Positions 1 through 64,000 of a stretch of DNA of 64,000 nt are shown piece by piece (positions within the stretch are counted from its first letter, which is position 1; the number at the start of each line of letters is the position of its first letter). The stretch comes from an uncultured Candidatus Saccharibacteria bacterium (GTDB lineage: Bacteria > Patescibacteriota > Minisyncoccia > Phycocordibacterales > CAYSCM01): positions 64,001-128,000 of the forward strand of contig CAYSCM010000001.1 of the NCBI GenBank assembly GCA_964429815.1. The letters run 5' to 3'. A model generated the notes under the pieces. That model made no database searches, was not told where the DNA came from, and saw nothing but the letters and a program-made list of their open reading frames with translations. Made by a program: the position numbers and the translations under genes.

Positions 1-251
1 GTGCTCACCGAGGCAAGATTATATATTTCATCGGGACAGACGACTTTGAGCTGTTCGCGTAAAAAGTGAGAGTCGGTCACATCCCCTGCGGAGAGCGCGA
101 CCCCGGTAACGTCTTTAAGATTTTCCTTCGTCGAACCTGCGCGTTCAATGCCGAACACCCGATATCCCTTTTGAAGCAAAAGTTCGGCCAAGTAGGAACC
201 GTCTTGGCCGCCGATCCCCGTGATAAGGGCTGTTGTTGCCTTCTCTCTCAT
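1..251 (-). CDS. GDP-mannose 4,6-dehydratase paralog, N-terminal part only. The gene continues past the window start. Translation from the ATG at 251: MREKATTALITGIGGQDGSYLAELLLQKGYRVFGIERAGSTKENLKDV...PDEIYNLA
   Basis: Read directly from the reverse complement. It has the TGxxGQDGSYLAELLL Rossmann motif and the ...KPDEIYNLA block typical of Gmd. Its ATG sits immediately after the TAG stop of the downstream gmd. The window edge truncates it, so the ORF track missed it. Confidence 0.7.
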   Translation of the reverse strand, partial: MREKATTALITGIGGQDGSYLAELLLQKGYRVFGIERAGSTKENLKDVTGVALSAGDVTDSHFLREQLKVVCPDEIYNLASVS

Positions 252-1283
252 CTATTCATCTCCCCCCTTCTTATGGCCCGCGATAAGTCGTAGGTCCGAT
301 TCAACCATCATCTCTACGAGATCTTGAAACGATACCTTCGGCTTCCACCCCAATTCCCGCAGGGCTTTGGTGGAATCGCCCTCAAGAGCCTCAACCTCCT
401 GTGGTCGGAAGAAGCGCGAATTGACTTCGATGATACATTTTCCGTGCTGATCGTATCCCTTTTCTTCGAGTCCCTTCCCCCTCCACGTAATGTCGATCCC
501 AAGCGCATGACACACCGCTGCGACAAGATCTCTCACGGTGTGGGACTTTCCTGTGGCGATAACATAATTCGAGGGTCGCGCAGGCTGGAGCATCATCCAC
601 ATCGCCTCGACGTAATCTCCCGCAAAGCCCCAATCGCGTTTGGCCCCAAGGTTCCCTAGCCTTACTTTTTCCTGAAGTCCAAGTTTGATTTTCACCAATG
701 AGTGGGTAAGTTTGCGTGTCACGAAGTGCTTGCCGCGGCGAGGACTTTCATGGTTGAACAATATTCCGGAGACAGCGTACTTACCTTCTTTTTGCCAGGC
801 ACTCACAAGCTCATGTGAATGCAGTTTCGAGACCGCATACGGGCTTACTGGCTGAAATGGGCTCGCCTCGCTCTGCGGTGGCGGGGTGCTGCCGAACATT
901 TCGCTAGTCGAAGCCTGATACACTTTCACTTTCGGGTTGCGACGGAATGCTTCAGTGCCAAGGCGTTCGAGGCCTTTGAAGTTTATATCGTCGGTCTCAT
1001 CGGGACAGAGAAACGAAACACCGACATGCGATTGTGCCGCAAGATTGTAGATCTCATCAGGTTTGGCTTCCTCAAGCGCTCGCACGATGGTCGGCATGTC
1101 GCGCATATTCCCATACATGAGATCGATCTCACCCTTGATATAGAGATCCTCTATCCGCACGAAAGGGTCCGTGCTGGTGCGGCGCATAAATCCGAATACT
1201 CGGTACCCTTTTCGTATCAGAAGCTCAGCCAGGTAGGAACCGTCCTGCCCCGTGATGCCTGTTATAAGAGCCCGTTTTTGCAT
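252..1283 (-). CDS. gmd: GDP-mannose 4,6-dehydratase
   Basis: 343 aa. N-terminus ALITGITGQDGSYLAELLIRKGY, KPDEIYNLAAQSHV, and extended-SDR architecture match Gmd. Confidence 0.9.
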   Translation of the reverse strand: MQKRALITGITGQDGSYLAELLIRKGYRVFGFMRRTSTDPFVRIEDLYIKGEIDLMYGNMRDMPTIVRALEEAKPDEIYNLAAQSHVGVSFLCPDETDDINFKGLERLGTEAFRRNPKVKVYQASTSEMFGSTPPPQSEASPFQPVSPYAVSKLHSHELVSAWQKEGKYAVSGILFNHESPRRGKHFVTRKLTHSLVKIKLGLQEKVRLGNLGAKRDWGFAGDYVEAMWMMLQPARPSNYVIATGKSHTVRDLVAAVCHALGIDITWRGKGLEEKGYDQHGKCIIEVNSRFFRPQEVEALEGDSTKALRELGWKPKVSFQDLVEMMVESDLRLIAGHKKGGDE

Positions 1284-1291
1284 AGGGAAAA

Positions 1292-2515
1292 CTATACACT
1301 AGCGAGCGCCTCCCTGATAACTTCCTCCACCCGTTCACGGGAAAACAAGCTCTGCGAACACGCAACCGCCGCACGGGACATGGCCGCACGGACGGCGACA
1401 TTGCGTAGCGTTGAAAGCGCGGAGAGATACTCCTTAGCCGTCTCGGCATAGAACACTTCCTTCCCGTTTTCGAAGGGATAACCGACCGTACTGTACTTGG
1501 ACGTTATGAGCGGGACGCCACGCACCAGGGGTTCGAACACTTTTCCCTGCATGCCGACGCGCTTCGGGGATGGGACTAGGGCGATATCCATCGAACGCAC
1601 GTAGGTCGGAAATTCTTCGGAGGGGATGAAGCCGTCGTGGATGATCGTTTTTCCGTCGATATATTTCCGAAAATAATCGGGGAGTCGTGTGCCGGAGATA
1701 TGGAGCTCGTAGGCACCTGGAGAAGATCTTGCAAGTTCTGGCATGATGCGCCCCAGAATGAACTGAAGTGCCTTGCGGTTGTGGGATATGGCGTAGGAAG
1801 ATCCCAAAAAGAGCACCCGCAGCGGTTTCATCTCGCGAATAGGGTGAGATTCCCCTATGAGAGCGGGAAGCCATCGAAGCGGCAGCACTTCGACTTTCCG
1901 TGCTCCTAGACGCGCGTAGGCGGCTGCGTCGTTGGGATTGAGCGCTAGGATAAGTGTACTTTTTTTAGAGACCAGCCACTCGCTCATGAGTTTTATGAGA
2001 TAGCGTGGAATAGTTAGAAGCGAACGTTCGTGTTCCTCGAGGAAATGACGTGCTTCGAAATTTATCGATCGCGTTATTATCGGGATTCCGCGCGAACGAA
2101 CTTCTCCATAGAGTGGCCACAGATAGGTGTAGTCGAACCAAACAACGTCCGGCTGAAATGTGTTGAGTTCTTCCGCCAGTACCCTCCTCGTCAGCGGGTC
2201 ACTATACTCAAACGCCGCCCCGTCCCAAAGCCGCGGATCGATGAGACGCCGCAGGAAGCGCCCGAGACGCTCCTGGGTCGACCTCTCTCGGGCGAACGAG
2301 TAGGTGACTGGCCGTATTGGAATTCCCCACGTCCTCTGCGCTTCCTCCACCGCGCTCCTATCCGAAGGGACGACCATGACGATGACCCGCACCCTGCAGC
2401 CAAGCTTTTGGAGAAGCTTGATGCCCATGCCCCGATCAAGTTCATCGGCTCCCTGCATGGAAAAGGGGGTGCGAGGCGTTACCACCAGCACTTTCTTGCC
2501 GCGGATCCCTTCCAT
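1292..2515 (-). CDS. glycosyltransferase family 1 (GT4-like)
   Basis: 407 aa. C-terminal GT-B signature (KVFEPLVRGVPLITS), length and operon context. Confidence 0.75.
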   Translation of the reverse strand: MEGIRGKKVLVVTPRTPFSMQGADELDRGMGIKLLQKLGCRVRVIVMVVPSDRSAVEEAQRTWGIPIRPVTYSFARERSTQERLGRFLRRLIDPRLWDGAAFEYSDPLTRRVLAEELNTFQPDVVWFDYTYLWPLYGEVRSRGIPIITRSINFEARHFLEEHERSLLTIPRYLIKLMSEWLVSKKSTLILALNPNDAAAYARLGARKVEVLPLRWLPALIGESHPIREMKPLRVLFLGSSYAISHNRKALQFILGRIMPELARSSPGAYELHISGTRLPDYFRKYIDGKTIIHDGFIPSEEFPTYVRSMDIALVPSPKRVGMQGKVFEPLVRGVPLITSKYSTVGYPFENGKEVFYAETAKEYLSALSTLRNVAVRAAMSRAAVACSQSLFSRERVEEVIREALASV

Positions 2516-2516
2516 G

Positions 2517-4331
2517 TTAGGTTTTTATGGAAAATGCTTTCGCCCACAGCTGGAACACCAGGAGACTCCACAGGCTTTGGAGATGATATCCGCCTTGCTG
2601 GTGGTCCTTGCGAAGCCGTTCTATCTCATGCCAGTTAAAAAGGCTTTTTGTTTCGACGTAAAATGATGGAGAAAGTACCTCCCTGGCAAATGCTGCGACG
2701 TCGGGACGACGCAGCCACTTTGCGGCTGGAGAAAACCACCCCCTTTTTTCCTGGCTGAGGAGAAACTCCGGCACATGACCGCGGAGCGCCTCTTTGTAGA
2801 GTATTTTTTTATCAAACGACGAAATGAGATCGCTCTGGGATAATCGATCCGCGAAGGAAAGAAGCTCCAGGTCGAGGAGCGGCACGCGCACCTCAAGCCC
2901 CGCGGCCATCCCCATCTTATCGGTACGCAGTAGCGCCTCATCGACAAGCCAATTCTTTCTGTCGACGGCCATGAACTGTTTTTCAAATGACTTCTCTACC
3001 GTCGGGAATCTGTTGCTCAGATATTCGAGGACGGGCTCACTATTGTTGTCACCTTTTTCAAGAATCGCTTGCACAGTATCCTCCGTTTGCAACATGAACC
3101 ACGCGAAACGCTCTCCTCCCTCTTCTGTCGACAGGGGTTTTAGTTTTTTATTGAGCAACCCGAGCTTTGAAAATAGCGGAATGCGACGAAGTAAACTTAG
3201 CTGATGTGATTTGCGATAACGCTCATATCCACCAAAGAGTTCATCGCCCCCGTCACCTGCGAGAGCTACTGCAACCTGCGGTTTTGTGAATTCCGCAAGT
3301 TTGAGCATAGAAAGCGACGTCGGATTCCAGTTTGGATCATCGAGATGCCAAACCGCCTTTTCGAGATAGGGGATAACCTCTGTGGCGGAAAAGAGGACAC
3401 TATGATGTTCAACACCAAACTGTGCCGCAGCGCGCTTGGCAAGTTCAAGATCTGCATTGAATTTTTCTTTTTGCTCTCCCTCCTCAAGTTCAAACCCTAC
3501 GCTAAACGTTTTCAGTTTGTGTCCCGTCTCAAAGAGAGCTGCCAGGATAGCATTTGAATCTAGGCCTCCCGAAAGATAGAGCCCTACTGGGCGATCAGAA
3601 ACAAGTTGGCGACTTACGCCCCCCTTCAACACTTCCCATAGCTTGTGCGCGCGGTCTGTTCGGTCCGCTGGCAGGAAAATCTCTCTCTCATACGCTTGGT
3701 ATGTGCTAAGTGATATTTCGCCACGACGGTACTTGAGCACCTGACCTGGTTGAATACGAGATATGCTCTCAAACATTGTCGTGGGTCCTGGCGTATAGAG
3801 AAATCGGAAATAGAGATTGAGCGAATCGCGATTAAGTTTTCGAGTAATTCCCGTTTCGAGGAGCGCCTTGATCTCCGAAGAAAAAAAGAGCTCGTTATCC
3901 TTTTCTAGATAGTAAAGAGGCTTGATGCCGACCGGGTCGCGCACGAGATAGAGAGTTTCTTCTCTCTCGTCCCAGAGCGCAAAAGCAAACATGCCATTGA
4001 AACGTGAGAGGCAGTCAACTCCCCATCTCTCCCACGCCGCCAAGATAACTTCGGTATCGCTCTCGCTCCGAAAGGGGTAGGCCGGCAATTCTTTCTTGAT
4101 ATCGCGGTAGTTGTAGAGTTCTCCGTTGTAGGTAATGGTGAATCGCCCGTCGTGGCTTGCCATCGGCTGTTTGCCACCCTCGGAGAGGTCAATGATAGCG
4201 AGGCGATTGTGCCCCAAGGTTACTTTCCCAGCCCAAAGCCCCGTGCCGTCGGGGCCCCGGTGGTTGGTTTCTTTATTCATCCGCTCAACAAGAGCGGAGT
4301 GACTTCCCGTACATCCGTTAATGCCGCACAT
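2517..4331 (-). CDS. asnB: asparagine synthetase (glutamine-hydrolysing) family amidotransferase, WbpS-like sugar amidotransferase candidate
   Basis: 604 aa. N-terminal MCGI(NG) class-II glutamine amidotransferase nucleophile and the LSGGLDS PP-loop. It lies inside a glycosyltransferase operon and overlaps the next GT by 14 nt. Confidence 0.85.
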   Translation of the reverse strand: MCGINGCTGSHSALVERMNKETNHRGPDGTGLWAGKVTLGHNRLAIIDLSEGGKQPMASHDGRFTITYNGELYNYRDIKKELPAYPFRSESDTEVILAAWERWGVDCLSRFNGMFAFALWDEREETLYLVRDPVGIKPLYYLEKDNELFFSSEIKALLETGITRKLNRDSLNLYFRFLYTPGPTTMFESISRIQPGQVLKYRRGEISLSTYQAYEREIFLPADRTDRAHKLWEVLKGGVSRQLVSDRPVGLYLSGGLDSNAILAALFETGHKLKTFSVGFELEEGEQKEKFNADLELAKRAAAQFGVEHHSVLFSATEVIPYLEKAVWHLDDPNWNPTSLSMLKLAEFTKPQVAVALAGDGGDELFGGYERYRKSHQLSLLRRIPLFSKLGLLNKKLKPLSTEEGGERFAWFMLQTEDTVQAILEKGDNNSEPVLEYLSNRFPTVEKSFEKQFMAVDRKNWLVDEALLRTDKMGMAAGLEVRVPLLDLELLSFADRLSQSDLISSFDKKILYKEALRGHVPEFLLSQEKRGWFSPAAKWLRRPDVAAFAREVLSPSFYVETKSLFNWHEIERLRKDHQQGGYHLQSLWSLLVFQLWAKAFSIKT

Positions 4332-5373
4332 GTTCGATAAGTATAGTCGAAATCGTTTTTACGATGGCTTTGGTGCTGAAGCGCTCTCCCGCCACACGCG
4401 AGAGGTACGCTCCGATCTGGGGGCGGTCGACCGACTCGACGAGCGCACGTATTCGCTCCGCGAGCGCTATGGGGTCGCGTTCGGGAAAGGTGAGACGCGA
4501 GGCGTACTGCCCAAAGTATCCGCTAAACGCGACATTGCTCACGATGGGAGGTGTTCCCGCGGCCATGGATTCGATGACGGCTTTATCGAGGCCGCCGGGC
4601 GGGGTCATATTGACGGAAACGCTCGCCCGACAGTACCACACGGGAAGTCCCTCGTTGGGAATGGAGCCTATAAAACGGACGGTCTTCCCTAGTCCGCGTT
4701 CTTCGACGAGCCTGAGAAGCTTTTTTTCATATGCGCGATCGCTTTCGTGGACCGGAGCTCCAATGAACGTGACGCTGAACCTCTCCTTCCAGTGACGCTT
4801 TAAGATCTCTGCCGCCTCGATGAGCGTATCGCAGTTCTTGATGGGCGTGATACGCCCGACGCTTATGACGGCACGCTCCTCACGCGCAGAGCTCTCGCAG
4901 GCAAAGCGCCCCACCTCGATGCCATGCCCGAGAATGTGAAGTTTCCGCGACGGCAACCGAAAGCTGTAGCGCGATGCGGTTAAGACCGCGTGGCTGAAAA
5001 GATGCGCTACGTAGAGCTTGAGGTTCACCTGCCGATGCGTATACCATAATCCGACCCGCTTTCCCATAAGGCGCCAGGGTATGCCGCCCAAGACGACATA
5101 CTCGGGATTCATGTGAACGAGTACGACGTCGTACGGACGACGGATGGAAAAAATATATTGATAGAAACGCCACAGGTACGTGAGCCTCCCGGCACCTTCC
5201 TCCTTCCCCAGCGAGCGCACATGGACGTTCTCGGGTAGTGTAGCTCCTCCGCGTTCAAGACAGATGACCTCGACGGCCGTAAAGTGCCGTGCGAATTCCT
5301 GCAACCACGATATGACGTACGCTAGAAGATCGTCGTCTTCGTCAATTTTCTGGGTAATAAAGAGGAGTCGCAT
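4318..5373 (-). CDS. glycosyltransferase family 4
   Basis: 351 aa. GT-B C-terminal E-x7-E region (ESMAAGTPPIV). Confidence 0.75.
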   Translation of the reverse strand: MRLLFITQKIDEDDDLLAYVISWLQEFARHFTAVEVICLERGGATLPENVHVRSLGKEEGAGRLTYLWRFYQYIFSIRRPYDVVLVHMNPEYVVLGGIPWRLMGKRVGLWYTHRQVNLKLYVAHLFSHAVLTASRYSFRLPSRKLHILGHGIEVGRFACESSAREERAVISVGRITPIKNCDTLIEAAEILKRHWKERFSVTFIGAPVHESDRAYEKKLLRLVEERGLGKTVRFIGSIPNEGLPVWYCRASVSVNMTPPGGLDKAVIESMAAGTPPIVSNVAFSGYFGQYASRLTFPERDPIALAERIRALVESVDRPQIGAYLSRVAGERFSTKAIVKTISTILIEHVRH

Positions 5374-5374
5374 G

Positions 5375-6478
5375 TCAGTTCGTGAGAAGGTCGATATAGC
5401 GCTTCAGGTATTCCTTCTTGGTTGCCGCAAAGCCGGTGAGGCCGAGAACGAAATCCCCTGCCGTCGCCCTGCCATCTTTAATGGTCTCTCGCAGTGCGTC
5501 AGCGAACTCATTTATTGAGCGGCCTGCGACGATGGCGGAGCGTGCGCCGAGATTGTAGAGCTCCCGGGCTACGCCTACATCGGTCGACACGAAAGGGCAC
5601 CCGAGTGCCGCGGCTTCGACAAGCGCGAGTCCGTAGCCGTCATAAGCGCTGGTGAAAAGGAGGGCATCCGCGCTTTTATAGAGGCCGCCGAGATTCTCTC
5701 TCCAGCCCATGAATACAACTCTGTCGGAAATACCGAGGTTTTTTGCCCGAAACTCCAAATGTGCCCGGTCACTTCCATCTCCGGCAATACAAAGCCCTAC
5801 CCCTTTCGGCTGCAAGGCTATAACATCAATGGCCAGAGCGATGCCTTTTTCTTTCTCAAGCCGAGCCGCAACAAGCACGTGCTTGCGAAATTGCGGGTAC
5901 ATTTTCTTGAGATCACTACCTTCTTCTTCCCAGAGTTTTTTGAGATCCGTAAATATCGGCAGTACGTGGACGGGAGCTTTCAGGCGGAGGGGCCGTAGCG
6001 AGTCGACTATGCGTTTGCTGACGACGCGTATTGAGTTGGTTTTGGGTAAAAGTATCGTGCCGATGAACACTCGCAGGCGATTGAGCATCGAGAGCGAAGC
6101 AAAATAGGGGCTCAAAAAATCAGTATGGATCTGCGCCTGGAAGCGTGCGCGATGATACCGAGCCAGCCGCCAACCGACGAGCCCCGTCTCGAAGGGGTCT
6201 TGCGTGCTCACGACCGAGACACCCTTGATTTTTTTGCCGATGCGGTAGGCGCCCAACAGGTACAAGAGTCTGTGGCATGCACTCGTCGGATACAGGAAGA
6301 GATTTTCCTCTGCCACAGCAGCAAACCCGTGTCTTTTTGTCGAAAACACGATGACGTGAAGCTCGCTTCCTTTGTGCCTATGTGTTTCGAGCGCGTGAGC
6401 ATACTCCCGCAGGCGCTGCCGCACGGCGGAGCGCTCGTCGAATGCCTTTCGGTCTGTTGATACCATGAGCACCTTCAT
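5375..6478 (-). CDS. glycosyltransferase family 4
   Basis: 367 aa. FTSAYDGYGLALVEAAALGCPFVSTDVG motif. Its stop is 1 nt from the previous gene's start. Confidence 0.8.
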   Translation of the reverse strand: MKVLMVSTDRKAFDERSAVRQRLREYAHALETHRHKGSELHVIVFSTKRHGFAAVAEENLFLYPTSACHRLLYLLGAYRIGKKIKGVSVVSTQDPFETGLVGWRLARYHRARFQAQIHTDFLSPYFASLSMLNRLRVFIGTILLPKTNSIRVVSKRIVDSLRPLRLKAPVHVLPIFTDLKKLWEEEGSDLKKMYPQFRKHVLVAARLEKEKGIALAIDVIALQPKGVGLCIAGDGSDRAHLEFRAKNLGISDRVVFMGWRENLGGLYKSADALLFTSAYDGYGLALVEAAALGCPFVSTDVGVARELYNLGARSAIVAGRSINEFADALRETIKDGRATAGDFVLGLTGFAATKKEYLKRYIDLLTN

Positions 6479-7611
6479 ACGTTTTTCTTCAAGAATTCCT
6501 CCACAGCCTCAACCATCTTCGCTTCAGAAAATTTGGCAAGCGAGCGCCTCCCTGCCGCGGAAAGTTTCCCCGCAAGTGAGCGCTCCCCGAGCACCCGGAG
6601 CATCGCGGTCTCCAGGGCTTTCCGATTGTTGTAGGGCACAAGAAGTCCGTTTTTGCCATCCTCGATGACTTCCGGGTTACCACCAACTTTGGTCGTCACG
6701 ATCGGAGTGCCGACGGCAAGGACTTCGAGAAGTTGGTGCGAGAGCCCTTCGTAGCCGGTATTGAGAACAAAAAGGTCCGCCGCTTTGATGTAGCGCAGGA
6801 GAACGTCGCGCTCGAGATTTCCTGCCAGAACGACATTCTCCTCGAGGCCTTTCGTTTCAATGAGCGTCTCAAGAGCTCCTCGCTGTGGCCCGTCCCCGGC
6901 AATCATGAGCTTCACGTTGGGGAATTTTTTACGTAGCGTCGGCACGGCCGAGATGAGGGTCTCAAAACCCTTCCAGGGTACGAGGCGCCCTGCGGACATG
7001 ACAAAAACCCCGTCGAACTGGAGTATCCCGCGCAGTACGTCGCGCCTCCCGGAGACCGCAATATCTTCAACGGCGCTTAAAATGACCTCGATTTTTTTTG
7101 CTTCGATCCCCCACTTCCCTATGACTTTCTTGAAATAGGCGCTCGGCACGATGATGCGCCGCGCCTTGCGGGCGACGTAGCGCTCGACGAAGACGAAGAG
7201 ACGGACAAGCGGGTGCGTTTGTCCCTGCTTTACGAAATCGTCGAGAAGTTCGGTGACACCGAATCGGTTCATGCCCTGCTCCCACGCGAAATCCCCCGCG
7301 ACGCGTAAGAGGAAGGTCTTTTTTCGAAACGAGGCGACGAGTGCAGCCGGGAACCCCACGGAAACGGGGTCGAGGGCGAGAATGGCGTCACAGCTCTCCG
7401 AGAGCTTCCACAGGAGGGCTAGGTACACGAGGTGGCGTACTCCGGGCGGAAACTTCCGGACCTTCCCAAAGTAGGCGACGGAAATTTCGATGCCGCGGCC
7501 GGGGAGGTGTGTGATGAGGCTTTTGGCAAAAGTAGCCGGCCCGCCGACATCAGGGGGGAGAAGCGGGGTCGCTAGCAAGAGCCGCATAGGAGTAGTATAA
7601 CGGCAAACCAT
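6475..7611 (-). CDS. glycosyltransferase family 4
   Basis: 378 aa. GRLVPWKG...EGLSHQLLEVLAVGTPIVTT motif. ATGA overlap with the downstream gene. Confidence 0.8.
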   Translation of the reverse strand: MVCRYTTPMRLLLATPLLPPDVGGPATFAKSLITHLPGRGIEISVAYFGKVRKFPPGVRHLVYLALLWKLSESCDAILALDPVSVGFPAALVASFRKKTFLLRVAGDFAWEQGMNRFGVTELLDDFVKQGQTHPLVRLFVFVERYVARKARRIIVPSAYFKKVIGKWGIEAKKIEVILSAVEDIAVSGRRDVLRGILQFDGVFVMSAGRLVPWKGFETLISAVPTLRKKFPNVKLMIAGDGPQRGALETLIETKGLEENVVLAGNLERDVLLRYIKAADLFVLNTGYEGLSHQLLEVLAVGTPIVTTKVGGNPEVIEDGKNGLLVPYNNRKALETAMLRVLGERSLAGKLSAAGRRSLAKFSEAKMVEAVEEFLKKNV

Positions 7612-7620
7612 GGCTCTCGG

Positions 7621-8829
7621 TCAGCGCGAAAGGAGCGGCATAAATACCCTTTCGCGCATACCGGCAGCGACGAGGCTCCAGTCATATTTTTCAAACACGA
7701 GCTTGCGAGCATACTTGACGACTCCCGAGACCTTCTCGGGACCGGCAAGAATATCTTCGACCGCCGCGACGATATCGCTCGGAGAGTCTTTATCGACGGC
7801 CCACCCGGTGGTCGGTTTGTCGGGGTTTCGTTTCGCATCAAACAGGAAGTCCGCAATGCCCCCTTCCTGGGTCCCAATGACGGGAATTCCTGCTGCCATA
7901 GCTTCGATGAATGAATTTCCCATGCCCTCCGAGCGGCTCGGGCGGATGAAAATATCGCACGCTTTGAGATACTTCGGCATCTCGTCATGAGAGAGCTGGC
8001 CGAGGAATTTCACCCGCCTCTCGACCCCAAGCTCCCGCGCAAGGGCCTTTAGTTTTATCTCGTCGGGCCCGACGCCAAAGACGACGAAATGGACACTCTG
8101 TGGAAGGCCGCGCTGTGCGCGTATGACGTCGTCGACAGCGTTTTTGTGGACAAGCCGGGAAGTCGTCACCAGAAAAACATCGCCCTCTTTCTTGCCGAGG
8201 AGCGTCTTCACCGTTTCCATCTCCTCGGGCGGATAGGAGGCCGAGAAACGTTTGGTATCAACGGCGTTCGGGATGATTTCAAGGCGCCCCTTGAAACCTC
8301 GTCGGCGCGCCCAGGAGCCTAAGAACGTGGAGATCGCTTGGATAGTGTCGGCCGTCGTGAAGGCGCGAGAAAAAAGTGGCCATACCGGGCGAGCCAGGCG
8401 TTCGATATGCTCCGGTGGATCACCTTCTTGGAGGGTGAGAATAAACGGGACCTTGGGGTGGAACCACTTGAAAAGCGCCGCGGGGATGCCACATGAGTGC
8501 GCCATCATTGCCCAGATAGCATCGAAGTGATACCTCCGGTGAAGCGAGAGGGCCTTCCAGGCCGCAAGAAACTGAAAGAGATGCTTATTGTAGTGGAGGG
8601 GAAATCGCTTAAGGTCTGCCATCGTGGGGTTCGGACGCGCAGGCCCAATGCGATGGACATACACATTTCCTATTTTTTCTTCCTTGGGAAGGGAGGAGTC
8701 GAATCTCAGGCACACCATGTGAAGTTCAATTTCAGATGTAGCAATGCGATCAGTAATTTCTTTGATAGCCACCTCTGCCCCGCCCACGTGCGGGTAATAG
8801 GTCAGGGAAAAAATGAGTATTCGTTTCAT
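7621..8829 (-). CDS. glycosyltransferase family 1/4
   Basis: ORF 7621..8880. Start placed at the internal MKRILIFSLTYYPHVGGAE (typical GT4 N-terminus), which abuts the stop of the upstream epimerase gene. SRSEGMGNSFIEAMAAGIPVIGT motif. Confidence 0.8.
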   Translation of the reverse strand: MKRILIFSLTYYPHVGGAEVAIKEITDRIATSEIELHMVCLRFDSSLPKEEKIGNVYVHRIGPARPNPTMADLKRFPLHYNKHLFQFLAAWKALSLHRRYHFDAIWAMMAHSCGIPAALFKWFHPKVPFILTLQEGDPPEHIERLARPVWPLFSRAFTTADTIQAISTFLGSWARRRGFKGRLEIIPNAVDTKRFSASYPPEEMETVKTLLGKKEGDVFLVTTSRLVHKNAVDDVIRAQRGLPQSVHFVVFGVGPDEIKLKALARELGVERRVKFLGQLSHDEMPKYLKACDIFIRPSRSEGMGNSFIEAMAAGIPVIGTQEGGIADFLFDAKRNPDKPTTGWAVDKDSPSDIVAAVEDILAGPEKVSGVVKYARKLVFEKYDWSLVAAGMRERVFMPLLSR

Positions 8830-9689
8830 GTGCGCCGCGCTTCCTTGATGTATTCCTCGACGGACTTGGTTATCTTCCACCCGATGGATTCCGACCTACT
8901 GGTATCGATCGCGGAGCTCATACGATTCCCTGCACGCTCGGGAAGCATTTTAATTTCAGTGCCAAACAGTTTCGCAATGTCGAGGATGGAATATTCACGC
9001 ACATCCCCCAAACCATAGTCATCGCCCTCCCCCCTTTCCCCAACAATCACAAGTCCCTCGACAATGTCGTGCACGTGGGTAAAGTTGCGTTTTTGGGTGC
9101 CGGGAGACACGACCGTAAGGGGTTCCCCCGCAAGATATTTTTGTCGGAAGATTTCTATGACCGTACCGTACGCCCCCGCACGTTCACGCGGCCCATACAC
9201 GTTGTAAAAATAGGTGATCGCGTACGGGACGCCAAACCACACGCCGTAGTTATGAACCAGGTCCGTATTGCTTGCCTTACACCACGCATAGGGGCTCTGG
9301 TGCCTCCCAAGCCCATCATCAGCAAATTTTGTGGACGATCCGGCGTAGACGAGTTTTGATCCACGGTTTCGACAGAACTCCACCACCCCAAATGTTCCAA
9401 GTACATTGAGGTCCCATACCAGTGAAGGCTCGTCAAAGCTCTTTTCGACACGGGAATACTCCCCGAGGTGATATACAACATCAGGTTTCTCCGGTATGTG
9501 CGTGTCGATATCTTTGGTATGCCCCTCGCGATAGGTGACTCCAGGGACGTGATTTTCCCTCGAGCCGGTGAAATAGTTATCGAGGGATATGACCTTATGC
9601 CCATCTTTCGCGAGACGTTCACATAAGTGTGAGCCTATGAAACCGGCTCCGCCGGTCACTAGGATGAGTTTTTGTATAGCCAAAGCCAT
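8826..9689 (-). CDS. NAD-dependent epimerase/dehydratase, UDP-glucuronate decarboxylase (UXS)-like short SDR
   Basis: 287 aa. LILVTGGAGFIGSHL Rossmann motif, DNYFTGS as in UXS, YAWCK catalytic YxxxK. Confidence 0.75.
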   Translation of the reverse strand: MALAIQKLILVTGGAGFIGSHLCERLAKDGHKVISLDNYFTGSRENHVPGVTYREGHTKDIDTHIPEKPDVVYHLGEYSRVEKSFDEPSLVWDLNVLGTFGVVEFCRNRGSKLVYAGSSTKFADDGLGRHQSPYAWCKASNTDLVHNYGVWFGVPYAITYFYNVYGPRERAGAYGTVIEIFRQKYLAGEPLTVVSPGTQKRNFTHVHDIVEGLVIVGERGEGDDYGLGDVREYSILDIAKLFGTEIKMLPERAGNRMSSAIDTSRSESIGWKITKSVEEYIKEARRT

Positions 9690-9718
9690 GGAAGTTAAGC
9701 CTACGGTAGCGATTCTCT

Positions 9719-10498
9719 TTATTCAATGATCTCGTACTCGGCCGCTTCGGCTGACACTGAAATGCTCGAGTCGTGTTTTCGGCGCGCAAGGTATACAGCG
9801 CCTGCGCCGAGCGCTAGCACGGTGCCGAGCGCGAGCCACCACAGGTACGGGGAGTGTTGTTCCTCCCCAGTAGCCACGAACCCCGGCTTCGGGGTCAGTG
9901 CGCTCTCTACAACGCCCGGGGGTGGCTCGAGGTTGGCGGGCTTTCGCGACGCTTTTTGTGTAATCACATTTGGGGAAGAAGGAGCGGTTTTTGCTGTCGG
10001 GATATCGGCTTGCGCGAGTGCCCGACCTGGAGAAGGTTTCGCGGCGATGAAGCCTCCGAGGGTGCGTGAGAGCGAAAGTCCGTCCCCTGCCGCGCCAAGC
10101 GCGTGTGTGTACGTGACCGAATCGAGCGTCGAGCTTCCGCTCAAAAGCGCGATTGTTTCGCCGGTATTCGAGAGCGAAAACGAGCTATCAAAAAGCGCCC
10201 CGGTGTAAGATGGGTTGTCGGCCAAAAATTTCGCCGGATCGGCGGCGATGACCGCATACACCCCCGAAGCCAGAACAGACGTACCGGACGCTTTGAGAGT
10301 GTGTCTGACTCCACCCTCGAGCAGCCTGAGGGTCGTAAGGTCGACGGGTCCGCCTCCCCCGTTGTATACCTCGATCCACTCGCGGCCATCATCGGCACCA
10401 GGGAGGTCATAGAGCACCTCGCTGATAGAGACCTGCGCGAAAAGCGGTAGTGGAGCGACGAGGAGCCCGATAAGCGCGCTAGTTCGAGTCATCAGCAA
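9719..10498 (-). CDS. secreted lamin-tail-domain (LTD) protein with C-terminal transmembrane anchor
   Basis: 259 aa. Signal peptide (LIGLLVAPLPLFAQ), LTD signature ISEVLYDLPG...REWIEVYN, Ser/Pro-rich linker, and C-terminal hydrophobic helix followed by ARRKHD. Overlaps the upstream ATPase gene by 20 nt. Confidence 0.7.
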   Translation of the reverse strand: MLMTRTSALIGLLVAPLPLFAQVSISEVLYDLPGADDGREWIEVYNGGGGPVDLTTLRLLEGGVRHTLKASGTSVLASGVYAVIAADPAKFLADNPSYTGALFDSSFSLSNTGETIALLSGSSTLDSVTYTHALGAAGDGLSLSRTLGGFIAAKPSPGRALAQADIPTAKTAPSSPNVITQKASRKPANLEPPPGVVESALTPKPGFVATGEEQHSPYLWWLALGTVLALGAGAVYLARRKHDSSISVSAEAAEYEIIE

Positions 10499-12260
10499 GC
10501 ATTTTTCGAAGCTCTTCGGGTGAGGGTTCGCCCGTATGCTGTTGTGTCGGAGTCGCTTCGTTGGTCAATTCTTTCGATGATTCCCCCTTTCGTTCCTCCT
10601 GGGCTCGAGCGCGCTCAGCCATAGCCTTTGCGAGTGCATCGCGCAGTGCATTGTTTTGTTTCGGAGTCTCCGGCTGCGCCTGCTCCCTTTTATCTTTCTT
10701 TTCGAGCTCTTTCCCGGCCACCTGGCGTAGCGTCTCGCGAAGTTTCGCAAGATGGTCTCCTGTCGACTGCTGCGGGCGAGAAGATATCTGTGAAGGAACT
10801 CCCGTGGAAGGAGGAGGTGCTCTTCTCTCCTCACGGCGGGTATCAGCTCCGCGCTCAGGGCGCGCTTCAGCATTACGATGTTCGCGGGGACGAGATCCCC
10901 CGTTGCGGTCTCGGGAGGAAACGCCCGCTCCGGCAGGAGCCGTCGATGGTCGCAGGGGTTCCACCGGTTCATGCCACTTGGCAATATCCCGCTCGACATC
11001 AGCACGTGGGCGAGCAAATTGCTGGCGCGACATCGCAAGGATTTCTTGCTTAAAGGAGCGCGTGGGTGCCTCAATTGGCGGAAGAGTTACGGCAGAAAAG
11101 GGCGGCGAGCCGACGCCGTCGATCATGAGTGAGAGGTATATCTGGCGAAGACCAAGGTTGACGATATCCTCTGCAGTAAATTTTGGCGCAAAAACTTTCT
11201 CCAGGAGCTCCGCATCGAGTGGACCCACTCGAAAGGCGATAGTGGTGCCAACGTTGCCAAACACCGCATCGCGCACCTCCTCTTCCATTTGTTCCACATA
11301 TTGATGTGCGATGGTGAGGGAGAGCCTATATTTGCGGGCCTCGGCAAGAATATCCGCAAAGGATGCATTCGCAAACGACTGAAACTCGTCTACGTAAAAA
11401 TAGAGACTGGGGAGTTTGGCCTGTGTTGCGGCGGAAGTATCTGCGCGGCTCATGGCGGCCAAATAGATGCGCGTGGTGAGCATAGAACCAAGAAGTGCTG
11501 TGTTTGTCTCCCCCACTAAGCCCTTGGAGAGATTCATGATGATGATTTTTTTCTCATCCATCAATTTACGCAAGTCAAAAGAAGATTTGGACTGTCCGAT
11601 GATGTTGCGAATAAGGGGGTTGGAGCTGTACTGCCCCACCTTGTTCTGAATTGCAGGGGTTGCTTCTGCTGCGAAGCGCTCAGTGTACTTGGCAAATTCA
11701 TTGACCCAAAACGCTTTCACTGATGGGTCGGAAATGTTAGCGACAACTCGATCTCGATAGGGTTTATCCGAGAGCATGCGGTTCACCGCAAGGAGCGTTG
11801 TGTCTGGATATTCCAAAAGTGCCAAGAGTGTATTGGTAAGGATGTATTCCATGCGGGCGCTCCAGGTGTCTGGGCCCCACACTTTTTTAAAGGCACTCAT
11901 AAGTCCCGAGGCGACGAAGTGTCTTCGCGCTGGACCCACATCTTCCATCACGTTGAAGGCCACCGGGTAGTCGGTATCAAACGGCGCGAAATAGAGCACG
12001 TCTTTCACACGCTCGGCCGGAATATAGTCGAGAAGTTTTTCAGCCGTGCCACCGTGCGGATCGATAAAGGCAAGTCCCTCACCATTCATAATGTCCTGGA
12101 TGGCCATGTTCTCGAGAAGAGTCGACTTACCCATGCCCGTTTTACCGATGACATAGACGTGCCGTGAGCGGTCTTTGGCTTTGATGCCAAAGGGGGTGCG
12201 CTTGCCGCGTGAGTCGGTAACAGCAAAATACGTTATCCTCTCGTCGGGATTCATCTTCAT
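10479..12260 (-). CDS. TraD/TraG/VirD4-family type-IV coupling-protein-like P-loop ATPase with ~180-aa disordered R/E/K/Q-rich C-terminal tail
   Basis: Walker A VIGKTGMGKST, DPHGG motif, Walker B-like LYFYVDEFQSF, and ...IAHQY. The ORF-track start (12305) is a GTG that lies inside a terminator hairpin, so the start was moved to the MKMNPDE ATG. Confidence 0.65.
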   Translation of the reverse strand: MKMNPDERITYFAVTDSRGKRTPFGIKAKDRSRHVYVIGKTGMGKSTLLENMAIQDIMNGEGLAFIDPHGGTAEKLLDYIPAERVKDVLYFAPFDTDYPVAFNVMEDVGPARRHFVASGLMSAFKKVWGPDTWSARMEYILTNTLLALLEYPDTTLLAVNRMLSDKPYRDRVVANISDPSVKAFWVNEFAKYTERFAAEATPAIQNKVGQYSSNPLIRNIIGQSKSSFDLRKLMDEKKIIIMNLSKGLVGETNTALLGSMLTTRIYLAAMSRADTSAATQAKLPSLYFYVDEFQSFANASFADILAEARKYRLSLTIAHQYVEQMEEEVRDAVFGNVGTTIAFRVGPLDAELLEKVFAPKFTAEDIVNLGLRQIYLSLMIDGVGSPPFSAVTLPPIEAPTRSFKQEILAMSRQQFARPRADVERDIAKWHEPVEPLRPSTAPAGAGVSSRDRNGGSRPREHRNAEARPERGADTRREERRAPPPSTGVPSQISSRPQQSTGDHLAKLRETLRQVAGKELEKKDKREQAQPETPKQNNALRDALAKAMAERARAQEERKGESSKELTNEATPTQQHTGEPSPEELRKMLADDSN

Positions 12261-12291
12261 GAGTATAGCAATTTTGCCGCCATCGCGATGC

Positions 12292-12320
12292 AAAAAGCCC
12301 CGCACTCTTTTGCGGGGCTT
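12292..12320 (-). terminator. rho-independent terminator (GCCCCGCAAAAGAGUGCGGGGC + UUUUUG) after the DUF1150-like gene
   Basis: An 8-bp GC stem plus a U-tract, read on the minus strand. Confidence 0.55.
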
Positions 12321-12338
12321 CCAGGTGTACGGCTTCGA

Positions 12339-12554
12339 TCAATGAACGCTGACCGGCTCGAGATCGTGGCTTTTCACGGCCTGGAACGCTGTGTCACGGT
12401 CGCTGATGATCGCGAGTTGGGTCCCGTCTGCCGCGTGGACGGAGAATGCGCGCTCACCATTTTCAACGACCGGCTTGATGTAGGCCACCCTATTTAGCAT
12501 CCACACCTGCCACTCAGCCTGCGTCAGGGGCCTGTAGATGGTGTCGGTTTTCAT
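12339..12554 (-). CDS. small conserved protein, DUF1150-like
   Basis: 71 aa. ...AYIKPV...AFSVHAADGTQLAIISDRDTAFQAVKSHDLEPVSVH resembles the DUF1150 family by recall. It is co-directional in the operon and followed by a terminator. Confidence 0.5.
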   Translation of the reverse strand: MKTDTIYRPLTQAEWQVWMLNRVAYIKPVVENGERAFSVHAADGTQLAIISDRDTAFQAVKSHDLEPVSVH

Positions 12555-12619
12555 GGCACACCTCGTCGTCGCTACCTTCAGTAGACCAGATATCCGATTT
12601 CACGCAATTGCGTTACGCA

Positions 12620-13975
12620 CTACTGTGCCGCTGTCGTCGAAGCCGCTGGTTCACGCGCCAACACCGTGCGCAAGCTCGTGTACTTGTTCGCGGCATCCCA
12701 GATGAGGTACGAGTTCAGGCCGGAGTCGAGGTTTGCTTGTATCTGCTCCTTCACCATGTCAGGCGTGTAGGTGACGGGGTAGTCAAACGATTGGAGCCAG
12801 GGGCGAATGATGGAAGCGGGATAGGCCGGCTTTGAGTACAGACCGCTCGCCAATTCCCTGGTCGTCGTGGGAGTCGTCGTCCCCGCCACTTCCACGGTTT
12901 TCATGATGGGCGTGTAGGCCATCGAAAAGAGCTCGGTGGTGGTCGCCATCGCCCGTGCGACTGCCGAGTCGAGAGAGACTCTAACCACCTTGTACGGGTC
13001 CGAGTTGACGTTTTTAAGTCCAACAAAGCCGCTGTTGTAGTGGGAAGGGTAGACCATTGGGTCTATGAAGTCGAAGTAGGGCATCGCGCGCTCGAGAACC
13101 TGTCCGATACCGAGGTCGTCGACGTGGACCGTCACATAGCCGAAGAGATCGGCGGACATAACGGCGCCGATCTGCTTTACGTGAGCGTGCAAATATTGGA
13201 AAAACTCCTCGAGCGCCTGCGCCTTGGTCTTCCCCTCGTCGAGCATATAAACCGCATCCGCCATAGGACCATCCGAGGGGAAGCGAATGTAATCGAAGTT
13301 AAGCTCGTCGAAGCCCATCTCCTCGTACGAGACTTTGCTCAGTTCGACGATGTAGTCCCAAAACGGTTTCGCGCCGACGTCGACAAACGAGAGTCCTCCA
13401 TAGTTTTTCCAAATCCCTCCCTTTTTGCTTTGCACCGCGAGATCGGGATGCTCCTTCGTGTAGGTGGGGTCTTGGAAGACAGTAATGCGGCCGATGACGT
13501 AAATGCCCTTGTCGTGCAGGTTTTTAACGAACGACTTCATGTCGGCCGCACCGCACGCTTTCGAGACATTATCCCGGAGGAGTGAGCTATCGGTCGGAAA
13601 GGCGATGCCGCCGGAGTAGTCCTTTATGTCAATGACGATTGCGTTGAGTTCGGTCCTGTCGATGAGCCCCAGAAGGTCTTTGCGGAACGAGGGCGTACCC
13701 GCCGCGCACTGGCTCATGTAGATGGCCTTCACGGGGTCCGGGGTCGGCACATGGGTGATCGAGGGGTGTTGCACGATGGTGGTCGTGGCCGCCGAGGTCG
13801 AGCTGGCGAGCGTGGCATTGTGATAAGACGTTTCAATAGCGGCCGGAATGCCGAAAAAGGCCGCCGCGGCCACGCCGGAGAGAAGAAGCCCAAGATAGGC
13901 TCCCCGGATAAGCCCCAAGGGCTGTTTTTTAGGAGCGCGCATCGACGCCAGGGCGTTCACGCATCGCGCTGTCAC
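12620..13975 (-). CDS. membrane-anchored putative glycoside hydrolase (DUF4015/GH-like TIM barrel)
   Basis: 451 aa. N-terminal TM anchor, Thr/Ser-rich linker, then an NAIVIDIKD...YIRFPSDG pattern typical of the PF13200-type putative glycosyl hydrolase. The alternative start MRAPKK is at 13942. Confidence 0.55.
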   Translation of the reverse strand: MTARCVNALASMRAPKKQPLGLIRGAYLGLLLSGVAAAAFFGIPAAIETSYHNATLASSTSAATTTIVQHPSITHVPTPDPVKAIYMSQCAAGTPSFRKDLLGLIDRTELNAIVIDIKDYSGGIAFPTDSSLLRDNVSKACGAADMKSFVKNLHDKGIYVIGRITVFQDPTYTKEHPDLAVQSKKGGIWKNYGGLSFVDVGAKPFWDYIVELSKVSYEEMGFDELNFDYIRFPSDGPMADAVYMLDEGKTKAQALEEFFQYLHAHVKQIGAVMSADLFGYVTVHVDDLGIGQVLERAMPYFDFIDPMVYPSHYNSGFVGLKNVNSDPYKVVRVSLDSAVARAMATTTELFSMAYTPIMKTVEVAGTTTPTTTRELASGLYSKPAYPASIIRPWLQSFDYPVTYTPDMVKEQIQANLDSGLNSYLIWDAANKYTSLRTVLAREPAASTTAAQ

Positions 13976-14129
13976 GACTGCGTCCCTCCTGCCGCAAGGC
14001 GAACGCGAGGGCGGCTACCAGTAATCCGAAGAGCACGTAGAGCGGGGTCTTCCAGGGGGTCGGAACGCCCACGAACGGCAAGAGAGCGACGAGGAGAGCG
14101 AACAGAATGATGGTGGCATGTTTGGACAT
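13929..14129 (-). CDS. small 2-TM membrane protein (hypothetical)
   Basis: Internal start MSKHATIILFALLVALLPFVG... of ORF 13929..14192. Overlaps the start of the downstream gene. No clear SD. Confidence 0.3.
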   Translation of the reverse strand: MSKHATIILFALLVALLPFVGVPTPWKTPLYVLFGLLVAALAFALRQEGRSRDSAMRERPGVDARS

Positions 14130-14243
14130 GCGCACAGTATACCCTATAAGCACTGACCTAAGCGGGAACGAAGGTTCATTCCTGCATTTCACCCAAACCA
14201 GAGGGTCTTGAAGGGTCTGGAGGGGTTAGTGCTTGGGTATACC

Positions 14244-14927
14244 CTATGTACCTTCGACCATGACGACGAATTCACCCCGCACCGTATCGGGATTTTCCGC
14301 AAAGTGGGATTCGATCTCCGAAACGGTGCCCACCAGCGTCTCCTCGTACACCTTGGTGAGCTCGCGCGCGACCGCAATGCGCCGGGTTGGCGGGAGATGC
14401 GCCCTGAGCGACGCGAGGGTTTTCATAATGCGGTGCGGGGATTCATAGAAGACAACGACGCGAGATGAAGCGGCTATTTCCCTAAAGAGGGTTTCTCTCC
14501 CTTTTTTGTGGGGCAAAAAACCCAAGAAAGTAAATTCAGATACCGGAAATCCAGACGTTGAGAGAGCCGCAATCGCCGCGTTTGGTCCCGGAATGGCAAT
14601 AATTTTTACCTCAGGGAGCTTTTCGCGGATAAGAGCAACGAGACGAGAGCCTGGATCTGAAATTCCTGGAGTTCCTGCATCCGAAACAAGTGCCGCGCTC
14701 TTTTCCTCCGTGAGGGCGTCGAGAATTTCTCCGTGGCGTTTATCGGAGGCATGCGCGTTATAAGAAAGCATAGGCTTTTTGAGACCATATTCGTGGAGAA
14801 GCTTGCCGGTCACTCGTGTGTCTTCGCATACGACAATATCGACCTCAGAGAGTACTCGCAGCGCCCGCGAGGTAATATCCTCGAGATTACCGATGGGGGT
14901 CGCGACGATGTAGAGCATGACGGCCAT
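14244..14927 (-). CDS. rsmI: 16S rRNA (cytidine1402-2'-O)-methyltransferase
   Basis: 227 aa. LYIVATPIGNLEDIT..., tetrapyrrole-methylase fold motifs, DAGTPGISDPG. Confidence 0.85.
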   Translation of the reverse strand: MAVMLYIVATPIGNLEDITSRALRVLSEVDIVVCEDTRVTGKLLHEYGLKKPMLSYNAHASDKRHGEILDALTEEKSAALVSDAGTPGISDPGSRLVALIREKLPEVKIIAIPGPNAAIAALSTSGFPVSEFTFLGFLPHKKGRETLFREIAASSRVVVFYESPHRIMKTLASLRAHLPPTRRIAVARELTKVYEETLVGTVSEIESHFAENPDTVRGEFVVMVEGT

Positions 14928-15006
14928 GGCATGAACCTACCACAATTTGCCGAAGCTCGGAAAAGGGGTTTAATGGGTAACGGAACGGTGCAAAAAGGAG
15001 TTCGCA

Positions 15007-15231
15007 ATGCCGAGAAAAAAGCTCGAGGACATGCTTAATGCCACTGCGGAAGATTGGGCGAAGATCCCCCCCGATCCGGATGGACGCCGTATGGTATCCG
15101 TATCCGGCCCTCTCGAGGGGGATCTTCTCAGCGCCGCTCATGCCGCGCTTCATCACGGCGTCGGTCTCAAAGCCAGGACGAAAGAGGCAAAACTCTCTAT
15201 GCATGAGAACGTGTCCGAGCAGGACAAATAA
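15007..15231 (+). CDS. small acidic hypothetical protein (74 aa)
   Basis: Strong SD (AAAAAGGAG 7 nt upstream of ATG) and an immediate intrinsic terminator downstream. Unusually, it is a plus-strand gene in a minus-strand region. Confidence 0.5.
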   Translation: MPRKKLEDMLNATAEDWAKIPPDPDGRRMVSVSGPLEGDLLSAAHAALHHGVGLKARTKEAKLSMHENVSEQDK

Positions 15232-15245
15232 CGCCTGCGCCCCAG

Positions 15246-15277
15246 GACGCCCGCCACAAACGGGCGTCTATTTTTTT
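15246..15277 (+). terminator. rho-independent terminator (GACGCCCG...CGGGCGUC + U7)
   Basis: 8-bp GC stem and T7 tract directly after the small plus-strand ORF. The stem overlaps the stop codon of the convergent minus-strand gene. Confidence 0.65.
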
Positions 15278-15810
15278 GGAAAAATCGCCATACGGCGCCA
15301 GTCCAGAAAGAATGCCGGGAGAGGAACAAAATAGTTTTTGAGAGCATCCTTCTCCGAACCGGCGGGGTCGTGATAGAAAAAACCTGCGATTTCCCCGCCC
15401 TCACCCTCTCGAACCCCCACTAAAAGTACCTGATGGAATTTACGTTGATCCCAGAGGCGTAGTTGTGTCGAAATTATAACAGGATTCCCTATCTTAATGG
15501 CATTGCGAATCTGTGTGATATCGCGCTCGGACATCTGCTCTTTTCGCTCACATCCAAAACCAAATCTTTGTATAAGCGAGACCGAATAGTCATGTATCCA
15601 CCCCGAATCGCCGTAGCCTCCTTCCCTCATACCCCGTGCAATGAGTTCATCGAGACTCGGCAATTTTGCACCAAAGTACGCAAGCGCCATGTATACACAG
15701 GTCATCCCGCAGGAAAAAATACGTGAGTCAGGATTTTTGACGTCACGATACTGGGAATAGTAGGGAACTTCGAGAATCGTATCCGTGAAGGTTATCTGTC
15801 GGGTCATCAT
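15268..15810 (-). CDS. papain-like cysteine peptidase, Peptidase_C39_2-like
   Basis: 180 aa. VPYYSQ motif, catalytic-Cys context SCGMTCVYMALAYFG, His/Asp block HQVLLVGV...FFYHDPAG. No signal peptide. Confidence 0.65.
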   Translation of the reverse strand: MMTRQITFTDTILEVPYYSQYRDVKNPDSRIFSCGMTCVYMALAYFGAKLPSLDELIARGMREGGYGDSGWIHDYSVSLIQRFGFGCERKEQMSERDITQIRNAIKIGNPVIISTQLRLWDQRKFHQVLLVGVREGEGGEIAGFFYHDPAGSEKDALKNYFVPLPAFFLDWRRMAIFPKK

Positions 15811-15817
15811 GGTTGTA

Positions 15818-16282
15818 TTACGAAGTTAGAAATGGGTGGATATAAATAGCTGCCACCTTACGAACAGGATTACCCTCCGCCTGTGCCGCGTAATGTAGAG
15901 GATGTTCAATCGGGATGCGATATTCGAAACGGCTGCTGACGGCGGTCTTTTCGTTGAGCACAAAACCGTTGTGCTCATGCATTTCCTCATCTCTCTGTTT
16001 TATTTTTTCCCAAAGAACGACAGCTCCAGGGACTGGTTTATCCGTTGTGGTCCATCCTGATGCTTCCATATCCCGTGTCGTGCCCGAGACTGTGGCATGA
16101 ACTTCCTTAAGCAACTTGAAGTGGTACAGGATTGAAGAAACAAAATAAGCGCAAGAAACATCACCGTCGCGCAAGATGTCCTCCTTCTTGCCATCCACCT
16201 CCGCATAAAGAGTGCGAAAAAGGTTCGAACCGACCGAGTTGCGGATCATCGCGAGGTAGGTGTCCTTCAATAAAAATTTCAT
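15818..16282 (-). CDS. hypothetical protein, possible CHAP/NlpC-P60-like papain-fold hydrolase
   Basis: 154 aa. GDVSCAYFVSS (Cys context) and HEHNGFVL (His context) resemble CHAP-type Cys/His dyads. The assignment is tentative. Confidence 0.4.
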   Translation of the reverse strand: MKFLLKDTYLAMIRNSVGSNLFRTLYAEVDGKKEDILRDGDVSCAYFVSSILYHFKLLKEVHATVSGTTRDMEASGWTTTDKPVPGAVVLWEKIKQRDEEMHEHNGFVLNEKTAVSSRFEYRIPIEHPLHYAAQAEGNPVRKVAAIYIHPFLTS

Positions 16283-16310
16283 TTCCCGATACTACTTTAT
16301 TTTACTGAGG

Positions 16311-16392
16311 TGGGCGAGGGGAGAGTTGAACTCCCAATCCTTGCGGAATACGCTTCTGAGGCGTACGTGTATACCAATTCCACCACTCGCCC
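16311..16392 (-). tRNA. tRNA-Leu (anticodon CAG)
   Basis: Reverse complement GGGCGAGTGGTGGAATTGGTATACACGTACGCCTCAGAAGCGTATTCCGCAAGGATTGGGAGTTCAACTCTCCCCTCGCCCA. It has a 7-bp acceptor stem, an anticodon loop CUCAGAA, a long variable arm and a GTTCAAC T-loop. It is closely similar to E. coli tRNA-Leu. CCA is not encoded. Confidence 0.85.
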
Positions 16393-16544
16393 GTCTGTTC
16401 CATCCTACTCAAATATGAAAACGGGTCTAGCCGACATCAGACCGCGTGGGTCTCATTTAAAGGCGCCATCAATCCGATTTAAGCCTTCGACACACTGTTC
16501 TGTCAGCCGACTGGCGAGGGGCGGAAAAGCTGTACCGTCCTGTG

Positions 16545-16616
16545 TGCGAGTGGAAGGAATCGAACCTTCGACCTCTGTCTTATCAGGACAGCGTTCTACC
16601 ACTGAACTACACTCGC
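16545..16616 (-). tRNA. tRNA-Ile (anticodon GAT)
   Basis: Reverse complement GCGAGTGTAGTTCAGTGGTAGAACGCTGTCCTGATAAGACAGAGGTCGAAGGTTCGATTCCTTCCACTCGCA. Anticodon loop CUGAUAA. CCA is not encoded. Confidence 0.85.
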
Positions 16617-16923
16617 AATGAGGTGGATACTAGCAAGAGAGCGCCTCCCTATCAACAGCTCCCCCTTCATGCGGGGTGCGTTTGGTCGGTACAATGATGG
16701 TGGTTCCAGTAGAAAGGAGAGAACCTTTGTGCGGTTGGTCACGACGTACACTCAAACGGGATCGCGGTCGTAGCCGAGAAATTCGGTCAAAGCCCATCCA
16801 GGAGGAGCTTTCCCTGCTCACCCCGAATGTCTCACGTGTCCTTCCCGAAGCCACAGTCGCTCCACCGGCGAGTCGCTCCGCGCGGCTCCCCTCACAGCAG
16901 CGACTCGCTGAGCTCTATGCCGC

Positions 16924-16975
16924 AAGGAGGTGATCCAGTCGCGTAAGAGCCCTACCAAGGCGCTTACGACTACCG
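16924..16975 (-). rRNA. rrs: 16S rRNA 3'-terminal segment (degenerate helix-45-like hairpin + CUGGAUCACCUCCUU anti-SD), separated from the 16S body by a ~1.6-kb insert
   Basis: Minus-strand sequence GGUAGUCGUAAGCGCCUUGGUAGGGCUCUUACGCGACUGGAUCACCUCCUU. It has the exact anti-Shine-Dalgarno end, which the 16S body at 18529 lacks. Confidence 0.6.
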
Positions 16976-17029
16976 TTTTCGAACGTTCTTTCTTTCAAGC
17001 GCGCCGCGTTAGCGGCGCGCTTTCTATTC

Positions 17030-17057
17030 AAAAAAAGACCCGCTCTCAGAGCGGGTC
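17030..17057 (-). terminator. rho-independent terminator (GACCCGCUCUGAGAGCGGGUC + U7)
   Basis: Perfect 8-bp stem and U7, directly after the 146-aa membrane protein gene. Confidence 0.7.
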
Positions 17058-17069
17058 AGGTACGGGGGG

Positions 17070-17510
17070 TTATGCATCGTCGCGGTGACATAGCCGCAGG
17101 AGCGCACTAACGATGAGGACAGCTCCGAGGACGACCGGGGTGAACGCGGCGTTGAGTTCCCTATGGATGCCTAACCGGAGACCAATGAAGGTGACGACGA
17201 GGCCACCGAAGAACAGGATCGCGCTTTTCTCCACGTACGGGCTCCAGATTCGACAGAGGATGCCGCGCCATCCTCCCGTCATGAGAGCGGAAGCTACCAC
17301 CCCCAAGCTGTAGGAGGGAAAAGAATCCGTTTCCCGAACGAGGGCGTGGACGAAAAGCATGAGCCCGAGGAGAAAGACAAACGTGCCGAGTCCGATGATA
17401 AGCCGAGCCACGATGGACTCGCGAAGAACGCGAGGACGACTCCAATCGTGAAAAAGCTTGGTGGAGCGTTGAGACATGGATGGACCCTCCTTCTTTCGTC
17501 GTGATACCAC
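17070..17510 (-). CDS. hypothetical multi-pass membrane protein (146 aa), inside the 16S insert
   Basis: Strong SD (AAGGAGGG). 3-4 predicted TM helices. Followed by a terminator. Confidence 0.55.
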   Translation of the reverse strand: MVSRRKKEGPSMSQRSTKLFHDWSRPRVLRESIVARLIIGLGTFVFLLGLMLFVHALVRETDSFPSYSLGVVASALMTGGWRGILCRIWSPYVEKSAILFFGGLVVTFIGLRLGIHRELNAAFTPVVLGAVLIVSALLRLCHRDDA

Positions 17511-17561
17511 TCTTCCTGAGCCGCCGCAACCTGTGGAAAACCGTTACGCAAGAAGGCCGCC

Positions 17562-17771
17562 CTACGGGCGGCCTTGCGGCTTTTTCTCGGCGCGACAGAT
17601 AAAGACGCACAGTATCATAAGCGCGATCGCGATGATGATAAAGAGCGTCCCCGCCGGCAGCGCATGAACAGGTTTTCCGCGTTGGATGATGCCGCCGATG
17701 AGCGCGGCAAAGCCGGCACCGGCAAGAACGAGCGCGAAGAAAGCCGTTGTGAGATTCGCTGCCTTTTTCAT
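17562..17771 (-). CDS. small 2-TM membrane protein (69 aa), inside the 16S insert
   Basis: MKKAANLTTAFFALVLAGAGFAALIGG.... Its ATG overlaps the TGA of the upstream 41-aa ORF (ATGA). Confidence 0.45.
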   Translation of the reverse strand: MKKAANLTTAFFALVLAGAGFAALIGGIIQRGKPVHALPAGTLFIIIAIALMILCVFICRAEKKPQGRP

Positions 17772-17893
17772 GGGAGCCTCACGAGCGGTCCGTGGAAGTA
17801 GAGAAACACGTCGAGCGCCAAACTGAAAAAGAACAGGCTTAGCAGGATACGTTTCTTCCCGCTTGGGCCCGAGAACGCCTTGATGGGATGCAT
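17768..17893 (-). CDS. very small 1-TM membrane peptide (41 aa, MHPIKAFSGPSGKKRILLSLFFFSLALDVFLYFHGPLVRLP)
   Basis: Not in the ORF track (<60 aa). GGGAGGG SD 6 nt upstream. Translationally coupled to the next gene. Confidence 0.4.
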   Translation of the reverse strand: MHPIKAFSGPSGKKRILLSLFFFSLALDVFLYFHGPLVRLP

Positions 17894-17996
17894 GCTAGCC
17901 CTCCCTGGTACCTTGGCACATCCTAGCTAAAGAGGCATGCCGGCGCAATCTAAGAAGAGCGCCGCCGGTGGTGCCGGCGGCGTCGTGTCCCCACGA

Positions 17997-18251
17997 TCAA
18001 GGGAAGGTTCGGTCGATGAACGAGCCGAAGTAGCCGACGCCGAAGCCGAGTCCGAGGTACTGGAGCGGTCGGAGCGGTGCCTCGAGCATGTTGACGGCAG
18101 CGTAGGCGCCGAGCATCCAGGCTATACCTACCGTGAGCGCCCCGGCGGCCACGCCGGTCGCAACGTCACGGTACCAAGAGGCCTGAGCGTCCCACATGTG
18201 GTCGAGGCGCTCGAGTCCAGTGCGATAGTTCCGTAGGGTTCCGTCGGGCAT
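17997..18251 (-). CDS. small 2-TM membrane protein (84 aa), inside the 16S insert
   Basis: Strong SD (AAGGAGG) 6 nt upstream of ATG. Hydrophobic segments VATGVAAGALTVGIAWMLGAYAAV and YLGLGFGVGYFGSF. Confidence 0.5.
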   Translation of the reverse strand: MPDGTLRNYRTGLERLDHMWDAQASWYRDVATGVAAGALTVGIAWMLGAYAAVNMLEAPLRPLQYLGLGFGVGYFGSFIDRTFP

Positions 18252-18326
18252 AGGAACCTCCTTTCCTTTCCCGTCCCTGTTCTACCGAAGTTTTGCGCTC
18301 TACACAATGGCTTCCTCCCCATGCGC

Positions 18327-18356
18327 AAAAAAGCCCCTTATAAGGGGCTTTTTTGC
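18327..18356. terminator. palindromic bidirectional intrinsic terminator (AAAAAAGCCCCUUAUAAGGGGCUUUUUU)
   Basis: Perfect 9-bp stem with A/U tracts on both sides. It lies about 170 nt into the insert that follows the 16S body. Confidence 0.65.
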
Positions 18357-18528
18357 GTTGGTACCAGAGTCTCTTTTGTTCCGTTCAATATACCAGTACG
18401 CATTTCTGGAAAGCGAGCAGACTTTAAAGACATACTGCTATGGTCTACTTCCGTACTCGATCGAGATACAGAATATCGACCGGATAAGTCTTACCTTCCG
18501 AAGAAGGAGACAGTTCCGATTGGAATTA

Positions 18529-19980
<1,452 letters not shown>

Positions 19981-20386
19981 AATTCGTTGAACGGAACAAA
20001 AGAGAGGCTGGTACCTCCTTCTTGATTCCTTTTACCCGTCCGAGCCGCAAAGCGGTTAGGATTAGGGTTTTTTGATCAGACTACACCGCCCTGGTTGGCG
20101 GCTAATCTAGTTGAACAGATTTTGTCTGCTCGCACATAACGTTCTTTGATTATCAATGATCACTACCTCATTGGCCGTTCGCCTCAAGCGGATTAGGCCG
20201 AAACAAAAACCTGCCCAAGGCAGTGCAGACAGTATACGCAGAATTTGATGGGTGTCAAATGAAGGTCGCTCGCACACATCTTTTTGGAAACACGCATAAA
20301 ATAGGGCTTATTTTTGCTCCGCTCGCGCCGTCGCTCTGTGCGAGGTTTCCAAAAAGAGAATGCTCGCTCAAACAGGAAATGTAAAA

Positions 20387-20989
20387 TCAGATTGCGCCAC
20401 TCTGTGGAGGTTTTTTATTGAGATGTTGCCCAAAGAACGCCAGAGCTGTGATCGTTGTGTTGGCAAAAATCAAATAAATCGGATAAATCAGGTTAGCAAT
20501 ATCGAATTTTGTAGTCGAGACGGCAGCTAGAATTGCAGCGACGGCAATCATTGCCCACCCGAGAACGTTTTCTGAATAGGGCTCTCGATATGTCTTGGCT
20601 ATTGTCGGAATAGTCGAAATCAGGTCAGCCAGTACCGCTAGAATGAGCGCTACGAGAGGTTGTTTTGTAATTTGCCACAAACCTATAGCGATTATTGCTA
20701 GAGCAAAACAAGTATAATCAAGTGCCCCGTATTTTCTGTACCCATAACCAGACAAAGCAACAACAAGAATAAGCGCAGTGTTAAAAGTTGTTGTTATCAA
20801 GATTATGATGGACCACGATGCGCCGGCACTGAACTGAGCGGCTATGGCAATAATTTGTAGCGTGGTCCAAAGAACAAATGAAATTATATTTGGCCGAGTC
20901 GTACCCTTTATCATGCTTCTGACATAGGGGAAAACAGAGGCAATCTGGATTATTCCAGCAATAATTCCAACTACCGCATGCCAATCCAT
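20387..20989 (-). CDS. hypothetical integral membrane protein (~6 TM)
   Basis: Start placed at MDWHAVVGIIAGIIQ..., whose ATG overlaps the stop of secF. The upstream part of ORF 20387..21211 is antisense to secF. Confidence 0.5.
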   Translation of the reverse strand: MDWHAVVGIIAGIIQIASVFPYVRSMIKGTTRPNIISFVLWTTLQIIAIAAQFSAGASWSIIILITTTFNTALILVVALSGYGYRKYGALDYTCFALAIIAIGLWQITKQPLVALILAVLADLISTIPTIAKTYREPYSENVLGWAMIAVAAILAAVSTTKFDIANLIYPIYLIFANTTITALAFFGQHLNKKPPQSGAI

Positions 20990-20990
20990 C

Positions 20991-21893
20991 TTATTTCTTC
21001 TGCCAGCGCTCGATGGTGACGAGAAGTGGCGAGCCGAGGAAAATTGAGGAGTAGGTACCAGCGGCAATACCAATGAGAAGGGCAAGGGCGAAATTTTTGG
21101 TCGCCTCCGCGCCGAAAAAGTAAAGCGCGAGGAGCGAGAGGAGCACGGAGAGCGAGGTGTTGATCGAGCGATTAAAGGTCTGCGCAATACTCTTCCCAAC
21201 CGTAGTCCCAAACTCTTCCCGAATTCCCTGCTGGTGATTCACGCGGAGATTTTCACGCACGCGGTCGAAGACGACGATGGTATCGTGGACCGAAAAACCG
21301 AGCACCACGAGAAGCGCAGTGACAAAGAGCGTATCCACCTCAAACCCGGCATAGTGTCCGAGTATCGCAAATACCCCCGTTGGAATGATGACGTTATGGA
21401 TAAGCCCCACAATGGCGACCAATCCATACTTCCACGATGAAACAGGCTGCGACACCTTGCGAAACGCGAACGCGATGAAGAGGAGGATGGCCACGATGAC
21501 GAGCGCGACCGCGATCGTCGACTTGGTGCGAAGTTCCGAGCCGATCGTGGGGCCGATAGAGTTGTGCTGCTCACTCGTGATCTTCGCCGTCCCCCCGAGA
21601 GAAAGGGCGTTGAGAACTGCCACACGCTCTGGCTCTTGGAGATCTCGCGAACGAAGGATGTAACCATCGACTCCTGTGGGGCGCAGCGAGTAGGTTCCGA
21701 GCGTGAGAGTATTTAATTTACCCTCAGCCGCGGTTTTATCGGGCACTTGTCCCGCGTAGTGGACCTCTGTGAGAGCCCCGCCGGTAAAATCAATGCCGAG
21801 CTGAAGTCCAAAGAAAACAATCGCAAGGAGAGAGAGCCCCACCAGGACGGCGGAGAGGGCGTAGAAGAGTTTTCGATAAGTGATGACGAACAT
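20991..21893 (-). CDS. secF: protein translocase subunit SecF
   Basis: 300 aa. SecF signature LGIDFTGG, plus the FRKVSQPVSS... and ...GFSVHDTIVVFDRVREN blocks typical of the SecD/F family. Confidence 0.9.
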   Translation of the reverse strand: MFVITYRKLFYALSAVLVGLSLLAIVFFGLQLGIDFTGGALTEVHYAGQVPDKTAAEGKLNTLTLGTYSLRPTGVDGYILRSRDLQEPERVAVLNALSLGGTAKITSEQHNSIGPTIGSELRTKSTIAVALVIVAILLFIAFAFRKVSQPVSSWKYGLVAIVGLIHNVIIPTGVFAILGHYAGFEVDTLFVTALLVVLGFSVHDTIVVFDRVRENLRVNHQQGIREEFGTTVGKSIAQTFNRSINTSLSVLLSLLALYFFGAEATKNFALALLIGIAAGTYSSIFLGSPLLVTIERWQKK

Positions 21894-21895
21894 AG

Positions 21896-23281
21896 CTAGA
21901 ATTTGAACCCGTTACCAAAGAGTGCTCGCACTGCGCCCTTGTTTTCCCGGTGAAGAAGGCCGAGCGCATAAAGGAAGGTACGGCTTATAGAGACCGCGGT
22001 AAACATCGAGACGAGGACCCCGACCCCGAAGACAAGCGCAAAACCTTTAATAACCGCTGTGCCGCCAAGCCAGTAGAGGATAAAGGCGGTAATGATGGAA
22101 GAAATATTTGAGTCGCGGATTGAAGGCCACGCACGCGCAAAGCCTTCACGGATGGCTTCACCGAGCTTGTGTCCACGATTGAGCTCCTCTTTCATACGCT
22201 CGAATATGAGAATGTTCGCGTCAACCGCCATACCGACAGAGAGAATGAATCCTGCGATGCCGGCCGCAGTGAGCGTCACCGGGATGATCTTAAAGAGCGC
22301 GAGCATCATGACGACGTACATTCCGAGCGCCAGAATAGAGATGAGGCCGGGGAGGCGGTACCACAGGAGCATGAAGAGGGCGACGGCAAGGAAGCCGAGT
22401 TCGCCCGCATAGACACTCTTAGCTGCTGCCGCTTCTCCGAGCGAGGCACCGATCGTTTGAGTCCCGATAAGGGAAATGGGTACAGGGAGCGCGCCGAAAT
22501 TGAGGCTCTGCACAAGATCGCGCGCCTCGGTCGGCGTAAAGTTCCCGGAAATCGTCGCTTTACCACCAGTGATGGCCTCGCGGATGACTGGGGTCGATAT
22601 CGGTACGCCGTCGAGGAAAATGCCCAGTACGCCGCCTACATGCTCGCGCGTAATCTTTTCAAAAAGCGCCGAACCTTCCGCATTGAATTCGATCGACACG
22701 ATCGGTTGATTAATGTTCGCGCCACCCTGCCCTGTCCCGAAATTGAGCGTTGCGCGGGAGAAGAGGCGCCCGGTGAGGCCGGTGTCCGTGAAGGCCGAGT
22801 TGACGTCGAAAGTTTTGGCCTCTGAGGAGCCCGGCTCCGGTATCTTCGCGTCCGGCTTCATGAGCTTGAACTCAAGGAGAGGCGTCTTGCCGATGGCGAA
22901 AATCGCGGCGTTTACGTCCGTGACGCCAGGAAGCTCGACGATGAGGCGGTTCTCGGAGACGCCGGAGAGCGCGCTTGCGCGCTCCACCTGCACGAGAGGC
23001 TCCGAGACACCGAAAGCATTTACACGGCTCTCAATGACGGTGCGCAGCACTTCCATCGATGGTCCAATGTCGCCGGAAGCAACCTTTTTGGTGTCGGCTT
23101 TGTAGACGAGATGCGACCCGCCCGAGAGGTCGAGGCCGAGCTTAAAGGCGAAGCGCCCCGGGGAAAGCTGGGAGTGATAGACGAAGTAGCCGACCGCAAT
23201 CCCTGCGATGAGTATTAAAATGGCACTGACGCGCTGCCATACCATGGGGGTGAGCTTAGCAGAAAACCCTACCGTATGCAC
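21896..23281 (-). CDS. secD: protein translocase subunit SecD
   Basis: 461 aa. LGLDLSGG, periplasmic domain, and C-terminal six-TM domain with GxxxDANIL motif. The true start may be the internal MVWQRVS at 23245. Confidence 0.9.
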   Translation of the reverse strand: MHTVGFSAKLTPMVWQRVSAILILIAGIAVGYFVYHSQLSPGRFAFKLGLDLSGGSHLVYKADTKKVASGDIGPSMEVLRTVIESRVNAFGVSEPLVQVERASALSGVSENRLIVELPGVTDVNAAIFAIGKTPLLEFKLMKPDAKIPEPGSSEAKTFDVNSAFTDTGLTGRLFSRATLNFGTGQGGANINQPIVSIEFNAEGSALFEKITREHVGGVLGIFLDGVPISTPVIREAITGGKATISGNFTPTEARDLVQSLNFGALPVPISLIGTQTIGASLGEAAAAKSVYAGELGFLAVALFMLLWYRLPGLISILALGMYVVMMLALFKIIPVTLTAAGIAGFILSVGMAVDANILIFERMKEELNRGHKLGEAIREGFARAWPSIRDSNISSIITAFILYWLGGTAVIKGFALVFGVGVLVSMFTAVSISRTFLYALGLLHRENKGAVRALFGNGFKF

Positions 23282-23286
23282 TACTG

Positions 23287-24231
23287 CTACAGGAGCTCCT
23301 GGGTTTGTGTGAGACCTTCGATAAGCGTATGTCGAGGCACGTATCCGAGAATCTTTTTTGCCTTAGATATATCGGCAAAGCTGTGTGGGATATCTCCAGG
23401 GCGAGAGGGCGCAAAATGAGGCTCGATAGAGGTTCCAAGCACGGTGTTGATGGTCGCCACAAGTTCGCGAAGGTTCGTCCGCTCCAGCCCCCCCACATTG
23501 AAAACCTCGCCCGCGATACCCTCTTTCTCTGCCGCCAAGATATTTGCAGCCACGGCGTCGGAGACGTAGGTGAACGAGCGGGAAGCTGACCCATCGCCAT
23601 AAATAGTCGGCCGTTCCCCGGCCTTCATAAGTTTAATGAATTTGGGAATTACCGCGGAATACTCTGAATTCGGATCCTGCCGCGGCCCATAGATATTAAA
23701 ATAGCGTAGGGAGACAGTTTCGAGCCCGAAAAGCGAATAAAATTGTTTTGCGTACACCTCCCCGAGATATTTCTGCGCAGCATAGGGAGAAAGAGGATTG
23801 GGAGGCAAATCTTCGACCTGCGGTAGCACGGGCGTGTCGCCATAGTAGGAACTTGATGCGGCATACACCACTCGCTGGACGCCCGTGTCGCGGGCCGCGA
23901 GAAGTACCTGGAGCGTTCCCGTCGCATTCGCCTCATGCGAGGTAAGCGGGTCCCGTACGCTCTTGGGAACGGACGGTACCGCTGCCTGGTGGAACACAAC
24001 ATTAGCGCCCGAGAAAACGCGGGCGAGAGCGCCGAGGTCGAGAATGCTCGCCGGTATGAATTCGATACGGTCGGCAACACCTTTAAGATTTTCTGCACTA
24101 CCTGTTGATACGTCATCGACCACTCTGACGGTATACCCGCGCAACAGAAGCTCTTCAACGAGATGCGAACCAATGAATCCCGCACCTCCTGTTACCACAG
24201 CTCTTTTCATGGTAGGTGTAACGACCTTCAT
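23287..24231 (-). CDS. NAD-dependent epimerase/dehydratase (UDP-hexose/HexNAc 4-epimerase-like)
   Basis: AVVTGGAGFIGSHLVEELL, YAAQKYLGE (YxxxK), and extended-SDR C-terminus. The likely start is the internal MKRAVVTGG at 24210. Confidence 0.8.
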   Translation of the reverse strand: MKVVTPTMKRAVVTGGAGFIGSHLVEELLLRGYTVRVVDDVSTGSAENLKGVADRIEFIPASILDLGALARVFSGANVVFHQAAVPSVPKSVRDPLTSHEANATGTLQVLLAARDTGVQRVVYAASSSYYGDTPVLPQVEDLPPNPLSPYAAQKYLGEVYAKQFYSLFGLETVSLRYFNIYGPRQDPNSEYSAVIPKFIKLMKAGERPTIYGDGSASRSFTYVSDAVAANILAAEKEGIAGEVFNVGGLERTNLRELVATINTVLGTSIEPHFAPSRPGDIPHSFADISKAKKILGYVPRHTLIEGLTQTQELL

Positions 24232-24236
24232 GCGGC

Positions 24237-25586
24237 CTACGTTCCACTTCTCGAGAGAAGTGCGCGTACGGTCTTAAGGGCAATGTGGAAATCAAGCACG
24301 AGTGAGCGGTGTTTTACGTAGTACAAGTCGTAGGAGAGTTTCCGCGCTGTTTTTTCAACGTCAACGACACCCCGGGGGGCATCGTAGTCATTGATCTGTG
24401 CCCAGCCGGAGAGACCTGGCTTCACCAGGTGTCGGGCGTTGTAGAGAGGTAATTCTTTTTCGTAGGCCCTAACCAACGTGGGGATCTCCGGACGAGGCCC
24501 GATGAGAGAGAGCTCACCCCGTAAGACATTCAAGAGCTGGGGAAACTCGTCGATACGTGATTTGCGCAGTACTTTTCCCGCCTCCGTGATACGGTTTTTC
24601 TTGTGAAGCTCAGGATCGCCGTGATCATCAAAGAGCCAAGAGCGGAATTTCATGAGCTCAAAAGAGCGGTTATTCTGTCCGACCCTCTCCTGAGATATAA
24701 AAAGCGGCCCCGAGGAAGTTACTCTCAGTGCGATCGCGCCTCCAAAGCAAAATGGGAGCGCGATGACACCCGCAATGAGTGCCACCACGATGTCCATCGC
24801 ACGCTTGAGCGCGTCATACGCACTATGCCGATCGCGAATTTCTTCAGTGAGAAGCTTGGTTTCGTCGATGAGTGTAAGCGGCACACGCTGAAAGAGGTCC
24901 TCAAAGAGCGTCGCAGTATCGATAAAACGCGTACCCTCGAACACTAACGCGGAAAAATCGCGCGCGTACGGGGAAAGTTTCTCGTGGTGCGCATCGAATA
25001 CAATGACCCGAGGCCTTTCTTGGCGCGCACGCGCGAGAATTTTTTTTGCATCGAAGGCGCTCGCGGAGATTTTGTCTTTAAGGATGATGCCGTGTCGTGG
25101 ATTATGTGTGAGCTCATGCGCTATCGCATCTATCTCCTTTCCCTCCCCAATGAGATACGCTGTCACAGGTACCCGAGGTCGAAGCTTCGGGACAATGAGA
25201 AGTCGCCAGAAAAGAATACTCCCCACAGATACACCGAGGTAGATGAGAAGTGTCGTCTTCGGAGCAATACCAAACCAAGGAGCAAAGAAAAAGAACAAGG
25301 CGGCAATGATGACATTCGCGACTTGGGCCTGGACAATCGCTAGCGGCATGCGCTCAACCACCGCGAGAGTGCGACGCTCGTAGAGCTCAAGAATGAAAAA
25401 AACCCCTATCCAAACGAGAAAGAGGAACGAAAACGGCACAAGATGTTGCAGGAAAACGGCTCCGGTCGGAAACGAAAAGGTCCTCAAATAGAGGGATAGC
25501 CATAGGGACGCGACAAAACAAAAAACGTCTCCGAGGAGGAGCACGAAGGTGCCGGTGTGCCGAAGCCGCATGGTCACACCATACAA
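24237..25586 (-). CDS. polyprenyl-phosphate hexose-1-phosphate transferase (bacterial sugar transferase, WbaP/WcaJ-like priming enzyme)
   Basis: 449 aa. Multi-TM N-terminus. C-terminal Bac_transf motifs GPLFISQERVGQNNRSFELMKFRSW, DEFPQLLNVLRGELSLIGPRP, KPGLSGWAQIN. Confidence 0.85.
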   Translation of the reverse strand: MYGVTMRLRHTGTFVLLLGDVFCFVASLWLSLYLRTFSFPTGAVFLQHLVPFSFLFLVWIGVFFILELYERRTLAVVERMPLAIVQAQVANVIIAALFFFFAPWFGIAPKTTLLIYLGVSVGSILFWRLLIVPKLRPRVPVTAYLIGEGKEIDAIAHELTHNPRHGIILKDKISASAFDAKKILARARQERPRVIVFDAHHEKLSPYARDFSALVFEGTRFIDTATLFEDLFQRVPLTLIDETKLLTEEIRDRHSAYDALKRAMDIVVALIAGVIALPFCFGGAIALRVTSSGPLFISQERVGQNNRSFELMKFRSWLFDDHGDPELHKKNRITEAGKVLRKSRIDEFPQLLNVLRGELSLIGPRPEIPTLVRAYEKELPLYNARHLVKPGLSGWAQINDYDAPRGVVDVEKTARKLSYDLYYVKHRSLVLDFHIALKTVRALLSRSGT

Positions 25587-25649
25587 CGATTTAGCTCTTA
25601 CACAAGTTACCTATGTGGAGCGCTACCTCGTGGTAGCCTTTTATAAACT

Positions 25650-26762
25650 ATGAAGGTTCTCTATGTCATCACAAAAGGTAATTTTGGAGGCGCCCAGCGC
25701 TACGTGTTTGAGTTGGCGGTTGAAGCAAAACGTCGAGGGCATGATGTGACTGTCGTTTACGGGGAGCCCGGCGTATTGATCAAGAAGCTAGCAGGGGCCT
25801 ACATACGGACAATTTCCCTTTCTACTCTTCAGAGAAACATCAATCCCCTCAAAGAGATCGGGAGTTTCATTCGCCTTGTGTCCCTCATACATTCATTACA
25901 TCCTGATGTGGTCCATCTCAATAGCGCCAAAGCCGGAGGACTCGGCGCCCTCGCCGCTCGCGTGATGGCAGTACCACGAATTGTTTTCACTGTTCATGGC
26001 TGGCCCTTTAACGAAGAACGGCTATGGGTTGACAACATGGTCCGGGCTTTGTTGCAGTGGCTTACGGTGATGCTAACGCATGTAAGCATTGTCGTTGCAG
26101 AGAGCGACAAAAAGCAGGTCGCTCACTGGCCCTTTGTGCAGAAGAAAATAGTGTGCATTCATAATGGCGTTGGCACCATAGATTTTCTTGAAAGGAGCAC
26201 CTCGCGCGCAAACCTTTTATCTACGCACGTCGAGAAATTCTGGATCGGAGCACATACCGAAAACAAAAATAAGGGCATCGACTTTCTTTTGAAAGCCTAT
26301 GCGCGCGCCCGGGAAAAACTTTCTTCCGCGATCATCGTACTTTTCGGCACAGGGCCGGAAGAGTCCAATCTTAAACGCCTCACACGGGAGTTAGGGATCG
26401 AGGATAAGGTTTTTTTTCTTGGATTTTTAGATAATGCACGAGCGTACCTTAAAGCTTTCGATGTTTACACCATTCCCTCCCGTAAAGAAGGATTGCCGTA
26501 TTCACTCCTCGAGGCCGGCGCGGCGGGACTCCCGGTCGTTGCGAGCCGGGTGGGAGGCATCCCCGAAGCAGTAACCGACACGCAAAGTGGTTTTCTCACA
26601 GCCCCTGGCGATGTAGTACTTCTTTCAGCCAGGCTCGCAGAGCTCATAGAAAGCGAACCGCTGCGCGAAAAATTTGGACAGGCCTTGCGAGCGAAAGTTG
26701 AAAAAGAATTCTCTCTTTCTCACGTGTTTGAAAAAACATTTGCTCTCTACTCACACCCCTAG
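25650..26762 (+). CDS. glycosyltransferase family 4
   Basis: 370 aa. Glyco_trans_4-like N-terminus (KGNFGGAQRYVFELA) and C-terminal PSRKEGLPYSLLEAGAAGLPVVASRVGGIPE motif. Convergent with rodA, overlapping its 3' end by 12 nt. Confidence 0.8.
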   Translation: MKVLYVITKGNFGGAQRYVFELAVEAKRRGHDVTVVYGEPGVLIKKLAGAYIRTISLSTLQRNINPLKEIGSFIRLVSLIHSLHPDVVHLNSAKAGGLGALAARVMAVPRIVFTVHGWPFNEERLWVDNMVRALLQWLTVMLTHVSIVVAESDKKQVAHWPFVQKKIVCIHNGVGTIDFLERSTSRANLLSTHVEKFWIGAHTENKNKGIDFLLKAYARAREKLSSAIIVLFGTGPEESNLKRLTRELGIEDKVFFLGFLDNARAYLKAFDVYTIPSRKEGLPYSLLEAGAAGLPVVASRVGGIPEAVTDTQSGFLTAPGDVVLLSARLAELIESEPLREKFGQALRAKVEKEFSLSHVFEKTFALYSHP

Positions 26763-27902
26763 AAACTCTTTCCCGATATCGTCGCGGTGGAAGGCCCTGC
26801 TGTAGGCTCGCTGTCCCATCAAAATGCCGAGCCCCATATACTCGGTGAGGAGGTGTGAGCCGCCGTAGCTCATGAAGGGAATGGTGATGCCGGTCACCGG
26901 CAAGAGCCCGATGTTGAAACCGATGTGAATGATGAGGTGACTCAAGAAGTACACCGCAAGGCCAGCTGCAAATAAGGTCTCAAAATTACTCTCCCCGTGC
27001 ATAGCGGTCGCGATGATACGCCACAAAATAATCCCGTAGAGGATAAAGAGCAGAAGAACGCCAACAAATCCCCACTCTTCGGCGAACGCTGCGAAGATAA
27101 AGTCCGTTTGATACTCAGGGAGAAACTGCAGCCGGCTCTGGGTTCCGTAACCAACCCCCTTCCCCACAAGCCGTCCCGAGCCGACCGCGATCGTGGACTG
27201 GTAGGCATTGTAGCCGGCGCCGCGAATGTCGGTGAGGGGGTGAATGAACGTGAGGACGCGCTGCTTCTGGTATGGCCGGAGTGCAAAGAGCCACATGCCC
27301 GCCGCTATCACGGCCGCGACCAGAAAGACCGTGAGAAGATGACGAAGCGATATCCCCGCAACGAGGACCATCCCGAGCCATATGGTGCCGATGATGATGG
27401 CCGAACCGAGATCAGGCTGGAGAAAGATGAGGACGAAAGGAACGAGCGTATACGCGCCAGAGAGGAGGATGTGCCGGATGTGTGCTATTTCCACATGCCG
27501 ACGCGAAAAATACTTGGCGAGGACTATGATGAGCACGAGCTTCATCGGGTCGGCGGGTTGCAGCGCGAATGAACCGAAGTTGAAGCGAGCCTGAGCGCCC
27601 TTAGCGATGGAGCCGAACACGAAAATGAGGAAGAGCAGCGCGATGGCCGCGACGTAGAGCGACGCGATAACGGAGGTGCGCCGCAGGAAGTGATAGTCGA
27701 AGAGTGCGAAAATGAAAAAGCTCGCAAGCGCGAGCGCTATCCAGACAAGCTGTTTGTTGAAGAAGTAATTCTCCGCCCCGAAGGAATTCATCGTAAAGAG
27801 GCCTGCCGCGAGGATGGGGAGCGTCGAGAGGAGGAGCACCCAGTCGATACTCTGCCGTATGTTCGTGAAAAAACGGCGTCCTCGGGCGATGGTAGCGGCC
27901 AT
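26751..27902 (-). CDS. SEDS-family peptidoglycan glycosyltransferase (RodA/FtsW)
   Basis: Start MAATIARGRR.... 10 TM helices. C-terminal FIFAAFAEEWGFVG and GLLPVTGITIPFMSYGGSHLLTEYMGLGIL blocks characteristic of the FtsW/RodA/SpoVE family. Confidence 0.85.
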   Translation of the reverse strand: MAATIARGRRFFTNIRQSIDWVLLLSTLPILAAGLFTMNSFGAENYFFNKQLVWIALALASFFIFALFDYHFLRRTSVIASLYVAAIALLFLIFVFGSIAKGAQARFNFGSFALQPADPMKLVLIIVLAKYFSRRHVEIAHIRHILLSGAYTLVPFVLIFLQPDLGSAIIIGTIWLGMVLVAGISLRHLLTVFLVAAVIAAGMWLFALRPYQKQRVLTFIHPLTDIRGAGYNAYQSTIAVGSGRLVGKGVGYGTQSRLQFLPEYQTDFIFAAFAEEWGFVGVLLLFILYGIILWRIIATAMHGESNFETLFAAGLAVYFLSHLIIHIGFNIGLLPVTGITIPFMSYGGSHLLTEYMGLGILMGQRAYSRAFHRDDIGKEFLGV

Positions 27903-27904
27903 GA

Positions 27905-28666
27905 TCAGAGAGGCCTGACCCGGACCTTCACATCGACCGTAGTCGAGGTCGCTGTAAACGGACGAGGCCACGTGAAGGTGAGCGTGTTACTCCCCTGCGC
28001 AGGGAGCTCTCTCACGACCGTGCGGGACGCCGCCATTGCATTGCCGTTTTCGTTGAAGATAACCGCGGTCGCCTCGATGCTTTGTATCGGCCGAAGTGAG
28101 GTGTTGCTGATGGTCACCGTGAGCTTGGGAGAGGCGCCCGCCTCGGAAAGTCCTCGCTCCCCTATCAAAATACTTTTAGCAGGATCGTCGGCTAGGGTGA
28201 AATTTTGTACGGGCGAAAATTCGAAGAAGGTGCGCGAGGGGGTTCGATTCCCCGTCGTTATGCCCGGTTCAACGATGACGTTAACCTGGCCTGGCGAGAG
28301 GAATGTGGTCCCCTTACGCTCCACGACGAGGATGTTTCCCTCATCGTAGAGCTTGAAATCGTAGGGAAAGGAGAGAACAGCACCGCTCTCATTGGGATTG
28401 TTGACGTAGGCGATCGCCGTCCACACCCCCGGCGTTACCTCGACGGAGCGTGCCCACATGACCGTGGCTGGGGATGTTTTGAAGGGGCAGATTTTCTTGC
28501 AAGCGCCACCGCAGTCAATTCCCTCTTCCCTGCCATCTTGTCTGCCGTCGGAGCAGGTCGGCGCCGTGGAGAGGAGTGAGTACGCGATACCCCCAAAAAG
28601 AAGCAGAAGAACGAGTAGTATGCCGCTTACGTAGAGGCCCTTGCGGCGATTAGCCCAGGCTGACAT
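27905..28666 (-). CDS. hypothetical signal-anchored extracytoplasmic protein
   Basis: ORF 27905..28699. Start moved to MSAWANRRKGLYVSGILLVLLLLFGG because the upstream 33 nt lie inside a terminator hairpin. Its stop abuts the rodA start, suggesting an operon with rodA. Confidence 0.5.
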   Translation of the reverse strand: MSAWANRRKGLYVSGILLVLLLLFGGIAYSLLSTAPTCSDGRQDGREEGIDCGGACKKICPFKTSPATVMWARSVEVTPGVWTAIAYVNNPNESGAVLSFPYDFKLYDEGNILVVERKGTTFLSPGQVNVIVEPGITTGNRTPSRTFFEFSPVQNFTLADDPAKSILIGERGLSEAGASPKLTVTISNTSLRPIQSIEATAVIFNENGNAMAASRTVVRELPAQGSNTLTFTWPRPFTATSTTVDVKVRVRPL

Positions 28667-28682
28667 GGGAAGAATAGTAACA

Positions 28683-28713
28683 CGAAAAAAACACCTCACT
28701 TTGAGGTGTTTTT
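28683..28713. terminator. bidirectional intrinsic terminator (A7-ACACCUCA-CUU-UGAGGUGU-U7) ending the 23S-5S transcription unit
   Basis: Perfect 8-bp stem flanked by A7 and T7. Confidence 0.7.
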
Positions 28714-28730
28714 TTGACTTTTAAATCCCC

Positions 28731-28880
28731 TAACCTGGCGGCTACCTACTCTCCCCTTGCGAGTACCTAGCGGCGTAGCGGGCTGAAAGCGAGGGTTCGC
28801 AGCTTTCAGAGCCGCAGGCCTGTTCGAGGCCGAGGCGGGGTCACGCATAAAATGCAGCAGCATTTTATGCGTGACTAACG
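28731..28880 (-). repeat. divergent 5S rRNA-like copy. Its 3' 37 nt are identical to the canonical 5S. It carries an internal ~35-nt extra hairpin, and its 5' part is replaced by a perfect palindrome (GUCACGCAUAAAAUGC-AGCAGC-AUUUUAUGCGUGAC).
   Basis: 28731-28767 equals 28914-28950 exactly. Upstream of that the copy diverges, though the CCUCGAACAGGCC segment still resembles 5S (UUCCGAACACGGCC). Confidence 0.5.
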
Positions 28881-28913
28881 GCATGTCCCGTCCAAAATGT
28901 TAGTTAGAAACTA

Positions 28914-29024
28914 TAACCTGGCGGCTACCTACTCTCCCCTTGCGAGTACCATCGGCGCTAGCGGGCTTAACGGCCGTGTTCGGAATGAGAACGGGTGTTT
29001 CCCCGCCGCCAAACCACCAGATTA
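28914..29024 (-). rRNA. rrf: 5S ribosomal RNA (canonical copy)
   Basis: Reverse complement UCUGGUGGUUUGGCGGCGGGGAAACACCCGUUCUCAUUCCGAACACGGCCGUUAAGCCCGCUAGCGCCGAUGGUACUCGCAAGGGGAGAGUAGGUAGCCGCCAGGUUA. Very similar to Bacillus-type 5S. Confidence 0.85.
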
Positions 29025-29073
29025 TAAATTCCAACTATTTTCGATCTCTAAGTGTGACATTTTGGACGGATTC

Positions 29074-29119
29074 TCGGAATGAGAACGGGTGTTTCCCCGC
29101 CGCCAAACCACCAGATTAT
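29074..29119 (-). repeat. 46-nt perfect direct repeat of the 5S 5' half (partial 5S copy) in the 23S-5S spacer
   Basis: 29074-29119 is identical to 28980-29025. Confidence 0.6.
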
Positions 29120-30388
29120 GAGATTCAAAAAGTCGGGTTCGGCAGCCGACTTCCTCGATAGGATGAGGAAGATCGGCTGCCGCCCGCGCAAGGACGTGAG
29201 CAGTTGAGCGGGGCGCTCCTCCCGAGCGGCCACCATTCCCATCGCAGTGCTAAAGCGCTTCTTAGAATGGTCGCGGAGGGCGACACCATTCCAGCTCCGC
29301 AAAGGGTCCGTGCACGCTTCTTTCCCACGTCCGAAAAGCGAAAACAAAGAACTTAACGTTTCGAAGCGTCCGAAATCCGGGTAGATTTCGGCCACCAGTA
29401 AAACGTCAAGCGGGTTAAAAAAGTAACGAAAATCATATTCAATCAATTGCGACATGCAGATTCCCTGACAGGAAACTCGACGTATTAGTACGCCTCGGCT
29501 CAATCCGTTGCCGGACTTCCACCTGGCGCCTATCAACGTAATAGTCTCTTACGGGTCTCAACGAGTCCTCATCTCAGAGTTGGCTTCTTGCTTAGATGCT
29601 TTCAGCAATTATCCATGCCGAACTTAGCTACGCAGCGTGCTTCTGGCGAAACAGCTGCCACACCAGAGGTTCGTCCATTCCGGTCCTCTCGTACTAGGAA
29701 CAGATCTCTTCAAGACTCAACGCCCATGGTAGATAGGAGACCAACCTGTCTCACGACGGTTTGAACCCAGCTCGCGTATCTTTTTAATTGGCGAACAGCC
29801 AAACCCTTGGGACCTTCTCCAGCCCCAGGATAAGATGAGCCGACATCGAGGTGCCGAACGGTACCGTCGCTATGGACGCTTGGGTACCACTAGCCTGTTA
29901 TCCCCAGAGTAGCTTTTGTCCGATAATCTTCCCCCGCATCTAATGCGTAAGGTCGGTTCACTTTGCTCCGCTTTCGCGCCTGCTCGGCATGTACGCCTTA
30001 CAGTCAAGCTCCCTTTTGCCAATACACTATCGGCACGGTTTCCATTCGCGCCTAGGGAACCTTAATAGACTCCTCCGTTACTCTTTAGGAGGATAGCGCC
30101 CCACTAAAACTGCCTGCCATGCAGTGTCCCTCATCGTTTTTGCCGACGAGGTTAGAGACTATATGTTGTCAGGATGGTATTTCACTGGCGAGTCCACACT
30201 CCCCGGAAGGAATGCTTCAACCTCTCCCATCTATGCTGCGCAGAAAAAACATAGCCCCACTACAAAGCTACAGTAAAGCTTCTGGGGTCTTTTCGTCTAA
30301 CCACGGGTAACCGGCATCTTCACCGGTATTGTATTTTCACCAGGCTGATCCTCGAGACAGTCCCCCAGTCGTTACACCATTCGTGCAC

Positions 30389-30428
<40 letters not shown>

Positions 30429-31156
30429 GATTATAGTTATCGCCGACATTCACCAGGGCTTGCATAGCCCAGCACTACACATAAATGCATAGCACCATCC
30501 ATGCTTGACCTTCTGGCATTGGTCAGGTGTCACCCCCTATACATCCTCTTACGAGTTCGCAGGGAGCTGTGTTTTTGGTAAACAGTCGCCAGGAGTACTT
30601 TCGCTGCGGCCCCGCCGACTTGCGTCGAAAGGGCAGGCCTTATTGCTAACGTACGGCCGCTTTTTTGCCGAGTTCCTTGAGGATCAATCACCTGTTCGCC
30701 TTGGTCTACTCGACCTGACCACCTGTGTCGGATTACGGTACGGTCTCGTGTTTGTTATGCTTAGAGATTTTTCTTGGAAGCGTGCTCCCATGCGTAAATC
30801 CTCCGTAGAGGATCTCCCCGTGATGCTCGGACTTGCGACTCCCGGATTTTCCTAGAAGTCATCCTCACACCCCAGACACCAATCCAATAAGATGCGCATA
30901 GTACAACCCTTCGTCCTCTCATCGCACAAACACAAGGTCATGGAATATTAACCATGCATCCATTAGGTACGGCTTTCGCCATCCCCTTAGGACCGACTAA
31001 CCCTTGGCTGATCTTCATCGCCAAGGAAACCTTGGTCTTTCGGCGTGGGGGAGTCTCACCCCCATTGTGGTTACTCGTGCCGGCATTCTCACTTCGCAAC
31101 GCTCCACGCTCAGTTACCCTCGCGCTTCATGGCGGATGCGAACGCTCTCCTACCGC

Positions 31157-31340
31157 GTTATGTGTTTCGTTGAGGAGCCGAGGATGGCTCCTCGGCTATT
31201 AGTCTTCTTCGTCGTTATAGATGAACGGTATAGGTCCAAACATTGACCAGACCGCGACCGCAATGACGTAGATTGCAAACCAGTCGTCTTCCAACATGGC
31301 TTCACCTCTTTTGTACTTTCCTCAACGAAACACACAACAC
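31157..31340 (-). other. 23S rRNA intervening sequence (IVS) in helix 45: ~184-nt insertion closed by a 20-bp stem
   Basis: gttatgtgtttcgttgagga (31157-31176) pairs with tcctcaacgaaacacacaac (31319-31338). Located immediately 5' of the conserved GGGUAGGAGAGCGUUC, the classical helix-45 IVS site. Confidence 0.65.
31199..31297 (-). CDS. 32-aa hydrophobic peptide ORF inside the 23S IVS (MLEDDWFAIYVIAVAVWSMFGPIPFIYNDEED)
   Basis: ATG preceded by AAAGAGGUG at a 6-nt spacing. Single predicted TM helix. Not in the ORF track (<60 aa). Confidence 0.3.
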   Translation of the reverse strand: MLEDDWFAIYVIAVAVWSMFGPIPFIYNDEED

Positions 31341-31417
31341 CCTCAGTTTCGGTACAACGCTTAAGCCCCGATTATTTCCGGCGCAAGATCTCTCGATGAG
31401 TGAGCTGTTACGCTTTC

Positions 31418-31449
<32 letters not shown>

Positions 31450-32106
31450 TCATTGTCAGAGAAATTTCACCTCCTTAAGATGCACTGAGCGTTGATTTTG
31501 GGACCTTAACTTGAGATCTAGGCTCTTCCCTTTTTGACCACCGGAGCTTAGCCCCCGGAGTCTAACTGCGTGGTAGTGGAGAACGGTATTTGGAGTTTGA
31601 TAGGATTGACGAGCTTTCGCCCTATTCAATCCTTCCAGTGCTCTACCCCCGTTCTATAAACCACACGCCAGCCCAAAAGCTGTTTCGGAGAGAACCAGCT
31701 ATTACCAGGTTCGATAAGCTTTTCACTCCAACCCACAAGTCATCCGAATGCGTTGAACGACATACCGGTTCGGGCCTCCCCACTCCTTTCGGAGTGGTTC
31801 ACCCTGCTCATGGGTAGCTCACCTGGCTTCGGGTCGTATACGCGCTACTTAGTCGCGCTATTCACACTCGCTTTCGCTACGGCTTCGTCCGACAAAGGAC
31901 TTAGCCTCGCAACGCGCATACACTCGCCGGCTCATTCTTCAATAGGCACGCGGTCACCCGGAAGGATAGAAGCACCCAAGACTAGCCGATGGGTCGTTGC
32001 GGACGCATTGACCCTGTCGAACATGCTTCGATGCTTGTACCCTCCCAGGCTCCCACTCCTTGTAAGCATAGGGGTTCAGGTCTATTTCACTGCCCTCACC
32101 GGGCTT

Positions 32107-32146
<40 letters not shown>

Positions 32147-33192
32147 TTTGAGAATATTTAGCTTTACCGGTCAGTTCCGGCAGGTTCACCCAAGCTAACC
32201 GTGTCTTGGGCTACTCAAGAACAGAAACAAAGAAGAGTCATCATTTTCGTGTACGGGACTGTTACCCCCTGGGGTTTCGCGTTCCAGCGAATTCCACTAA
32301 CAATGACTTTTGTAACTTCTCTTGCATAAATGCAACGTCTCTGCCTTACAACCCCCACTCTCTTGCGAGAATAGGTTTGAGCTCATCCCTCTTCGCTCGC
32401 CGCTACTAAGGGAATTCCAAGAATTTCTCATACGTGGGACGCAGAGACGTCACACATATGAAAAATTCGTTATTGGTTTTTCTTCCTCCAGGTACTGAGA
32501 TGTTTCACTTCCCTGGGTGCGCATCACACACATACGTGTGGATTCTCATCGTAGATGAGAGAGTTTCCTCATTCGGAGATCTCCGGATCAAAGGTTGCTT
32601 AGCACCTCCCCGAAGCTTATCGCAGCTAGGCTACGTCCTTCATCGCTTCTCAAAGCCAAGGCATCCGCCCTATGCTCTTAGGTTTCCTGTCCGGAAACCT
32701 GCAAACCACAATTGTTTGATTGATTTTGATTACTTTACATTACCCACCTCGATTCTCCTTCGAAGAAACGAGGTTCGAATCACGTGATTTGGGTCACGCG
32801 ATTCTCCCACCTCAAACACCCAAAGACCCCAATTTTCGCACATGGGATACGATGTTTTGATGGAATGCAGTTTTCAAAGACTCACACGTGCTCTTGAATT
32901 ATGGAACTTCGCTCCATGCTTCCTTCGCTCGTCCGGAAATGAGAATGCGATTCTCGTTTCTCTCACTTCGCTAGGAAGTAAAAAATCCGCTCTGAAGCGG
33001 ACCGTTGGCTAACCGTATACACGGAATTACCCCCGCCGCTTGCTTTTAAAGCTGATCGAATAATTCATACACGTGGGGAGAGTATATGCCGGAGAGCCCT
33101 ACCTTGTCAAACCGAGGCTGTACTGAGAAAACACCAAGGAAAAGGGCCGCCTTGGGGGCGACCCTGCGCGCGAGCAAGATTCAGCGAGATCC

Positions 33193-33663
33193 TTAGGCCA
33201 ACGCCAAGGACCCTTGTCGCTCGCCTTGAAGTTCGGTGTAGAACTCGTGAGTGCGCCTCGCAAGCGCTCGATCCCAGGCCCGCGTGAGGGCGCCAAATGG
33301 GATGAGATTGTCTTCCATGAACGCGAGCGAGACAGGGTTGACGTCGTGGAGCACGCCGCCAGACTCGAGCTGCCGATTGTAGCTGCCTTCGAGCTGTCCC
33401 ATCATGCAAACCGAGTCGTACTGAATGTCGAGAAGACGCCGATTGACGATGCCTTCCCAGTTGCCGCGACCGTAAGTGCGGTCGAGAAACTCCATACCCT
33501 GGCCCACGCGCCTATCTGCCAGAATATCTACGATGTTTGGTGTCGGCTCGAGGCCGAACAGCCCTCCAAGGAAACTGCCTAGCATTTCGTTTCTCCTGCC
33601 TACATCGCCCCGTGCGATGCTTCTTATCGCATTGTAAAAGCGGTCCATTGTCGCGTCAAACAC
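33193..33663 (-). CDS. hypothetical protein
   Basis: 156-aa ORF immediately upstream of the 23S promoter region. No recognisable motifs. Possible start at MDRFYNAI (33648). Confidence 0.4.
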   Translation of the reverse strand: MFDATMDRFYNAIRSIARGDVGRRNEMLGSFLGGLFGLEPTPNIVDILADRRVGQGMEFLDRTYGRGNWEGIVNRRLLDIQYDSVCMMGQLEGSYNRQLESGGVLHDVNPVSLAFMEDNLIPFGALTRAWDRALARRTHEFYTELQGERQGSLALA

Positions 33664-33709
33664 AAAACCGCCTGCATCGCAGGCGGTTTTGCATTAGAGA
33701 TGTTGGCGA

Positions 33710-34402
33710 CTATTTTCCTCGTGCGGCGATCTCTTCGCGCACGCGATCGATGTAGCGACCCGCAGCTGCCTGCCCTCCGAGACCGAAGGAGAGGCCGAGC
33801 GCTAGCGCGATCGCGACGACGACACCCGTGAAGAGAGTCTGGACGAACGCGGTCGCGACCTGGAGCTGATCAAGTGCGGCAAGCACCGCGAAGATCCAGA
33901 TGGACCAACGAGCCATCGTGCCGAGGAAGCGGGCCGAGTGCATTTCGGCGGCTTTGGCGGCCCCTGTGACGAGCGATTGCACGACCTGCGCAATGACAGC
34001 GGCCACCAACAATATCAGGACCGCGACGATCACCTGCGGGAGGTAGGAGAGCACCACATCACGCAAGAATGCGTTGACTTGAGTGAGGCCGAGCACCTCG
34101 AGGGAGGCGACGAGGAAGACGACAATGACGAACCACTTCACGAGACCCCCGAGGAAGGCTCCCGAGTCGAGTGAAAAGCCCGCACGAGAGAGCACTTCAT
34201 CGAAACCAGCCGACTTGAGGGCCTGGTCGACGCGCGCCGCGCGCACAATTTGTGCGACGATGCGACCAAGGCCTGCGCCCACGAGCCATCCGATGATGAA
34301 GATGACCAGAGCGACGATGAGGCTCGGTATGTAGCTGATCACTCCTGCGGAAAGTTCCTGGAATGACTGAGTGAGTACCGTAGCCCACGTATTAAGAAGC
34401 AT
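33710..34402 (-). CDS. membrane protein with conserved TM-helix repeats (MscS N-terminal-like)
   Basis: 230 aa. Repeated amphipathic or TM segments (LVKWFVIVVFLVASLEVLGL..., VIVAVLILLVAAVIAQVVQSLV). Resembles the TM_helix repeat family. Confidence 0.5.
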   Translation of the reverse strand: MLLNTWATVLTQSFQELSAGVISYIPSLIVALVIFIIGWLVGAGLGRIVAQIVRAARVDQALKSAGFDEVLSRAGFSLDSGAFLGGLVKWFVIVVFLVASLEVLGLTQVNAFLRDVVLSYLPQVIVAVLILLVAAVIAQVVQSLVTGAAKAAEMHSARFLGTMARWSIWIFAVLAALDQLQVATAFVQTLFTGVVVAIALALGLSFGLGGQAAAGRYIDRVREEIAARGK

Positions 34403-34561
34403 GTGTATCCGTACTTAAGTAGTTGCTAATGGTGGCGCGAAACGACGCTCCGCGCGCGTGTTGTAATCGAACTGCGGTGTATCTTCATTTTAGCACCTGC
34501 GAAACGGCGCAATGAACGAACGTGTGGAAATGCGAGTCGCTAACGAGGGCTTTCTTGGGCC

Positions 34562-35209
34562 TTATTTTGATGTCTGCTGCAGAGTAGACTCGCTGAGACC
34601 GAATCGATCGACGACGGCGCGATGCGGGTAGTCGAGCACGTCACGCACCAGACGGTCGTAGACGGAGAGGCGGTACTTGAAATCGCTCGTCGAGAAAACC
34701 GCGTAGCGGATCTCTCGGCCTATCTCGCTCTCGAGCCGGCGGATGGCACGCTCGAGAATGCGACGCTTCAAAGCGTCGCCGACGATGAGAATATCGACGC
34801 GGCTGTCGAAATCCTTGAGAAAAATGCCCGCGATGACGACGAACTTGAGCTTCCCCACTCCCGAGAGGCGCTTCATGATATCGGCTTCCTTCACCGGTGA
34901 GGTGTTAAGGAGGAAGCTGCCGAGCGCTTGAAGGTATGGGAAGCGCTCTTCGAGCACAATTCCCTTCACGCGTCGGCGCACTTCGATCTTCTTGCCTCCC
35001 TTTTTCTCAATGACGTCCTTGTAGAATGTTTTGCTCTTGATGAGCCCCGCTGCCCGAAGAAGATTCACCTCGACGCGGATTATCTTCTCGGGCACTTTCG
35101 TACGCGATGCGATATCGCCCAGCTCGTAGACGATGCGGGGATTGAAGACAAAGAGACGGATTACTTTCACGCGAGCTCCCGAGCCGAAGAGTTTACCGAG
35201 GATTTCCAT
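34562..35209 (-). CDS. hypothetical protein with N-terminal winged-helix-like domain
   Basis: 215-aa basic protein, MEILGKLFGSGARVKVIRLFV.... Confidence 0.4.
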   Translation of the reverse strand: MEILGKLFGSGARVKVIRLFVFNPRIVYELGDIASRTKVPEKIIRVEVNLLRAAGLIKSKTFYKDVIEKKGGKKIEVRRRVKGIVLEERFPYLQALGSFLLNTSPVKEADIMKRLSGVGKLKFVVIAGIFLKDFDSRVDILIVGDALKRRILERAIRRLESEIGREIRYAVFSTSDFKYRLSVYDRLVRDVLDYPHRAVVDRFGLSESTLQQTSK

Positions 35210-35249
35210 GGAGTAATTTTAGCATAGAGCTCTTCCCCAGGCGCAAGCA

Positions 35250-35276
35250 AAAATCGCCCCGGTGGGGCGATTTTTG
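35250..35276. terminator. intrinsic terminator (AAAAUCGCCCCGGUGGGGCGAUUUUUG), second of a tandem pair after rplL
   Basis: 9-bp stem with A/U tracts on both sides. Confidence 0.65.
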
Positions 35277-35287
35277 TGGTGTGGGTA

Positions 35288-35314
35288 CAAAAACCCCGCA
35301 GCGCGGGGTTTTTG
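35288..35314. terminator. intrinsic terminator (CAAAAACCCCGCAGCGCGGGGUUUUUG), first of a tandem pair after rplL
   Basis: 8-bp GC stem with A/U tracts on both sides. Confidence 0.65.
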
Positions 35315-35448
35315 TACGAAAGCGTAACTTCGCCACGTGTTTTCTATTCGCCGTCGCTCATAGAAACCCACGGCCCCACCTCACTTCTGAGCCTAGCTAG
35401 GCTCAGCCTGCGGGCGTTCCGGTCGAAAAGTGCTCGAAAATAACTTTG

Positions 35449-35862
35449 TTATTTTAGTGTCACTTTTCCTCCAGCCGCTTCAATTTTCTTTTTGATCTCT
35501 TCTGCCTCTTCTTTCTTGACGCCTTCCTTAAGTTTGGAAGGGGCGCCGTCGACGAGGTCCTTCGCCTCTTTGAGTCCGAGCGCAAGAATTTCTTTGACCA
35601 CCTTGATGACCTGAATCTTCTGAGCGCCCCCATCGGTGAGCTCGATAATGAAGAGGGATTTTTCTTCTGCTGCCTCGCCGCCGCTTGCTCCTGGTGCTGC
35701 CGCAGCCGCGACCGCCGCCGCCGAGACGCCGAATTTCTTCTCAAGCGTCTTTACGAGCTCGTGGAGATCGAGGACCGACATGGTCTCGATCTCTGATATG
35801 AGTTTCTGGAACTTTGCAGGGACTTCAACTGCCTCTGCGGTGACTACTGTTTCATCTGCCAT
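35449..35862 (-). CDS. rplL: 50S ribosomal protein L7/L12
   Basis: 137 aa. N-terminal dimerisation helix, Ala-rich hinge ([20 protein letters not shown]), and C-terminal domain [27 protein letters not shown]. Confidence 0.95.
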
Positions 35863-35927
35863 AGATTTTGTAGTTAAGCCCTAAAGCGCTACGCGCTCGG
35901 GCAAGCCGATTCTTTAGGCGATCCGCC

Positions 35928-36419
35928 TTAGGCGGATTTAGCCTTCGCAATCTCGTTGAGAGCGATCACGAAGCGCTGAATCGGCGAGTTGATAAGATTG
36001 ACGAACATTCCATGAAGTACTGGTGTCGGGGGAATGGTGGCGATAGCCATCATCTCTTCCTTTCCTTTGAACGCACCTTTAAAGATACCCCCCACGATCG
36101 CGAGATTTTCCTTGAACTTCTTCGCAAACTGAAAGACCTCGCGCGCGGGGGCGACAGCGTCCGCGCCATAGGCGAGGGCTATCTCTCCTTCGAGCTTGGG
36201 CATTTCTCCTTCGTACTTCCCTTTTTCAAGGGCCTTGCGCACAAGCGTCTTTTTTGCGACGGTATAGCCTATCCCCGCGCTGCGGAGCGTCCTGCGCATC
36301 GCGGTCGTGTCCGCGACTGTGAGTCCCTTGAAGTGGACGAACGCGATAGATTCCGCGTTTTTAGCGATTTCCTCAACTCTCTTGAGGACATCGCCTTTCT
36401 TCTTTTTGCTGATTGCCAT
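35928..36419 (-). CDS. rplJ: 50S ribosomal protein L10
   Basis: 163 aa starting MAISKKKKGDVLKRVEEIAKNAESIAFVHFKGLTV. The ORF-track N-terminal extension to 36782 is spurious. Confidence 0.9.
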   Translation of the reverse strand: MAISKKKKGDVLKRVEEIAKNAESIAFVHFKGLTVADTTAMRRTLRSAGIGYTVAKKTLVRKALEKGKYEGEMPKLEGEIALAYGADAVAPAREVFQFAKKFKENLAIVGGIFKGAFKGKEEMMAIATIPPTPVLHGMFVNLINSPIQRFVIALNEIAKAKSA

Positions 36420-36534
36420 TTTTAGAAATAAAAAAGGCCAGTTAATCCCGGCTGAGTTCGACCACTGCGCAGGTACCTGTCGGATTATCCCTTTCTTAGG
36501 GGCCCTGCGGTCCTTGAGGCCAGGTGGGCTGATA

Positions 36535-37056
36535 TTAGCGAGGAAGCGAGGAGGAGTCAAATGTCTCGCCCTCCCCCGCCTCCTGCTTGAGGCGCTCTGC
36601 GCGCCAGCCGACCATATTGGCAAGAAGCTGGAAGAGGGTACCGACCGCGGAGATGGCAAGGACAAAAATCGGGAACCACGCAAAGGGAGTGAGGAAGTAG
36701 AAGAAGCAGATGAAAAGACCCGCCCAGATCCCGAAGCACCACGGACACGCGAGGAGCTCGGCGATGGTGCGCCGCGGCCCATGGGCGGGCTTCTCCCGCA
36801 CGATGACGTACTCCCCCTCCTCGGTCTGTCCTATCTCCTTATCCAAAAACCAGTCCCGGACGAACTGGGTTATTTTGTCGTAGACGAAGAGACGTGTCGC
36901 GCGGAACGTCGCGAGCGCGATGAGTATCGCATCGAACAAAGAAACGGAGACAGGCAAAAGGTCGATCTTGTAGAGGATGTAGCCAAGCCCAAAGAAAACG
37001 ACGCCAAAAAAGAGCGTGAAGATAAAGTTCCAGAACCCCTGGTCATCTTGGTACAT
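36535..37056 (-). CDS. DUF1360 domain-containing membrane protein
   Basis: 173 aa. LLACPWCFGIWAGLF motif characteristic of DUF1360. 4 TM segments. Confidence 0.75.
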   Translation of the reverse strand: MYQDDQGFWNFIFTLFFGVVFFGLGYILYKIDLLPVSVSLFDAILIALATFRATRLFVYDKITQFVRDWFLDKEIGQTEEGEYVIVREKPAHGPRRTIAELLACPWCFGIWAGLFICFFYFLTPFAWFPIFVLAISAVGTLFQLLANMVGWRAERLKQEAGEGETFDSSSLPR

Positions 37057-37059
37057 GCC

Positions 37060-37212
37060 CGTATATTAACGTAAAAACGCCTTTGCTGCCGCCGCTTCCT
37101 GTCGCAGAGCTTTGCTCTCATCGAGATAACCGACGACAAAGATGACGCCGAAGGAGAGAAGAAGGATGAGCGCAAATCCGAACAAAAACTTAAAAAAAGA
37201 CGTATTGAACAT
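37060..37212 (-). CDS. small hydrophobic peptide (50 aa, MFNTSFFKFLFGFALILLLSFGVIFVVGYLDESKALRQEAAAAKAFLR)
   Basis: Short ORF read from the reverse complement, between the beta-lactamase-like gene and the DUF1360 gene. Single TM. Not in the ORF track. Confidence 0.3.
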
Positions 37213-37266
37213 CGCTTGTCTTCCCCACTAGTATACCCGGGAAAACCAAGTCCAAAAATCCGATTC

Positions 37267-38286
37267 TCATTGGGCGATTTCGGTTGTCCGATTATACACC
37301 AGTTTCGCGATATTTTGAATGGTCGTGGCTAAGTCCGAAAAATCCTTTCCCTTGGTCATAATACATATAAGGTACGAATTTTCCTTAGCATACACAATGC
37401 CGCAGTCATGGAGGTTCCGCTCGACGATATCTCCCGCGGGAGTGAAAACCGTGCGCTCCCCAAACTTTTGTGCCACCTTGATGTCTTGGGGCACCGCTGC
37501 CTTGATCCCCTGGGTAAAATCCGGTGCCGTAAGAAACTCCATCGCCTTTTGCGAATATTCAGGGGTCAAATAGGTTGCGTTGTAGAGGACTCGGAAGAAA
37601 TATGAATACTGCTTTGCTGAGATAATGGTGACCGTTGGGCTATCGGCATAGGGCAGGGTGAGTCCAAGGTCAGTATACACTTCCGCAAGCGTTTTGAGAT
37701 CAATGTTTTCATCGAGAAGATGGGTCGCATTGTTATCCGAATTTTCAATCATCGCCTGAATAAGATCGATGATTTGGTAATTGCCTGGTTTTAGTTCGTT
37801 GGGAGAGCGAAATTGTTCCTTCGCGTTGTCATCGAATGAACCGTCGTAGGTGACTACCCTCGTAAGAATGCTCGGGTCGGTTTCGGCCTTCTTAAAATAG
37901 GCGATCATGAGCGGAACCTTGAGCAGGCTTGCAGGTGCGAACGGTTCGTTTTCGTCGATACCAAGCCATGAACCTTTAAGTCCTCGCACGTACACCGAGA
38001 CCTTATCGACTTTCCCCGCCGAAACCTGCTCGTCTATATAATGTTCGATCTCGCTCCGTAGTGACGTGGTTTGTGCCAAGTCATTGTTTTCATAGGTCGG
38101 GCACAAAAGGAGCGGCGATATGAGAGAGTACTTCCCCGTTTGCCGGATAGATGGTTCAACCTGTTCTTGACCGAGAGCAGGAGCCAGCGAAACAAAACCA
38201 ATGTGCAGGAAAAAACCCGCAAAAAGCCCCGCGAGAACAAGGGCAATTGGAGGAATTTTCAAGAGCGTGAAGGAGCGTATATTCAT
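37267..38286 (-). CDS. membrane-anchored class-A beta-lactamase-like serine hydrolase
   Basis: Start MNIRSFTLLKIPPIALVLAG (TM anchor). SxxK as ASLLK, SDN as ENSDNNA, KTG-like KFG. Beta-lactamase2-type fold. Confidence 0.7.
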   Translation of the reverse strand: MNIRSFTLLKIPPIALVLAGLFAGFFLHIGFVSLAPALGQEQVEPSIRQTGKYSLISPLLLCPTYENNDLAQTTSLRSEIEHYIDEQVSAGKVDKVSVYVRGLKGSWLGIDENEPFAPASLLKVPLMIAYFKKAETDPSILTRVVTYDGSFDDNAKEQFRSPNELKPGNYQIIDLIQAMIENSDNNATHLLDENIDLKTLAEVYTDLGLTLPYADSPTVTIISAKQYSYFFRVLYNATYLTPEYSQKAMEFLTAPDFTQGIKAAVPQDIKVAQKFGERTVFTPAGDIVERNLHDCGIVYAKENSYLICIMTKGKDFSDLATTIQNIAKLVYNRTTEIAQ

Positions 38287-38290
38287 GCCG

Positions 38291-39085
38291 CTACAGCGTT
38301 GCCTCTTCCGCTTTAATCTCCTGCGCAAGATCAGTCTTCCCAAGACGCACCGCCGTCGCATAGGCATTGCTGTACGCCGCAGCGGCATCCGCCATGCGCC
38401 CGAGGCTCTTGTAGTAGCGCGCAAGAATGATCCGCAGATCAATGGTGTCGGGTGCAGCGATAATTCCCTGTTTTAAGATGTCCTCCGGTGCGCCTGCCCC
38501 CCTCTTGTACAGAGTCGAATACAGCTGAAAAAGACCGCGGTACGCATTGGTGTCAGCTGCGTTAAGCGCAATTACTTTTTTGTAGTAACCTTCTGCTCTT
38601 GCATAGTCTCTAAGGAAGTTCGTGTAGAGGTCAGCAAGGTTATACAGCGGTGTCGCATTTTTTGGTGCCAGCGCCGTGACATATTCCCATGCGATCCGGG
38701 CCCCTTCATAATCTTCAGCAATTTTGCGCACCGTCCCGAGGCTCGTCCACGCGCCGGCATCCTGCGGGTTTTTAACGAGCATTTGCTCAAACTGGCCTGC
38801 GGCCTTTTGAATTGCATCTTTCTGGTCTTGAGAGAACGAGGCGGAAAGGGTGAGTGGCCGGTTTATTTGAGGCGTTGGAGGGAGTTTAGTCGTAGGGATC
38901 ACCGAAACGGTATAACTGTCGCCGGAGGTGGTAAGGCCCTGGGTCGACGTGGAAAAATCTATCGTTGGAGTGCTTGTGGACTGGGCGGTATCGCTGGAGG
39001 GGGATCGAAAGAACACAAAACCTCCGAGAATGAGGAGCGCAAAGGCAACTCCAATCGCGAGTGCTCGCGAGTTTTTCAAATTCAT
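38291..39085 (-). CDS. signal-anchored TPR-repeat protein
   Basis: Start MNLKNSRALAIGVAFALLILGG. C-terminal half has TPR-like repeats (AWTSLGTV..., YNLADLY..., YRGLFQLY..., ARYYKSLGRMADA). Confidence 0.65.
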   Translation of the reverse strand: MNLKNSRALAIGVAFALLILGGFVFFRSPSSDTAQSTSTPTIDFSTSTQGLTTSGDSYTVSVIPTTKLPPTPQINRPLTLSASFSQDQKDAIQKAAGQFEQMLVKNPQDAGAWTSLGTVRKIAEDYEGARIAWEYVTALAPKNATPLYNLADLYTNFLRDYARAEGYYKKVIALNAADTNAYRGLFQLYSTLYKRGAGAPEDILKQGIIAAPDTIDLRIILARYYKSLGRMADAAAAYSNAYATAVRLGKTDLAQEIKAEEATL

Positions 39086-39182
39086 TACGCTAGAATACAC
39101 CAGAGGCACGAAACACAAAACCCCACTCATATGAGTGGGGTTTTGTGTTTCGTCGTTGTCTCCGACGAAGCTAACCAGGAGG

Positions 39183-42100
39183 TTAGTTCGAACGAGCCTG
39201 AATCAACCCCGCAGACGGAAGTCCCGGAATTGAGTAGCCGTTGCTGAAGTCGACCGTACCATTGGTTCCATCCCAGAGGCTTGCGGTCGTTGTCGAGTTG
39301 CCTGCCCAGACAAAGTTGCTTGAGCTTGTGGCAATTCCTGACGTTGCGACCTGGAAGCCGGAGGTGAGGTTCGTTTGGTAGGCCGTATCGCTCTTGAGGG
39401 TCGTGACTGCCGAGTAGGTTGTTGCCGTACCCGTCACCGTACCACGAAGCTCAAAGTAGTAGGTCTGGCCCGACGGGACCTGAACAGCGTTCGGGGTCGG
39501 CTGGAAGACCTGCGTCGCGCCTTGCGTAGGCGTTGCGATCGTTGCTCCAACTTGGCCGCCGGTGCCCTGACCAGAGATGGCCTGCGAGTACGAGCTGTCC
39601 GTGAAGCCGTAGAGCGATACGTTCGAGATGTTCATCGAGGTCGTCGCGAACGAGAAGGCGAACTTCGCAACTCCGACAGGTCCTGCGCTGTTAGCCGTCA
39701 CTTTGAATCGCATGAGACGACCGTCCGCTACACCTGACGATGGGAGACTGTCGAGCGAGAGCGTTGGGTAGCTCTTGAAGAAGCGCACCCCAGCGGTCGT
39801 GCTTGAGCCGCTACCCTTGACCGTCTGGCCAGAGGAAGCGCCGGTGCCTTCGAAGCTGCTCGGGTCGACCTCAATGAGATCGCCGACGCCGGTCGGTGCG
39901 CTTACGCTGATGCCGGCGATGTCCGCTTTGATGGTGAGCGGAATGTCGGTATCGCGAGTCACCGTGAAGGGCGAGATGAGCGTCGACGTCGCAATGGTGT
40001 TGGCGCCCGTGAGGGTTGCCGTACCAAGGAGCGTCGAACCGCTGTAGATGTAGAGCTGGGTTAGGTCACCCGCGGCAGTCGACGTGTTACCTGCACCAGT
40101 CTTGCCGAGCGAGCTTGCAGCTGCCGTAAGGCCGAGCTTGATGAGGTTAAACGATTCGTTAGCTGAGCGGATGCGGAATACGCCGACCGTAACGCCCGTC
40201 GTACCAGCCGCATTGATTGCGTAGGATGGCGAGGATGGGTCTACGTTGAGCGTAACCGAGGCGCTCGAGGACACTGTGAGCGTACCGCTGTTTCCGGTGG
40301 TCGGAAGGACGGTAAGCGAGTTGCCCGACTGAACACCCGTGTAGGTGATCGTGTCGCCGGAGTTTACACCGAAGATGTAGGTTGTGGCAGCAGTCGCGGC
40401 GCTCGAGAGATTGCACTGGAGCCCGAGGGTCTTGACCGTTCCCTTCGCAATGGTGATCGCATTGTCGAGGGTAATGGTGTTGGCGCCCGCAGCGACCGTG
40501 TTGAGCGTGTTGCTTCCCGTGTTAAGGGGAGTTGCTCCGTCAAAGAGCTGACAACCGCTGAGGTTTCCTACGGCGCCGGTGCCGCTCTCCCTCACCACAA
40601 GCGAGGAAAGGCGGACGTCTTCCGACGAGCTCGCTGCGTCAAGCTGAATGTTGCTGAAGAGCACATTCTGGCTTCCCGCAACGACGTTTTGCGATGCCGG
40701 GGTAGCAGCCGCGGTTACACCGAGGGCTAGCGTACGAACCGTCATCGTGTTCATCGTGAAGTTGGTCGTCGAGATCGTGATCGAGTTACCCGTTACCTGG
40801 CCCGTTGGGCTCGTCCAACTCGACGGAGTCGTGTTGAGGACAACGGTAGAGCCGCTCGGCCATCCCGTCGAAGGGATTTTACCTTTGAGGGTGTAGGTGC
40901 GCGAGCCAACCGGGAAGGTTACCGAGCTCGTGAAGTTGACGATCGAAGCGGACGCATCTACCGGACCAGCAACGACTGCGCCGTTTTGGTCAACGATCGA
41001 CACGCTGGTGATTTCGCTCACTGACGTCGTACCAGTGGAGGTGACGTTGAACTTCATGCCGGAGACCGTAACTGGCTCGCCTGCGAAGTTCGTGACGAAC
41101 CCGCCGAGAACCGTATTGGGGACGTTAACCGGAATGTTCTGTGAAGCGACCGAGGTTGCATTCTGGATGGTCGTCACCGTACCTGCGTTGATCGTTACCG
41201 TTGAGCCTTGGAAGACTGGCTGACCGCTGGTGTAGGTCGTCGCGTGCGTTGAAGCCGTCGAGACCGTACCAGAACCCGCTGCCATCGCAACGCCGTAGCC
41301 ATAGAGCTGGCCCACGAAGTAGACATCCGAGGTCTTGTCGACGTCGAACTCGGCGATGCGACCGGCAGAGTTGTTGCCTGTGAGGTCGCCCTGGAGGACA
41401 ACATCAATCGAGAAGCCCTTCTGAACGAGGATACCGCCCGGGAAGGACGAGGTCACATAGCGTCCGTCAGCAGAGACTACCGTCGGGTAGTTTGTGCCGT
41501 TGATTACCGCGACAAGGTTGCCGACATCGCTTATCGAAGCAGAACCGTTGATGCGGAAGCGGATGGAGAAGAGTTTGAGATCTTCTGCTGAACCCGCGGT
41601 GAAGCGAACGCCTGTGAAGCGAACAGCGGTTGCGCCGATGTTCTTGGTAGTGGCCGCGTTCGGGTCAAGCGAAGAAATCGCTGTCGTGACCGAACCGAGG
41701 CTGAGGGTTCCGTTGACCGTATTTGCCGCACCCGTGATCGGGAGAGCACCTGAAACCGTGGCAGTAGTGTTAACTGCGACTACGGAGATCGCGGCTACTT
41801 GACCGGCATAGCTGCCGAGGCTTGAGCCCATGTTACCCGCAATCGTGTAGTTCGACGTTCCGGCCGGGACCGTAAAGGTTCCGCCGACCGTCGCATTGTG
41901 ATTGCTGTCGAAGGTCTGGGTGTTGCCGATCTGGAGACCGTTGCTGTCGACAAGTACGACGCTTGCAAAGGCCGCATCAGCTGCGAGTCCTGTGCGCTGG
42001 ACCGTGACACCGTTTACGGTGACCGGAGCGCCGCTGTTGTTCGTGATCGTGAAGTTCGTGAATGGAACACGCACTGCGCTCGTTGGCGCCAGCGAGTTCG

Positions 42101-42704
42101 CCGGCTGGGCTCCGCCTGAGACCATGATGGTTCCTGCTGTGGTGCCTGTGCCGCCGGTCGTGCCGGTGCCGCCGGTCGTGCCGGTCGTGCATGCGGCGTT
42201 CACAGCTGCGCGGGTCTTAGGACCGAAGTAGCCGGCCGCCGGAGCTATCCCGTTGGCGGTCTGGTACTTGCCGAGCGCTGCTGCCGTTTTGCTGCCGAAG
42301 TAGGTGGACTCATTGCCGGGAGAACCCGAACCCGATGCTGCAACCTGAGTCGCCGCTTTCGAGTTTAGGAACTGCTGAAGGGCCTTAACATCCGCTCCCG
42401 AGGAACCGACGGTGAGGCTGCGAGACCAGGTGTACGGGCAGACAGCGGCGCCTGAGGTAGTCGTGCCGCCGGTCGTGCCGCCCGTGGTCGGGAGACCAAG
42501 AAGCGAAGCGTTGACATTGTTGATCGTCGCTTGGTCGGCCCCGAAGGACTGGAGGAGCGAGAGGATTGACTGGATCTGGCTCTGCGTAAGTGCCGCTGCC
42601 TGTGCAGGCGAGGTCACGAACGAGAAGAGCGCGATAGCCATCCCGACAGCAACTGCAACCGCCGCAATTTTCATCACGGCTTTGTTTGTAATGCTGGAAT
42701 TCAT
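39183..42704 (-). CDS. giant secreted surface protein (~1170 aa) with N-terminal peptidoglycan-binding domain and long Thr/Ser/Gly/Val-rich beta-repeat region
   Basis: Signal peptide MNSSITNKAVMKIAAVAVAVGMAIALFSFVTSPAQA. PG_binding_1-like VKALQQFLN...YFGSKTAAALGKYQTANGIAPAAGYFGPKTRAAVNA, flanked by (TTGG)n linkers, then ~900 aa of low-complexity beta-rich repeats. The start is ambiguous (42704 or 42674). Confidence 0.7.
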   Translation of the reverse strand: MNSSITNKAVMKIAAVAVAVGMAIALFSFVTSPAQAAALTQSQIQSILSLLQSFGADQATINNVNASLLGLPTTGGTTGGTTTSGAAVCPYTWSRSLTVGSSGADVKALQQFLNSKAATQVAASGSGSPGNESTYFGSKTAAALGKYQTANGIAPAAGYFGPKTRAAVNAACTTGTTGGTGTTGGTGTTAGTIMVSGGAQPANSLAPTSAVRVPFTNFTITNNSGAPVTVNGVTVQRTGLAADAAFASVVLVDSNGLQIGNTQTFDSNHNATVGGTFTVPAGTSNYTIAGNMGSSLGSYAGQVAAISVVAVNTTATVSGALPITGAANTVNGTLSLGSVTTAISSLDPNAATTKNIGATAVRFTGVRFTAGSAEDLKLFSIRFRINGSASISDVGNLVAVINGTNYPTVVSADGRYVTSSFPGGILVQKGFSIDVVLQGDLTGNNSAGRIAEFDVDKTSDVYFVGQLYGYGVAMAAGSGTVSTASTHATTYTSGQPVFQGSTVTINAGTVTTIQNATSVASQNIPVNVPNTVLGGFVTNFAGEPVTVSGMKFNVTSTGTTSVSEITSVSIVDQNGAVVAGPVDASASIVNFTSSVTFPVGSRTYTLKGKIPSTGWPSGSTVVLNTTPSSWTSPTGQVTGNSITISTTNFTMNTMTVRTLALGVTAAATPASQNVVAGSQNVLFSNIQLDAASSSEDVRLSSLVVRESGTGAVGNLSGCQLFDGATPLNTGSNTLNTVAAGANTITLDNAITIAKGTVKTLGLQCNLSSAATAATTYIFGVNSGDTITYTGVQSGNSLTVLPTTGNSGTLTVSSSASVTLNVDPSSPSYAINAAGTTGVTVGVFRIRSANESFNLIKLGLTAAASSLGKTGAGNTSTAAGDLTQLYIYSGSTLLGTATLTGANTIATSTLISPFTVTRDTDIPLTIKADIAGISVSAPTGVGDLIEVDPSSFEGTGASSGQTVKGSGSSTTAGVRFFKSYPTLSLDSLPSSGVADGRLMRFKVTANSAGPVGVAKFAFSFATTSMNISNVSLYGFTDSSYSQAISGQGTGGQVGATIATPTQGATQVFQPTPNAVQVPSGQTYYFELRGTVTGTATTYSAVTTLKSDTAYQTNLTSGFQVATSGIATSSSNFVWAGNSTTTASLWDGTNGTVDFSNGYSIPGLPSAGLIQARSN

Positions 42705-43406
42705 AACGTAATGGTTACTGTTAATGCCCGTGTGAACGGGCGATTCGCGAGACTCACAGGAGTCGACCCCATGAAGCGCGCGAGGAGTGACCTTTGCATG
42801 AAGTGCTTTCGGCACTCGGTCACGGTTGATAATCACTTTTGTACTATTTCCCTACCCCCGTGGTATCGACCCGGAAGCTAGAGAACTAGTGGCGAAGAGA
42901 GGTGGTTGTTCTGTATGTATTCAGCCGAGGAGGAATAAAGAGTTGCGGTAAACTGAAGCACGAGGGCAGAGCCCTCATTTTTTGAAGAAACGAGTTTTTC
43001 GGTATATGAAATTGTCAACGTCCTTCCGTGCACCCCGGTTCATTTTCCTCAAAAGTTCTGAAATAACTCAGTTAATTCCAAGAAAAACACACTCCCAGAG
43101 CTCCGCCTATTATAGACGCGCTACTTTTGCGCATCAAAACGGACAATGTGGATAACTAACGCCAAAAAAGCCCACAGATTGGTCTTTTTTGGCCGTTTTC
43201 CACGCAGCGCGGAGCATACACAAGAAGACGGCACCGGTCAATGAACATTTCCTCTAAAAAATGGCGCAATACTTGGATACGATGTCAATTTTTAGGCAGG
43301 TTTAGGTTCCTTTGAGAGCTTAAGGCCTTCGGGGACCCTAAAGGGTGGAAGGAGGGGCGCACAAGGTGAAAATGTGGCAACTTAAAAATGTGATAACTCT
43401 GGTAAC

Positions 43407-44174
43407 TCAAGGTGTGCCCGGGGTCGGCACCTCGGTAACGGACAATGAATACGAGCTCCAGCGTCTCTCGCCTTCTTTTTTAAGGACACCCTCTTGGACC
43501 ATGGCTATAAGTTCGCGCTGAAGGGTTTTCTCACTGACACCCGTAATGGCTGTTGCTAAGTTTCTTATGGTTATTCTTTGGTTTTTGGACAGTAAATCCA
43601 AAACAATCCTCCTGCGATCTAAGCGCTGTGTAGCGGTTGAATCGGTCAATGAGACATTGCTATGTCCATTAGAAATGTCTTTTTTACTGCGTCTGGTGTG
43701 CGACTGTCCACCACTGAGCATTTTTTGATCAAGGCGTCCCTCCGGAATAAGGGCTTCGGCAAGGATCGCGGAGCGCTCGAGCGAAGAAACGCGCCCGAGA
43801 AGCTGTCGAAGCGCCTCGTATTCGTTGCGCAAAACAGCGACATTGGCGGAGCTAATAGAGCGAGAGCCTTCAGCGACTGTTAGATACGAAATGATGCCCA
43901 CCATGAGACCTTCGACACGGACAAGTTCGAGAGCGTTCCCAGCAAAAAGGTCTGCTATGGCGTGTAGGATGGAAATACTGGATGACCGAAGCGACGATCG
44001 CAAAGGCTCACTATGACCTAAACGGTCCGTTACAAGATGAACAGCAGAAGATAGTTTCTGTCCTTTTTGTAGAGCGTATAAGATTCCTTGATTAAAAGAT
44101 TTGGATTCTGAGACAATATTAATGTCTGATTTTGTCCAAAAAGGATTAATTTTTTCTTGTCTCATTGTGTCCAA
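43407..44174 (-). CDS. hypothetical protein with C-terminal winged-HTH (putative DNA-binding regulator)
   Basis: 255 aa. C-terminal RIVLDLLSKNQRITIRNLATAITGVSEKTLQRELIAMVQEGVLKK is DeoR/HrcA-like wHTH. The 5' half of the gene is markedly AT-rich. Confidence 0.45.
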   Translation of the reverse strand: MDTMRQEKINPFWTKSDINIVSESKSFNQGILYALQKGQKLSSAVHLVTDRLGHSEPLRSSLRSSSISILHAIADLFAGNALELVRVEGLMVGIISYLTVAEGSRSISSANVAVLRNEYEALRQLLGRVSSLERSAILAEALIPEGRLDQKMLSGGQSHTRRSKKDISNGHSNVSLTDSTATQRLDRRRIVLDLLSKNQRITIRNLATAITGVSEKTLQRELIAMVQEGVLKKEGERRWSSYSLSVTEVPTPGTP

Positions 44175-44346
44175 TATATGTCTTTTATAACTATCGGACC
44201 TTCCCTGTAGCCTACAGTATACGTGTGTCTTTAAAGTTGATTCAATTGACGATCGTCAAAAACCGTTTTCTACCTCTTACTTTAGCCGTGGGTTCCTCTA
44301 CACCCGCTCCGGGGCGGCCTGAGAGGCTCAGCGTGCGTGCTATTAT

Positions 44347-46518
44347 GTGCCCACCATGGCTCGGAAGGAGAAAAAACCTCGATTTTGGTCGTCTTTTTCC
44401 ACTCTTCCGAGCGAAACGAAACGGGGTGTCGTTGCAGTCCTCCTTTTTGCCGCGACTGCTCTATGCATTCTTGCGGCTAACAACATGGCCGGTATCGGCG
44501 GTCGCGCTCTTTATAGCGGTATAAGCTATCTTTTTGGGCTCGGTTACTACCTTGTACCCATACTTACGCTCACGCTTGGCGTTATCTTGGTGCGTCCCCT
44601 GGAGCGGGAAGTCGGCCTCCTCAAAATCGCCGGAGCGCTTCTCCTCTTCTTTTCCGCGCTTGGCCTCGTCGACACCGTCGCTAAAAGCCGTGGTGGAGAG
44701 GTAGGAAACCTCATATCATCTCCGCTACAAGACCTCTTCGATCTTCCGGCTACCGTAGCGATCCTCGTAACGCTTCTTCTGATATCCTTCTTCATCCTTT
44801 TTGAGCTTAAATTCATCCTGCGAATGCCTGGCTGGCTTGCGACCGTCAGACTATTCAGGCGGAAGAGCGAAGACATCGATGAACCGGCCATAACGAGTTA
44901 TCAGGACGGCGAAGAGGAAGATGTCGAAGAAGACGAGGAAGAGCTTAATGAGGACGAAGAGGAGGACGAGGTGGAACCGAGAATCACCAAATCTCCCTTG
45001 GTTCCTGACTCCCCTGCCCCCGCCGGTTTTCGCTCTCGCATGCGCGGTGCATATATTCCTCCGCCACTGTCTCTTTTTGAACGTGACAAGGGTAAGCCTG
45101 GTGTTGGCGACATCAAAGCAAACGCAAACATAATCAAGCGTACCTTCCAGAACTTCGGTATCAGCGTTGAAATGGACGAGGTCTCCATCGGACCGACGGT
45201 CACTCGCTACGCGCTAAAACCCGCCGAGGGTGTGCGCCTCAGTAAGATCGTTTCGCTCCAGAACAACCTTGAGCTCGCCCTCGCCGCTCATCCGGTGCGC
45301 ATCGAAGCGCCCATTCCTGGAAAGTCGCTTGTTGGCATCGAAGTACCGAACTCGACGAAAGCTACCGTCGGCTTCGCGACACTCCTTTCTTCGACGGAAT
45401 TTACCTCGTCGGATAAGCCGCTTCTCCTTGCACTCGGCCGCGATATCGCTGGCTCCCCCATCCTCGCTAACTTGGCTAAAATGCCTCACGCTCTTATCGC
45501 GGGAGCCACCGGCTCGGGCAAGTCCGTGACTATCCATGCGCTCATAAATTCATTGCTCTATAGAAATTCCCCCGAGCAACTCCGGTTCATCATGATCGAT
45601 CCCAAGCGCGTCGAGCTCACTCTCTACAACAACATCCCCCACCTTCTCACCCCCGTCATCACTGATCCGAAAAAGACCATTCTCGCCCTCAAATGGGCCG
45701 GAAAAGAAATGGAGCGGCGCTACAACATTCTTGAAGCCGAGGGTGCGCGCGACATAGACTCCTACCACAAAAACGTCCTCGCGCCTGCCCTCGAAAAAAC
45801 CCATGGAAATGACGATGCTCCGGTCGAGACCATGCCCTACATCATCGTCATCATCGATGAACTCGCCGATATCATGCAGACCTACCCGCGCGAACTTGAA
45901 GCCGCGGTCGTGCGTCTCGCCCAGATGAGCCGCGCGGTCGGTATTCACCTCATTCTCTCCACGCAGCGACCGTCGGTGAACGTCATCACGGGCCTCATTA
46001 AGGCGAACGTTCCGGCCCGCATCGCACTTCAAGTCGCCTCCCAGATCGACTCGCGCACCATTCTCGACGGCTCCGGTGCGGAAAAGCTCCTCGGCGCAGG
46101 AGACATGCTCTATCTCTCCGGCGATATGGGCAAGCCGGTACGCCTCCAGGCTCCCTATCTCTCGGAGTCCGAGGTGAAAAAGGTCGCCAAGTATCTCAAG
46201 GACAACTATGCGGACCTTATCTCGGACGAAATACAATTTAGCGATGAAAGTAAGGGCGTTGGCCTCTCCCCCGCGTTCGAAGATGAGGAGATAGACGACG
46301 ACATGTATCAAGAGGCAAAACAAATCGTCGAAGAAGCCGGCAAGGCTTCGACGAGCTACCTTCAGCGCAAGCTTCGTATCGGCTACTCTCGCGCCGCACG
46401 CATCATGGACATACTCGAAGAGCGCGGCGTCATCGGGCCTGCGGACGGAAGCAAGCCGCGCGAAGTGCTCGGCGCTTCCGGAAGCAAAGAGGGTGAAGAG
46501 GGTGGCGAAGACGTATGA
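44347..46518 (+). CDS. ftsK: DNA translocase FtsK/SpoIIIE
   Basis: 723 aa. 4 N-terminal TM helices, acidic linker, motor domain with Walker A IAGATGSGKS and IIDELADIM Walker B, and C-terminal gamma domain (YLQRKLRIGYSRAARIMDILEERGVIG). Confidence 0.95.
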   Translation: MPTMARKEKKPRFWSSFSTLPSETKRGVVAVLLFAATALCILAANNMAGIGGRALYSGISYLFGLGYYLVPILTLTLGVILVRPLEREVGLLKIAGALLLFFSALGLVDTVAKSRGGEVGNLISSPLQDLFDLPATVAILVTLLLISFFILFELKFILRMPGWLATVRLFRRKSEDIDEPAITSYQDGEEEDVEEDEEELNEDEEEDEVEPRITKSPLVPDSPAPAGFRSRMRGAYIPPPLSLFERDKGKPGVGDIKANANIIKRTFQNFGISVEMDEVSIGPTVTRYALKPAEGVRLSKIVSLQNNLELALAAHPVRIEAPIPGKSLVGIEVPNSTKATVGFATLLSSTEFTSSDKPLLLALGRDIAGSPILANLAKMPHALIAGATGSGKSVTIHALINSLLYRNSPEQLRFIMIDPKRVELTLYNNIPHLLTPVITDPKKTILALKWAGKEMERRYNILEAEGARDIDSYHKNVLAPALEKTHGNDDAPVETMPYIIVIIDELADIMQTYPRELEAAVVRLAQMSRAVGIHLILSTQRPSVNVITGLIKANVPARIALQVASQIDSRTILDGSGAEKLLGAGDMLYLSGDMGKPVRLQAPYLSESEVKKVAKYLKDNYADLISDEIQFSDESKGVGLSPAFEDEEIDDDMYQEAKQIVEEAGKASTSYLQRKLRIGYSRAARIMDILEERGVIGPADGSKPREVLGASGSKEGEEGGEDV

Positions 46519-46865
46519 GGCGCCGCGCACTGCGCTCCTATCTCTCGATCGGTATCGCCGTGCTTTTCGTCCTCACACTCTTCGGCTATACCTTCTTTCG
46601 CACGGAAAACCTCATTGTAGGGCCCCAAATTGTCATAGAGTCTCCCACGAATGGGTCAACGCTCTCCGACCCCTACGTCGAAATACGCGGGCACGCCCAC
46701 AATGTAAGTTACCTCTCCCTCAATGGGGCGCAAATATTCACCGATGAATCCGGGGCATTCTCAGAGAAATTGTTGGCGCCGTACGGCTATACTATAATGA
46801 CCCTCAAAGCTCGGGACCGATACGGGCGCACCGTGACCAAGACGCTCGAGCTGGTCTACCAATAG
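46515..46865 (+). CDS. hypothetical membrane-anchored protein
   Basis: 116 aa. ATGA overlap with the ftsK stop. N-terminal TM helix. Confidence 0.5.
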   Translation: MRRRALRSYLSIGIAVLFVLTLFGYTFFRTENLIVGPQIVIESPTNGSTLSDPYVEIRGHAHNVSYLSLNGAQIFTDESGAFSEKLLAPYGYTIMTLKARDRYGRTVTKTLELVYQ

Positions 46866-46907
46866 TTCTTCCGTTTTTTATTACCAACTCTAGTACTAGG
46901 CGCGTGT

Positions 46908-47960
46908 ATGGCACTTAAAGAAAAGAAAGAGAGGGACGTTAAGGTGAGCGGCGAGACCATCGAGAACACTCTTAAAGCCATCAAGACGAAGTTCGGCGAG
47001 GAATCCATTATGAGACTCGGACAGCGACCCAAGGTCGACACCGACGCCATTTCGACTGGCTCCATTGGGCTCGATTGGGCGCTCGGCATCGGCGGCCTCC
47101 CTCGAGGCCGTATTATCGAAATATTCGGCCCGGAATCCTCGGGTAAGACGACGCTTTCCCTCCACGTCGTCGCCGAAGCTCAGAAGAAAGGCGGTGTCTG
47201 CGCTTTCATAGACGCAGAACACGCGATGGATCCAGAATACGCAAAGCGTCTTGGGGTTAATACGGCGGAACTCCTCATTAGCCAGCCCGATACCGGAGAA
47301 CAAGCTCTTGAGATCGCCGAAAGCCTCGTGCGAAGCGGAAAGATAGACGTCATTGTCATAGACTCCGTGGCGGCGCTTACGCCCAAGGACGAGATCGAGG
47401 GGGACATGGGACAGTCGCATGTGGGCAAACAGGCACGTCTCATGAGCCAGGCCCTCCGGAAACTCACCGCCATTGTCGCGAAATCGAAGACGATCGTCGT
47501 TTTCATAAACCAGATACGTATGCAAATCGGGGTCATGTTCGGCAATCCGGAAACGACGCCCGGCGGTAAAGCGCTAAAGTTCTACACGTCGGTGCGACTT
47601 GATATCCGCCGCATTGCCCAGATCAAGAAGGGCGATGAGGTGATGGGAGGTCGGGTGCGCGTCAAGGTCGTCAAAAACAAGGTCGCGGCGCCGTTTAAAT
47701 CGACCGAGTTCGACCTTATGTATAACGAAGGGATTTCCCGCGAAGGAGAACTTATCGCGCTTGGCGAGAGCCTCGGCGTCGTCGAGAAGTCCGGTAGCTC
47801 CTACGCGTTCGGCGAGGTAAAGCTCGGGCGCGGCTACGACGCGACACGCACCTTCCTGCGGGAAAACAAAAAAATCGCGGGCGAAATACTCAAAGAAATA
47901 AAGAAAAAGCTTAAGGCCGGGGAGGGCGCGGTGAAACCCTCCGAAGCCTCCGAGGAGTAA
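46908..47960 (+). CDS. recA: recombinase RecA
   Basis: 350 aa. Walker [10 protein letters not shown], the [15 protein letters not shown] block, and the loop L2 region. Confidence 0.97.
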
Positions 47961-47968
47961 CAAAATTG

Positions 47969-47995
47969 CCGCCGAAGAGGCGGTCGTTTTGTTAT
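47969..47995. terminator. intrinsic terminator after recA (GCCGCCGAAGAGGCGGUCGUUUUGUU), shared with the convergent minus-strand gene
   Basis: GC stem plus U-tract. Confidence 0.55.
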
Positions 47996-48312
47996 ATGCG
48001 CACCCGGGCGTATTCGGTTTTTCGGAACACTTCGAGCCCGAGTGCAATAAGTGCACCGAGGAAAACGACAAGGAGAAGCTGAACCAGCGTGCCGGTGTTG
48101 AGGAATGCTGAGGCCATAAAGGTGAGCGTTGCGCGCACGTTGAGGAGCGAAGGCATGTTTTCGAGGACGTGTGAAATCGAGACGAGCGAGGCTACCGCAG
48201 CCGTTGAGATGAGCATGACGTAGAGCTTCAGTGCACGCGCCGAGGTCGCGCGACGGAGCACGTAGATCGCGTAGATGCGGCGCATAATGGTACGGCGTAG
48301 GGCGTTGTTCAT
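47992..48312 (-). CDS. small multi-pass membrane protein downstream of ECF sigma (possible anti-sigma partner)
   Basis: 106 aa, 2-3 TM segments. Operonic with the sigma factor. No anti-sigma zinc motif, so the partner role is inferred from context only. Confidence 0.4.
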   Translation of the reverse strand: MNNALRRTIMRRIYAIYVLRRATSARALKLYVMLISTAAVASLVSISHVLENMPSLLNVRATLTFMASAFLNTGTLVQLLLVVFLGALIALGLEVFRKTEYARVRI

Positions 48313-48323
48313 GAAGAGTGGTC

Positions 48324-48914
48324 TTATGCTACTAAATCGGATGCGATTTTTTTAAACTCTTTCTTTGCGCGGTGGATGCGTGTCTTTACGGCCCCGACGC
48401 TCATTCCCTCCTCCTTGGCTATCTCCTTCTGCGGCTTACCATCGAGAAAATGAAGGGAAAGAATACGAGAGAGATGCTGGGGCATTTTCGAAAGGACCGA
48501 TATGAGATACTCGCGTGCATCGAGCTTTTCGAACTGGCGCATCACCGTGTCCGGAAGGGCTTCGTAGAATTCCGGATCGAGCGGCGCCTGCCCAAGCCAC
48601 TCGCGCTTGCGCTTCTGGTAGTGCGTGAGCGCCGTGTTGATGAGGATGCGATACCCCCATGATTTGAATGAAGCGCCTTCGACCGTCTTGAAGCGCCCCG
48701 CATTGAGGTAAATCTTCGCGAACGATTCCTGGACGATGTCCTCGGCCTCTTCCTTGCTCCGGACTATCGATCCGGCTTTGCGGACGAACGCGTCCTGATA
48801 GCGCGAAAGGAGCACCTCAAAGAGCTGCGGGTGCCGGATCGAACGCGCCAATACTTCCTCGTCGGCTAGCGTTTTAAGATCGTCTTCCTGTGCTTCAAGA
48901 TCGAGCAATCCCAT
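48324..48914 (-). CDS. RNA polymerase sigma factor, ECF (sigma-70 family group 4)
   Basis: 196 aa. Region 2 (AEDIVQESFAKIYLNAGRF) and region 4 HTH (GKPQKEIAKEEGMSVGAVKTRIHRAKKEF). Confidence 0.85.
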   Translation of the reverse strand: MGLLDLEAQEDDLKTLADEEVLARSIRHPQLFEVLLSRYQDAFVRKAGSIVRSKEEAEDIVQESFAKIYLNAGRFKTVEGASFKSWGYRILINTALTHYQKRKREWLGQAPLDPEFYEALPDTVMRQFEKLDAREYLISVLSKMPQHLSRILSLHFLDGKPQKEIAKEEGMSVGAVKTRIHRAKKEFKKIASDLVA

Positions 48915-49062
48915 GGGTGAGTGGGAGAGGGCTGGCGACCGGCCCGCCCCTTCACTCCGCTACTATAATCGACCTCGTACGCCAATGACAACCATAGTGG
49001 CTTCCAAAGGTTACACATTGTCAGGCGCTAGAAACTTGGCTATGATGCGCCCTACTATGACG

Positions 49063-49632
49063 ATGCTCGAATACAACGACATAACGCCGCGCAGGTTTAT
49101 CATCCTCGACGGGGAGCCCTACGAGGTGCTCTCCTCGCACGTCTTCCGCAAGCAACAGCGCAAACCCGTGAATCAGACCAAGCTTCAGGGACTCGTCTCC
49201 GGCCGTGTCGTCGAGAAAAGCTTTCATCAGGCTGAAAAAGCCGAGGAAGCCGAGATCGGCACGCGCGAGATCAAGTATATTTTCAACAAACGCGGCGAAT
49301 ATTGGTTTTCCGACCCATCCGACCCCTCACAGCGCTTTTCCCTGCCGGAGACGACAGTCGGCGAAAAGGCGCACTTCCTTAAGGGAAATACCATCGTCGA
49401 AGCGCTCGTCTTTGATGAGAAAATCGTCGGGGTACACCTTCCCATTAAGGTGGAACTCGAAGTAACCGAGGCGCCGCCAAACATAAAAGGAAATACCGCG
49501 ACTGGCGGCTACAAAGTCGTGACCCTTGAAACGGGGGCCACCATGGACGTCCCTATGTTCATAAACGCCGGCGATGTCATTCGCATCAACACGGAGACTG
49601 GCGCCTATGTCGAGCGAGTCAACAAGGGCTAA
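49063..49632 (+). CDS. efp: elongation factor P
   Basis: Start MLEYNDITPRRFIILDGEPYEV.... Three-domain EF-P, about 189 aa. The upstream ORF-track extension (48913-49062) overlaps the divergent sigma gene and is spurious. Confidence 0.85.
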   Translation: MLEYNDITPRRFIILDGEPYEVLSSHVFRKQQRKPVNQTKLQGLVSGRVVEKSFHQAEKAEEAEIGTREIKYIFNKRGEYWFSDPSDPSQRFSLPETTVGEKAHFLKGNTIVEALVFDEKIVGVHLPIKVELEVTEAPPNIKGNTATGGYKVVTLETGATMDVPMFINAGDVIRINTETGAYVERVNKG

Positions 49633-49635
49633 CAA

Positions 49636-49665
49636 AAAAACCGGGATATATCCCGGTTTTTTTGT
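49636..49665. terminator. bidirectional intrinsic terminator (A7-CCGGGAUAUAUCCCGG-U7) between convergent efp and rpsR
   Basis: Perfect palindrome with flanking A/T tracts. Confidence 0.7.
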
Positions 49666-49673
49666 TGAAGTCT

Positions 49674-49868
49674 CTAACGCGCGACGAATGGGAGGAGCCC
49701 CATAATGCGGGCGCGCTTCACCGCGGTCGCGAGCTTGCGCTGATTCTTCACGCTCATGCCGGTACGGCGGCGGGAAAGTATGCGTCCATGAGGGTTAAGA
49801 AACTTCTTGAGAAGCTCGGTGTCTTTGTAATCGATGTGTTTGAGTTCTTGGGTTTCGTTTTTCTTCAT
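49674..49868 (-). CDS. rpsR: 30S ribosomal protein S18
   Basis: 64 aa. [49 protein letters not shown]. Confidence 0.95.
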
Positions 49869-49877
49869 GGATTCGCA

Positions 49878-50327
49878 TTAAAACGGGATATCGTCGGGAT
49901 TTATTTCTTCCGCCGGGTACTCGATGGCGTCGGCTTCCTTCTCTTTTCCCTTCCCTTTAGCAGGGGTCCCCTCTGAGGCCACGGTACCGGCGCCCCCTCC
50001 CGCGCTGCGTGGGCCGAATTGGATCCGGTCGGCCACTATCTCGGTGCGGTATTTCTTTTGACCTTCACTCTCCCAAGAGCGGGTTTGGAGGCGGCCTTCG
50101 ATGAGGACTGAGCTTCCCTTCTTGAGGTACTGTGCCGCGGTCTCCGCCTGACGGCCGAAGACTACCACGTTGTGAAATTCAGTCGACTCCTGCTTTTGTC
50201 CTTCCTTGTCGCGCCACACGCGATTGGTCGCGACCGAAAAGCTCGCGACCTGAACGCCGGAGGGAAGCGAGCGCAACTCCGGGTCGCGGGTGAGATTGCC
50301 TATAATGAATGCCTTATTGAGATACAT
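49878..50327 (-). CDS. ssb: single-stranded DNA-binding protein
   Basis: 149 aa. OB fold (MYLNKAFIIGNLTRDPELR...), Gly-rich tail, and acidic C-terminal DDIPF. Confidence 0.95.
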   Translation of the reverse strand: MYLNKAFIIGNLTRDPELRSLPSGVQVASFSVATNRVWRDKEGQKQESTEFHNVVVFGRQAETAAQYLKKGSSVLIEGRLQTRSWESEGQKKYRTEIVADRIQFGPRSAGGGAGTVASEGTPAKGKGKEKEADAIEYPAEEINPDDIPF

Positions 50328-50810
50328 TTAAATTTTTTCGCCGACGAGCTCTTCGATCTTCTTATCAAGTTCCGCCTCGGAGACCGGAACTTGTGCCTCC
50401 TCTTTGACGAGCTTGCGAAGTGTCGTGGTCGGTGTGACTTCTCGGACGCCAGCGACCATGCGCCTTGGGGCCATAGTCGATTCACGCACCGTAGTGATGA
50501 GAAGGTGGCGGAGAATATTCGAGTTTCCCCCAGCATCAGCTTTAAGTTCCGCCGCCATGAGAGGTGCCATCTCGAATTTCACCCATCCGAAATGCGTCGT
50601 GTTGAATTTGACAAGCTTTCCCGCGTTCTCCTTGGACATCGTGTACGAGAGATCAATCATTTTAGGAGCCTCCTCGGCGAGAATGACGCCGCCACGCCTT
50701 TCTATCTGTGACTTGAGCGAAGAAACCTCATGGGCAATATCCCCTTCCGAGAGGGTCGGAAGGAGGTGGTAGCCGAGTTCGTAGACTTTGGCGTCCGTCT
50801 CTTTTTCCAT
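50328..50810 (-). CDS. rpsF: 30S ribosomal protein S6
   Basis: Start MEKETDAKVYELGYHLLP.... Located in the S6-SSB-S18 cluster. Confidence 0.85.
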   Translation of the reverse strand: MEKETDAKVYELGYHLLPTLSEGDIAHEVSSLKSQIERRGGVILAEEAPKMIDLSYTMSKENAGKLVKFNTTHFGWVKFEMAPLMAAELKADAGGNSNILRHLLITTVRESTMAPRRMVAGVREVTPTTTLRKLVKEEAQVPVSEAELDKKIEELVGEKI

Positions 50811-50856
50811 GTGGGTAGAGACTACCACGACCTCAGGAGGCGCGCAATTGAGCCCT

Positions 50857-51639
50857 CTAGAAGCCGAAAACCCTCGCCACGTTTTCGCGCAAGGTCGTGG
50901 AAACGCTTTGAAGCGGCTCCCCGCGAAGTTCTGCGATTTTTTTTACGGTCTCGACGACGAAGCTCGGTTCGTTGCGTTTCCCGCGGTGCGGCAACGGTGC
51001 GGCAAAGGGAGCGTCAGTTTCAGCCATTATCATGGAAAGCGGAACTTCTCGTATCGCAGCGTCATAGTCGCGCGCGAACGTGATGACGCCCGGGAACGAT
51101 ACGGTAAAACCGAGCTCGTTGTATCGTTTGGCGATCACCGCGGAACTTGTGAAGAAATGGATGTTGCCGCGAAGGCCGTCTCCCGCTTCCTTTTTGTACT
51201 CACCGAGGAGACAGAGCATTTCCTCATGCGCGCTGCGACAGTGGACCATGAGCGGCTTATCGTGTTTGAGGGCAAAATCGATTTGTCTTCGCAGCTCTCT
51301 CTCCTGCCGCGCGCGCTCTTGTTCATCGACTCCGTCCCTCCGATAGAAATCGAGGCCGCACTCCCCTATCGCCACCACCTTACTCTCCGAGACGAGGACT
51401 CCAAACTCTGTTGGGTCGAATCCCTCCGTCGCGTTGTCCGCGGGATGTAACCCGACCGCGGCCCACACCCCCGGCGAGAGCTTCGCGAGCTCAACGGCAC
51501 GACGCGAACTCTCGAGGTCGACACCGACGGTTATGGTCGAAACATCCGCATCCCGCATACGGGAGAGAACCTTCTCACGGTCACGCTCAAACTCCTTGAA
51601 GGAGACGTGCGAGTGTATGTCGACAAAGCGCGTACTCAT
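50857..51639 (-). CDS. tatD: TatD-family metal-dependent DNase/hydrolase
   Basis: 260 aa. VDIHSHV, GECGLDFYR, and HCRSAHEE motifs. 4-nt overlap with metG. Confidence 0.9.
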   Translation of the reverse strand: MSTRFVDIHSHVSFKEFERDREKVLSRMRDADVSTITVGVDLESSRRAVELAKLSPGVWAAVGLHPADNATEGFDPTEFGVLVSESKVVAIGECGLDFYRRDGVDEQERARQERELRRQIDFALKHDKPLMVHCRSAHEEMLCLLGEYKKEAGDGLRGNIHFFTSSAVIAKRYNELGFTVSFPGVITFARDYDAAIREVPLSMIMAETDAPFAAPLPHRGKRNEPSFVVETVKKIAELRGEPLQSVSTTLRENVARVFGF

Positions 51640-53072
51640 TCTTTTCGTACAAAAAGTGCCCCGGGATTTCTACCTTCGAGGAGCGCATCCTCGACGGTCT
51701 TCGCGATTTTCGGCAGAAACGGTCGCAGCAAGACCGCGATTTCCCCCAGTTCTTCGAGAAGGTAGCGTAGGTGTTCTCGCGCTTTTTCCGGCTCGGTTTT
51801 GATGAGCTTGAACGGCCCAGTATCTTGAATATAGGCGTCAAGCTCACCGATTCGTCCGAAAAGACGGTCGAGCACCCGATTAACCTCAAGCTGCTCGAGA
51901 TGCTCACGATAGTCGTTCTCGACGGAGAGGATCTCCTCGCCTGAGGGGAGCCGGGAAAGTTTTACGCCGAGCGTTGCAGCCATCGTGAGCGTGCGCGACA
52001 CCAAATTTCCCAGCCCGTTTGCCAGGTTGGCGTTGTACGCTTCTTTAAACCCCTCTCGTGTAATATCGCCATCTTCAAAGGGAGATACGTGGCGCAGGAG
52101 GTAATAACGAACCGCTTCCGCGCCATACTCGGAGATAAGCTCCTGCGGGTCGATGACGTTACCGAGCGTTTTGCTCATCTTCTTGCCGCCCGACGTGATA
52201 AAACCGTGCACGAGGATGCGCTTTGGGAGTAAAAGCCCCGCAGAGAGGAGCATCGCGGGCCAGATGGCCGCGTGGAAACGCAGAATATCCTTGCCGATGA
52301 CGTGAAGGTCTGCTGGCCACCATGTCGCGAATGTCTTCTCATCGCGCCCGTAGCCGATCGCGGTTATGTAGTTGGAAAGCGCATCGCACCACACGTACAT
52401 ACGCTGAGAGGCATCGCCGGGCACGGGAATACCGATGGAGACTTTGGAGCTTGGGCGCGAAAAACTTACGTCAGAAAGTCCCTTCGAGAGAAGAGCAAGT
52501 ATCTCCCCCCGACGAGAGGCGGGTATTATTTCGAGCTCGTTGGATTCAATAAGGTCTTTAATGCGGCCGCTATAGCGAGAGAGCCTGAAAAAATAGTTTT
52601 CTTCTGAAAGTCTCTCCGGAGCCGTGCCATGGTCGGGACATTTGCCGTCGACGAGATCCTTTTCCGTGATGAACGCCTCGTGTCCCACGCAGTAGAGGCC
52701 TTCGTAGGAAGCTCGGTAGATATCTCCCGCTTCGAGGAGCTTTCTCCAGAGCGCTTGCGCCCCGGGGTAATGGATATTCTCGTCGCTCGTGCGAATGAAC
52801 TGGTCATACGAGCTCTCGAGAGAGGAAAACAGGGACATAAAGTTCCCGACGATGCCATCAAGAAACGGCTTCACCTCCTGCCCCGCTTCTCTGGCGGCGC
52901 GTACCACTTTTTCAGTGTTTTCATCAGAGCCAGTGAGGAGATAGGTCTCATCCCCCATGAGCCGGTGATAGCGCGCGAGTGCATCTGCAAGCACCGTCGT
53001 GTATGCGTGCCCGAGATGAAGCTTTGCGTTGGGATAGAAGATCGGCGTTGTTATGTAGAATTTCTTCGCCAT
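51636..53072 (-). CDS. metG: methionine--tRNA ligase (minimal form without C-terminal tRNA-binding domain)
   Basis: 478 aa. HLGHAYT (HIGH-type) and KMSKTLGN motifs. Confidence 0.9.
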   Translation of the reverse strand: MAKKFYITTPIFYPNAKLHLGHAYTTVLADALARYHRLMGDETYLLTGSDENTEKVVRAAREAGQEVKPFLDGIVGNFMSLFSSLESSYDQFIRTSDENIHYPGAQALWRKLLEAGDIYRASYEGLYCVGHEAFITEKDLVDGKCPDHGTAPERLSEENYFFRLSRYSGRIKDLIESNELEIIPASRRGEILALLSKGLSDVSFSRPSSKVSIGIPVPGDASQRMYVWCDALSNYITAIGYGRDEKTFATWWPADLHVIGKDILRFHAAIWPAMLLSAGLLLPKRILVHGFITSGGKKMSKTLGNVIDPQELISEYGAEAVRYYLLRHVSPFEDGDITREGFKEAYNANLANGLGNLVSRTLTMAATLGVKLSRLPSGEEILSVENDYREHLEQLEVNRVLDRLFGRIGELDAYIQDTGPFKLIKTEPEKAREHLRYLLEELGEIAVLLRPFLPKIAKTVEDALLEGRNPGALFVRKE

Positions 53073-53118
53073 GACAAAAGACTATGGGCTTTTACGCGCC
53101 GATGCAACCTGCTTTCGA

Positions 53119-54195
53119 TCAGGCCCGGTACGGTTGGTGGTGATGGAGCTTGTCGAGCTCGACGTCTTTTTTCTTCTGTATGTCGCTCACGAATTCCTGA
53201 AGGGCCGCCGCGATGGGAACGGAGAGGAGCACCCCGAGGAACCCGGCGAGCTCTCCGCCGATGAGGAGCGCGAGGATTACCAGAAGCGGCGGGACCCCGA
53301 CGACCTTGCGCACGACGAGCGGATAGATGAGATGGCTCTCGAACTGCTGCACGATGAGGTAGAGACCCGCGGTGAGAAGAGCATGTGTGACTCCGCCGGA
53401 GACTCCCGCTATCGCGATGCCCGGGATGGCGCCAATGATGGGGCCGAAGATCGGAATGAGCTCGCAGATCGCCGAAATGACTGCCAGCGCGAGCGCATAC
53501 TTCACATCAAGAATGGTGAGGCCAAGGTAGACGAATACCGCGACGATGAGAGCGAGGATTATCTGCCCTTGCATCCAGCGGCCGATCTTGCGCTGGGAGC
53601 GACGCCAGAGATCTATGACGTAGTCCTGGTGCTCGACCGGCGTCACGACCCGCAGGAAATCATCGATGCCAGTCTCTTGGACCGCGAAGTAGAACGAAAA
53701 GACGATGATGAGGATGAACGAGAAGACGCCGCCGAAAAAGCCGGATACGGTGCGTATGAAGCCACCGGAGAGATTAGACAGCGAATCCTGCACGTTCTTG
53801 ATGATGTCAGGAAGCGATAGAGACTGGGCAACCGCATGCGATTGAGCTATGGCCTGCGAGGGCAAAACTGAGGAAAGATCGAAGGTATCTATGAGGTGCG
53901 GCACGAAACTGAGGAAATTGAGAAAGTCGCCGAGGACCGCCGGAACGAAGAGATAGAAAACACCGAAGATGATGGCCAGGACGATGAGGTAGACGAGGAG
54001 TACTGAGAAAACCCGAGGGATTTTGTAGCGCATGAACCAGTGCGCCGCCGGTTCTATCGACGAAGCAAGAACGATGGAGGTTAGAACGATGAGGACGAGG
54101 TTTCTCAGATAAAAGAGCGCGGCAATAAGGAGCAGGAGGAGAATGGTTCGCAGGACGGTCCCAAACGATATAGAGACGGAGATGTGCTTTTCCAT
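53119..54195 (-). CDS. AI-2E family transporter (PerM/UPF0118)
   Basis: Start MEKHISVSIS... with a GGAGGA SD. 7-8 TM helices. C-terminal GVLLSVPIAAALQ pattern. Confidence 0.75.
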   Translation of the reverse strand: MEKHISVSISFGTVLRTILLLLLIAALFYLRNLVLIVLTSIVLASSIEPAAHWFMRYKIPRVFSVLLVYLIVLAIIFGVFYLFVPAVLGDFLNFLSFVPHLIDTFDLSSVLPSQAIAQSHAVAQSLSLPDIIKNVQDSLSNLSGGFIRTVSGFFGGVFSFILIIVFSFYFAVQETGIDDFLRVVTPVEHQDYVIDLWRRSQRKIGRWMQGQIILALIVAVFVYLGLTILDVKYALALAVISAICELIPIFGPIIGAIPGIAIAGVSGGVTHALLTAGLYLIVQQFESHLIYPLVVRKVVGVPPLLVILALLIGGELAGFLGVLLSVPIAAALQEFVSDIQKKKDVELDKLHHHQPYRA

Positions 54196-54217
54196 TCCTC
54201 CTATAGTACCACTTCCG

Positions 54218-55516
54218 CTAACGCGGCAGCGTTTTCCCGAGCGAATCCGTGGAAGTGCGGGTCTGGGCGCCCGAGTCACGCTCTCGCACCGTGACGGTAC
54301 CGTCTTCAAGCGTCTGAAAGTCCACGGTGACACAGGAGGGGGTCCCTATTTCGTCCTGTCGGCGGTAGCGCTTCCCAATGTTGCCATTATCATCCCAGAG
54401 AATTTGCGGAATGTCTTTCTTGAGCGTATCGAAAATTTCGCGTGCGCGTCGGACAAGCTCCGGCTTATTTTTGAGAAGTGGAAAGACCGCAGCTTTTACC
54501 GGCGCAACGGAAGGTTTGAGCGCCAGGTAGACGCGCTTCTCCCCTCCGAGCTCGTCCTCGCGATAGGCACTGGAGAGAACCGCAAGCACCGTGCGACCGA
54601 GCCCGAAGGTGGGCTCGATGACGTGAGGCATAAAGCGTTCTTTCGTTTCTTCGTCGAGGAAGGTGAGGTCGACGCCGCTTTCGGCTTGGTGGTTTTTTAG
54701 GTCGTAGTCGGTTCGGTACGCAAGCCCGTAGAGTTCTTTACGGCCAAAAGGAAAATCGAACTCAAAGTCGATGGTGCGCTTGCTGTAGTGTGCGCGATCC
54801 CCGGGCGCGACCTCGAGCTCATGGACCTTCCCCGTGTCAATGCCGACTCCCTCCATCCACGACCACATTTCCGTGCGCCAGTATTCAAAGTGCTTCTCCC
54901 ACTCGCTCTCGCGTATAAAATACTCGAATTCCATTAGGTCGAACTCACGAACACGGAACAAAAAGTCGCGCGGCGCTATTTCGTTGCGAAACGCTCTTCC
55001 GGCCTGCGCAATACCAAAGGGGAGCTTCGGGTGGAACGAGTCTATGACGTTCTTGAAATTGACGAACATGCCCTGCGCTATCTCGCCGCGCAGGTAGCCG
55101 CGGCCCCCCGTTCCTGCTGCTCCCATATCGACCGGAAAGAGGAGGTTAAACATCTTGCTCTCCTCGAGCGAGCCGTCGCACTCCGGACATTTTTTAGGAT
55201 CTGCGAGTTGGTCGGCACGGAAGCGACGTTTACACTTCTTGCACTCGACCATCGGGTCGGCAAAACCCGCGAGGTGTCCGCTCGCCTTCCACACAGCCTC
55301 AGGCATGATGACACTGCTGTCGAGGCCATACATGTCCTGTCGACCCTCGACGAAGCGGCGCCACCAGAGATTCTCGATATTTTTCTTAAGCGCGACGCCA
55401 AGCGGCCCGTAGTCCCAGGTTCCGGAGAGCCCGCCGTAGATTTCTGAACCTTGATAAACAAAACCGCGGCGTTTGCTGAGAGATACTATCTTCTCCAAGA
55501 GGTCGTGGTCGGCCAT
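54218..55516 (-). CDS. glyQS: glycine--tRNA ligase (class II, homodimeric/archaeal-eukaryal type) with Cys4 zinc-ribbon insertion
   Basis: Start MADHDLLEKIVSL.... Motif 1/2/3 pattern (FRNEIAPRDFLFRVREFDLMEFEYF), CKKCKRRF...CPECDG zinc ribbon, C-terminal anticodon-binding domain. Confidence 0.85.
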   Translation of the reverse strand: MADHDLLEKIVSLSKRRGFVYQGSEIYGGLSGTWDYGPLGVALKKNIENLWWRRFVEGRQDMYGLDSSVIMPEAVWKASGHLAGFADPMVECKKCKRRFRADQLADPKKCPECDGSLEESKMFNLLFPVDMGAAGTGGRGYLRGEIAQGMFVNFKNVIDSFHPKLPFGIAQAGRAFRNEIAPRDFLFRVREFDLMEFEYFIRESEWEKHFEYWRTEMWSWMEGVGIDTGKVHELEVAPGDRAHYSKRTIDFEFDFPFGRKELYGLAYRTDYDLKNHQAESGVDLTFLDEETKERFMPHVIEPTFGLGRTVLAVLSSAYREDELGGEKRVYLALKPSVAPVKAAVFPLLKNKPELVRRAREIFDTLKKDIPQILWDDNGNIGKRYRRQDEIGTPSCVTVDFQTLEDGTVTVRERDSGAQTRTSTDSLGKTLPR

Positions 55517-55520
55517 AGTC

Positions 55521-57386
55521 TTATGGTTGTACCACTCCTGCCGCTCCCGAACCACCTGCGCCTTGCGTTGTGAGGGCGGAAGCGGTTGCCGAGACGTTCG
55601 AGCCCGTGAAGCGGTCGACACCCGAGAGAGACTGCTCCCCTACCAGGGTCGGCATCGAGCCGACCTGACTGCTACTTGGCGTGAAGGAGATATCGAACAC
55701 CGCCTGCTGCAGTGCGCTACCCGCGGCGAGATTATCGATCTGCCATGTCACCATACCTCCTACCTGACTGTAGGAAACGGCACTACTGCCGCTGCCGACG
55801 TACGCAACGTACGAAGGAAGAGCGGCGGTGACACGCGCATCCCCGACCTGGTTTGCGGAATTTTTCGCGATGAGCGTTACGCGATAGCGGCTTTCCGTGT
55901 TCGCTTTGGGTAAAGCAGGACCGGAGAGCATCGAGATGGATGAGGTAAGCGAGAGATCTGAGGATATTTTGACCATGCGGGTGAGCGAAGCCTCGACGCT
56001 CTCCGGGACATTTTGCTCCGAGAGCCGGCTCCCCTGTGCGGAGACCGAAAGCTTTATCTGCGGATTACGTAGCCCCCCGGAGAGAACGACGGGGGAGAAA
56101 CTGAACGAGAAGTGCCCTGATTGGCCAGGCGCGATAGAGACAAGCTCCGCGCTCGTGTCGCGGTTCCAGAGGATGGTATTGTCCGAGCTTCGATAAAAGC
56201 CCTCCTCCGAGATGATGCTCCCCGGATTGAGCCCGGCACCGGAGAACGAGAGCGCTATTTGCCCGTCGGTAATGGGCACAGTGAGGTTGTTGTTCCAAGT
56301 GAGGTCGCCGCGGATCATCGCTCCCGGGGTGGCGACGTAAGGATCGCTCGAAGCGCCATTGAGTGCGAGGTCTATCGATATGAACGGCTTCTTGACCGTG
56401 ACCGATTGGGAAACATCCGTGAAAGCCGCTTTCAACGAGCGCTCATCGGTATCGCTCTGAAGCCCCGCCTGGAAACGGAACAGGCGCTCTTCGCTATCCT
56501 GCCCCTGGAGAACACCAGTGAGTGTCACGCTTTTTTTATCCCCAGGCGTCAGCGTCCCAAGGTTCCATACCGTGCTGCCGTAGGTCGCCCGTGGAGAGGC
56601 GGAGGTGAATGTGAAGCCGAAGGGGTAGGTGGCGTTGAGGAGGACGTTCTGAAGTGGCGTCTGTGAGTTGCTCGTCACATCAACCGTGAAAGAGAGAGCT
56701 TGGCCCGAGACCGTTTCCGTCGGGGCTTTGACCGTAATGGAGAGCGGTGAGGACGAGAGGAGAACAGGATATACCACGTCCTTGTAGAAGATGGCGTTGC
56801 TTCCCTCGACACGATACTCGACCGTGATCTTAATGTCTTTCTCTGAGCGCTCCTGTCCGAAGAGGACGGCATGAATGGTCTTTTGAGCGCTCCCTCCCGG
56901 AGCGATATCCCCTATCGAGAGCCGGTCGCGCGAGAGTTCGACCCCGATATTCCCTGAGGTACGCGTACCGTCCGGGTACTCGACGATGAGGTCCGCGAGC
57001 TGGATGGGTGTCGCGTTGGCGTTCCTCACGCTCACCTGGAGGGTGAGCTCATCGCCGCCGGAAATTGTGGTGGGTCCGGCAATATCGATGGCCAAGTTTT
57101 GGGCCGAGACTACGTTACCGCCGCGCAGATAGAAGAACGCACCGAAGGCGACCGCGAGAGCGAAGAACGCCACCGATAGGATGAGGACGGTAGCGGGACG
57201 GAAATAACGTGAACGCTCCGCACGGGAAATGACGTCGGCGACCGGGGCCGAGAGGTCCGTGTGGCTCCACGTGCGCGGCGTAGACTCGTCATGTTGGTAG
57301 AGCACTCGCCGCTCACGGGTGAGCTGCGGCTCCTCACGCGAGTAGAGCTTCTTCTTGAGCTTATCGATGCTTCCCTCGGGCTCCAT
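55521..57386 (-). CDS. large signal-anchored surface protein with beta-sandwich repeats (hypothetical)
   Basis: 621 aa. ~70-aa cytoplasmic N-terminus, one TM (ATVLILSVAFFALAVAFGAFFYL), then a Ser/Thr/Val-rich beta-rich ectodomain. Confidence 0.5.
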   Translation of the reverse strand: MEPEGSIDKLKKKLYSREEPQLTRERRVLYQHDESTPRTWSHTDLSAPVADVISRAERSRYFRPATVLILSVAFFALAVAFGAFFYLRGGNVVSAQNLAIDIAGPTTISGGDELTLQVSVRNANATPIQLADLIVEYPDGTRTSGNIGVELSRDRLSIGDIAPGGSAQKTIHAVLFGQERSEKDIKITVEYRVEGSNAIFYKDVVYPVLLSSSPLSITVKAPTETVSGQALSFTVDVTSNSQTPLQNVLLNATYPFGFTFTSASPRATYGSTVWNLGTLTPGDKKSVTLTGVLQGQDSEERLFRFQAGLQSDTDERSLKAAFTDVSQSVTVKKPFISIDLALNGASSDPYVATPGAMIRGDLTWNNNLTVPITDGQIALSFSGAGLNPGSIISEEGFYRSSDNTILWNRDTSAELVSIAPGQSGHFSFSFSPVVLSGGLRNPQIKLSVSAQGSRLSEQNVPESVEASLTRMVKISSDLSLTSSISMLSGPALPKANTESRYRVTLIAKNSANQVGDARVTAALPSYVAYVGSGSSAVSYSQVGGMVTWQIDNLAAGSALQQAVFDISFTPSSSQVGSMPTLVGEQSLSGVDRFTGSNVSATASALTTQGAGGSGAAGVVQP

Positions 57387-57407
57387 TTCAAACAGTATAT
57401 CGCGATT

Positions 57408-57998
57408 TCAAAGCTGCGTTTGGGCAAGGACTTCGTTGACGAGCTTCACCGCAGCAGGACGATCAGGGATGAACTCCCGACAAAGCCCTCGCTCGAGTAC
57501 GCCTGTGAGATAGCGCTGCCACTGCGGTTTCGGAAGACGATAGCCAAGCTCGGAGAACACGCGTAGTACGAGGATGCTCTCAAAGGCTTTGAGCTCCTCC
57601 AGCTCAAGGGGAAGGTCTGGAAGAAGGGTGAATGCGTCGACGATAGTGTCGAAAAGGGGCGTATTTTGTTCCTCGCCAGCGACGAGACGACCAAGAAGGC
57701 GCATCACGCTAGCGACGAGACGCATTTTGTCAGGAAAGTCCTTGAGGCTTCGGTAGAGGCTCAGCTCGGCGGACGCGCCCCGAACTCTCCAGACGCCGCG
57801 CCCGCGCACGAGCGTTACATCAATGAGCGAGAACGGTTCGAGTGCAAAGCGCAGCTTCGAGCGTGCCTCGCGCACGCTCGCGCCGACGGCACGTAGGAGA
57901 CCGCACTCACGAGTGAAAAGCTCTACGAGGCGATCTGATTCGCGCAGCGGATGCGCACGCAGGACGAGCGCGCGTGTTTGGATCGCAAGGACGGCCAT
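57408..57998 (-). CDS. recO: DNA repair protein RecO
   Basis: 196 aa. N-terminal OB-fold signature ALVLRAHPLRESDRLVELFTRECG and C-terminal helical domain. Classic position in the ileS neighbourhood. Confidence 0.7.
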   Translation of the reverse strand: MAVLAIQTRALVLRAHPLRESDRLVELFTRECGLLRAVGASVREARSKLRFALEPFSLIDVTLVRGRGVWRVRGASAELSLYRSLKDFPDKMRLVASVMRLLGRLVAGEEQNTPLFDTIVDAFTLLPDLPLELEELKAFESILVLRVFSELGYRLPKPQWQRYLTGVLERGLCREFIPDRPAAVKLVNEVLAQTQL

Positions 57999-57999
57999 A

Positions 58000-60900
58000 T
58001 CAAAGTTTCGCTATCGCGATGTACACCGCTCCTGCGTCGAGTTCCACCGTATCTCCTGCGATGTCGGGCTCGAAGCGCACGTCCATGGCCCCGGTCTCGA
58101 GCTTAAGCTGGGAGAGGTACTCTTCGACGAGGTTTCGTCCGGGGGAATCCGCCCGCACGTTGATGAGGATGCGATCATTGGGTTTGAGGGCGAGTTCCTT
58201 GCGGGAATCCTGGATGGCGCGTACAAGTTCGCGAAAATCGCCTTCCCGCATAAGTTCCTTCGTGAGCGTGGTGTCGAGAGAAACGGGTTCCAAAAGCTTC
58301 TGGTCAACGAGGAATTTTTTGACATTAAGTTCTTCCTCAATAATGGAAAAAAACTCTGCGGGAATACGTTCCCGAGCGGTGAGTGAGGAGAGCGGTTGAC
58401 GCACCCGAATACCCACTTTCGCACGAGCCTCGAGACCGGCAGTCACGACGTCGCGAACCTCCTTCATCTGAGCAAGGAGCGTGAAATCGACATCGCCTGC
58501 CTTTGGCCATTCGAGAAGATGAACACTCTCCCCCTGCGCACCTACCGCAAGATGAATCTCTTCCGCAATGAAAGGCATGAGCGGGGCGACGAGCTTTGCG
58601 ACGATCGAGAGCGCCTCGCGTTGTCCTGCAAGCGCAAAGCGCTTGTCCGCCGCGTCAGTGCCTTTCACGCGCTCCCGAGAGCGGCGCAGGTACCACGTCG
58701 AATAGTCCTCGATAAACGCTCGTAGACTCCGACAGGCGCGCGGCGTATCGTAGCGCTCAAACGCGTCTGCCACTTCAGCCGTCGTCTCGTCGAGGCGCGC
58801 AAACATCCAGCGGTCGAGAATGTTGCGGCTTTGCCGAGCGTTCGTGGTGCGGTCGTCCTCTTTCCCGTACAGCTCGTAGAACTTGAGACAGTTCCGTAGC
58901 ATACCAACGACGCGATTATGGATGTCGCGCACGTCCTCGTCGCGGAATTGAATGTCTTCCGATTGCATGACGACGGAGCCCATGAGGTAGAAACGATACG
59001 CGTCAGCGCCGTAGCGATCGAGGAGCGTGAGCGGATCGGTGTAGTTGCCTTTCGACTTGCTCATTTTGTTGCCGTCCGCGGCCAGGATGTTCCCCGTCGA
59101 GACGACGTTTTTGAAGGAGGTACGCCCAAAGAGCGCGACCGCGACCGCGTGCATGTAGTAAAACCACGTGCGTGTCTGCGCGATGTACTCGGCGATAAAA
59201 TCGGCTGGGTAGCCACGGCGTCGACGCAAGAATCCGCTGCGTGGCTCGAAATGCGGGAGAGCGGAGCCGAGGTAGTGACTCTGGGCGAACGGCATCGAGC
59301 CGCTTTCGACCCAGCAGTCTATGACCTCGGGAATGCGCTCATACTCGCGTCCTTCCGCGTCGAGGAGCGTTAGGGTGTCGGTGTAGGGCCTGTGGAGGTC
59401 TATTTCGAACGCCTCATCGTGCGGCAGCGGCTTGAACGCAAAGACCTTAAACTCCGCGTTGTCGAGCCAGACGGCATCAAAACGGCCGACCTCGGAAGCG
59501 GTACGCGGTATAGAATTGCCGTGCACGAGCGCGTGAAGCTCTCGCAACGGCGATTCGTGCGAGACGATAAGGATGTTCTTCTTCGCGTAGCGTTGGTCGA
59601 CGTCGTAGATGAAGCGCCCTACCCGTACTCGTACATCGGTATAGTTTTCGCCGCCATCCGGCCGCTTCACGTACGCGACAGAAAATTCCCCGTAGAATTG
59701 GTGGTACGCCGAGACAGGTTTGCCGTCAAAAGTGCCTACGTTCACTTCGCTAAGGCGCTCATCGTAGATGATGTCGTTGGGAGAAATTCCCCACTGCTTC
59801 GCAAGAAGCTCCGCACTCTCTCGCGCACGCACGACGGGAGAAGCGAAGATGACGTCGGGCTTGTCGATGCGCGTACCTGCCTCACGGACCTGGAGCTCGC
59901 CGAGTTTCGTAAGATGATTATCCGCATCGGGGCGCGAGCTCACGAATCCCTCTTCGTTGCTCTTAGCCTGCCCATGGCGCATGATCGTGTAGCGATTCCC
60001 CGAGCCCTTTGCTCTTTCGCGAAGCTCGGCAAGAGAACCGATGACCAGTACGCGGGAACCCCCTTTCTCTTTCCAAATAGGAAGCGGCGATGCCCAGTAG
60101 CGATTGCGCGAGATGGTCCAATCGGGCGCGCTCTCGAGGATGTTCTTGAAGCGGCCGCGCTTCAGGTGCTCGGGAACCCAGGTTATCGTTTCGTTTTCGG
60201 AGAGCATCCTCTTCTTTATCTTTTGGATATTGATGAACCATGACGACACGGCGTTGTAGATGAGCGGCGTTCCGCAGCGGTAGCAGTGCGGGTAGGAGTG
60301 CGTATGCTGCTCCCGCGCGAAGAGGAGGCCACGTTTGTCGAGATCCGCCTTGATGTCTCCCTCGGCCTCCTTTATATAGCGCCCGTGGAGAAATTCCGGC
60401 ACGAGCTCGTTGTAGGCCGCCGATGGCGAGAGAAGCTGTATCATCGGGAGCCCCTCTTTCTGCCCTAGCGCAAAGTCATCCTCGCCGTACATGACGGCAG
60501 TATGGACGATCCCGGTCCCCTCCTTGGTCGAGACAAAATCAGCCGCGAGCACTTCGTGATGCTTCCCTGGGTGAGAGACGACCGGTGCCACCGCGTAGAG
60601 CGGCTCGTAGGTTATGCCGACGAGCTCGCTGCCTTTAAAGTCGCGCTCGGTGGAGTACGTCCGGCCGAGCGGAGCGAATGTTTTGTCGACGAGGTTTTTC
60701 GCGATGAGGTAGTGGGATCCTCCCGTCTCGGTAAAATTGAGTCCCTCCATCTCTTTCTTGCCTCGGTAGACCAGGCTGTAGTCGATGTCGGGCCCGACCG
60801 CAAGCGCGACGTTCCCCGGAAGCGTCCAGGGCGTCGTCGTCCACGCGAGGAGGTAGGTGTTCTCCGGAAGATTGTACGCGGTCGCGTTTGTTATTCTAAA

Positions 60901-61545
60901 GCGTACCGTTACCGCCTCCTCCGTGATGTCCTTGTAGGTGTGGTCCATCGCGATCTCAGCCTTAGCGAGCGGTGTTTCGCAGTGCGGACAGTACATGAGG
61001 ACACGCTTACCTTCGTAGAGAAGGCCTTTCCCGTTCATTTCCGAGAGCGCCCACCAAACGCTCTCGATGTAGTCGTTGTCCATCGTCTTGTAGGCGTCCT
61101 TGAACTCGACCCAGCGTCCGATGCGGTCCACGTAGCGCTCCCAATCGCTCGCGAACTGGAGCACGGAGGCACGCGCTTCGGCATTAAACTTAGCGACCCC
61201 TATTCTTTCAATGTCTTTCTTCGTTTTGAGGCCGAGCTTCTGCTCGATGAGCGTCTCGATAGGCAGCCCGTGGCAATCCCACCCCCACTGTCGAAGTACG
61301 CGGTAGCCGCGCATGGTCTTGTAGCGCGGGAATACATCTTTGACGACCGACGAGAGGAGGGATCCGTGGTGCGGAAGCCCGGTGGCGAACGGAGGGCCGT
61401 CATAGAAAATAAATTCCCCGCGGGGGGCGTCTTTTCCTTCGGATTTCTTGAAAATGCCGCGCTCTTTCCAGTATGCCAACACCTTCTCTTCCCGCGCCGC
61501 AGTATCGCTCTTTGCGGATTCGTGAGCCTTCATTGAGAGCTTCAT
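58000..61545 (-). CDS. ileS: isoleucine--tRNA ligase with an inserted histidine-phosphatase (PGAM/SixA-like) domain
   Basis: Start MKLSMKA (the ORF-track start at 61608 lies inside a terminator hairpin). HIGH motif (GLPHHGS), CP1 editing domain, WTISRNRYWASPLPIW, then a ~190-aa insert containing RHG (IMRHGQAKSN), RARESAELL, YDERLSE and SHES (ILIVSHESPLR), then KMSKSKGN, the anticodon-binding domain and C-terminal extension. Total ~1181 aa. Confidence 0.9.
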   Translation of the reverse strand: MKLSMKAHESAKSDTAAREEKVLAYWKERGIFKKSEGKDAPRGEFIFYDGPPFATGLPHHGSLLSSVVKDVFPRYKTMRGYRVLRQWGWDCHGLPIETLIEQKLGLKTKKDIERIGVAKFNAEARASVLQFASDWERYVDRIGRWVEFKDAYKTMDNDYIESVWWALSEMNGKGLLYEGKRVLMYCPHCETPLAKAEIAMDHTYKDITEEAVTVRFRITNATAYNLPENTYLLAWTTTPWTLPGNVALAVGPDIDYSLVYRGKKEMEGLNFTETGGSHYLIAKNLVDKTFAPLGRTYSTERDFKGSELVGITYEPLYAVAPVVSHPGKHHEVLAADFVSTKEGTGIVHTAVMYGEDDFALGQKEGLPMIQLLSPSAAYNELVPEFLHGRYIKEAEGDIKADLDKRGLLFAREQHTHSYPHCYRCGTPLIYNAVSSWFINIQKIKKRMLSENETITWVPEHLKRGRFKNILESAPDWTISRNRYWASPLPIWKEKGGSRVLVIGSLAELRERAKGSGNRYTIMRHGQAKSNEEGFVSSRPDADNHLTKLGELQVREAGTRIDKPDVIFASPVVRARESAELLAKQWGISPNDIIYDERLSEVNVGTFDGKPVSAYHQFYGEFSVAYVKRPDGGENYTDVRVRVGRFIYDVDQRYAKKNILIVSHESPLRELHALVHGNSIPRTASEVGRFDAVWLDNAEFKVFAFKPLPHDEAFEIDLHRPYTDTLTLLDAEGREYERIPEVIDCWVESGSMPFAQSHYLGSALPHFEPRSGFLRRRRGYPADFIAEYIAQTRTWFYYMHAVAVALFGRTSFKNVVSTGNILAADGNKMSKSKGNYTDPLTLLDRYGADAYRFYLMGSVVMQSEDIQFRDEDVRDIHNRVVGMLRNCLKFYELYGKEDDRTTNARQSRNILDRWMFARLDETTAEVADAFERYDTPRACRSLRAFIEDYSTWYLRRSRERVKGTDAADKRFALAGQREALSIVAKLVAPLMPFIAEEIHLAVGAQGESVHLLEWPKAGDVDFTLLAQMKEVRDVVTAGLEARAKVGIRVRQPLSSLTARERIPAEFFSIIEEELNVKKFLVDQKLLEPVSLDTTLTKELMREGDFRELVRAIQDSRKELALKPNDRILINVRADSPGRNLVEEYLSQLKLETGAMDVRFEPDIAGDTVELDAGAVYIAIAKL

Positions 61546-61552
61546 TCTAGCC

Positions 61553-61585
61553 GCAATACGTGAAAGAAAAAAGCCGCCCCAGGGG
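61553..61585 (-). terminator. intrinsic terminator/attenuator (GCCGCCGCACCCCUGGGGCGGC + U6) 8-30 nt upstream of the ileS start codon
   Basis: 9-bp GC stem plus U-tract on the minus strand, directly after the small upstream ORF. Confidence 0.6.
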
Positions 61586-61629
61586 TGCGGCGGCTTGCGG
61601 GCCGACACTAGGGTGCCGGCCCGGGGACT

Positions 61630-61896
61630 CTAGGCAGATTCGGTGTAGGGGAGGCGAAGATCGAGATGGCCGTGATCGATGCAGCCCTGCCAACGAGCAA
61701 GCGCCGAGAAGCGCTCGCGAGTTTCGCGGTCCGCGTCATCAATGCCGGAGACCGGTATGGTACGCGCAACGCGCCTACCACAGGGAGTCGAAAGAACTTG
61801 TTTGCGCAGGATGCGGCTGGGGTTCAGTACGGCACGCAGCATGCGCTCGAGGTCGGCCGGGCTTTTAGCGTCGTTTTGGTAAAAAGACTCGGTCAT
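61630..61896 (-). CDS. small hypothetical protein (88 aa)
   Basis: ORF between argS and ileS on the same strand, followed by a terminator. Start taken at MTESFYQND. Confidence 0.4.
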   Translation of the reverse strand: MTESFYQNDAKSPADLERMLRAVLNPSRILRKQVLSTPCGRRVARTIPVSGIDDADRETRERFSALARWQGCIDHGHLDLRLPYTESA

Positions 61897-62023
61897 GGGA
61901 ACCTCATATCGCAAGCTACTGTTCGCCCCAGGCTATCAGAAACGCCATGAACCGTTCGTGAACCGTCTCACGAATAAAGACCCTACGTGCAGCAAGGTTT
62001 CAACGTGACAGCAATGAACACCG

Positions 62024-63694
62024 CTACATTTTTTCAGGTGCGACGATGCCGAGGAGCCAGAGCCCATTTTTCATCGTCTGGGCGAAGGCCCCCGTGAGTG
62101 AGAGCTTGTACGCTGCGTAGTCCTTATCGTCAACGATGCGCTCAGCTGCGTAGAAACTATTGAAAGCTCCCGCAATTTGCGTGAGGTAGGTCGTAAGATA
62201 GTGCGGCTCATACTCCGCTGTAGCGCGCGCGACGACTTCCGGGAATCTATAGAGGAGCCGTTCGAGCTCGTAGGACTTGGCGGGAGGATTCTCACTATCA
62301 GCTTCCACCCCCATCTCGTGCGCCTTCGCGATGACCGAAGCCGCCCGAGTATGCGCATATTGAATGTATGGCCCCGAGTCTCCCTCGAGCGACACGGACT
62401 TCTCCGGGTCGAACACGATATCCTTCCCTGTTCCCTGCCGCAGGATGGAGTACTTGATCGCCGCAACGGCGACATCGGCCGAAAGGGTCCCTTCCATCGA
62501 GCGGGTTTCCTTCATGCGCTCCCGCACAAGGACCTCCACATCCTCGATGAGCGATTCGCCGCTCACGATGTTGCCTTTGCGCGAGGACATCTTGCCGGAG
62601 GAGAAACGCATCATGCCGTGCGCGATGTGCCGGATTTTGTCGGCGATATCGGGAAAAATCTTGCGCATTGCGGCGATGACAACCTTGAAGTATTCCGCTT
62701 GTTCGGAGGCGGTGACGGTGATTGAGATATCTGAAGACCACGTTTTTTCCTTAAGTTTGGCGAGGCCGAGCTCTTTCGCTTCGTACGTCGGAAAGCCATC
62801 CCTGGTGAGAAATACGCGCGTGTGGAGGGCGTGGCGCTCCCCGCGAAATACCGTCGCTCCGTCGCTTTTTTCAAAGACATCCGGCCGGCTCTCCACAATC
62901 GTCCTGCCGACCGAGCCCGTCTCGCTCTCAAAAAAGAAATAGTCGAACCGTGTACCGAGTTTACGGTAAATTTCGTCGAAATGATCCAGGGATGTTTTTT
63001 TTCCTGCCTCGTAGAGCGCGCTTATTTTTGCATCACTCTTTTCGTAGATTTTACGATTTATAGCGACGATTTCCTCCCTGGCCCCCGCATCACGTTCGTA
63101 AGCTTCTGAACCCGCCACATAAGCTTTGCCTAGGTCTTCTATGCTCGAAGCGTCGAGGTCATGCTTTTGTAATGCCCAGATCGCCTTCGCCACATGCGGC
63201 CCCACATCGCCCTGGTAGTTGGCGCGATTTATCGTCGCACCGGAGAATTCGATGATGCGAGAAAGCGATTCCCCGATCGCGTTGCTCATGAGATGCCCGA
63301 TATGAAAAACCTTGAAGGGGTTAGGCTGCGTGTACTCCACCATCACCCGCTTGTCCTTAAGGGCTTCGCTGCGTCCGAAGCGCTCGCCCTCATCGGCAAT
63401 AAGCCCGATTGATTCTGCAAAAAAAGTTCGCGACAAATGGACGTTTATGAAGCCTGGCCCCGCACTGTCGATACTCTCTATAAAGGGATGATTCTGTTTC
63501 GCGAGATTTCCTCGAAGCACCTGGGCCACCTCGTGCGGCGCCTGTCCGGTCGTCTTCCCGAGCACGAGGGCAATGTTGCTCGCAAAATCCCCATGAGAGA
63601 GGTCGCTTGGATGCTCGAGCGTAAAAGAAATAGCCGGAAATTTCGCGCTTGTGCGCGCCTCCTCGAAAGCTTGTATGAGCTTTTCTCTGACCAT
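62024..63694 (-). CDS. argS: arginine--tRNA ligase
   Basis: 556 aa. N-terminal Arg_tRNA_synt_N, HIGH motif FHIGHLMSNAIG, C-terminal DALR anticodon-binding domain. Confidence 0.95.
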   Translation of the reverse strand: MVREKLIQAFEEARTSAKFPAISFTLEHPSDLSHGDFASNIALVLGKTTGQAPHEVAQVLRGNLAKQNHPFIESIDSAGPGFINVHLSRTFFAESIGLIADEGERFGRSEALKDKRVMVEYTQPNPFKVFHIGHLMSNAIGESLSRIIEFSGATINRANYQGDVGPHVAKAIWALQKHDLDASSIEDLGKAYVAGSEAYERDAGAREEIVAINRKIYEKSDAKISALYEAGKKTSLDHFDEIYRKLGTRFDYFFFESETGSVGRTIVESRPDVFEKSDGATVFRGERHALHTRVFLTRDGFPTYEAKELGLAKLKEKTWSSDISITVTASEQAEYFKVVIAAMRKIFPDIADKIRHIAHGMMRFSSGKMSSRKGNIVSGESLIEDVEVLVRERMKETRSMEGTLSADVAVAAIKYSILRQGTGKDIVFDPEKSVSLEGDSGPYIQYAHTRAASVIAKAHEMGVEADSENPPAKSYELERLLYRFPEVVARATAEYEPHYLTTYLTQIAGAFNSFYAAERIVDDKDYAAYKLSLTGAFAQTMKNGLWLLGIVAPEKM

Positions 63695-63703
63695 GCTGCT
63701 ACG

Positions 63704-64000
63704 TTAGCGCACTTCAGCAACGAGCGGAACGGGTGCGCTTGCGGCGACAACCGTGAATGTGCGCCTACCGATGAGTGCTCCGCTTGTCGTTTCGACTGAG
63801 CAACGCCACTTTCCGGGCGTGAGTGACTCTGCAAAGCTGTAGCCACGGAATCCCCGCGTCCGCCCGCCGGAGAGCGGGAAAGAGACGCGTGCCCGCGTCT
63901 GCCACACTTCTTTCGCTTCATCATAGTGCTCAAGGCGGTGGAACACGTTGGTCGAGAGCCCCGAGGGCGCGTAGACGGAGCTGAAACAGTACGCCCGCTC
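63704..64000 (-). CDS. hypothetical protein, C-terminal part only. The gene continues beyond the window end. Possible DUF2914-like beta domain.
   Basis: The open frame runs to the window edge with no upstream stop. The ORF-track start is only the first GTG. ...GKWRCSVETTSGALIGRRTFTVV resembles the DUF2914 C-terminus. Confidence 0.4.
   Translation of the reverse strand, partial: ERAYCFSSVYAPSGLSTNVFHRLEHYDEAKEVWQTRARVSFPLSGGRTRGFRGYSFAESLTPGKWRCSVETTSGALIGRRTFTVVAASAPVPLVAEVR

Follow-up and report, generated by a model that had tools for sequence, protein, structure and literature searches.

A soluble coupling-protein-like ATPase of Paceibacteria and its membrane-anchored lamin-tail-domain partner

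An ultra-small bacterium of the Paceibacteria (CPR) encodes a two-gene unit in which a soluble ATPase resembling the coupling proteins of type IV secretion systems is followed, with a short overlap, by a secreted and membrane-anchored surface protein with a lamin-tail domain (LTD). The ATPase is a core, slowly evolving Paceibacteria gene, unlinked to type IV secretion genes, and the evidence suggests a DNA-handling device independent of such systems. Our best guess, a tentative one, is a membrane-tethered ATPase motor for DNA capture or uptake. As far as we could find, neither the partner and its tail motif nor the tail motifs of the ATPase have an earlier description; orphan coupling-protein homologues in Patescibacteria have been known since 2025 (PMC12102498). 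The locus lies in a 64-kb stretch of DNA, here called the window, and its features are collected in Table 1.

Table 1. Features of the ATPase–LTD locus and its neighbours (window positions)
Feature	Position	Strand	Details
66-aa membrane protein	13929..14129	-	neighbour outside the unit
DUF4015 protein, membrane-anchored	12620..13942	-	neighbour outside the unit; E = 5e-86
DUF1150 protein	12339..12554	-	neighbour outside the unit; E = 1.4e-14
Terminator after DUF1150	12292..12322	-	12-bp stem and UUUUU run; -26.3 kcal/mol, z = -2.8
TATACT -10-like box	12262..12267	-	1 nt before ATG 12260, 7 nt before ATG 12254
Coupling-protein-like ATPase, 593 aa	10479..12260	-	soluble; alternative start 12254 gives 591 aa
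Folded core, residues 1–430	10971..12260	-	RecA-like nucleotide-binding domain with inserted all-alpha domain (~113–235)
Walker A GKTGMGKST, residues 39–47	12120..12146	-	invariant in 56 homologues
Walker B YFYVDEF, residues 287–293	11382..11402	-	invariant in 56 homologues
Disordered C-terminal tail, residues ~431–593	10482..10970	-	three helical motifs
Tail helix 1, residues 500–524	10689..10763	-	
Tail helix 2, residues 537–558	10587..10652	-	NALRDALAKAMAE
Tail helix 3, residues 581–592	10485..10520	-	PEELRKMLADD
LTD protein, 257 aa from ATG 10492	9719..10492	-	ORF list start: TTG 10498
Lamin-tail domain, residues 21–131	10106..10438	-	PF00932, 4.9e-13; 49.8 bits, cut-off 34.3
C-terminal membrane anchor	9785..9847	-	YLWWLALGTVLALGAGAVYLA, then RRK; hydropathy 1.76
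21-aa cytoplasmic tail	9722..9784	-	ends AEYEIIE (acidic-aromatic motif)
NAD-dependent epimerase/dehydratase	8826..9689	-	Pfam; 29 nt past LTD stop
GT4 glycosyltransferase	7621..8880	-	Pfam

The original prediction joined the ATPase, the LTD protein, DUF4015 and DUF1150 in one operon. Every gene it described is present, its DUF4015 and DUF1150 family calls are supported by profile matches, and the intrinsic terminator it placed after DUF1150 is there, a hairpin and U-run not flagged by an automatic terminator scan of the locus. The ATPase unit is bounded upstream by this terminator. The TATACT box that follows is likely the ATPase promoter, giving a leaderless or near-leaderless transcript; TATACT-N5-8-ATG occurs five times in the window (0.49 expected), every time at an ORF start. 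Because a terminator and a promoter of its own precede the ATPase, the four genes are not one operon but fall into two units: 66-aa membrane protein–DUF4015–DUF1150–terminator, and promoter–ATPase–LTD–epimerase–glycosyltransferases. It is the distinct 66-aa protein, and not DUF4015, that starts at position 14129. DUF1150 occurs in none of 82 related ATPase loci; DUF4015 adjoins the ATPase in 19 of 56 and is not upstream at all in 29, and the nearest relative (89% identity) has the order DUF4015–ATPase–LTD, without DUF1150. DUF4015, DUF1150 and the small upstream membrane protein are bystanders, which leaves a unit of two genes instead of four.

The ATPase begins at ATG 12260, which gives a 593-aa product matching database protein P0001 exactly, or at ATG 12254; a GTG start at 12305 (ORF 10479..12305) was rejected, as it would read through the terminator. 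Three coupling-protein profiles of Pfam score above their cut-offs—TrwB_AAD_bind (30.3 bits; 20.5), T4SS-DNA_transf (29.5; 20.1) and TraG-D_C (27.1; 22)—and HerA/DUF87 (22.3; 23.2) and FtsK (13.9) fall below theirs. A canonical FtsK is encoded elsewhere in the window, at 44347..46518, and so the ATPase is not the FtsK. The top Foldseek matches of the AlphaFold models (pLDDT 81.6 and 79.5) are TrwB (E ~1e-7, TM ~0.6), DotL and Cagβ. By profile and by fold the protein, presumably hexameric, thus resembles coupling proteins more closely than it does HerA or FtsK, as had been proposed. It has no membrane segment (maximum 19-residue Kyte-Doolittle hydropathy 1.09). Close homologues number more than 8,000, and median identity of the core across 80 Paceibacteria species representatives is ~73%; at the same loci the epimerase reaches 64%, RsmI 56%, the GT4 50% and DUF4015 46%.

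Might this be, then, a genuine coupling protein of a Patescibacteria type IV secretion system, encoded elsewhere in a virB4 cluster and served in trans, with the surface protein helping in host contact as an adhesin or an accessory factor? We think it unlikely. The profiles and fold are those of coupling proteins, and TraD, too, has a C-terminal extension that is disordered and ends in a recognition peptide, a resemblance that favors the idea. The ATPase, however, lacks an N-terminal membrane domain, and its conservation is far above the norm for coupling proteins. No gene for VirB4, VirB6 or a relaxase lies within ±10 kb of it, as the original prediction held; that interval contains only glycan genes, RsmI, a C39-like peptidase, tRNAs and SecDF. 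Nor are there type IV secretion genes among the scanned genes of the window, or secretion genes among the identified genes adjoining the ATPase in related loci. Coupling-protein genes are often found away from virB4, and VirB4 occurs in 2,417 of 3,035 CPR genomes (PMC12102498), both of which suit action in trans, but coupling-protein homologues, of VirD4 type, occur in more, 2,918 (96%). One Saccharibacterium cannot do without its secretion system (PMC12102498; PMC12857230), a point in favor, but a homologue of the coupling protein is reported as non-essential there (PMC12102498).

The long low-complexity tail of the ATPase (R 13%, E 12%, A 12%, P 9%) was predicted to be disordered, and some 160 residues are modeled so, with pLDDT of 70–82 in three helices and ~44 between them. 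Among 79 homologues the tail measures anything between 120 and 425 aa, yet LKxALxxV and the terminal PE[ED]xLRxxL are conserved.

The LTD protein, too, is much as first described. Its LTD profile score clears the cut-off, and hydropathy peaks mark it as secreted and C-terminally anchored: one at residues 7–26, in a Sec-type signal peptide (…APLPLFA/QVS) ahead of the LTD, and one at the anchor. The LPXTG model scores 14.3, under its cut-off of 20. The reported 20-nt overlap with the ATPase holds from TTG; from ATG 10492, the likelier start, it is 14 nt, as it is also for the 267-aa orthologue in the 89%-identical relative. The acidic-aromatic motif that ends the cytoplasmic tail, defined post hoc on the same data, is found in 22 of the 27 LTD homologues that adjoin an ATPase but in only two of the 23 that do not (Fisher 1.8e-7), and the C-terminal motif class of the ATPase co-varies with the anchor class of the partner; the statistics for both ignore phylogeny. 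A stricter form of the motif occurs in 15 of 5,249 ORFs from 1.28 Mb of related loci, all 15 directly 3' of the ATPase.

The pairing recurs in relatives but is not obligatory. An LTD protein lies directly 3' of the ATPase in 47 of 78 species loci and a ComEA-type protein in four more, so that an anchored LTD and/or ComEA-HhH protein follows in 51; 33 of 40 measured partner starts fall within -52 to +21 nt of the ATPase stop. The two genes are translationally coupled, such start/stop overlaps being typical of this. In 20 of the 78 loci, however, the partner gene is missing and the ATPase directly abuts the epimerase or a glycosyltransferase, and 28 of 59 LTD homologues, mostly of other architectures, have no ATPase upstream. 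Since the partner has a much narrower distribution than the ATPase family, the ATPase cannot rely on it for its core function.

A doubtful but possible reading is that only gene order has been conserved: the ATPase would be a cytoplasmic nucleic-acid housekeeping protein, supporting repair, replication or segregation, and the LTD/ComEA protein an unrelated, variable occupant of a permissive slot before the glycan operon. The loci without a partner fit this, given an ATPase near-universal in CPR (PMC12102498), as does the order RsmI…ATPase…epimerase–GT4, which stays constant while the inserts to either side vary. So do the neighbours in other branches of the family: in three loci of Gracilibacteria-type relatives the ATPase sits between RuvX and SSB, glycan synteny being lost, and non-CPR relatives are paired with a Cas4-like nuclease. 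The overlaps argue against mere order, and so do the near-confinement of the cytoplasmic motif to ATPase-adjacent copies and the co-variation of ATPase tail and partner anchor.

The ATPase keeps its tight synteny with glycan genes no less faithfully than its pairing with the LTD protein. An epimerase and/or GT4 comes after it at almost all of the 80 species loci, whether or not there is a surface-protein gene; in the window these probably share a transcript with ATPase–LTD, and they begin a tightly packed, codirectional glycan-synthesis cluster—an epimerase, five GT4s, AsnB and GDP-mannose dehydratase—that has the ATPase at its head and reaches to about position 252. It is conceivable, though quite improbable, that the ATPase and its anchored neighbour serve this cluster by helping to export, anchor or quality-check a glycosylated (S-layer-like) surface protein or a polysaccharide. 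DUF4015, often found upstream, is a putative glycoside hydrolase, and the partners bear PKD and Ig-like domains, as surface-layer proteins typically do. Internal TATACT–ATG promoters divide the cluster, however, the neighbours in other lineages are related to DNA rather than to glycans, and ComEA-type partner variants, too, point to DNA. We know of no member of the HerA/FtsK/coupling-protein superfamily that acts on glycans.

These variants strengthen the case for DNA, and so do the DNA-related neighbours in other branches of the family, RuvX and SSB or the Cas4-like nuclease. The N-terminal module of the partner is an LTD in 32 loci and a ComEA helix-hairpin-helix (HhH) in 13, with minimal forms consisting of signal peptide, LTD or HhH, and anchor; the HhH domains score 56–69 bits against the curated TIGR00426 ComEA model (cut-off 53.1). 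Because the partner slot holds ComEA HhH proteins in 13 species, the DNA-related role gains support from the comparison.

In the motor that we favor, the acidic-aromatic peptide would dock the soluble ATPase at the membrane, standing in for the N-terminal anchor of classical coupling proteins, while the partner's ectodomain would capture extracellular nucleic acid. The ATPase would then power or gate DNA movement across the membrane—uptake being the likelier direction, probably via a separately encoded channel such as ComEC—and the helices of its tail might recruit additional partners. Against this, the scanned part of the window ORFs includes no ComEC or other competence gene. In the only CPR species amenable to genetics, deletion of comEC leaves viability unaffected (PMC12857230), and a coupling-protein homologue, not necessarily an orthologue of the window ATPase, is reported as non-essential (PMC12102498). 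DNA scavenging is therefore a weaker, though possible, explanation of the constraint on the ATPase.

Motors of the VirB4/VirD4/HerA class have precedents in DNA uptake, ComB of Helicobacter and Ced of Crenarchaeota. Those systems encode dedicated membrane channel subunits alongside, whereas none is seen at the ATPase locus, and the NCBIfam annotation of the window ATPase yields only a weak CedD match limited to the P-loop (E = 1.2e-4), far under the cut-off.

The partner has likenesses of its own. ExeM of Shewanella and Xds of Vibrio are DNA-acting surface or secreted proteins in which an LTD comes after an N-terminal signal peptide, a layout like that of the window protein, which differs in having no nuclease domain; loss of its LTD slows ExeM in vitro but leaves extracellular DNA degradation in vivo intact (PMC6085458). 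The secreted, membrane-anchored HhH proteins that fill the slot in 13 of 78 sister species share the signal-peptide–ectodomain–anchor layout of the window LTD protein. Compared with ComEA, the anchored receptor that binds DNA in natural competence, the window protein has an LTD, with putative DNA binding, in place of HhH, a C-terminal anchor and a conserved cytoplasmic peptide, and neither comEC nor comEB adjoins it.

The ATPase almost certainly belongs to the gene class of the orphan 't4cp' homologues (Quiñonero-Coronel et al., Microb Genom 2025, PMC12102498). Only 148 of 5,713 of these are near virB4, a point in favor of the motor, and the authors raised possible exaptation; the passages on these homologues do not describe the soluble architecture, the tail motifs, the LTD/ComEA partner, the cytoplasmic motif or the synteny. 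With TrwB (R388), VirD4, TraD/TraG, DotL and Cagβ it has in common the RecA-like domain with all-alpha insert and the Walker A and B motifs, and TrwB, DotL and Cagβ are its best structural matches (TM ~0.6), albeit at only ~15% identity to solved coupling proteins. Type IV coupling proteins differ from it in their N-terminal membrane domain and linked secretion or relaxase genes; the window ATPase is a core chromosomal gene, ~73% identical across a bacterial class, and is coupled to an anchored surface protein instead.

Four genes of the ATPase locus, all on the minus strand—for a coupling-protein-like P-loop ATPase, a lamin-tail-domain (LTD) surface protein, a DUF4015 protein and a DUF1150 protein—had been proposed to form a single operon. 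The observation is largely correct: Pfam matches to all four proteins, together with the gene scan, bear out the domain calls and the coordinates, and an intrinsic terminator does follow DUF1150. The operon boundaries are what is wrong. Between the DUF1150 and ATPase genes lie both that terminator—located by reading and folding the sequence, since the automatic promoter and terminator scan did not call it—and a promoter, and so there are two transcription units: membrane protein–DUF4015–DUF1150–terminator, and promoter–ATPase–LTD–epimerase–glycosyltransferases. Among related loci, moreover, DUF1150 is found at none of 82, and DUF4015, at the 56 with enough flank, is adjacent upstream of the ATPase in 19, further upstream in 8 and absent from 29. 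The closest relative (89% identity) reads RsmI–small membrane protein–DUF4015–ATPase–LTD–epimerase–GT4, with no DUF1150. The DUF1150 gene and its own terminator, found in this genome alone among the 82 related loci, look recently inserted between the DUF4015 and ATPase genes; the DUF1150 HMM match covers only model positions 34–76, and the NCBIfam relative, the BQ00720 family, scores 30 bits, under its cut-off of 80.

Because the terminator lies inside the ATPase ORF when this is extended to GTG, the GTG start is spurious; a database protein identical to the ATPase is 593 aa long, matching a start at ATG 12260. For the LTD gene the likeliest start is ATG 10492; its overlap with the ATPase gene, though present as described, then measures 14 nt to the ATPase stop rather than 20. 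TATACT-N5-8-ATG is found at five places in the window (0.49 expected), every one of them an ORF start, and its recurrence suggests that leaderless or very short-leader transcripts are widespread in this genome. One such site implies that a GT4 gene starts at 7587, not 7611.

Features of the ATPase locus and of other genes discussed (window positions, unless another locus is named)
Feature	Coordinates	Strand	Evidence or remark
66-aa membrane protein	14129..13929	-	Pfam/NCBIfam scan of region
DUF4015 protein, membrane-anchored, putative glycoside hydrolase	13942..12620	-	Pfam 5e-86, 289 bits
DUF1150 protein, 71 aa	12554..12339	-	1.4e-14; 54.4 bits vs cut-off 25
Intrinsic terminator just after DUF1150 stop	12322..12292	-	12-bp stem + U-run, -26.3 kcal/mol, z = -2.8
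P-loop ATPase ORF	12305..10479	-	Pfam coupling-protein models
TATACT box	12267..12262	-	sequence reading; second ATG 12254 starts 7 nt beyond
LTD protein ORF	10498..9719	-	PF00932 49.8 bits vs cut-off 34.3
NAD-dependent epimerase	9689..8826	-	Pfam
GT4 glycosyltransferase run, AsnB, GDP-mannose dehydratase	down to position 252	-	Pfam
TATACT–ATG site, AsnB	4329-4345	-	
TATACT–ATG site, GT4	7585-7599	-	
TATACT–ATG site, ATPase	12252-12267	-	
TATACT–ATG site, 66-aa membrane protein	14127-14141	-	
TATACT–ATG site, DUF11 protein	57384-57399	-	
PG_binding_1 protein, 1,217 aa	39183-42836	-	
FtsK, complete	44347..46518		window gene scan
DUF11 protein, 621 aa	55521-57386	-	
IleRS-like synthetase, 1,202 aa	58000-61608	-	
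Tail-less ATPase relative, example locus L168	5725-8329		
Tail-less ATPase relative, example locus L171	5611-8196		

The ATPase scores just over the curated cut-offs of three coupling-protein models: TrwB_AAD_bind (30.3; cut-off 20.5 bits), T4SS-DNA_transf (29.5; cut-off 20.1 bits) and TraG-D_C (27.1). HerA/FtsK translocases, against which the original prediction had asked to be judged, fall short (DUF87 22.3 vs 23.2; FtsK_SpoIIIE 13.9 vs 24), and the protein is not the cell's FtsK because the window also contains a separate gene for a complete FtsK. Anti-phage defense of the MADS or HerA type was considered and rejected: mad8 reaches only 52 bits and HerA models at most 24 bits, and there are no defense matches for the four neighboring proteins with PADLOC or in the surrounding genes with Pfam. 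AlphaFold monomer models (pLDDT 81.6 for residues 1–415, 79.5 at full length) predict a RecA-like nucleotide-binding domain with an all-alpha insertion at about residues 113–235. The folded core would extend to about residue 430 and the tail beyond it, as proposed, is modeled as disordered, with three helices (500–524, 537–558 and 581–592). When these models are compared with the PDB by Foldseek, TrwB, DotL and Cagβ come out on top (E about 1e-7, TM up to 0.61), with HerA and VirB4 lower.

Two features that define true coupling proteins are missing from this one: a membrane domain, and linkage to secretion genes. Just 38 residues precede Walker A, and no membrane segment is found (peak 19-residue hydropathy 1.09). 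The absence of VirB4, VirB6 and relaxase within 10 kb is upheld among the genes scanned, which comprise glycan genes, RsmI, a C39-like peptidase, two tRNAs and SecDF; nor is there a link to a mating-pair-formation system or relaxase among the window genes scanned or the identified ATPase neighbors in related loci. Orphans of this kind have been reported already, and the ATPase belongs to that class. According to a 2025 survey, VirD4-type homologues occur in 2,918 of 3,035 Patescibacteria genomes, in 5,713 copies, only 148 of which are near virB4, and orphan coupling-protein homologues in these bacteria (CPR) are therefore known; exaptation is possible, its authors note (PMC12102498). In its text we find nothing on the soluble architecture, on the motifs of the tail, or on the LTD or ComEA partner and its cytoplasmic motif, all discussed below. 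Could the ATPase serve in trans, as the coupling protein of a distant secretion system? VirB4 itself is present in 2,417 of the genomes, and the fold is the appropriate one; a transposon screen, as the survey's authors note, scored the secretion system as essential and the VirD4-type homologue as non-essential (PMC12102498), and we consider service in trans unlikely.

Whatever it does, the ATPase is widespread and strongly conserved. It has over 8,000 matches among database proteins; the best 120 are 73–100% identical to it, and the named ones all come from Paceibacteria/Parcubacteria. At 50% identity, the family comprises 5,661 clusters (E below 1e-30). Median core identity among 80 species representatives is 73%, compared with 64% for the epimerase, 56% for RsmI, 50% for GT4 and 46% for DUF4015 at the same loci. 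Walker A (GKTGMGKST) and Walker B (YFYVDEF) are invariant in 56 homologues. The tails are compositionally biased and vary from 120 to 425 residues, and all keep two helical motifs, an ‘LKxALxxV’ helix and a terminal helix of the ‘PE[ED]xLRxxL’ type.

A forward comparison of 80 genome loci and two metagenome relatives shows one conserved backbone, RsmI … ATPase … epimerase–GT4. At 78 of these loci the end of the ATPase gene is intact; at 20 the epimerase or GT4 follows directly, and at 55 a single gene intervenes. This intervening gene, the partner, starts between -52 and +21 nt from the ATPase stop in 33 of the 40 cases measured; the soluble ATPase is translationally coupled to a surface protein that has a membrane anchor. 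By Pfam, LTD is present in 41 of the 55 partners and ComEA-type HHH_3 in 12; local iterated HMMs raise these counts to 47 and 13. The predicted pairing of ATPase and LTD thus holds for 47 of 55 intervening genes, and fails at the 20 loci that have no partner. A typical partner has a signal peptide, then an N-terminal module (LTD at 32 loci, ComEA-HhH at 13, other at 6), in some cases a PKD domain and another LTD, and finally a membrane helix at the C-terminus; PKD is matched in 38–39 of 56 partners, the window's included. Minimal forms of both kinds exist, signal peptide–LTD–anchor, as in the window, and signal peptide–HhH–anchor. LTD and ComEA-HhH ectodomains, then, interchange in one slot. 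The HhH domains, from 13 sister species, score 56–69 bits against the curated ComEA cut-off of 53.1 (TIGR00426); the window's LTD protein contains no ComEA HhH by either TIGR00426 or HHH_3.

The LTD protein of the window matches PF00932 over model positions 6–108 of 109, and has no sequence relative among solved structures. It ends in a membrane helix, then RRK, then a 21-aa tail (…YLA-RRKHDSSISVSAEAAEYEIIE), and by the positive-inside rule these last 21 residues are cytoplasmic. Sortase anchoring of the LPXTG kind was rejected (Gram_pos_anchor 14.3 vs 20; LAETG models far under their cut-offs). The tail carries an acidic-aromatic motif that is nearly specific to partners of the ATPase and takes forms such as DEFEIVE, EEFTIE or EWDIVEE among the homologues: of the distinct LTD homologues, 22 of the 27 that adjoin the ATPase have it, and two of the 23 that do not (Fisher 1.8e-7, for a motif defined post hoc and with kinship ignored). 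Of the 5,249 ORFs that 1.28 Mb of related loci contain, a stricter form of the pattern picks out 15, each of them the gene directly downstream of the ATPase. The terminus of the ATPase, in turn, falls into three classes that track the anchor class of the partner (shared ancestry is ignored in these counts): ‘LRxMLxV[DE]’ accompanies an acidic-aromatic tail at 19 of 23 loci, ‘LERMMRV’ a short basic tail at 8 of 11, and ‘[FY]EVPExxL’ a partner with its helix at the very C-terminus at 13 loci and no partner at 14.

A second class of partner ends in ‘SPW[TF]LG[FL]LGV…GGAFILL’, a hydrophobic helix at the very C-terminus, and is always found with the ‘[FY]EVPExxL’ class of ATPase (L019, L022, L024, L030, L031, L041, L044, L052, L059, L060 and L074). 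This ending suggests processing or sorting more than simple anchoring.

Gene order might, of course, be conserved without any functional link between ATPase and partner. When the search is reversed and 80 metagenome loci are retrieved with the LTD domain as query, the ATPase is directly upstream in 31 of the 59 that have at least 1 kb of upstream sequence, and not in 28. These 28 are mostly different proteins, some of them very large surface proteins and some with other C-termini. Considering the loci without partners on the one hand, and the matching termini on the other, we find mere synteny rather unlikely.

Relatives of the ATPase lie farther afield as well. In those of Gracilibacteria/Peregrinibacteria, about 50% identical, the ATPase core is preceded by a membrane helix at the N-terminus and a fused DUF8128 domain (PF26449); at the three such loci compared (L083-L085; 7001-9727 etc.) the gene occupies a fixed housekeeping order, IleRS–SecG–L9–RuvX–ATPase–SSB or PGK, with no secretion genes. 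Tail-less relatives of 440 aa, 54% identical to the window's ATPase and about 70% identical to each other across phyla, occur in Planctomycetota, Desulfobacterota and Nitrospirota. Their divergent partners, at all five loci compared (L167-L171), are a conserved 111–132-aa protein and a Cas4-like PDDEXK_1 nuclease, and the islands around them hold serine recombinases, restriction-modification, Hachiman, TIR proteins, toxin-antitoxin pairs and a diversity-generating retroelement. The trio may be an undescribed mobile or defense module; homologues of the nuclease and of the small protein are absent from the window and from the CPR loci. Across its branches, the recurring neighbors of the ATPase are nucleic-acid-related, the exception being the glycan synteny of Paceibacteria. 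That synteny is what a role for the ATPase and its partner in surface-glycan or glycoprotein assembly has to recommend it; set beside the neighbors in the other branches, such a role strikes us as quite improbable.

Other genes in the window merit brief mention. The IleRS-like class I synthetase, which has Anticodon_1 and DUF5915, carries, between its catalytic halves, a His_Phos_1 histidine-phosphatase domain (residues 542–700, 4.9e-29); no match of this kind is listed for the IleRS proteins of L083–L085, which are 1,040–1,098 aa long. PG_binding_1 is the sole recognizable domain of one large protein, and DUF11 the sole annotation of another; both are probably envelope proteins.

From the fold, the coupling, the interchange of ectodomains, the motif in the partner's tail and the helices in the ATPase's own, we infer that the cytoplasmic peptide of the partner might tether the soluble ATPase to the membrane and that the two together might work on extracellular nucleic acid, uptake being likeliest. 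We offer this tentatively, as a possibility short of even odds; the original prediction, that the genes could form a stand-alone translocation or surface-processing module, is partly supported. If the proposal is right, the LTD ectodomain should bind DNA, the acidic-aromatic peptide should bind the ATPase, and the three tail helices of the ATPase should recruit additional partners. If the link is wrong, the ATPase gene is still among the most conserved function-unassigned proteins of a very large bacterial lineage.

Unable to make nucleotides, CPR bacteria presumably live on DNA that they scavenge, yet most have no recognizable DNA receptor. Nearly all carry an unexplained coupling-protein-like ATPase away from secretion systems. 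The locus joins these two puzzles, the missing receptor and the orphan ATPase. Two results counsel caution over DNA uptake. ExeM without its LTD is slower in vitro, and the LTD is dispensable for degradation of extracellular DNA in vivo (PMC6085458). And in Southlakia, deletion of comEC abolishes competence and leaves viability unaffected (PMC12857230). It would be bolder still, and we think it unlikely, to suppose that Paceibacteria, and perhaps CPR generally, possess a DNA-translocation device independent of any secretion system, in which a soluble coupling-protein-like motor is tethered to the membrane by the cytoplasmic tail peptide of a surface DNA receptor with an LTD or ComEA-HhH ectodomain. 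On that reading, the roughly 70% of CPR genomes in which no ComEA is annotated would have in the LTD protein their postulated ‘alternative DNA-binding mechanism’, and the ATPase would be a functional counterpart of ComFA.

Follow-up and report, generated by a model that had tools for sequence, protein, structure and literature searches.

The window, the whole stretch of 64,000 nt of DNA that was analysed, contains a cluster of 5S rRNA sequences on its minus strand. In minus-strand order, a 23S rRNA gene (32691-29465) is followed by a 342-nt spacer, the 5S cluster, a hairpin (28715-28685) and a protein gene (28666-27905). The 16S gene is unlinked and lies about 8.7 kb further along. The features of the locus are as follows:

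29465..32691 (-): 23S rRNA gene, directly upstream of the 5S cluster and co-oriented with it (Rfam LSU_rRNA_bacteria, 2468 bits)
29120..29134 (-): 5' strand of the outer flanking stem, GACTTTTTGAATCTC, partner of 28716-28730; homologous to the upstream flank of the 5S gene of the relative L002 (L002 alignment and MFE fold)
29074..29119 (-): 5' segment of the outer 5S gene (copy a), containing the 5' strands of helices I-III, and loop C as far as CCGA (nhmmer positions 2-42, E=1e-9)
28887..29073 (-): insert 1, the inner 5S unit of 187 nt (spacer, complete 5S, spacer), which forms a stalk of its own (flank duplex -31.1 kcal/mol, z=-5.4)
29057..29069 (-): 5' arm of the basal stem (13 bp) that closes the inner unit, CCGTCCAAAATGT (inverted repeat I3, 100% complementary)
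28916..29021 (-): inner compact 5S rRNA gene (copy b), presumed functional (Rfam RF00001, 81.3 bits, full model 1-120)
28888..28900 (-): 3' arm of this 13-bp inner-unit basal stem, ACATTTTGGACGG (inverted repeat I3)
28876..28886 (-): middle fragment of the outer 5S gene, ACATGCCGTTA, 11 nt, corresponding to ACACGGCCGTTA(AG) of the inner gene by local alignment; the outer gene resumes here at the base that follows CCGA
28783..28875 (-): insert 2, element E1, 93 nt with three hairpins (covariance model R1, alignment and covariation)
28840-28875 (-): E1 hairpin P1, the 16-bp palindrome with a TGCT loop
28817-28831 (-): E1 hairpin P2, GGCC/GGCC
28783-28809 (-): E1 hairpin P3, CTGAAAGC/GCTTTCAG
28731..28782 (-): 3' segment of the outer 5S gene (core of copy c), with the 3' strand of helix II, helices V/IV and the 3' strand of helix I (nhmmer positions 71-105)
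28716..28730 (-): 3' strand of the outer flanking stem, GGGGATTTAAAAGTC; its homologue in L002 is the sequence just downstream of the 5S gene (L002 alignment and MFE fold)
28685..28715 (-): terminator-like hairpin with an A-run, a 14-bp stem and a U-run, ending the 23S-5S transcription unit (inverted repeat I2; weak Rfam terminator-hairpin matches)
27905..28666 (-): downstream gene of 253 aa with a membrane anchor and a Cys-rich motif, used as the synteny marker for finding related 5S loci

The terminator-like hairpin at 28715-28685 was missed by a simple terminator scan because its U-run falls within the stem. A promoter-like match at the start of the inner 5S gene was treated as chance.

A preliminary description of this DNA had listed copy a as a perfect 46-nt copy of the 5' half of 5S, and the repeat finder agreed: 29074-29119 is identical to 28980-29025, the 5' part of the full gene, at 46 of 46 nt. 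At the other end of the cluster, 28731-28767 is identical to the 3' end of the inner gene (37 of 37 nt), and weaker similarity continues to 28799. The perfect 16-bp palindrome was present as described, with arms at 28840-28855 and 28860-28875, and so was the inverted repeat around copy b (28888-28900 and 29057-29069), although its length is 13 nt and not 12. The predicted fold of the 511-nt cluster region is far more stable than those of shuffled sequences (z=-12.2). In the MFE fold, piece a pairs with piece c, and the full gene b is nested inside, closed by the 13-bp stem.

When the region was searched with Rfam at E<=10, the sole 5S match was at 28916-29021 (-), with 81.3 bits compared to a gathering score of 38, which supports the description of b as a full canonical 5S gene. 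Its length of 106 nt and the lack of the helix IV tip fit the description of 5S in Parcubacteria (Tsurumaki et al. 2022, PMC9297842). Neither piece a nor piece c, nor the outer gene as it stands in the DNA, gave a 5S match at E<=10 within 28600-29500. A 5S-model score for the central copy alone had been put forward as a sign that the other pieces are unrelated to 5S. The central copy was indeed the only one to score, but this does not refute a nested arrangement because the halves of a split gene cannot score alone. Searches of a, c and E1 in the window region at E<=10 assigned them to no Rfam family and returned only chance-level matches, for example to mir-290 and a snoRNA. At E<=10, no intron or ribozyme family of Rfam matched the inserts of the window region, which also contain no ORF, and an exact look-up of a spurious 62-aa ORF over E1 and c found nothing on record. 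In related loci, group I introns and LAGLIDADG genes were observed in the 23S gene just upstream of the 5S gene; since these introns were detected, the intron search method works.

Relatives of the locus were located through homologues of the 253-aa downstream gene. The nearest relative found, L002, is represented by contigs of 161-402 kb from three assemblies (L002-L004), and its neighbour-protein homologue is 53% identical. Its locus consists of a 23S gene, a tRNA, one 5S gene, a terminator and the homologue of the downstream gene. The 5S gene of L002 has two nucleotide differences from the full gene of the window. The sequence bordering it upstream, TTTTGAATCTCATAATCTGG, is the one found next to piece a, and the sequence bordering it downstream, TTTAGGGGATTTAAAA..., is the one found next to piece c, while the flanks of copy b match neither. 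Since the L002 flanks match those of a and c, the stretch from a to c takes the place of the ancestral 5S gene, with b in its interior.

The same arrangement was observed in the order of the outer pieces. The outer gene halts at ...CATTCCGA (29074), between CCGA and ACA in helix III/loop C (CCGA^ACA), and resumes right after the 3' arm of the basal stem as ACATGCCGTTA (28886-28876); the inner-gene counterpart of this stretch, which is reduced in the outer copy, is ACACGGCCGTTAAG. Insert 2 is located 11 nt past insert 1. Past this 93-nt block, the outer gene goes on as CCCGCTACGCCGCTAGG (CCCGCTAGCGCCGATGG in the inner gene) and ends with the 37 identical bases. Since the pieces follow each other in order around both blocks, the outer gene is complete in order and carries two inserts. 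Its core amounts to 46 + 11 + 52 nt, both inserts are self-paired, and the 3' strand of helix II carries 3-4 changes. Spliced in silico, the outer gene has an MFE of -39.0 kcal/mol compared to -41.3 kcal/mol for the inner gene, and the MFE structure reproduces the 5S fold for neither. The ancestral 5S gene extends from 29119 to 28731 (-) and is interrupted by two inserts. We propose, with a probability of roughly 0.58, that one 5S gene is nested within another at the end of the 23S-5S transcription unit, the inner gene being the working copy and the outer one a relic.

The pieces had been described as lying in tandem, an arrangement that the L002 flanks contradict, and insertion of a 5S unit into another 5S had been raised as one explanation. 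The latter is supported by the L002 flanks, by the outer gene resuming where it had stopped, and by homologous nested loci elsewhere. The shared flanks or spacers of a tandem repeat were not found at this locus, where the two spacers and the outer flanks are all different in sequence. Two separate partial tandem duplications or slippages, one leaving a 5' fragment upstream of the 5S gene and the other a 3' fragment downstream, could have produced the layout with no insertion if the flanks diverged later. In favor of this, the bases beside the 5S ends of b show a weak resemblance to the outer flanks (TTGGAATTTATAA vs TTGAATCTCATAA), and L033 and L025 show downstream partial copies only. However, the end of a and the start of the next outer fragment are adjacent 5S positions, so two independent events would have to end at adjacent bases, and the same continuity was observed in L017 and L022. 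Duplication also leaves E1 and the basal stem unexplained, and we consider it very unlikely. A single insertion of a stalk-bounded 5S unit would explain the continuity of the outer gene better than two partial duplications. A less parsimonious alternative parse assumes a second outer copy with an internal deletion, in which E1 occupies its usual place.

To compare the locus with related bacteria, metagenomes were scanned with a 24-nt 5S pattern, which gave 54 loci, about 20 of them distinct with a short Parcubacteria-type 5S. Most of the comparison loci were found by a pattern demanding a compact 5S and are therefore a biased sample. By profile search and direct reading, extra 5S-derived pieces were found beside one complete compact 5S in L017, L020, L022, L025, L028, L032, L033, L048, L053, L056 and L066. 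They were also present in L085, which was reached through a protein homologue and thus independently of its 5S sequence. The inner unit lies at CCGA^ACACGG in L017, L022 and L020, and the outer gene resumes with ACACGG in L017, L022 and L085, of which L085 has retained the matching right-hand junction alone. The junctions are as follows:

Window: left CATTCCGA then GAATCCGTCC...; right ...GGACGGG then ACATG
L017: left CATTCCGA then CTGCGCCCCGCACC...; right ...GGTGCTGGGG then ACACGG
L022: left CATTCCGA then CTTGCCCCG...; right ...CCTTCGGGG then ACACGG
L020: left as in L022; right decayed
L048 and L032: unit about 11 nt further on; common stem AAGTGAAATT
L066 and L028: inner unit before helix II of the outer copy, near loop A

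In all nested loci, a long stalk is formed by pairing between the two flanks of the inner gene; its sequence differs each time, with z from -4 to -8 (window -5.4 at -31 kcal/mol, L017 -4.7, L022 -7.4, L048 -7.8). The nested loci share the operon context of the window, with 23S followed by 5S and, on contigs long enough to include it, 16S several kb downstream. Lineages labelled Vogel-, Zambryski- and Wildermuthbacteria-like (Candidatus) are included. A scan of genome contigs with the 5S pattern returned mostly other phyla and only two Parcubacteria loci, both of them simple. The comparison with related genomes that had been recommended thus revealed the same kind of layout in other Parcubacteria contigs, and the nested locus with its added conserved element is in all likelihood real and recurrent in this clade.

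The recurrence also bears on the quality of the assembly. Misresolved repeats, or two strains or species joined through shared 5S stretches, could in principle create such a locus, since the 46- and 37-nt repeats exceed common k-mer sizes. In addition, a short-read Logan contig of the same strain, L001, skips spacer 2, E1 and the middle of c. The last 1027 nt of L001 are 100% identical to the window from 28730 downward, and its first 96 nt are the body of b joined straight to the downstream flank of c. However, L001 starts exactly 30 nt (k-1, with k=31) before the point where a and b diverge, and its read set therefore holds a branch at a as well. Spacer 1 and the block of spacer 2 and E1 are each bordered by 5S on both sides, which means that some genome carries them within 5S. 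Homologous nested layouts also came from several independent assemblies, and those of L017/L034, L027/L028 and L036/L066 were each found in two different metagenome assemblies. A collapsed repeat, suggested in the preliminary description, is thus a very improbable source of the architecture, the least probable of the explanations considered here. L001 itself leaves room for a read-level problem at the 37-nt repeat or for a collapsed allele; it may stem from such an allele present in the population or from a low-coverage shortcut in the de Bruijn graph.

Copy c had been described as a 5S-like copy with its 5' region replaced by the palindrome and with an extra internal hairpin. Its 37 identical nt at the 3' end were confirmed, but the 5' part turned out to be 11 nt of the outer 5S gene (28876-28886) and the separate element E1 (28783-28875), with no replaced 5S end. 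The palindrome and the extra hairpin are hairpins 1 and 3 of E1 and not modified parts of 5S. When the outer copy of L056, the most complete one, from a related contig, was used as a query, about 90 nt were found in common among L056, L066/L036, L028/L027, L032, L017/L034, L048 and L041. The window aligns with them at 28875-28783, with the GTCACG.ATAA start, the hairpin with the TGCT loop, GACCCCGCCTCG, a small hairpin and a third hairpin. We had also considered the hairpin of c as a variant of helix III/loop C because of a shared CGAAC, and dropped this assignment since it aligns with hairpin 3 of E1 in L048, L056 and others.

RNAalifold predicted three hairpins with compensatory changes at 11 of 26 pairs. 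In the palindrome, which is hairpin 1, four pairs are changed on both sides compared to the other loci, and an extra base pairs with a nucleotide that is bulged elsewhere. Across the seven sequences, 97.2% of cells pair, and there are 11 double-change pairs, compared to 3.8+-1.4 in shuffled alignments and at most one with slid partners. For a set of seven sequences, this covariation is good but not overwhelming support for the predicted structure. A covariance model, R1, was trained on six other loci together with the window. It matched the window at 28785-28875 with 73.6 bits (E=1e-15), the sole strong match in 64 kb, although the presence of the window in the training set makes this score partly circular. 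L041, which was outside the training set, scored 51 bits. R1 matched at these 5S loci only, with no match elsewhere in the 64-kb window or at simple-5S loci. Two matches to the E1 pattern in viral contigs, both AT-rich and without rRNA, were rejected as chance.

The position of E1 in the 5S gene varies. It lies between GGTCA and CACCC in L056, L066, L028, L032 and L017, after CACCCG in L048 and after GTTA in the window, while no recognisable 5S surrounds it in L041. At E<=10, the L056 outer copy with E1 matched no intron, ribozyme or other Rfam family, and gave chance-level matches only. E1 is probably a cis-acting structured RNA, and it constitutes a new conserved RNA motif with covariation support.

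The compact or inner 5S scored 73-82 bits against Rfam in all loci, compared to 13.8 bits for the most complete outer copy (L056). The outer copy is nearly complete in L032, L056, L066, L028 and the window. It lacks the 3' domain in L017 and L048, is eroded in L053 and is absent from L068, L002, L013, L012, L073, L074, L076 and L081; in L053, L041 and L068, most or all of it has been lost. Among the loci sampled through protein homologues, independently of 5S, each 5S-bearing locus has a compact 5S that scores in Rfam, and outer remains were found in L056 and L085 only. No locus with an expanded 5S as its sole 5S was found among the approximately 10 lineages reached through homologues of the downstream protein. 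Since a compact 5S is present at every sampled locus, the inner gene most likely makes the working 5S, which would be cut out at the stalk, and the outer gene appears dispensable. As judged from the sequences, the outer gene is probably a relic whose arms are kept identical to the inner copy by gene conversion.

The conservation of the outer copy nevertheless deserves attention. Between L028, L056, L066 and L032, identity is 90-93% for E1 and 78-88% for the outer core, compared to 76-83% for the inner 5S and 77-81% for the 3' ends of 23S. L033 and L025 share an identical 55-nt stretch in the outer 3' core, including positions that differ from the inner copy, whereas the spacers differ. Such conservation of E1 and the outer core is unlike a purely neutral relic and could be due to selection for a cis-acting role, horizontal spread, or both. 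The outer expanded 5S might thus still work, either as a second 5S with expansion segments, perhaps in two pieces, or as a scaffold or regulator through E1 and the protein-binding 3' domain. The covariation and the high conservation of E1 and the outer cores, with the identical core of L033 and L025, would agree with this. The inserts also lie in loop B, helix III and loop C, where other prokaryotic 5S expansion segments cluster (PMC7812874), and the 5S of Halococcus is functional with a 108-nt insert (PMC7530397). However, insert 1 splits the conserved CCGAAC in the presumed helix III, whole domains are missing from the outer copies of L017 and L048, and those of L053, L041 and L068 are mostly or entirely gone. 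Given also the 13.8 bits of L056 and the lack of any sampled locus in which the expanded 5S is the sole one, we regard a working outer gene as distinctly unlikely, and favor the reading of the outer gene as a relic.

If the inner gene is the working copy, the locus might operate as follows. The whole block would be transcribed from the 23S promoter to the hairpin at 28715-28685, and the inner 5S would be freed by double-strand-specific cleavage of the stalk and used in ribosomes. The outer gene would yield no normal 5S, but its arms, composed of the outer helix I and the flanking stem, could still pair and enclose the block. This predicts an unusual processing pathway that would free one 5S from the interior of another 5S fold. 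Gene conversion from the inner copy would hold the arms identical (46/46 and 37/37), while the stretches beside the inserts would be free to drift, as converting them would delete the inserts. The 11-nt and 17-nt stretches beside the inserts of the window differ from the inner gene by 15-25%; only the arms would be homogenised because a conversion tract across a junction would delete the insert. In L032, L033, L028 and L022, helix IV/V of the outer copy has the lineage-specific pair and loop variants of the inner gene. Gene conversion is the best explanation of these shared variants. Recombination between the direct repeats would collapse the locus to a simple 5S with the old flanks, and L002 resembles the product expected from such a collapse. 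The locus may thus serve as a natural system for gene conversion and turnover in a single-copy essential RNA gene.

The several insertion points suggest more than one event, of which at least the one behind the shared junctions of L017, L022 and L020 seems to be old and inherited. The unit may have entered during break repair with out-of-register copying, as a pre-5S inserted through RNA, or by recombination with foreign DNA through the 5S arms. The inner unit could be a present or past invasive replacement cassette, in which a 5S with its stalk enters the helix III region of the resident gene by break repair, through RNA or as foreign DNA, and converts the arms; a direct-repeat collapse then swaps the body and keeps the flanks. 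Although the 5S target is small, at least three insertion points lie within or beside it (at CCGA^ACACGG, past ACACGGCAGTT, and in loop A), and the inserted unit begins and ends at the base of a processing-type stem. The flanks of L002 are of the outer type, like those of L074, and its 5S body is 98% identical to both the inner and the outer copies of the window, and L001 resembles a collapsed right-hand junction. These points are offset by the lack of target-site duplications, an associated enzyme gene or dispersed copies at the nested loci, and by the common junctions of L017, L022 and L020, which fit a single old event inherited vertically. The differing sites are explicable by small junction deletions, and the inner and outer copies of the window are of the same sequence type, in which a foreign origin is not visible. 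We consider an invasive cassette unlikely. As a broader and tentative speculation, doubtful in its full form, Parcubacteria may have a 5S replacement cycle: a cassette gene with its stalk inserts in the helix III region and converts the arms, the locus collapses, and the body is replaced. The window would then be in mid-cycle, and E1 would be a new structured RNA in 5S genes, independently selected or mobile.

The nested 5S locus shares features with several known systems. The intervening sequences of bacterial 23S rRNA are short hairpins without genes that RNase III removes with no religation, leaving a fragmented rRNA that is functional. Like them, the inner unit is a stem-closed rRNA insert that could be cut at its base, leaving the host rRNA in pieces; unlike them, insert 1 of the window holds a 5S gene. 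Integrative elements of tRNA genes carry a replacement for the end of the gene. By analogy, an essential RNA gene is hit here, a working copy is supplied and partial duplicates are present as direct repeats. Unlike these elements, the 5S locus has no integrase, cargo or att-type duplication, and the whole gene is inserted.

Large inserts in 5S genes have been reported previously. The 5S rRNA of Halococcus morrhuae carries an insertion of 108 nt (PMC7530397), which resembles the window in being a large structured insert in a 5S gene. In Halococcus, however, the insert stays in the mature, functional and only 5S with the core intact, whereas a separate compact 5S is present here and several lineages have an incomplete or damaged outer core. 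Helical expansion segments at loop B, helix III and loop C occur in the 5S of a few orders and may coexist with normal genes (Stepanov & Fox 2021, PMC7812874). The same inserts are also found in truncated 5S remnants, for which homologous recombination with the genes was proposed (PMC7812874). As in those cases, helical modules are present in a 5S of the window, and the expanded copy lies beside a normal 5S. Those cases are from Clostridia-related orders, Alteromonadales and Halobacteria, unlike the window, which is from CPR. Sequences with internal duplication were discarded in that survey and the inserts interrupted no conserved motif, in contrast to insert 1 of the window, which splits the conserved CCGA^AC stretch. 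None of the inserts in PMC7812874 is itself a complete 5S gene, as insert 1 is.

In CPR, insertions of at least 100 bp were found in 48% of 16S, 82% of 23S and 0 of 645 5S genes (Tsurumaki et al. 2024, PMC11270868). The window resembles the systems of PMC11270868 and PMC9297842 in the group of organisms and in having rRNA genes with many insertions at several sites. Unlike the CPR insertions in 16S and 23S (PMC11270868), the inserts of the window match no intron family and have no ORF. While CPR 5S genes had been reported without insertions of at least 100 bp (PMC11270868), a whole 5S is found here inside another. Infernal extraction as in PMC11270868 would return the inner compact gene only. 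Standard annotation likewise lists the inner gene alone, and the nested layout is therefore probably hidden. It appears to be undescribed: no report of a 5S nested in a 5S was found for these bacteria, within a literature search whose incomplete coverage makes this an absence of evidence only. The 37-46 nt repeats derived from 5S can also break or short-circuit short-read assemblies of these genomes.

The rRNA genes of the window are split over 16309-19980 and 28731-32691, and their order is 23S-5S, about 8.7 kb of protein genes, 16S, tRNA-Ile(GAT) and tRNA-Leu(CAG). An identical order was found in three of the comparison contigs, L017, L022 and L056. Three features accompany the 5S region of the window:

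29465-32691, 23S rRNA gene, 3227 nt versus a 2925-position model
29140-29182, long, almost perfect hairpin in the 23S-5S spacer
27905-28666, gene for a 253-aa protein

Since the 23S gene spans 3227 nt and the model only 2925 positions, its insertions total about 300 nt. In related loci, group I introns and LAGLIDADG genes are present in the 23S. The nearest relative, L002, which has a single 5S, carries a tRNA gene upstream of the position of the spacer hairpin, and at this site a short hairpin was observed in the window instead. Just upstream of the inner, complete 5S, a promoter-like match was found on the minus strand at 29021-29050 (TAGAGA, 18 nt, TATAAT; 10/12), and its -10 box extends to base 1 of the inner 5S. 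This match is probably due to chance.

The Logan contig L001 (SRR12313479) and the window derive from one strain, sharing 1027 identical nt, and in the contig the downstream flank is attached directly to the canonical 5S body. Its start lies exactly 30 nt ahead of the position at which the outer 5S 5' segment (29074-29119, minus strand) and the inner 5S diverge. The two readings of the contig are a collapsed allele and a graph shortcut.

A small hairpin module, CCCCGTAG...CTACGGGG, was observed in L017 (~4550-4585), L022 (~880-915), L028, L020, L045 and L077. It lies inside or adjoining the pieces of the outer 5S, and its recurrence at varying positions suggests that small inserts of a second family exist alongside E1, the conserved three-hairpin element within the outer 5S. 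Upstream of the 5S of L077, the fragment ATTCGACACGGAAGC is followed by ATGCCCCGTAGG, and the two look like a collapsed outer loop C and basal stem, the latter being the kind of stem that closes an inner 5S unit. A stretch of 877 nt (1625-2500) separates the 5S from a VWA gene in the same contig and possibly contains a small ORF. In L056, an ORF for a SAM-dependent methyltransferase (~7930-8800, minus strand; Methyltransf_25, E=3e-9) is flanked by a compact 5S and an expanded 5S.

The gene for the 253-aa protein follows the 5S in almost all related loci. Pfam gave no match for the protein, which has a membrane segment at the N terminus, followed by C..DG.Q.G.E.G.DCGG.C. In the L056 clade, its homologue is fused to a VWA domain.

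Follow-up and report, generated by a model that had tools for sequence, protein, structure and literature searches.

A helix-45 intervening sequence in the 23S rRNA gene of a Parcubacteria bacterium: a probable member of a recurrent rRNA-operon hairpin type with a candidate hydrophobic mini-ORF

A long hairpin inside a bacterial 23S rRNA gene, with a short ORF for a hydrophobic peptide in its loop, raises the question of whether an rRNA transcript may also carry a small gene, or whether the ORF is there by chance. Such a locus is found in the window, i.e. the whole stretch of 64000 nucleotides that was analysed, and its setting is given by the following rRNA genes:

29465..32691, (-) strand: 23S rRNA gene hosting the insertion (Rfam RF02541, 2468 bits, full-length model 1-2925)
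28916-29021: 5S rRNA gene, after the 23S gene (Rfam)
18519-19980: 16S rRNA gene, unlinked, 9 kb beyond 23S-5S

The RodA protein, which is encoded 3 kb from the 23S gene, is matched best, at 55-65% identity, by proteins from metagenome-assembled genomes of Parcubacteria/Paceibacteria, and the 23S-5S-RodA order is kept in the genomes with these matches; the host is a Parcubacteria (CPR) bacterium, which is also present in the run SRR12313479. The initial annotation had placed the insertion at the classical helix-45 site, and an Rfam alignment of 30950-31560 bears this out: every inserted base lies between positions 1218 and 1219 of the LSU model, in the hairpin loop directly 5' of GGUAGGAGAGCGUUC, and this hairpin is helix 45. 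From anchor to anchor, helix 45 measures ~193 nt in the window compared with 30-37 nt in relatives with a plain hairpin. It is practically certain that the window insertion is a helix-45 intervening sequence (IVS) of a Parcubacteria 23S rRNA gene, and its parts are, in the order of the rRNA strand:

31155..31340, (-) strand: helix-45 intervening sequence, whole extended hairpin (Rfam alignment, folding)
31319..31340, (-) strand: closing stem, 5' arm GUGUUGUGUGUUUCGUUGAGGA (pairing)
31319-31337, (-) strand: part of the 5' arm that corresponds to the type consensus, UUGUGUGUUUCGUUGAGGA (16/19 identical)
31298..31318, (-) strand: purine-rich leader AAGUACAAAAGAGGUGAAGCC, predicted unpaired, 21 nt (folding)
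31302-31309, (-) strand: SD-like AGAGGUGA in the leader
31199..31297, (-) strand: ORF of 32 codons plus UAA, ATG start, MLEDDWFAIYVIAVAVWSMFGPIPFIYNDEED
31196-31198, (-) strand: second in-frame stop, UAG, directly after the UAA
31177..31196, (-) strand: 8-bp GC-rich stable hairpin GCCGAGGA-GCCA-UCCUCGGC, adjoining the 3' arm (folds)
31155..31176, (-) strand: closing stem, 3' arm UCCUCAACGAAACACAUAACGC (pairing)

The closing stem consists of 22 continuous base pairs (31319-31340 with 31155-31176), including two G.U pairs, which makes the insertion an extended stem-loop with approximately two turns of dsRNA. A long closing stem had been recognized from the outset, but as 20 bp and with a start at 31157, whereas the pairing comprises 22 bp and reaches 31155. 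Folding of 31140-31360 gives an MFE of -88 kcal/mol (z = -5.8), a stability that none of 200 shuffles reached. Positions -20 to -9 of the leader have unpaired probabilities of 0.6-1.0, the AUG of the ORF is predicted to pair within a local hairpin, and the cassette as a whole replaces the native helix-45 hairpin on three closing base pairs. No match to the Rfam group I intron family (RF00028) was found in the window at the gathering score, and a search of 31150-31345 for RNA families gave nothing relevant in Rfam at E <= 5. A group I intron reading of the insertion was rejected, as it has no catalytic core.

In its position the insertion agrees with the RNase III-excised helix-45 IVSs of Salmonella, other Enterobacteriaceae, Leptospira and Coxiella and with the short insertions at the CPR sites 23IS2 and 23IS4 (Tsurumaki et al. 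2024, PMC11270868), and it is likewise an extended hairpin with a long dsRNA stem and a patchy distribution among close relatives. Excision by RNase III has been demonstrated for the Coxiella helix-45 IVS (PMC4990558), whereas cleavage is predicted here; the window also differs in a stem sequence that is common to intron and spacer hairpins of related organisms, and in a loop with a 32-aa hydrophobic ORF, where the loops of known helix-45 IVSs contain nothing or an S23p gene. CPR 23S genes often have short non-intron insertions at the known IVS sites, which have been judged to be probable IVSs of the RNase III type (PMC11270868), and a helix-45 insertion in such a gene is an already described kind.

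The patchy occurrence is evident from the relatives, with helix 45 plain in 12 of the 17 that could be read and extended in the other five by insertions of 102-448 nt, which are unrelated to one another and to the window insertion. The nearest relative found (L083/L084; 23S 90-97% identical, adjacent protein 53% identical) has a plain helix 45 without the window insertion; it has the other 23S expansions of the window, plus two introns that the window lacks. As this relative is without the insertion, we regard the latter as a recent lineage-specific gain or loss, which is usual for IVSs. A 22-mer from the 5' flank of helix 45 gave no matches in contigs of species-representative genomes, so that the source genome and its close relatives either are absent from these representatives or have a different 23S sequence at this point. 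A homologous insertion was absent among the relatives' loci and in one metagenome scan, and when the insertion and the peptide were compared by blastn and tblastn with 1.1 Mb of relatives' loci plus the window, nothing beyond the stem arms was returned.

A hairpin at this site might also stay part of the mature 23S rRNA and form an expansion segment on its surface, in which case the ORF would be irrelevant. CPR rRNAs do carry many lineage-specific insertions, and the other insertions of this 23S gene (near 229, 310 and 583) are common to the nearest relative and look stable. The insertion at helix 45, however, is absent from that relative and has a perfectly paired helix of 22 bp at the site where RNase III-type IVSs classically lie, and the same stem type encloses, elsewhere, tRNAs that must be released to function, all of which makes retention rather improbable. 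As to the other insertions themselves, the segments 32313-32344 and 32441-32472, close to positions 229 and 310 of the LSU model, show 72% complementarity and may form a helix with each other, and one of ~80 nt lies at the helix-25 site (model position 583, about 31967-32046); judged from their continuous alignment with L083, those near 229, 310 and 583 look like stable expansions.

The most informative feature of the insertion, which the initial annotation had missed, is that its stem belongs to a recurrent hairpin type. The first member came to light when metagenomic sequences were scanned for the two 12-nt stem tops. The one contig found, L081, has these arms at the base of a 184-nt hairpin, which lies in the P6 extension of a group I intron within a CPR-like 23S gene. 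Hairpin-type stems in the relatives' loci are 19-20 bp long, with the consensus 5'-UUGUGAAYUUYRNNGAGGA and a complementary 3' arm, and members were found only in rRNA operons, distributed as follows:

Group I intron P6 extensions: L020, L025 (x3), L043, L048, L056, L064, L071, L074, L081, L083
23S-5S spacer: L030, L043, L045
Helix-45 insertion: L013 and the window

The intron members lie between the conserved core segments ACCGAGGGAAG and AGAGACU. The window stem (UUGUGUGUUUCGUUGAGGA) is identical at 16 of 19 positions both to the type consensus and to the stems of L081, L083 and L020, and its two outer differences from the consensus are compensated in the 3' arm. When the 17 hairpin-type stems were aligned, 98.5% of the cells paired, compared with 41-50% in slid registers used as a control, and 13 of the 19 pairs showed changes on both sides, so that covariation of the closing stem, which the initial annotation had proposed as a check, is indeed seen. 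The covariation score of these stems was 0.60 against 0.30 in shuffles. Pairing over the first 11 positions holds by construction, because complementary 11-nt arms were the criterion by which members were collected; columns 12-19 were not used in this way, and there all non-identical pairs are compensated or G.U in the rRNA-sense strand. Judged from these alignments, the window stem is very probably a member of the type; the sample of hairpin-type members is small. In viral contigs the arm pattern matched three times, never with a stem beyond the forced bases; these matches are chance, which argues against a phage origin.

In both helix-45 members, the window and L013, the cassette replaces the native hairpin on two to three closing pairs. 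In the nearest relative, L083, a stem of this type, TTGTGAATTTTGTTGAGGAGG, occurs in an intron that is absent from the window, which suggests that the module was swapped between sites. CPR rRNA group I introns are known to carry homing-endonuclease ORFs in P6 and other loops, whereas the window has no intron and the hairpin stands alone; the P6-extension stems of L081, L083 and L020 nevertheless match the window stem as described above and have loop ORFs or tRNAs at the same place, and the LAGLIDADG ORFs in the introns of L013 and L021 start at the same loop position as the window ORF.

Three copies of the stem occur in L025 (5547-5737, 6370-6471 and 7735-7788), all with TTGTGAACTTCA, and two in L043 (720-872 and 1299-1556), both with AGTTTT. 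The copies within either of these genomes resemble one another more closely than they do the copies of other genomes, a pattern that may point to gene conversion, to a recent duplication or to co-evolution with some host factor. In L081, three group I intron matches stand in tandem in 1-1575 (Rfam 82, 47 and 37 bits), immediately following the point of the 23S gene that corresponds to ~1930 of the LSU model.

The interiors of these hairpins were compared in the same way. A common layout, read in the rRNA sense, consists of the stem, a short leader, a variable cargo and, adjoining the 3' arm, a small stable hairpin; the window shows this layout, as do at least 10 of 13 folded members overall, and the arrangement with the hairpin distal to the cargo recurs in L081, L025, L071, L074, L064, L056, L045 and L030. 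In two members the cargo is a tRNA. The first lies in the loop of L056 (231-304 within the hairpin 195-371; Rfam 64 bits), whose insertion is at the 2936/2937 intron site; here an intron loop within an rRNA gene would itself enclose a tRNA, which ARAGORN assigns to Asn, with AUU as an odd anticodon. The second lies in the 23S-5S spacer of L045 (1606-1677 within the hairpin 1560-1734; 34 bits). tRNA genes in 23S-5S spacers were seen in L045, L083 (7491-7566), L064 (955-1111) and L020 (8348-8422); that of L083 is a tRNA-Ala(CGC), where the corresponding spot of the window (~29330-29390) has only a hairpin, and that of L064 has the anticodon UUA, which would read a stop codon.

In three other members the cargo takes the form of a TM mini-ORF that starts 26-40 nt into the hairpin, with 32 aa in the window, 41 aa in L081, where the hairpin contains GAGGAG-N6-AUG and the ORF is of membrane type, and 30 aa in L025. 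The L025 peptide, MFNEEENEMYYILMALPIVLLIGLVVLLNN, has an acidic N-terminus and no Lys or Arg, as in the window peptide, and both it and the L081 peptide have a hydropathy of 3.0-3.1. The codon LLR of the L025 ORF (0.426; GC3 0.80) is host-like and is reached by 1.6% of non-coding segments. The 41-aa peptide of L081 has no homologue and no match in Pfam or NCBIfam. The loop ORFs of L074 (82 aa) and L071 (48 aa) do not look coding, several hairpin-type loops are without recognizable cargo or credible ORF, and the helix-45 insertion of L013 is an ORF-less simple extended hairpin, unlike the interior of the window insertion.

Other small ORFs with good ATG or SD contexts were seen in 23S insertions of the relatives, namely a 67-aa ORF after AAGGAG in L019 (~4290-4495) and an 82-aa basic ORF after AGGAGG in L063 (~400-650), both without a Pfam match, a 79-aa ORF in L074 (~1070-1310) and a 61-aa coiled-coil-like ORF in L012 (~590-780).

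ORFs borne by IVSs had been cited as known, and our own set contains one: the 448-nt helix-45 insertion of L035 (4797-5287), which is closed by a long stem of different sequence, encodes a 23S_rRNA_IVP protein (PF05635, 97.6 bits). This S23p family, known from Leptospira and Coxiella, is likewise encoded by an rRNA-sense ORF nested in a helix-45 IVS, but S23p is a soluble helical-bundle protein of ~120 aa, whereas the window ORF has 32 codons and a hydrophobic product without a Pfam match. An S23p-type IVS protein was rejected for the window, since its ORF had no PF05635 match when the L035 ORF served as the positive control.

The 32-aa ORF and a single hydrophobic stretch with acidic ends are present and read exactly as first reported. 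The mean Kyte-Doolittle hydropathy of the peptide is 2.07 over 15 residues and 1.94 over 19, and aromatic residues stand at both ends of the stretch. The peptide has no Lys or Arg and a net charge of approximately -7, and Gly-Pro-Ile-Pro lies within the hydrophobic stretch; the absence of Lys and Arg and the internal Gly-Pro-Ile-Pro are both unusual for a membrane anchor and count against a coding reading. A phmmer search of 1.84 billion representatives recovered only the peptide itself and one spurious 3116-aa match, in a 15-billion-protein collection it forms a singleton cluster on two contigs, and neither Pfam (even at E <= 10) nor NCBIfam gave a match. A captured fragment of a host membrane-protein gene was rejected, tblastn in the window giving only insignificant matches.

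The sequence AAGAGGUGA, which sits 4 nt upstream of the AUG, had been taken as an SD. The motif is present, but what it was held to say about translation did not survive comparison with the host. The host 16S rRNA ends in GGAUUAAUUCC with the 3' tail GGAUUAAUUCCAAU and has no CCUCC (window 18519-18560), the consensus being GGAUCACCUCCUUU; an SD-like motif lies upstream of only two of 39 long host ORFs, and no purine enrichment was found at -12 to -6 of host genes. Loss of the anti-SD has been described in about half of Parcubacteria (PMC9297842). As the host has no anti-SD and SD motifs are rare in its genes, AAGAGGUGA is not evidence of translation here, and a functional SD-led gene was rejected on the same grounds. 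Host gene starts instead have C at -1 in 15 of 24 cases and at -2 in 11 of 24, and the CC-AUG context of the window ORF fits them.

We then asked how readily such an ORF would arise by chance, using 20000 dinucleotide-preserving shuffles of the 142-nt interior of the insertion. A sense ATG ORF of at least 32 aa appeared in 9.5% of shuffles, and in 3.2% it also had an SD-like motif; it was also TM-like in 0.06%, and SD-like and TM-like together in 0.01%. In the insertions of relatives' rRNA genes, TM-like ORFs of 22-60 aa occur at approximately one per 10 kb per strand (four sense and five antisense in 39 kb). The codon usage of the window ORF is gene-like, with an LLR of +0.397 per codon compared with 0.30+-0.19 for host genes and with -0.38 and -0.94 for the other two frames of the region. 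This score is reached by 0.4% of off-frame stop-free segments, by 3.5% of all non-coding-frame stop-free segments, antisense included, and by none of 60 spurious ORFs inside rRNA genes; among TM-like non-coding segments it is reached by five of 30 (17%), so that discrimination is weaker there. A score based on synonymous codons only was uninformative at 32 codons.

These data bear directly on the reading that the insertion is the same helix-45 IVS hairpin with an ORF that is fortuitous or a decaying remnant, its loop being filler or an RNA-only element from which no peptide is made. The peptide is an orphan, the nearest relative is without the insertion, and an ORF of this length is not rare in shuffles; TM-like small ORFs lie on both strands of similar insertions, one in six TM-like non-coding segments equals its codon score, the SD is meaningless in this host, and a credible ORF is absent from several hairpin-type members. 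There is also a precedent, as the excised IVS RNA of Coxiella is rapidly degraded and its ORF is apparently untranslated and decaying (PMC4990558). The low frequency of TM-like ORFs in shuffles and a codon score above those of all the spurious ORFs inside rRNA genes nevertheless speak against chance, as do the strongly hydrophobic ORFs at the same cassette place in L081 and L025, the latter with host-like codons, and an interior that is not a simple extended hairpin, in contrast with the ORF-less insertion of L013. A fortuitous ORF is thus a serious possibility. The host-like codon usage and the match of the stem to the recurrent hairpin type favour a real gene, and on this sequence evidence the chance that the window ORF is a genuinely coding mini-gene appears even.

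If the ORF is coding, its product might be the toxin of a type I toxin-like addiction or selfish module that stabilizes the insertion and is checked by the closing stem or by an antisense RNA. Like type I toxins and the bacterial small membrane proteins of <50 aa, the window peptide is short and has a single hydrophobic stretch with aromatic residues at either end, and its ORF lies in a strongly structured RNA with paired 5' and 3' ends and with the start codon sequestered in a local hairpin; IVSs and introns are, moreover, regarded as selfish elements (PMC4990558, PMC11270868). The resemblance to type I toxins that had been suggested initially is not supported, as it extends to hydrophobicity alone: the peptide has no match to a toxin family in Pfam or NCBIfam, and a sigma-70-type scan (CPR promoters may differ) found no promoter-like site on the antisense (+) strand of the insertion, nor was an antisense partner found. 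A peptide without basic residues and with a charge of about -7 is also unlike known type I toxins, and co-transcription with rRNA would give very high, unregulated levels of toxin mRNA, so that we consider this explanation very unlikely.

We give an even chance to the best reading, in which the insertion is a helix-45 IVS of the RNase III type that has the form of a cargo cassette with a peptide mini-mRNA. While the rRNA matures, RNase III would cut the two-turn dsRNA stem, as it does in other helix-45 IVSs; the 23S rRNA would then consist of two pieces, and an RNA of ~150 nt would be released. The small GC-rich hairpin would protect the 3' end of this RNA, which could then act as a mini-mRNA, translated, like the other genes of the host, without a Shine-Dalgarno interaction; its product would be a small membrane peptide.

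A wider hypothesis covers the hairpin type as a whole, and we put it forward tentatively and with considerable doubt. The rRNA operons of Parcubacteria may contain conserved-stem hairpin cassettes that are moved or swapped between helix 45, intron P6 loops and the 23S-5S spacer, and that would serve as RNase III-cut release modules with a 3' hairpin protecting the freed RNA and with tRNAs or mini-mRNAs as passengers. The window cassette would then express a 32-aa acidic-ended membrane micropeptide from an rRNA transcript, in a host without SD-based initiation. Peptide mini-genes in the sense strand of rRNA genes are exemplified by the pentapeptide 'E-peptide' of E. coli 23S rRNA and by mitochondrial humanin and MOTS-c; these lie in the conserved rRNA body, whereas the window ORF lies in a dispensable, probably excised cassette.

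The kind of insertion is known, and its cassette form is new. In the literature we found no description of a hydrophobic mini-ORF as the content of a helix-45 insertion, of a conserved stem linking helix-45 insertions, intron P6 loops and spacer hairpins, or of tRNAs nested in such hairpins, and PMC11270868 makes no mention of hairpins, inverted repeats or transmembrane ORFs. Should the cassette reading be true, the rRNA transcripts of these bacteria, whose genomes are tiny, would also be platforms from which tRNAs and micropeptide mRNAs are expressed, one processing stem would link IVSs, intron peripheral loops and spacer hairpins, which have so far been treated separately, and the locus would offer a concrete case, open to testing, in which a bacterial rRNA gene expresses a protein-coding ORF from its interior. 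Should the ORF be only chance, the finding would be one more CPR helix-45 IVS, an already described phenomenon.

In addition, we noted some features of the surrounding region. The rRNA gene order is unusual (window 16309-32691), with all elements on one strand in the order 23S-5S, ~9 kb of protein genes (RodA, glycosyltransferases, SecD and SecF) and 16S, followed after a further ~1.9 kb by tRNA-Ile(GAU) and tRNA-Leu(CAG); no insertions were found in the 16S gene of the window. The gene for ribosomal protein L10 (window 35928-36782) has a longest ORF of 284 aa, of which only residues 127-279 match L10, and its true start is probably internal to that ORF.

What the first reader, a model, noticed from the sequence alone, without database searches (positions are those of the whole stretch)
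42837..44174. AT-rich island: 570-bp low-GC intergenic region plus a regulator-like gene with a strongly AT-skewed 5' half, between the giant surface-protein gene and ftsK
The region 42837-43406 and the first ~400 nt of the gene at 44174-43407 are visibly lower in GC (roughly 35-45 percent) than the surrounding ~60 percent GC coding sequence. The intergenic stretch contains an A/T-flanked palindrome (GCCAAAAAAG...CUUUUUUGGC at ~43165-43197). The encoded protein has a C-terminal DeoR/HrcA-like winged HTH and an uncharacterised N-terminal domain. The region may be a horizontally acquired regulatory module, or a long 5' leader and promoter region controlling the 1.2k-aa surface protein.
Basis: seen in the sequence. 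Interest (0 to 1): 0.5.

Follow-up and report, generated by a model that had tools for sequence, protein, structure and literature searches.

The report
Conserved promoter-leader cassette for surface protein
The AT-rich patch is not foreign DNA but a control region shared across Paceibacteria (candidate-phyla bacteria): a regulator gene, tandem promoters carrying an invariant TTATCCACA box, and a ~400-nt leader RNA with a previously uncatalogued conserved hairpin, all placed in front of the gene for a giant cell-surface protein.

Summary
The low-GC patch is real but milder than described: 46.5% GC over 42837-44346 against 54.9% for the window, the lowest 1.5 kb in it.

It is not a horizontally acquired island. 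In all 80 related loci fetched from different Paceibacteria species the order is the same: ftsK, regulator, a 250-1100 bp spacer, then the surface-protein gene. The spacer is AT-poorer than its locus in 64 of 64 loci.

The spacer holds:
- An oriented TTATCCACA box, perfect in 71 of 82 spacers and identical to the DnaA-box consensus. It sits 31±1 nt before a TATAAT -10 hexamer.
- A leader of about 400 nt with a hairpin capped by GUGUCGAU. The hairpin shows strong covariation and matches nothing in Rfam.

The true start of the surface-protein gene is 42704, not 42836.

The regulator is an Avd-like four-helix bundle joined to a DeoR-type winged helix. It is not Fic/Doc and not HrcA.

What binds the box and what the leader does remain inferred.

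The parts
44166..44484 (.). Divergent spacer between ftsK (44485-46518, +) and the regulator gene. It is the lowest-GC spot of the window (32-36%). It carries promoter-like sites for both genes, including TATATT 7 nt before the regulator ATG, which suggests a leaderless mRNA.
   Evidence: GC profile. ftsK start from the database gene call mapped onto the window. Promoter scan (TTGAAT-18-TATACT, 44245-44216, - strand). Start context.
43407..44165 (-). Regulator gene, 252 aa. Residues 24-139 form an Avd-like four-helix bundle, 140-175 a disordered linker, and 176-241 a DeoR-type winged helix-turn-helix. GC3 is 0.28 in the first 75 codons.
43213..43241 (-). Upstream promoter-like site P0 (TTGACC-17-TATGCT). 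It is conserved in L003 (TTGACC-17-TATGAT). A comparable site lies within 130 nt upstream of the box in 44/71 loci.
   Evidence: control rate 9%.
43161..43194 (.). It lies between P0 and the box. It probably ends regulator and P0 transcripts, and it could also stop antisense transcription.
   Evidence: Fold -18.3 kcal/mol, z -2.9 (- strand) and -3.6 (+ strand). Equivalent hairpin plus T-run 10-15 nt before the box in L003 and L005; 20/71 loci have a terminator-like hairpin in this segment.
43147..43155 (-). Invariant box TTATCCACA (preceded by G at 43156), identical to the DnaA-box consensus. It lies about 8 nt upstream of the -35 of P1, at roughly -52 to -44. It is a presumed transcription-factor operator.
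   Evidence: The only perfect copy in the 64 kb. Perfect and co-oriented in 71/82 spacers (72 copies in 50.8 kb against 33 in 833 kb outside). A 1-2 mismatch variant at the same place in the other 10. The -10 hexamer starts 30-33 nt after the box in 53/71 loci.
43109..43137 (-). Main promoter P1 (TTGATG-17-TATAAT). The predicted transcription start is near 43102.
   Evidence: 10/12 match. Anchored alignment of 71 loci. TATAAT is the commonest -10, found in 26 of the 30 loci that pass the strict promoter test (control 2%); the -35 is mostly weak (TTGnnn).
42705..43102 (-). Predicted 5' leader of the surface-protein mRNA, about 400 nt. It is about 67-77% identical to L003 although the flanking regulator protein is only 41% identical. 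No conserved small ORF.
   Evidence: No canonical terminator between hairpin and ATG in 69/71 loci. Small ORFs not conserved.
43002..43018 (-). Conserved linear motif TTGACAATTTCATATAC (family consensus TTGACA-N5-AATA). It is not a -35 element and not a stable hairpin. It is probably a single-stranded RNA recognition element; its UGACA is complementary to the UGUCG of the main hairpin loop.
   Evidence: Found in 55 leaders. A TAnnnT hexamer at 16-18 nt in only 3/57, equal to the control rate. Fold z = -0.09.
42962..42976 (-). Leader hairpin GAGGGC-UCU-GCCCUC, conserved in L003.
42841..42891 (-). Main conserved leader hairpin: CUA, a variable stem, the loop GGGUCGAUA, the returning stem, then UAGU. 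It is the window's copy of a covarying RNA motif found only in this spacer across Paceibacteria.
   Evidence: Covariance model R2: 20 bits, E = 0.015 in the window, the only hit. 47 co-oriented hits in 46 of the 81 related loci searched plus the window, all inside the regulator-to-surface spacer. 93.8% of cells paired against 74.8% in shuffles; 167 double-change cells against 52; 11/14 pairs compensatory; slid controls about 50%. Predicted independently by RNAalifold. Fold z = -3.5.
42745..42823 (-). Two further leader hairpins. 42787-42823 is a nested hairpin. 42745-42783 has the loop GGUCGAC. Compensatory changes against L003 occur at 3 and 5 pairs respectively.
   Evidence: Fold -32.4 kcal/mol, z -2.2. 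GUCGAA-loop hairpins recur near the start codon in many loci.
39183..42704 (-). Surface-protein gene, 1173 aa. It encodes a signal peptide, a PG_binding_1 domain, and a long Thr/Gly/Ser/Ala-rich body. It is the gene controlled by the cassette.
   Evidence: Pfam PG_binding_1, E 9.5e-8. Gene call. Homologues of 600-1260 aa downstream of the regulator in all loci.

Best explanation
The AT-rich stretch is the conserved control region of the main cell-surface protein gene of a Paceibacteria (Parcubacteria) bacterium.

**Shown**
- ftsK and a regulator gene diverge from an AT-rich spacer.
- Downstream of the regulator lie, in order: a promoter (P0); a terminator-like hairpin; an oriented, nearly invariant TTATCCACA box placed 31±1 nt before a consensus -10 whose -35 is weak (P1); and about 400 nt of non-coding sequence before the surface-protein ATG.
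- That non-coding sequence holds a covarying hairpin with the invariant loop GUGUCGAU, further GUCGA-loop hairpins, and a TTGACA-N5-AATA motif.

**Inferred**
- P1 is an activator-dependent promoter, and the box is its operator.
- The box is most likely bound by the adjacent Avd-like/winged-helix regulator. Its recognition helix (SEKT[I/L]QREL) and wing (GERRWSxYSL) are as invariant as the box. DnaA is the alternative binder.
- The transcript runs through the leader into the gene.
- The hairpins stabilise the mRNA and/or bind a protein that controls translation. This lineage's 16S rRNA lacks the CCUCC anti-Shine-Dalgarno sequence, and many of its genes look leaderless.

**Why the GC is low.** The region combines non-coding regulatory sequence with a regulator gene of low GC3, next to a Thr/Gly/Ala-rich gene of high GC3.
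For: - **Synteny and spacer.** Same order and a long spacer in all 80 related loci. Spacer GC is below the locus GC in 64/64 loci.
- **Spacer conservation.** The spacer DNA is more conserved than the flanking regulator protein.
- **Box.** Perfect in 71/82 spacers and a 1-2 mismatch variant in the rest, about 36-fold denser than elsewhere, always co-oriented.
- **Promoter coupling.** Fixed box-to-TATAAT spacing. Promoter tests against controls.
- **Leader hairpin.** 47 model hits, all in this spacer. 93.8% paired, 11/14 pairs compensatory, 0/500 shuffles reach the observed score. RNAalifold finds the same hairpin independently.
- **Read-through.** No terminator between hairpin and ATG in 69/71 loci.
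- **Extra boxes.** Elsewhere they precede secreted or surface-protein genes in L009, L014, L045, L059 and L070.
- **Regulator.** Fold and domains.
- **Translation context.** No anti-SD and no SD.
Against: - There are no transcript data, so transcription starts, read-through and leader length are predictions.
- The window's own hairpin scores only 20 bits. It is credible mainly through its position and the family.
- The box equals the DnaA-box consensus, so DnaA may bind it rather than the neighbouring regulator. Box variants do not co-vary with the regulator's recognition helix.
- Boxes also occur before a 23S rRNA gene (L084) and before unrelated genes. The window's 16S promoter lacks one. 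The regulon is therefore not cleanly 'envelope'.
- In AT-rich relatives a TATAAA lies 1-7 nt before the ATG. This leaves room for a proximal promoter and a separate upstream RNA.
- The GC3 of 0.28 in the regulator's first 75 codons is not explained.
Confidence: 0.62

Rival explanations
1. The box is a true DnaA box. DnaA, not the neighbouring regulator, controls P1, and so ties surface-protein synthesis to the replication or cell cycle, next to ftsK. The rest of the cassette (promoters, leader, hairpin) is as in the best explanation.
For: - The 9-mer is exactly the DnaA-box consensus and is invariant over deep divergence, as expected for a universally conserved DNA-binding domain.
- It is an asymmetric single site, the way DnaA binds.
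- L084 has three co-oriented boxes 11-12 bp apart plus a fourth.
- Box variants do not track the regulator's recognition helix.
Against: - No dnaA gene lies near any of the 82 loci.
- The variants seen (TAATCCACA, TTATCCCCA, TTATCCACT) change positions that E. coli DnaA does not tolerate well (my own knowledge).
- The regulator gene is always adjacent and co-oriented, and its DNA-reading residues are invariant.
- No Paceibacteria oriC could be examined to learn this lineage's DnaA-box consensus.
Confidence: 0.2
2. P1 drives a free-standing small or medium non-coding RNA carrying the TTGACA motif and the GUCGAU hairpin. The surface-protein gene is transcribed separately, as a leaderless mRNA, from a promoter just before its ATG.
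For: - Many genes in this lineage have a -10-like hexamer 6-9 nt before the ATG and no SD.
- AT-rich relatives have AATTATAAA 1-7 nt before the surface-protein ATG.
- An AUG about 400 nt inside a leader is hard to reach without an SD.
Against: - No canonical terminator lies between hairpin and ATG in 69/71 loci.
- The window and L003 have no convincing -10 before the ATG.
- The TATAAA-to-ATG distance varies from 1 to 7 nt, which does not fit a fixed leaderless start.
- The hairpin is always co-oriented with and upstream of this one gene.
Confidence: 0.12
3. The region is the chromosomal replication origin, or part of it: a DnaA box plus an AT-rich unwinding element between divergently transcribed genes.
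For: - A perfect DnaA box.
- A 32-36% GC trough at 44000-44300.
- ftsK and the regulator diverge there.
- A partial inverted box copy 40-70 nt upstream of the box is modestly enriched: 29/71 loci against about 15 expected.
Against: - There is only one perfect box, and 1-mismatch copies in the window occur at chance level (10 found, 7.2 expected).
- The box lies about 900 bp from the AT trough.
- Its spacing to a -35/-10 pair is fixed, which points to promoter control.
- No dnaA lies within ±6 kb in any of 82 loci, and the cumulative GC skew has no V-shaped minimum.
- The strand skew around the site follows the coding strands.
Confidence: 0.04
4. It is a horizontally acquired regulatory module.
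For: Lower GC than the surroundings and low GC3 of the regulator gene.
Against: - The same genes appear in the same order with the same AT-poor spacer in all 80 loci from different species.
- The region is flanked by core genes (ftsK, recA, efp).
- There are no adjacent tRNA genes, and the ±10 kb gene calls of L003 show no mobility-gene families.
Confidence: 0.02

Closest known systems
Long 5' untranslated leaders and tandem promoters of S-layer or cell-wall protein genes (Lactobacillus slpA, Brevibacillus brevis cwp operon, Thermus thermophilus slpA with its repressor SlrA). Recalled from my own knowledge; not retrieved here.
   Same: - A very abundant envelope protein gene preceded by more than one promoter.
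- A long, hairpin-rich leader thought to give mRNA stability.
- In Thermus, a dedicated transcription factor and leader-level control.
   Different: - The leader is much longer (about 400 nt against about 100-200).
- The lineage lacks SD/anti-SD pairing.
- Hairpin loop sequences are invariant across species, which suggests specific recognition rather than simple 5' protection.
- There is no sequence or Rfam relation.
- It has not been shown that the protein is an S-layer protein.
DnaA box (TTATCCACA) and DnaA-regulated promoters
   Same: Identical 9-mer; an asymmetric single site; located next to a promoter.
   Different: - No cluster of boxes, no dnaA nearby, no origin features.
- Fixed position just upstream of a weak -35.
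- The binding protein has not been identified.
Avd/bAvd accessory proteins of diversity-generating retroelements, and the 'four-helix-bundle / 23S rRNA intervening-sequence protein' family (PDB 8ub7_B, 4dwl, 2gsc, 2rld)
   Different: - Here the bundle is fused to a C-terminal winged helix.
- No reverse transcriptase lies nearby.
- Sequence similarity is almost nil: 1/51 members hit PF22296 at E = 0.002.
DeoR-family transcription regulators (PF08220 HTH_DeoR)
   Same: The winged helix matches HTH_DeoR in 29/51 family members, best E = 6.8e-7. The fold is confirmed by the model.
   Different: - The HTH is C-terminal, not N-terminal.
- There is no DeoR C-terminal sugar-phosphate sensor domain.
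- The window protein itself scores below the Pfam cut-off.

Membership tests
Horizontally acquired genomic island | Absent from, or differently placed in, related genomes | tested here: not met
   Same order (ftsK, regulator, spacer, surface gene) in all 80 loci from different species.
Horizontally acquired genomic island | Composition atypical for the host genome only | tested here: not met
   Low GC of the spacer (64/64 loci) and of the regulator gene (54-56/64) is shared by the whole lineage.
Horizontally acquired genomic island | Flanking tRNA or mobility genes | tested here: not met
   The nearest tRNA genes are at 16.3-16.6 kb and 51.7 kb. Neighbours are ftsK, recA, efp and a sigma factor, and the Pfam families listed for the ±10 kb gene calls include no integrase or transposase.
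Fic/Doc domain protein | Fic fold and the motif HxFx(D/E)GNGRxxR | tested here: not met
HrcA repressor | N-terminal winged helix plus an HrcA C-terminal domain, about 340 aa | tested here: not met
   252 aa with a C-terminal HTH; no HrcA hit in Pfam or NCBIfam.
DeoR-family regulator | HTH_DeoR winged helix | tested here: met
   29/51 family members hit PF08220 at E ≤ 0.01, best 6.8e-7. The model shows helix-helix-helix-strand-strand at residues 176-241. The window protein alone is below the cut-off.
DeoR-family regulator | C-terminal DeoR effector-binding domain, with the HTH at the N-terminus | tested here: not met
   The architecture is reversed, and the other domain is a four-helix bundle.
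Avd-like / four-helix-bundle (23S rRNA IVS protein) family | Up-down four-helix bundle of about 110 residues superposable on Avd | tested here: met
Avd-like / four-helix-bundle (23S rRNA IVS protein) family | Sequence-level match to the family profile | tested here: inconclusive
   Only 1/51 members hits PF22296 bAvd, E 0.0021. A profile search of PDB finds nothing.
Avd-like / four-helix-bundle (23S rRNA IVS protein) family | Association with a DGR reverse transcriptase | tested here: not met
   No reverse transcriptase among the genes within ±10 kb in L001 and L003.
Bacterial replication origin (oriC) | Cluster of several DnaA boxes | tested here: not met
   One perfect box. ≤1-mismatch matches in the window are at chance level: 10 against 7.2 expected. 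One box per spacer in 70/71 loci.
Bacterial replication origin (oriC) | Adjacent to dnaA/dnaN, or at a GC-skew switch | tested here: not met
   tblastn with DnaA gives no hit in the window or in 84 loci, and there is no V-shaped skew minimum.
Known RNA families (Rfam 15) | Covariance-model match | tested here: not met
   Nothing meaningful at E ≤ 10 in 42500-44500. Nothing in the equivalent spacers of four other loci at E ≤ 1.
Structured cis-regulatory leader RNA (generic kind) | Conserved secondary structure supported by covariation, in a fixed position and orientation upstream of one gene | tested here: met
Structured cis-regulatory leader RNA (generic kind) | Transcribed as part of the downstream mRNA and affecting its expression | not testable with these tools
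   Needs RNA-seq, 5' mapping and reporter assays. Indirect support only: no terminator in 69/71 loci.
Rho-independent terminator (for the palindrome 43161-43194) | Stable G+C-containing hairpin followed by a U run | tested here: inconclusive
   Stable fold with a U6 run that is part of the stem. Not listed by the consensus scan because of an internal mismatch. Clearer equivalents exist in L003 and L005.

The most novel reading that the evidence does not exclude
The Avd-like/winged-helix protein is a dual DNA- and RNA-binding master regulator of the Paceibacteria envelope. Its winged helix reads the TTATCCACA box to activate P1. Its oligomeric Avd-like bundle binds the invariant GUCGAU/GUCGAA hairpin loops and the UUGACA motif of the leader. 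This would give Shine-Dalgarno-independent control of translation or stability of the main surface protein, in a lineage that has lost the anti-SD and is largely leaderless.
Probability: 0.1. Interest if true: 0.8.

Novelty: new variant of a known kind. Interest (0 to 1): 0.55.

Why it matters
Gene regulation in the candidate phyla radiation is almost unexplored, and these organisms cannot be handled genetically. This locus gives a concrete set of parts, shared by the related species examined here (80 loci fetched; the regulator itself was found in at least 587 species genomes):
- a regulator family with an unusual fusion of an Avd-like bundle and a winged helix;
- an invariant operator-like box with a defined promoter geometry;
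- a new covarying leader RNA motif.

All of them sit in front of what is probably the most abundant envelope protein.

Each part can be tested in vitro (protein-DNA and protein-RNA binding) or in metatranscriptomes.

The locus also raises a clear question. How is an internal AUG, about 400 nt into a leader, translated by ribosomes whose 16S rRNA lacks the anti-Shine-Dalgarno sequence?

Tried and rejected
1. **Rfam.** Searches of the region and of four related spacers found nothing.
2. **MAFFT plus RNAalifold on 22 hand-cut hairpins.** This gave no structure because the alignment was out of register. It was replaced by two rounds of covariance models.
3. **Metagenome scan with a window-specific pattern.** It only re-found the L003 organism, so no further close relatives were available for the window-specific hairpins.
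4. **afdb50 fold search.** The library was not available.
5. **oriC reading.** Rejected.
6. **TTGACA motif as the -35 of a third promoter.** Rejected: the -10 rate equals the control rate. As the loop of a stable hairpin it is also rejected (z = -0.09).
7. **Small ORFs in the leader.** The 22-25 aa ORF over the TTGACA motif and L003's called 48-aa ORF are not conserved, and substitutions do not follow a codon pattern.
8. **Co-variation between box variants and the regulator's recognition helix.** Uninformative.
9. **Box as a general rRNA-promoter element.** It is present before the 23S gene in L084 but absent from the window's 16S promoter.
10. **Five literature searches** for prior descriptions (Patescibacteria or Parcubacteria S-layer promoters, TTATCCACA in CPR, leaderless or SD use, Avd plus winged helix). 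None found anything relevant.
11. **PDB sequence searches with the protein and the family profile.** No informative hit.
Full report
**1. Observation**

The window averages 54.9% GC, not about 60%. The flagged stretch is lower: 45.6% for 42837-43406, 47.1% for 43407-44174, and 46.5% for 42837-44346. It contains the lowest-GC 1.5-kb stretch of the window. The deepest trough is 32-36% at 44000-44300.

The 5' AT bias of the gene also shows at synonymous sites. GC3 is 0.28 in the first 75 codons, 0.51 in the rest, and 0.59-0.77 in seven neighbouring genes.

The palindrome is real. It lies at 43161-43194, folds at -18.3 kcal/mol, and has z = -2.9 on the - strand and -3.6 on the + strand.

Two boundaries needed correction:
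- The surface-protein gene starts at ATG 42704, giving 1173 aa. This rests on the database gene call and on an N-terminus conserved in L003. It does not start at the GTG of the longest ORF (42836). The non-coding stretch is therefore 42705-43406, 702 bp.
- The regulator starts at 44165 and is 252 aa, identical to P0001.
- ftsK starts at 44485. A second long spacer, 44166-44484, therefore holds the GC minimum.

**2. Not an island**

The regulator has 292 detected homologues, all from Patescibacteria. A scan of one genome per species found at least 587 species with a relative and returned 80 loci.

In essentially every locus the order is the same: ftsK on the opposite strand, then the regulator, then a spacer of 250-1100 bp (median about 600), then a co-oriented gene for a 600-1260-aa protein. 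That protein shares the signal peptide and peptidoglycan-binding N-terminus of the window protein (Pfam PG_binding_1).

Composition follows the same pattern across loci:
- The spacer is 5.9 GC points below its locus in 64/64 loci.
- The regulator gene is 3-4.6 points lower in 54-56/64.
- The surface gene is 3 points higher in 61/64.

**3. The spacer is under strong constraint**

Against L003, whose regulator is only 41% identical, the spacer aligns over about 600 nt with long exact blocks.

*The box*
- Across the 82 spacers the most recurrent 9-mer is TTATCCACA. It is perfect, single and co-oriented with the genes in 71.
- There are 72 copies in 50.8 kb of spacer against 33 in 833 kb elsewhere.
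- The ten spacers without a perfect copy carry a 1-2 mismatch variant at the same place.
- In the window it lies at 43147-43155 on the - strand, the only perfect copy in 64 kb.

*The promoter next to it*
- Anchoring 71 loci on the box shows a fixed layout: box, then 6-9 nt, then TTTG/TTGnnn, then about 17 nt, then TATAAT.
- A near-consensus -10 hexamer starts 30-33 nt after the box in 53/71 loci.
- The -35 is usually weak. That is typical of activator-dependent promoters.
- In the window this is P1 (TTGATG-17-TATAAT, 43137-43109), which predicts a start near 43102.

*Upstream of the box*
- A second promoter-like site (P0, 43241-43213) is conserved in L003. A comparable site exists in 44/71 loci against 9% of controls.
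Clearer hairpin-plus-T-run terminators occupy that position in L003 and L005, and 20/71 loci have one in this segment.

**4. A new leader RNA motif**

Between P1 and the ATG the loci share a hairpin of the form CUA, variable stem, (U)GUGUCGA(U/A), optional inserted stem-loop, returning stem, UAGU(G/A).

I started from two sequences with a hand-set structure and built a covariance model in two rounds. In 937 kb (both strands) it found 47 co-oriented hits at E < 1. They fall in 46 of the 81 related loci searched plus the window, and every one lies inside the regulator-to-surface spacer. The three further hits are opposite-strand images of the same sites.

The window's copy is 42841-42891 on the - strand: 20 bits, E = 0.015 in the window, and the only hit there.

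On the model alignment:
- 93.8% of cells form pairs, against 74.8% in shuffles and about 50% when partners are slid.
- 167 cells show changes on both sides, against 52 ± 10 in shuffles (0/500 shuffles reach the observed value).
- 11 of 14 pairs show compensatory changes.

That alignment is fitted to the model. However, RNAalifold on plain MAFFT alignments predicts the same hairpin independently, both for nine AT-rich relatives and for the window/L003 pair.

The window/L003 comparison also supports two more hairpins, both conserved by compensatory changes: 42787-42823, and 42745-42783 with loop GGUCGAC. Hairpins with a GUCGAA loop recur near the start codon in many loci.

A second linear motif, TTGACA-N5-AATA, is present in 55 leaders (window 43018-43002):
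- It is not a -35 element. A -10 follows at the control rate, 3/57.
- It does not sit in a stable hairpin (z = -0.09).
- Its UGACA is complementary to the UGUCG of the invariant loop. Because both are invariant, this cannot be tested by covariation.

Rfam has no match, either in the window or in four other loci. No small ORF is conserved in the leader. A canonical terminator between the hairpin and the ATG is absent in 69/71 loci, which favours a continuous leader over a separate RNA gene.

**5. The regulator**

An AlphaFold model built from 51 homologues has pLDDT 83.6. It shows a four-helix bundle (residues 24-139), a disordered, low-complexity linker (140-175), and a winged helix (176-241).

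At sequence level the bundle is an orphan: one weak bAvd hit in 51 members. The winged helix matches HTH_DeoR in 29/51 members.

Nearly invariant residues cluster in the recognition helix and the wing: SEKT[I/L]QREL and GVLKKEGERRWSxYSL.

**6. How it most likely works**

*Shown:* the gene order, the box and promoter geometry, the covarying hairpin, and the domain architecture.

*Inferred:*
- **(a)** P1 is activated, or otherwise controlled, through the box. The adjacent regulator is the best candidate binder, for three reasons:
  - its gene is always next to the box;
  - its DNA-reading residues are as invariant as the box;
  - extra boxes elsewhere often precede secreted or surface-protein genes (L009, L014, L045, L059, L070).
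- DnaA is a serious alternative because the 9-mer is its exact consensus. L084 also has three tandem boxes plus a fourth ahead of a 23S rRNA gene.
- **(b)** Transcripts from P1, and read-through from P0, carry the roughly 400-nt leader into the gene.
- **(c)** The hairpins protect the mRNA and/or are bound by a protein that sets translation.

Point (c) matters here for two reasons:
- The window's 16S rRNA ends ...GUGGAUUAAUUCCAAU, without CCUCC.
- The 28 annotated starts I inspected have no SD. Many have a -10-like hexamer 6-9 nt before the ATG, including the regulator itself (TATATT-GGACACA-ATG). This suggests widespread leaderless mRNAs.

**7. Rivals**

- **oriC.** Disfavoured. There is a single box, its spacing is locked to a promoter, the AT trough is 900 bp away, no dnaA lies within ±6 kb in 82 loci, and there is no skew minimum.
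- **Separate sRNA plus a leaderless surface-protein mRNA.** Still possible. AATTATAAA lies just before the ATG in AT-rich relatives. But the spacing varies, and the window and L003 lack a proximal -10.
- **Horizontal transfer.** Contradicted (section 2).

**8. Novelty and limits**

The kind is known: a promoter with an upstream operator plus a structured leader in front of an abundant envelope protein, comparable to S-layer gene leaders.

The parts are not catalogued:
- the RNA motif is not in Rfam;
- the bundle has no Pfam assignment;
- five literature searches found no prior description.

Limits:
- There are no expression data.
- The window's hairpin scores weakly on its own.
- The box-binding protein is unresolved.
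- The very low GC3 of the regulator's 5' third is unexplained.

Noticed in passing
window 18519-18540 (- strand, 3' end of 16S rRNA): The 16S rRNA ends ...GUGGAUUAAUUCCAAU. The canonical CCUCC anti-Shine-Dalgarno core is replaced by UUCC/AAUUCC.
   Followed up: partly
L001 and L003 gene starts (window equivalents include 44165 and 42704): None of 28 annotated starts has a GGAGG-like SD. About a third to a half have a TAnnnT hexamer 6-9 nt before the ATG (for example DUF1360, MetRS, EFP, TPR, lipase-like and the regulator). This suggests that leaderless mRNAs are common in this lineage.
   Followed up: partly
window 18519-19980, 28916-29021, 29465-32691 (- strand): The 16S and 23S-5S rRNA genes are unlinked, 9.5 kb apart with ORFs between them. 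The 23S match spans 3227 nt for a 2925-nt model, so it carries about 300 nt of insertion(s).
   Followed up: no
window 20000-20990 (- strand): A second low-GC patch (about 43%) covers an ORF for a small multi-pass membrane protein (MDWHAVVGIIAGIIQIASVFPYV...). It lies just upstream of a 16S promoter-like site (TTGACA-16-TATACT near 20255-20225). That promoter has no TTATCCACA box.
   Followed up: partly
L084 8865-8900 and 9044-9052: Three co-oriented box copies 11-12 bp apart (GTATCCACA, TGTTCACA, TTATCCACA), plus a fourth 150 bp on. They lie between the surface-protein gene and a 23S rRNA gene that starts at 9806.
   Followed up: partly
L009 9358-9378; L014 9076; L059 10996; L070 10990: Extra TTATCCACA boxes lie downstream of the main surface gene. 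They precede a paralogous surface protein (L009, two boxes 12 nt apart) or small secreted proteins with a shared 'A(T/S)T(I)STN...G.LTVTG' N-terminus.
   Followed up: partly
window 43195-43204 (- strand) and equivalent sites in 29/71 loci: A partial inverted copy of the box ((T/A)GTGGAT(A); window CGTGGAAAAC) lies just after the -10 of P0, 40-70 nt upstream of the box. It reaches ≥7/9 matches in 29/71 loci against about 15 expected. It could be a second operator, or the 5' arm of an RNA helix with the box.
   Followed up: partly
L014, L018, L024, L031, L033, L049, L068 spacers, last ~90 nt before the ATG: AT-rich relatives share a hairpin whose loop reads CAAAA(C/U)AUUAUUAAU. This nearly repeats the sequence at the start codon, (A)CAUUAUUAUG. 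The start codon is preceded by AAUUAUAAA.
   Followed up: no
window 47.9-49.0 kb (from L001 747-1669) and L003 5264-6183: An ECF-like sigma-70 gene (196 aa, regions 2 and 4) is followed by a 106-108-aa gene, possibly an anti-sigma factor. The pair keeps its place three genes from the cassette in both the window and L003.
   Followed up: no
window 43941-44165 (- strand): The first 75 codons of the regulator gene have GC3 = 0.28, far below every neighbouring gene (0.59-0.77). L003 shows a weaker version (0.40). The cause is unknown. Candidates are a requirement of leaderless mRNA, embedded signals for the divergent ftsK promoter, or weak selection.
   Followed up: partly
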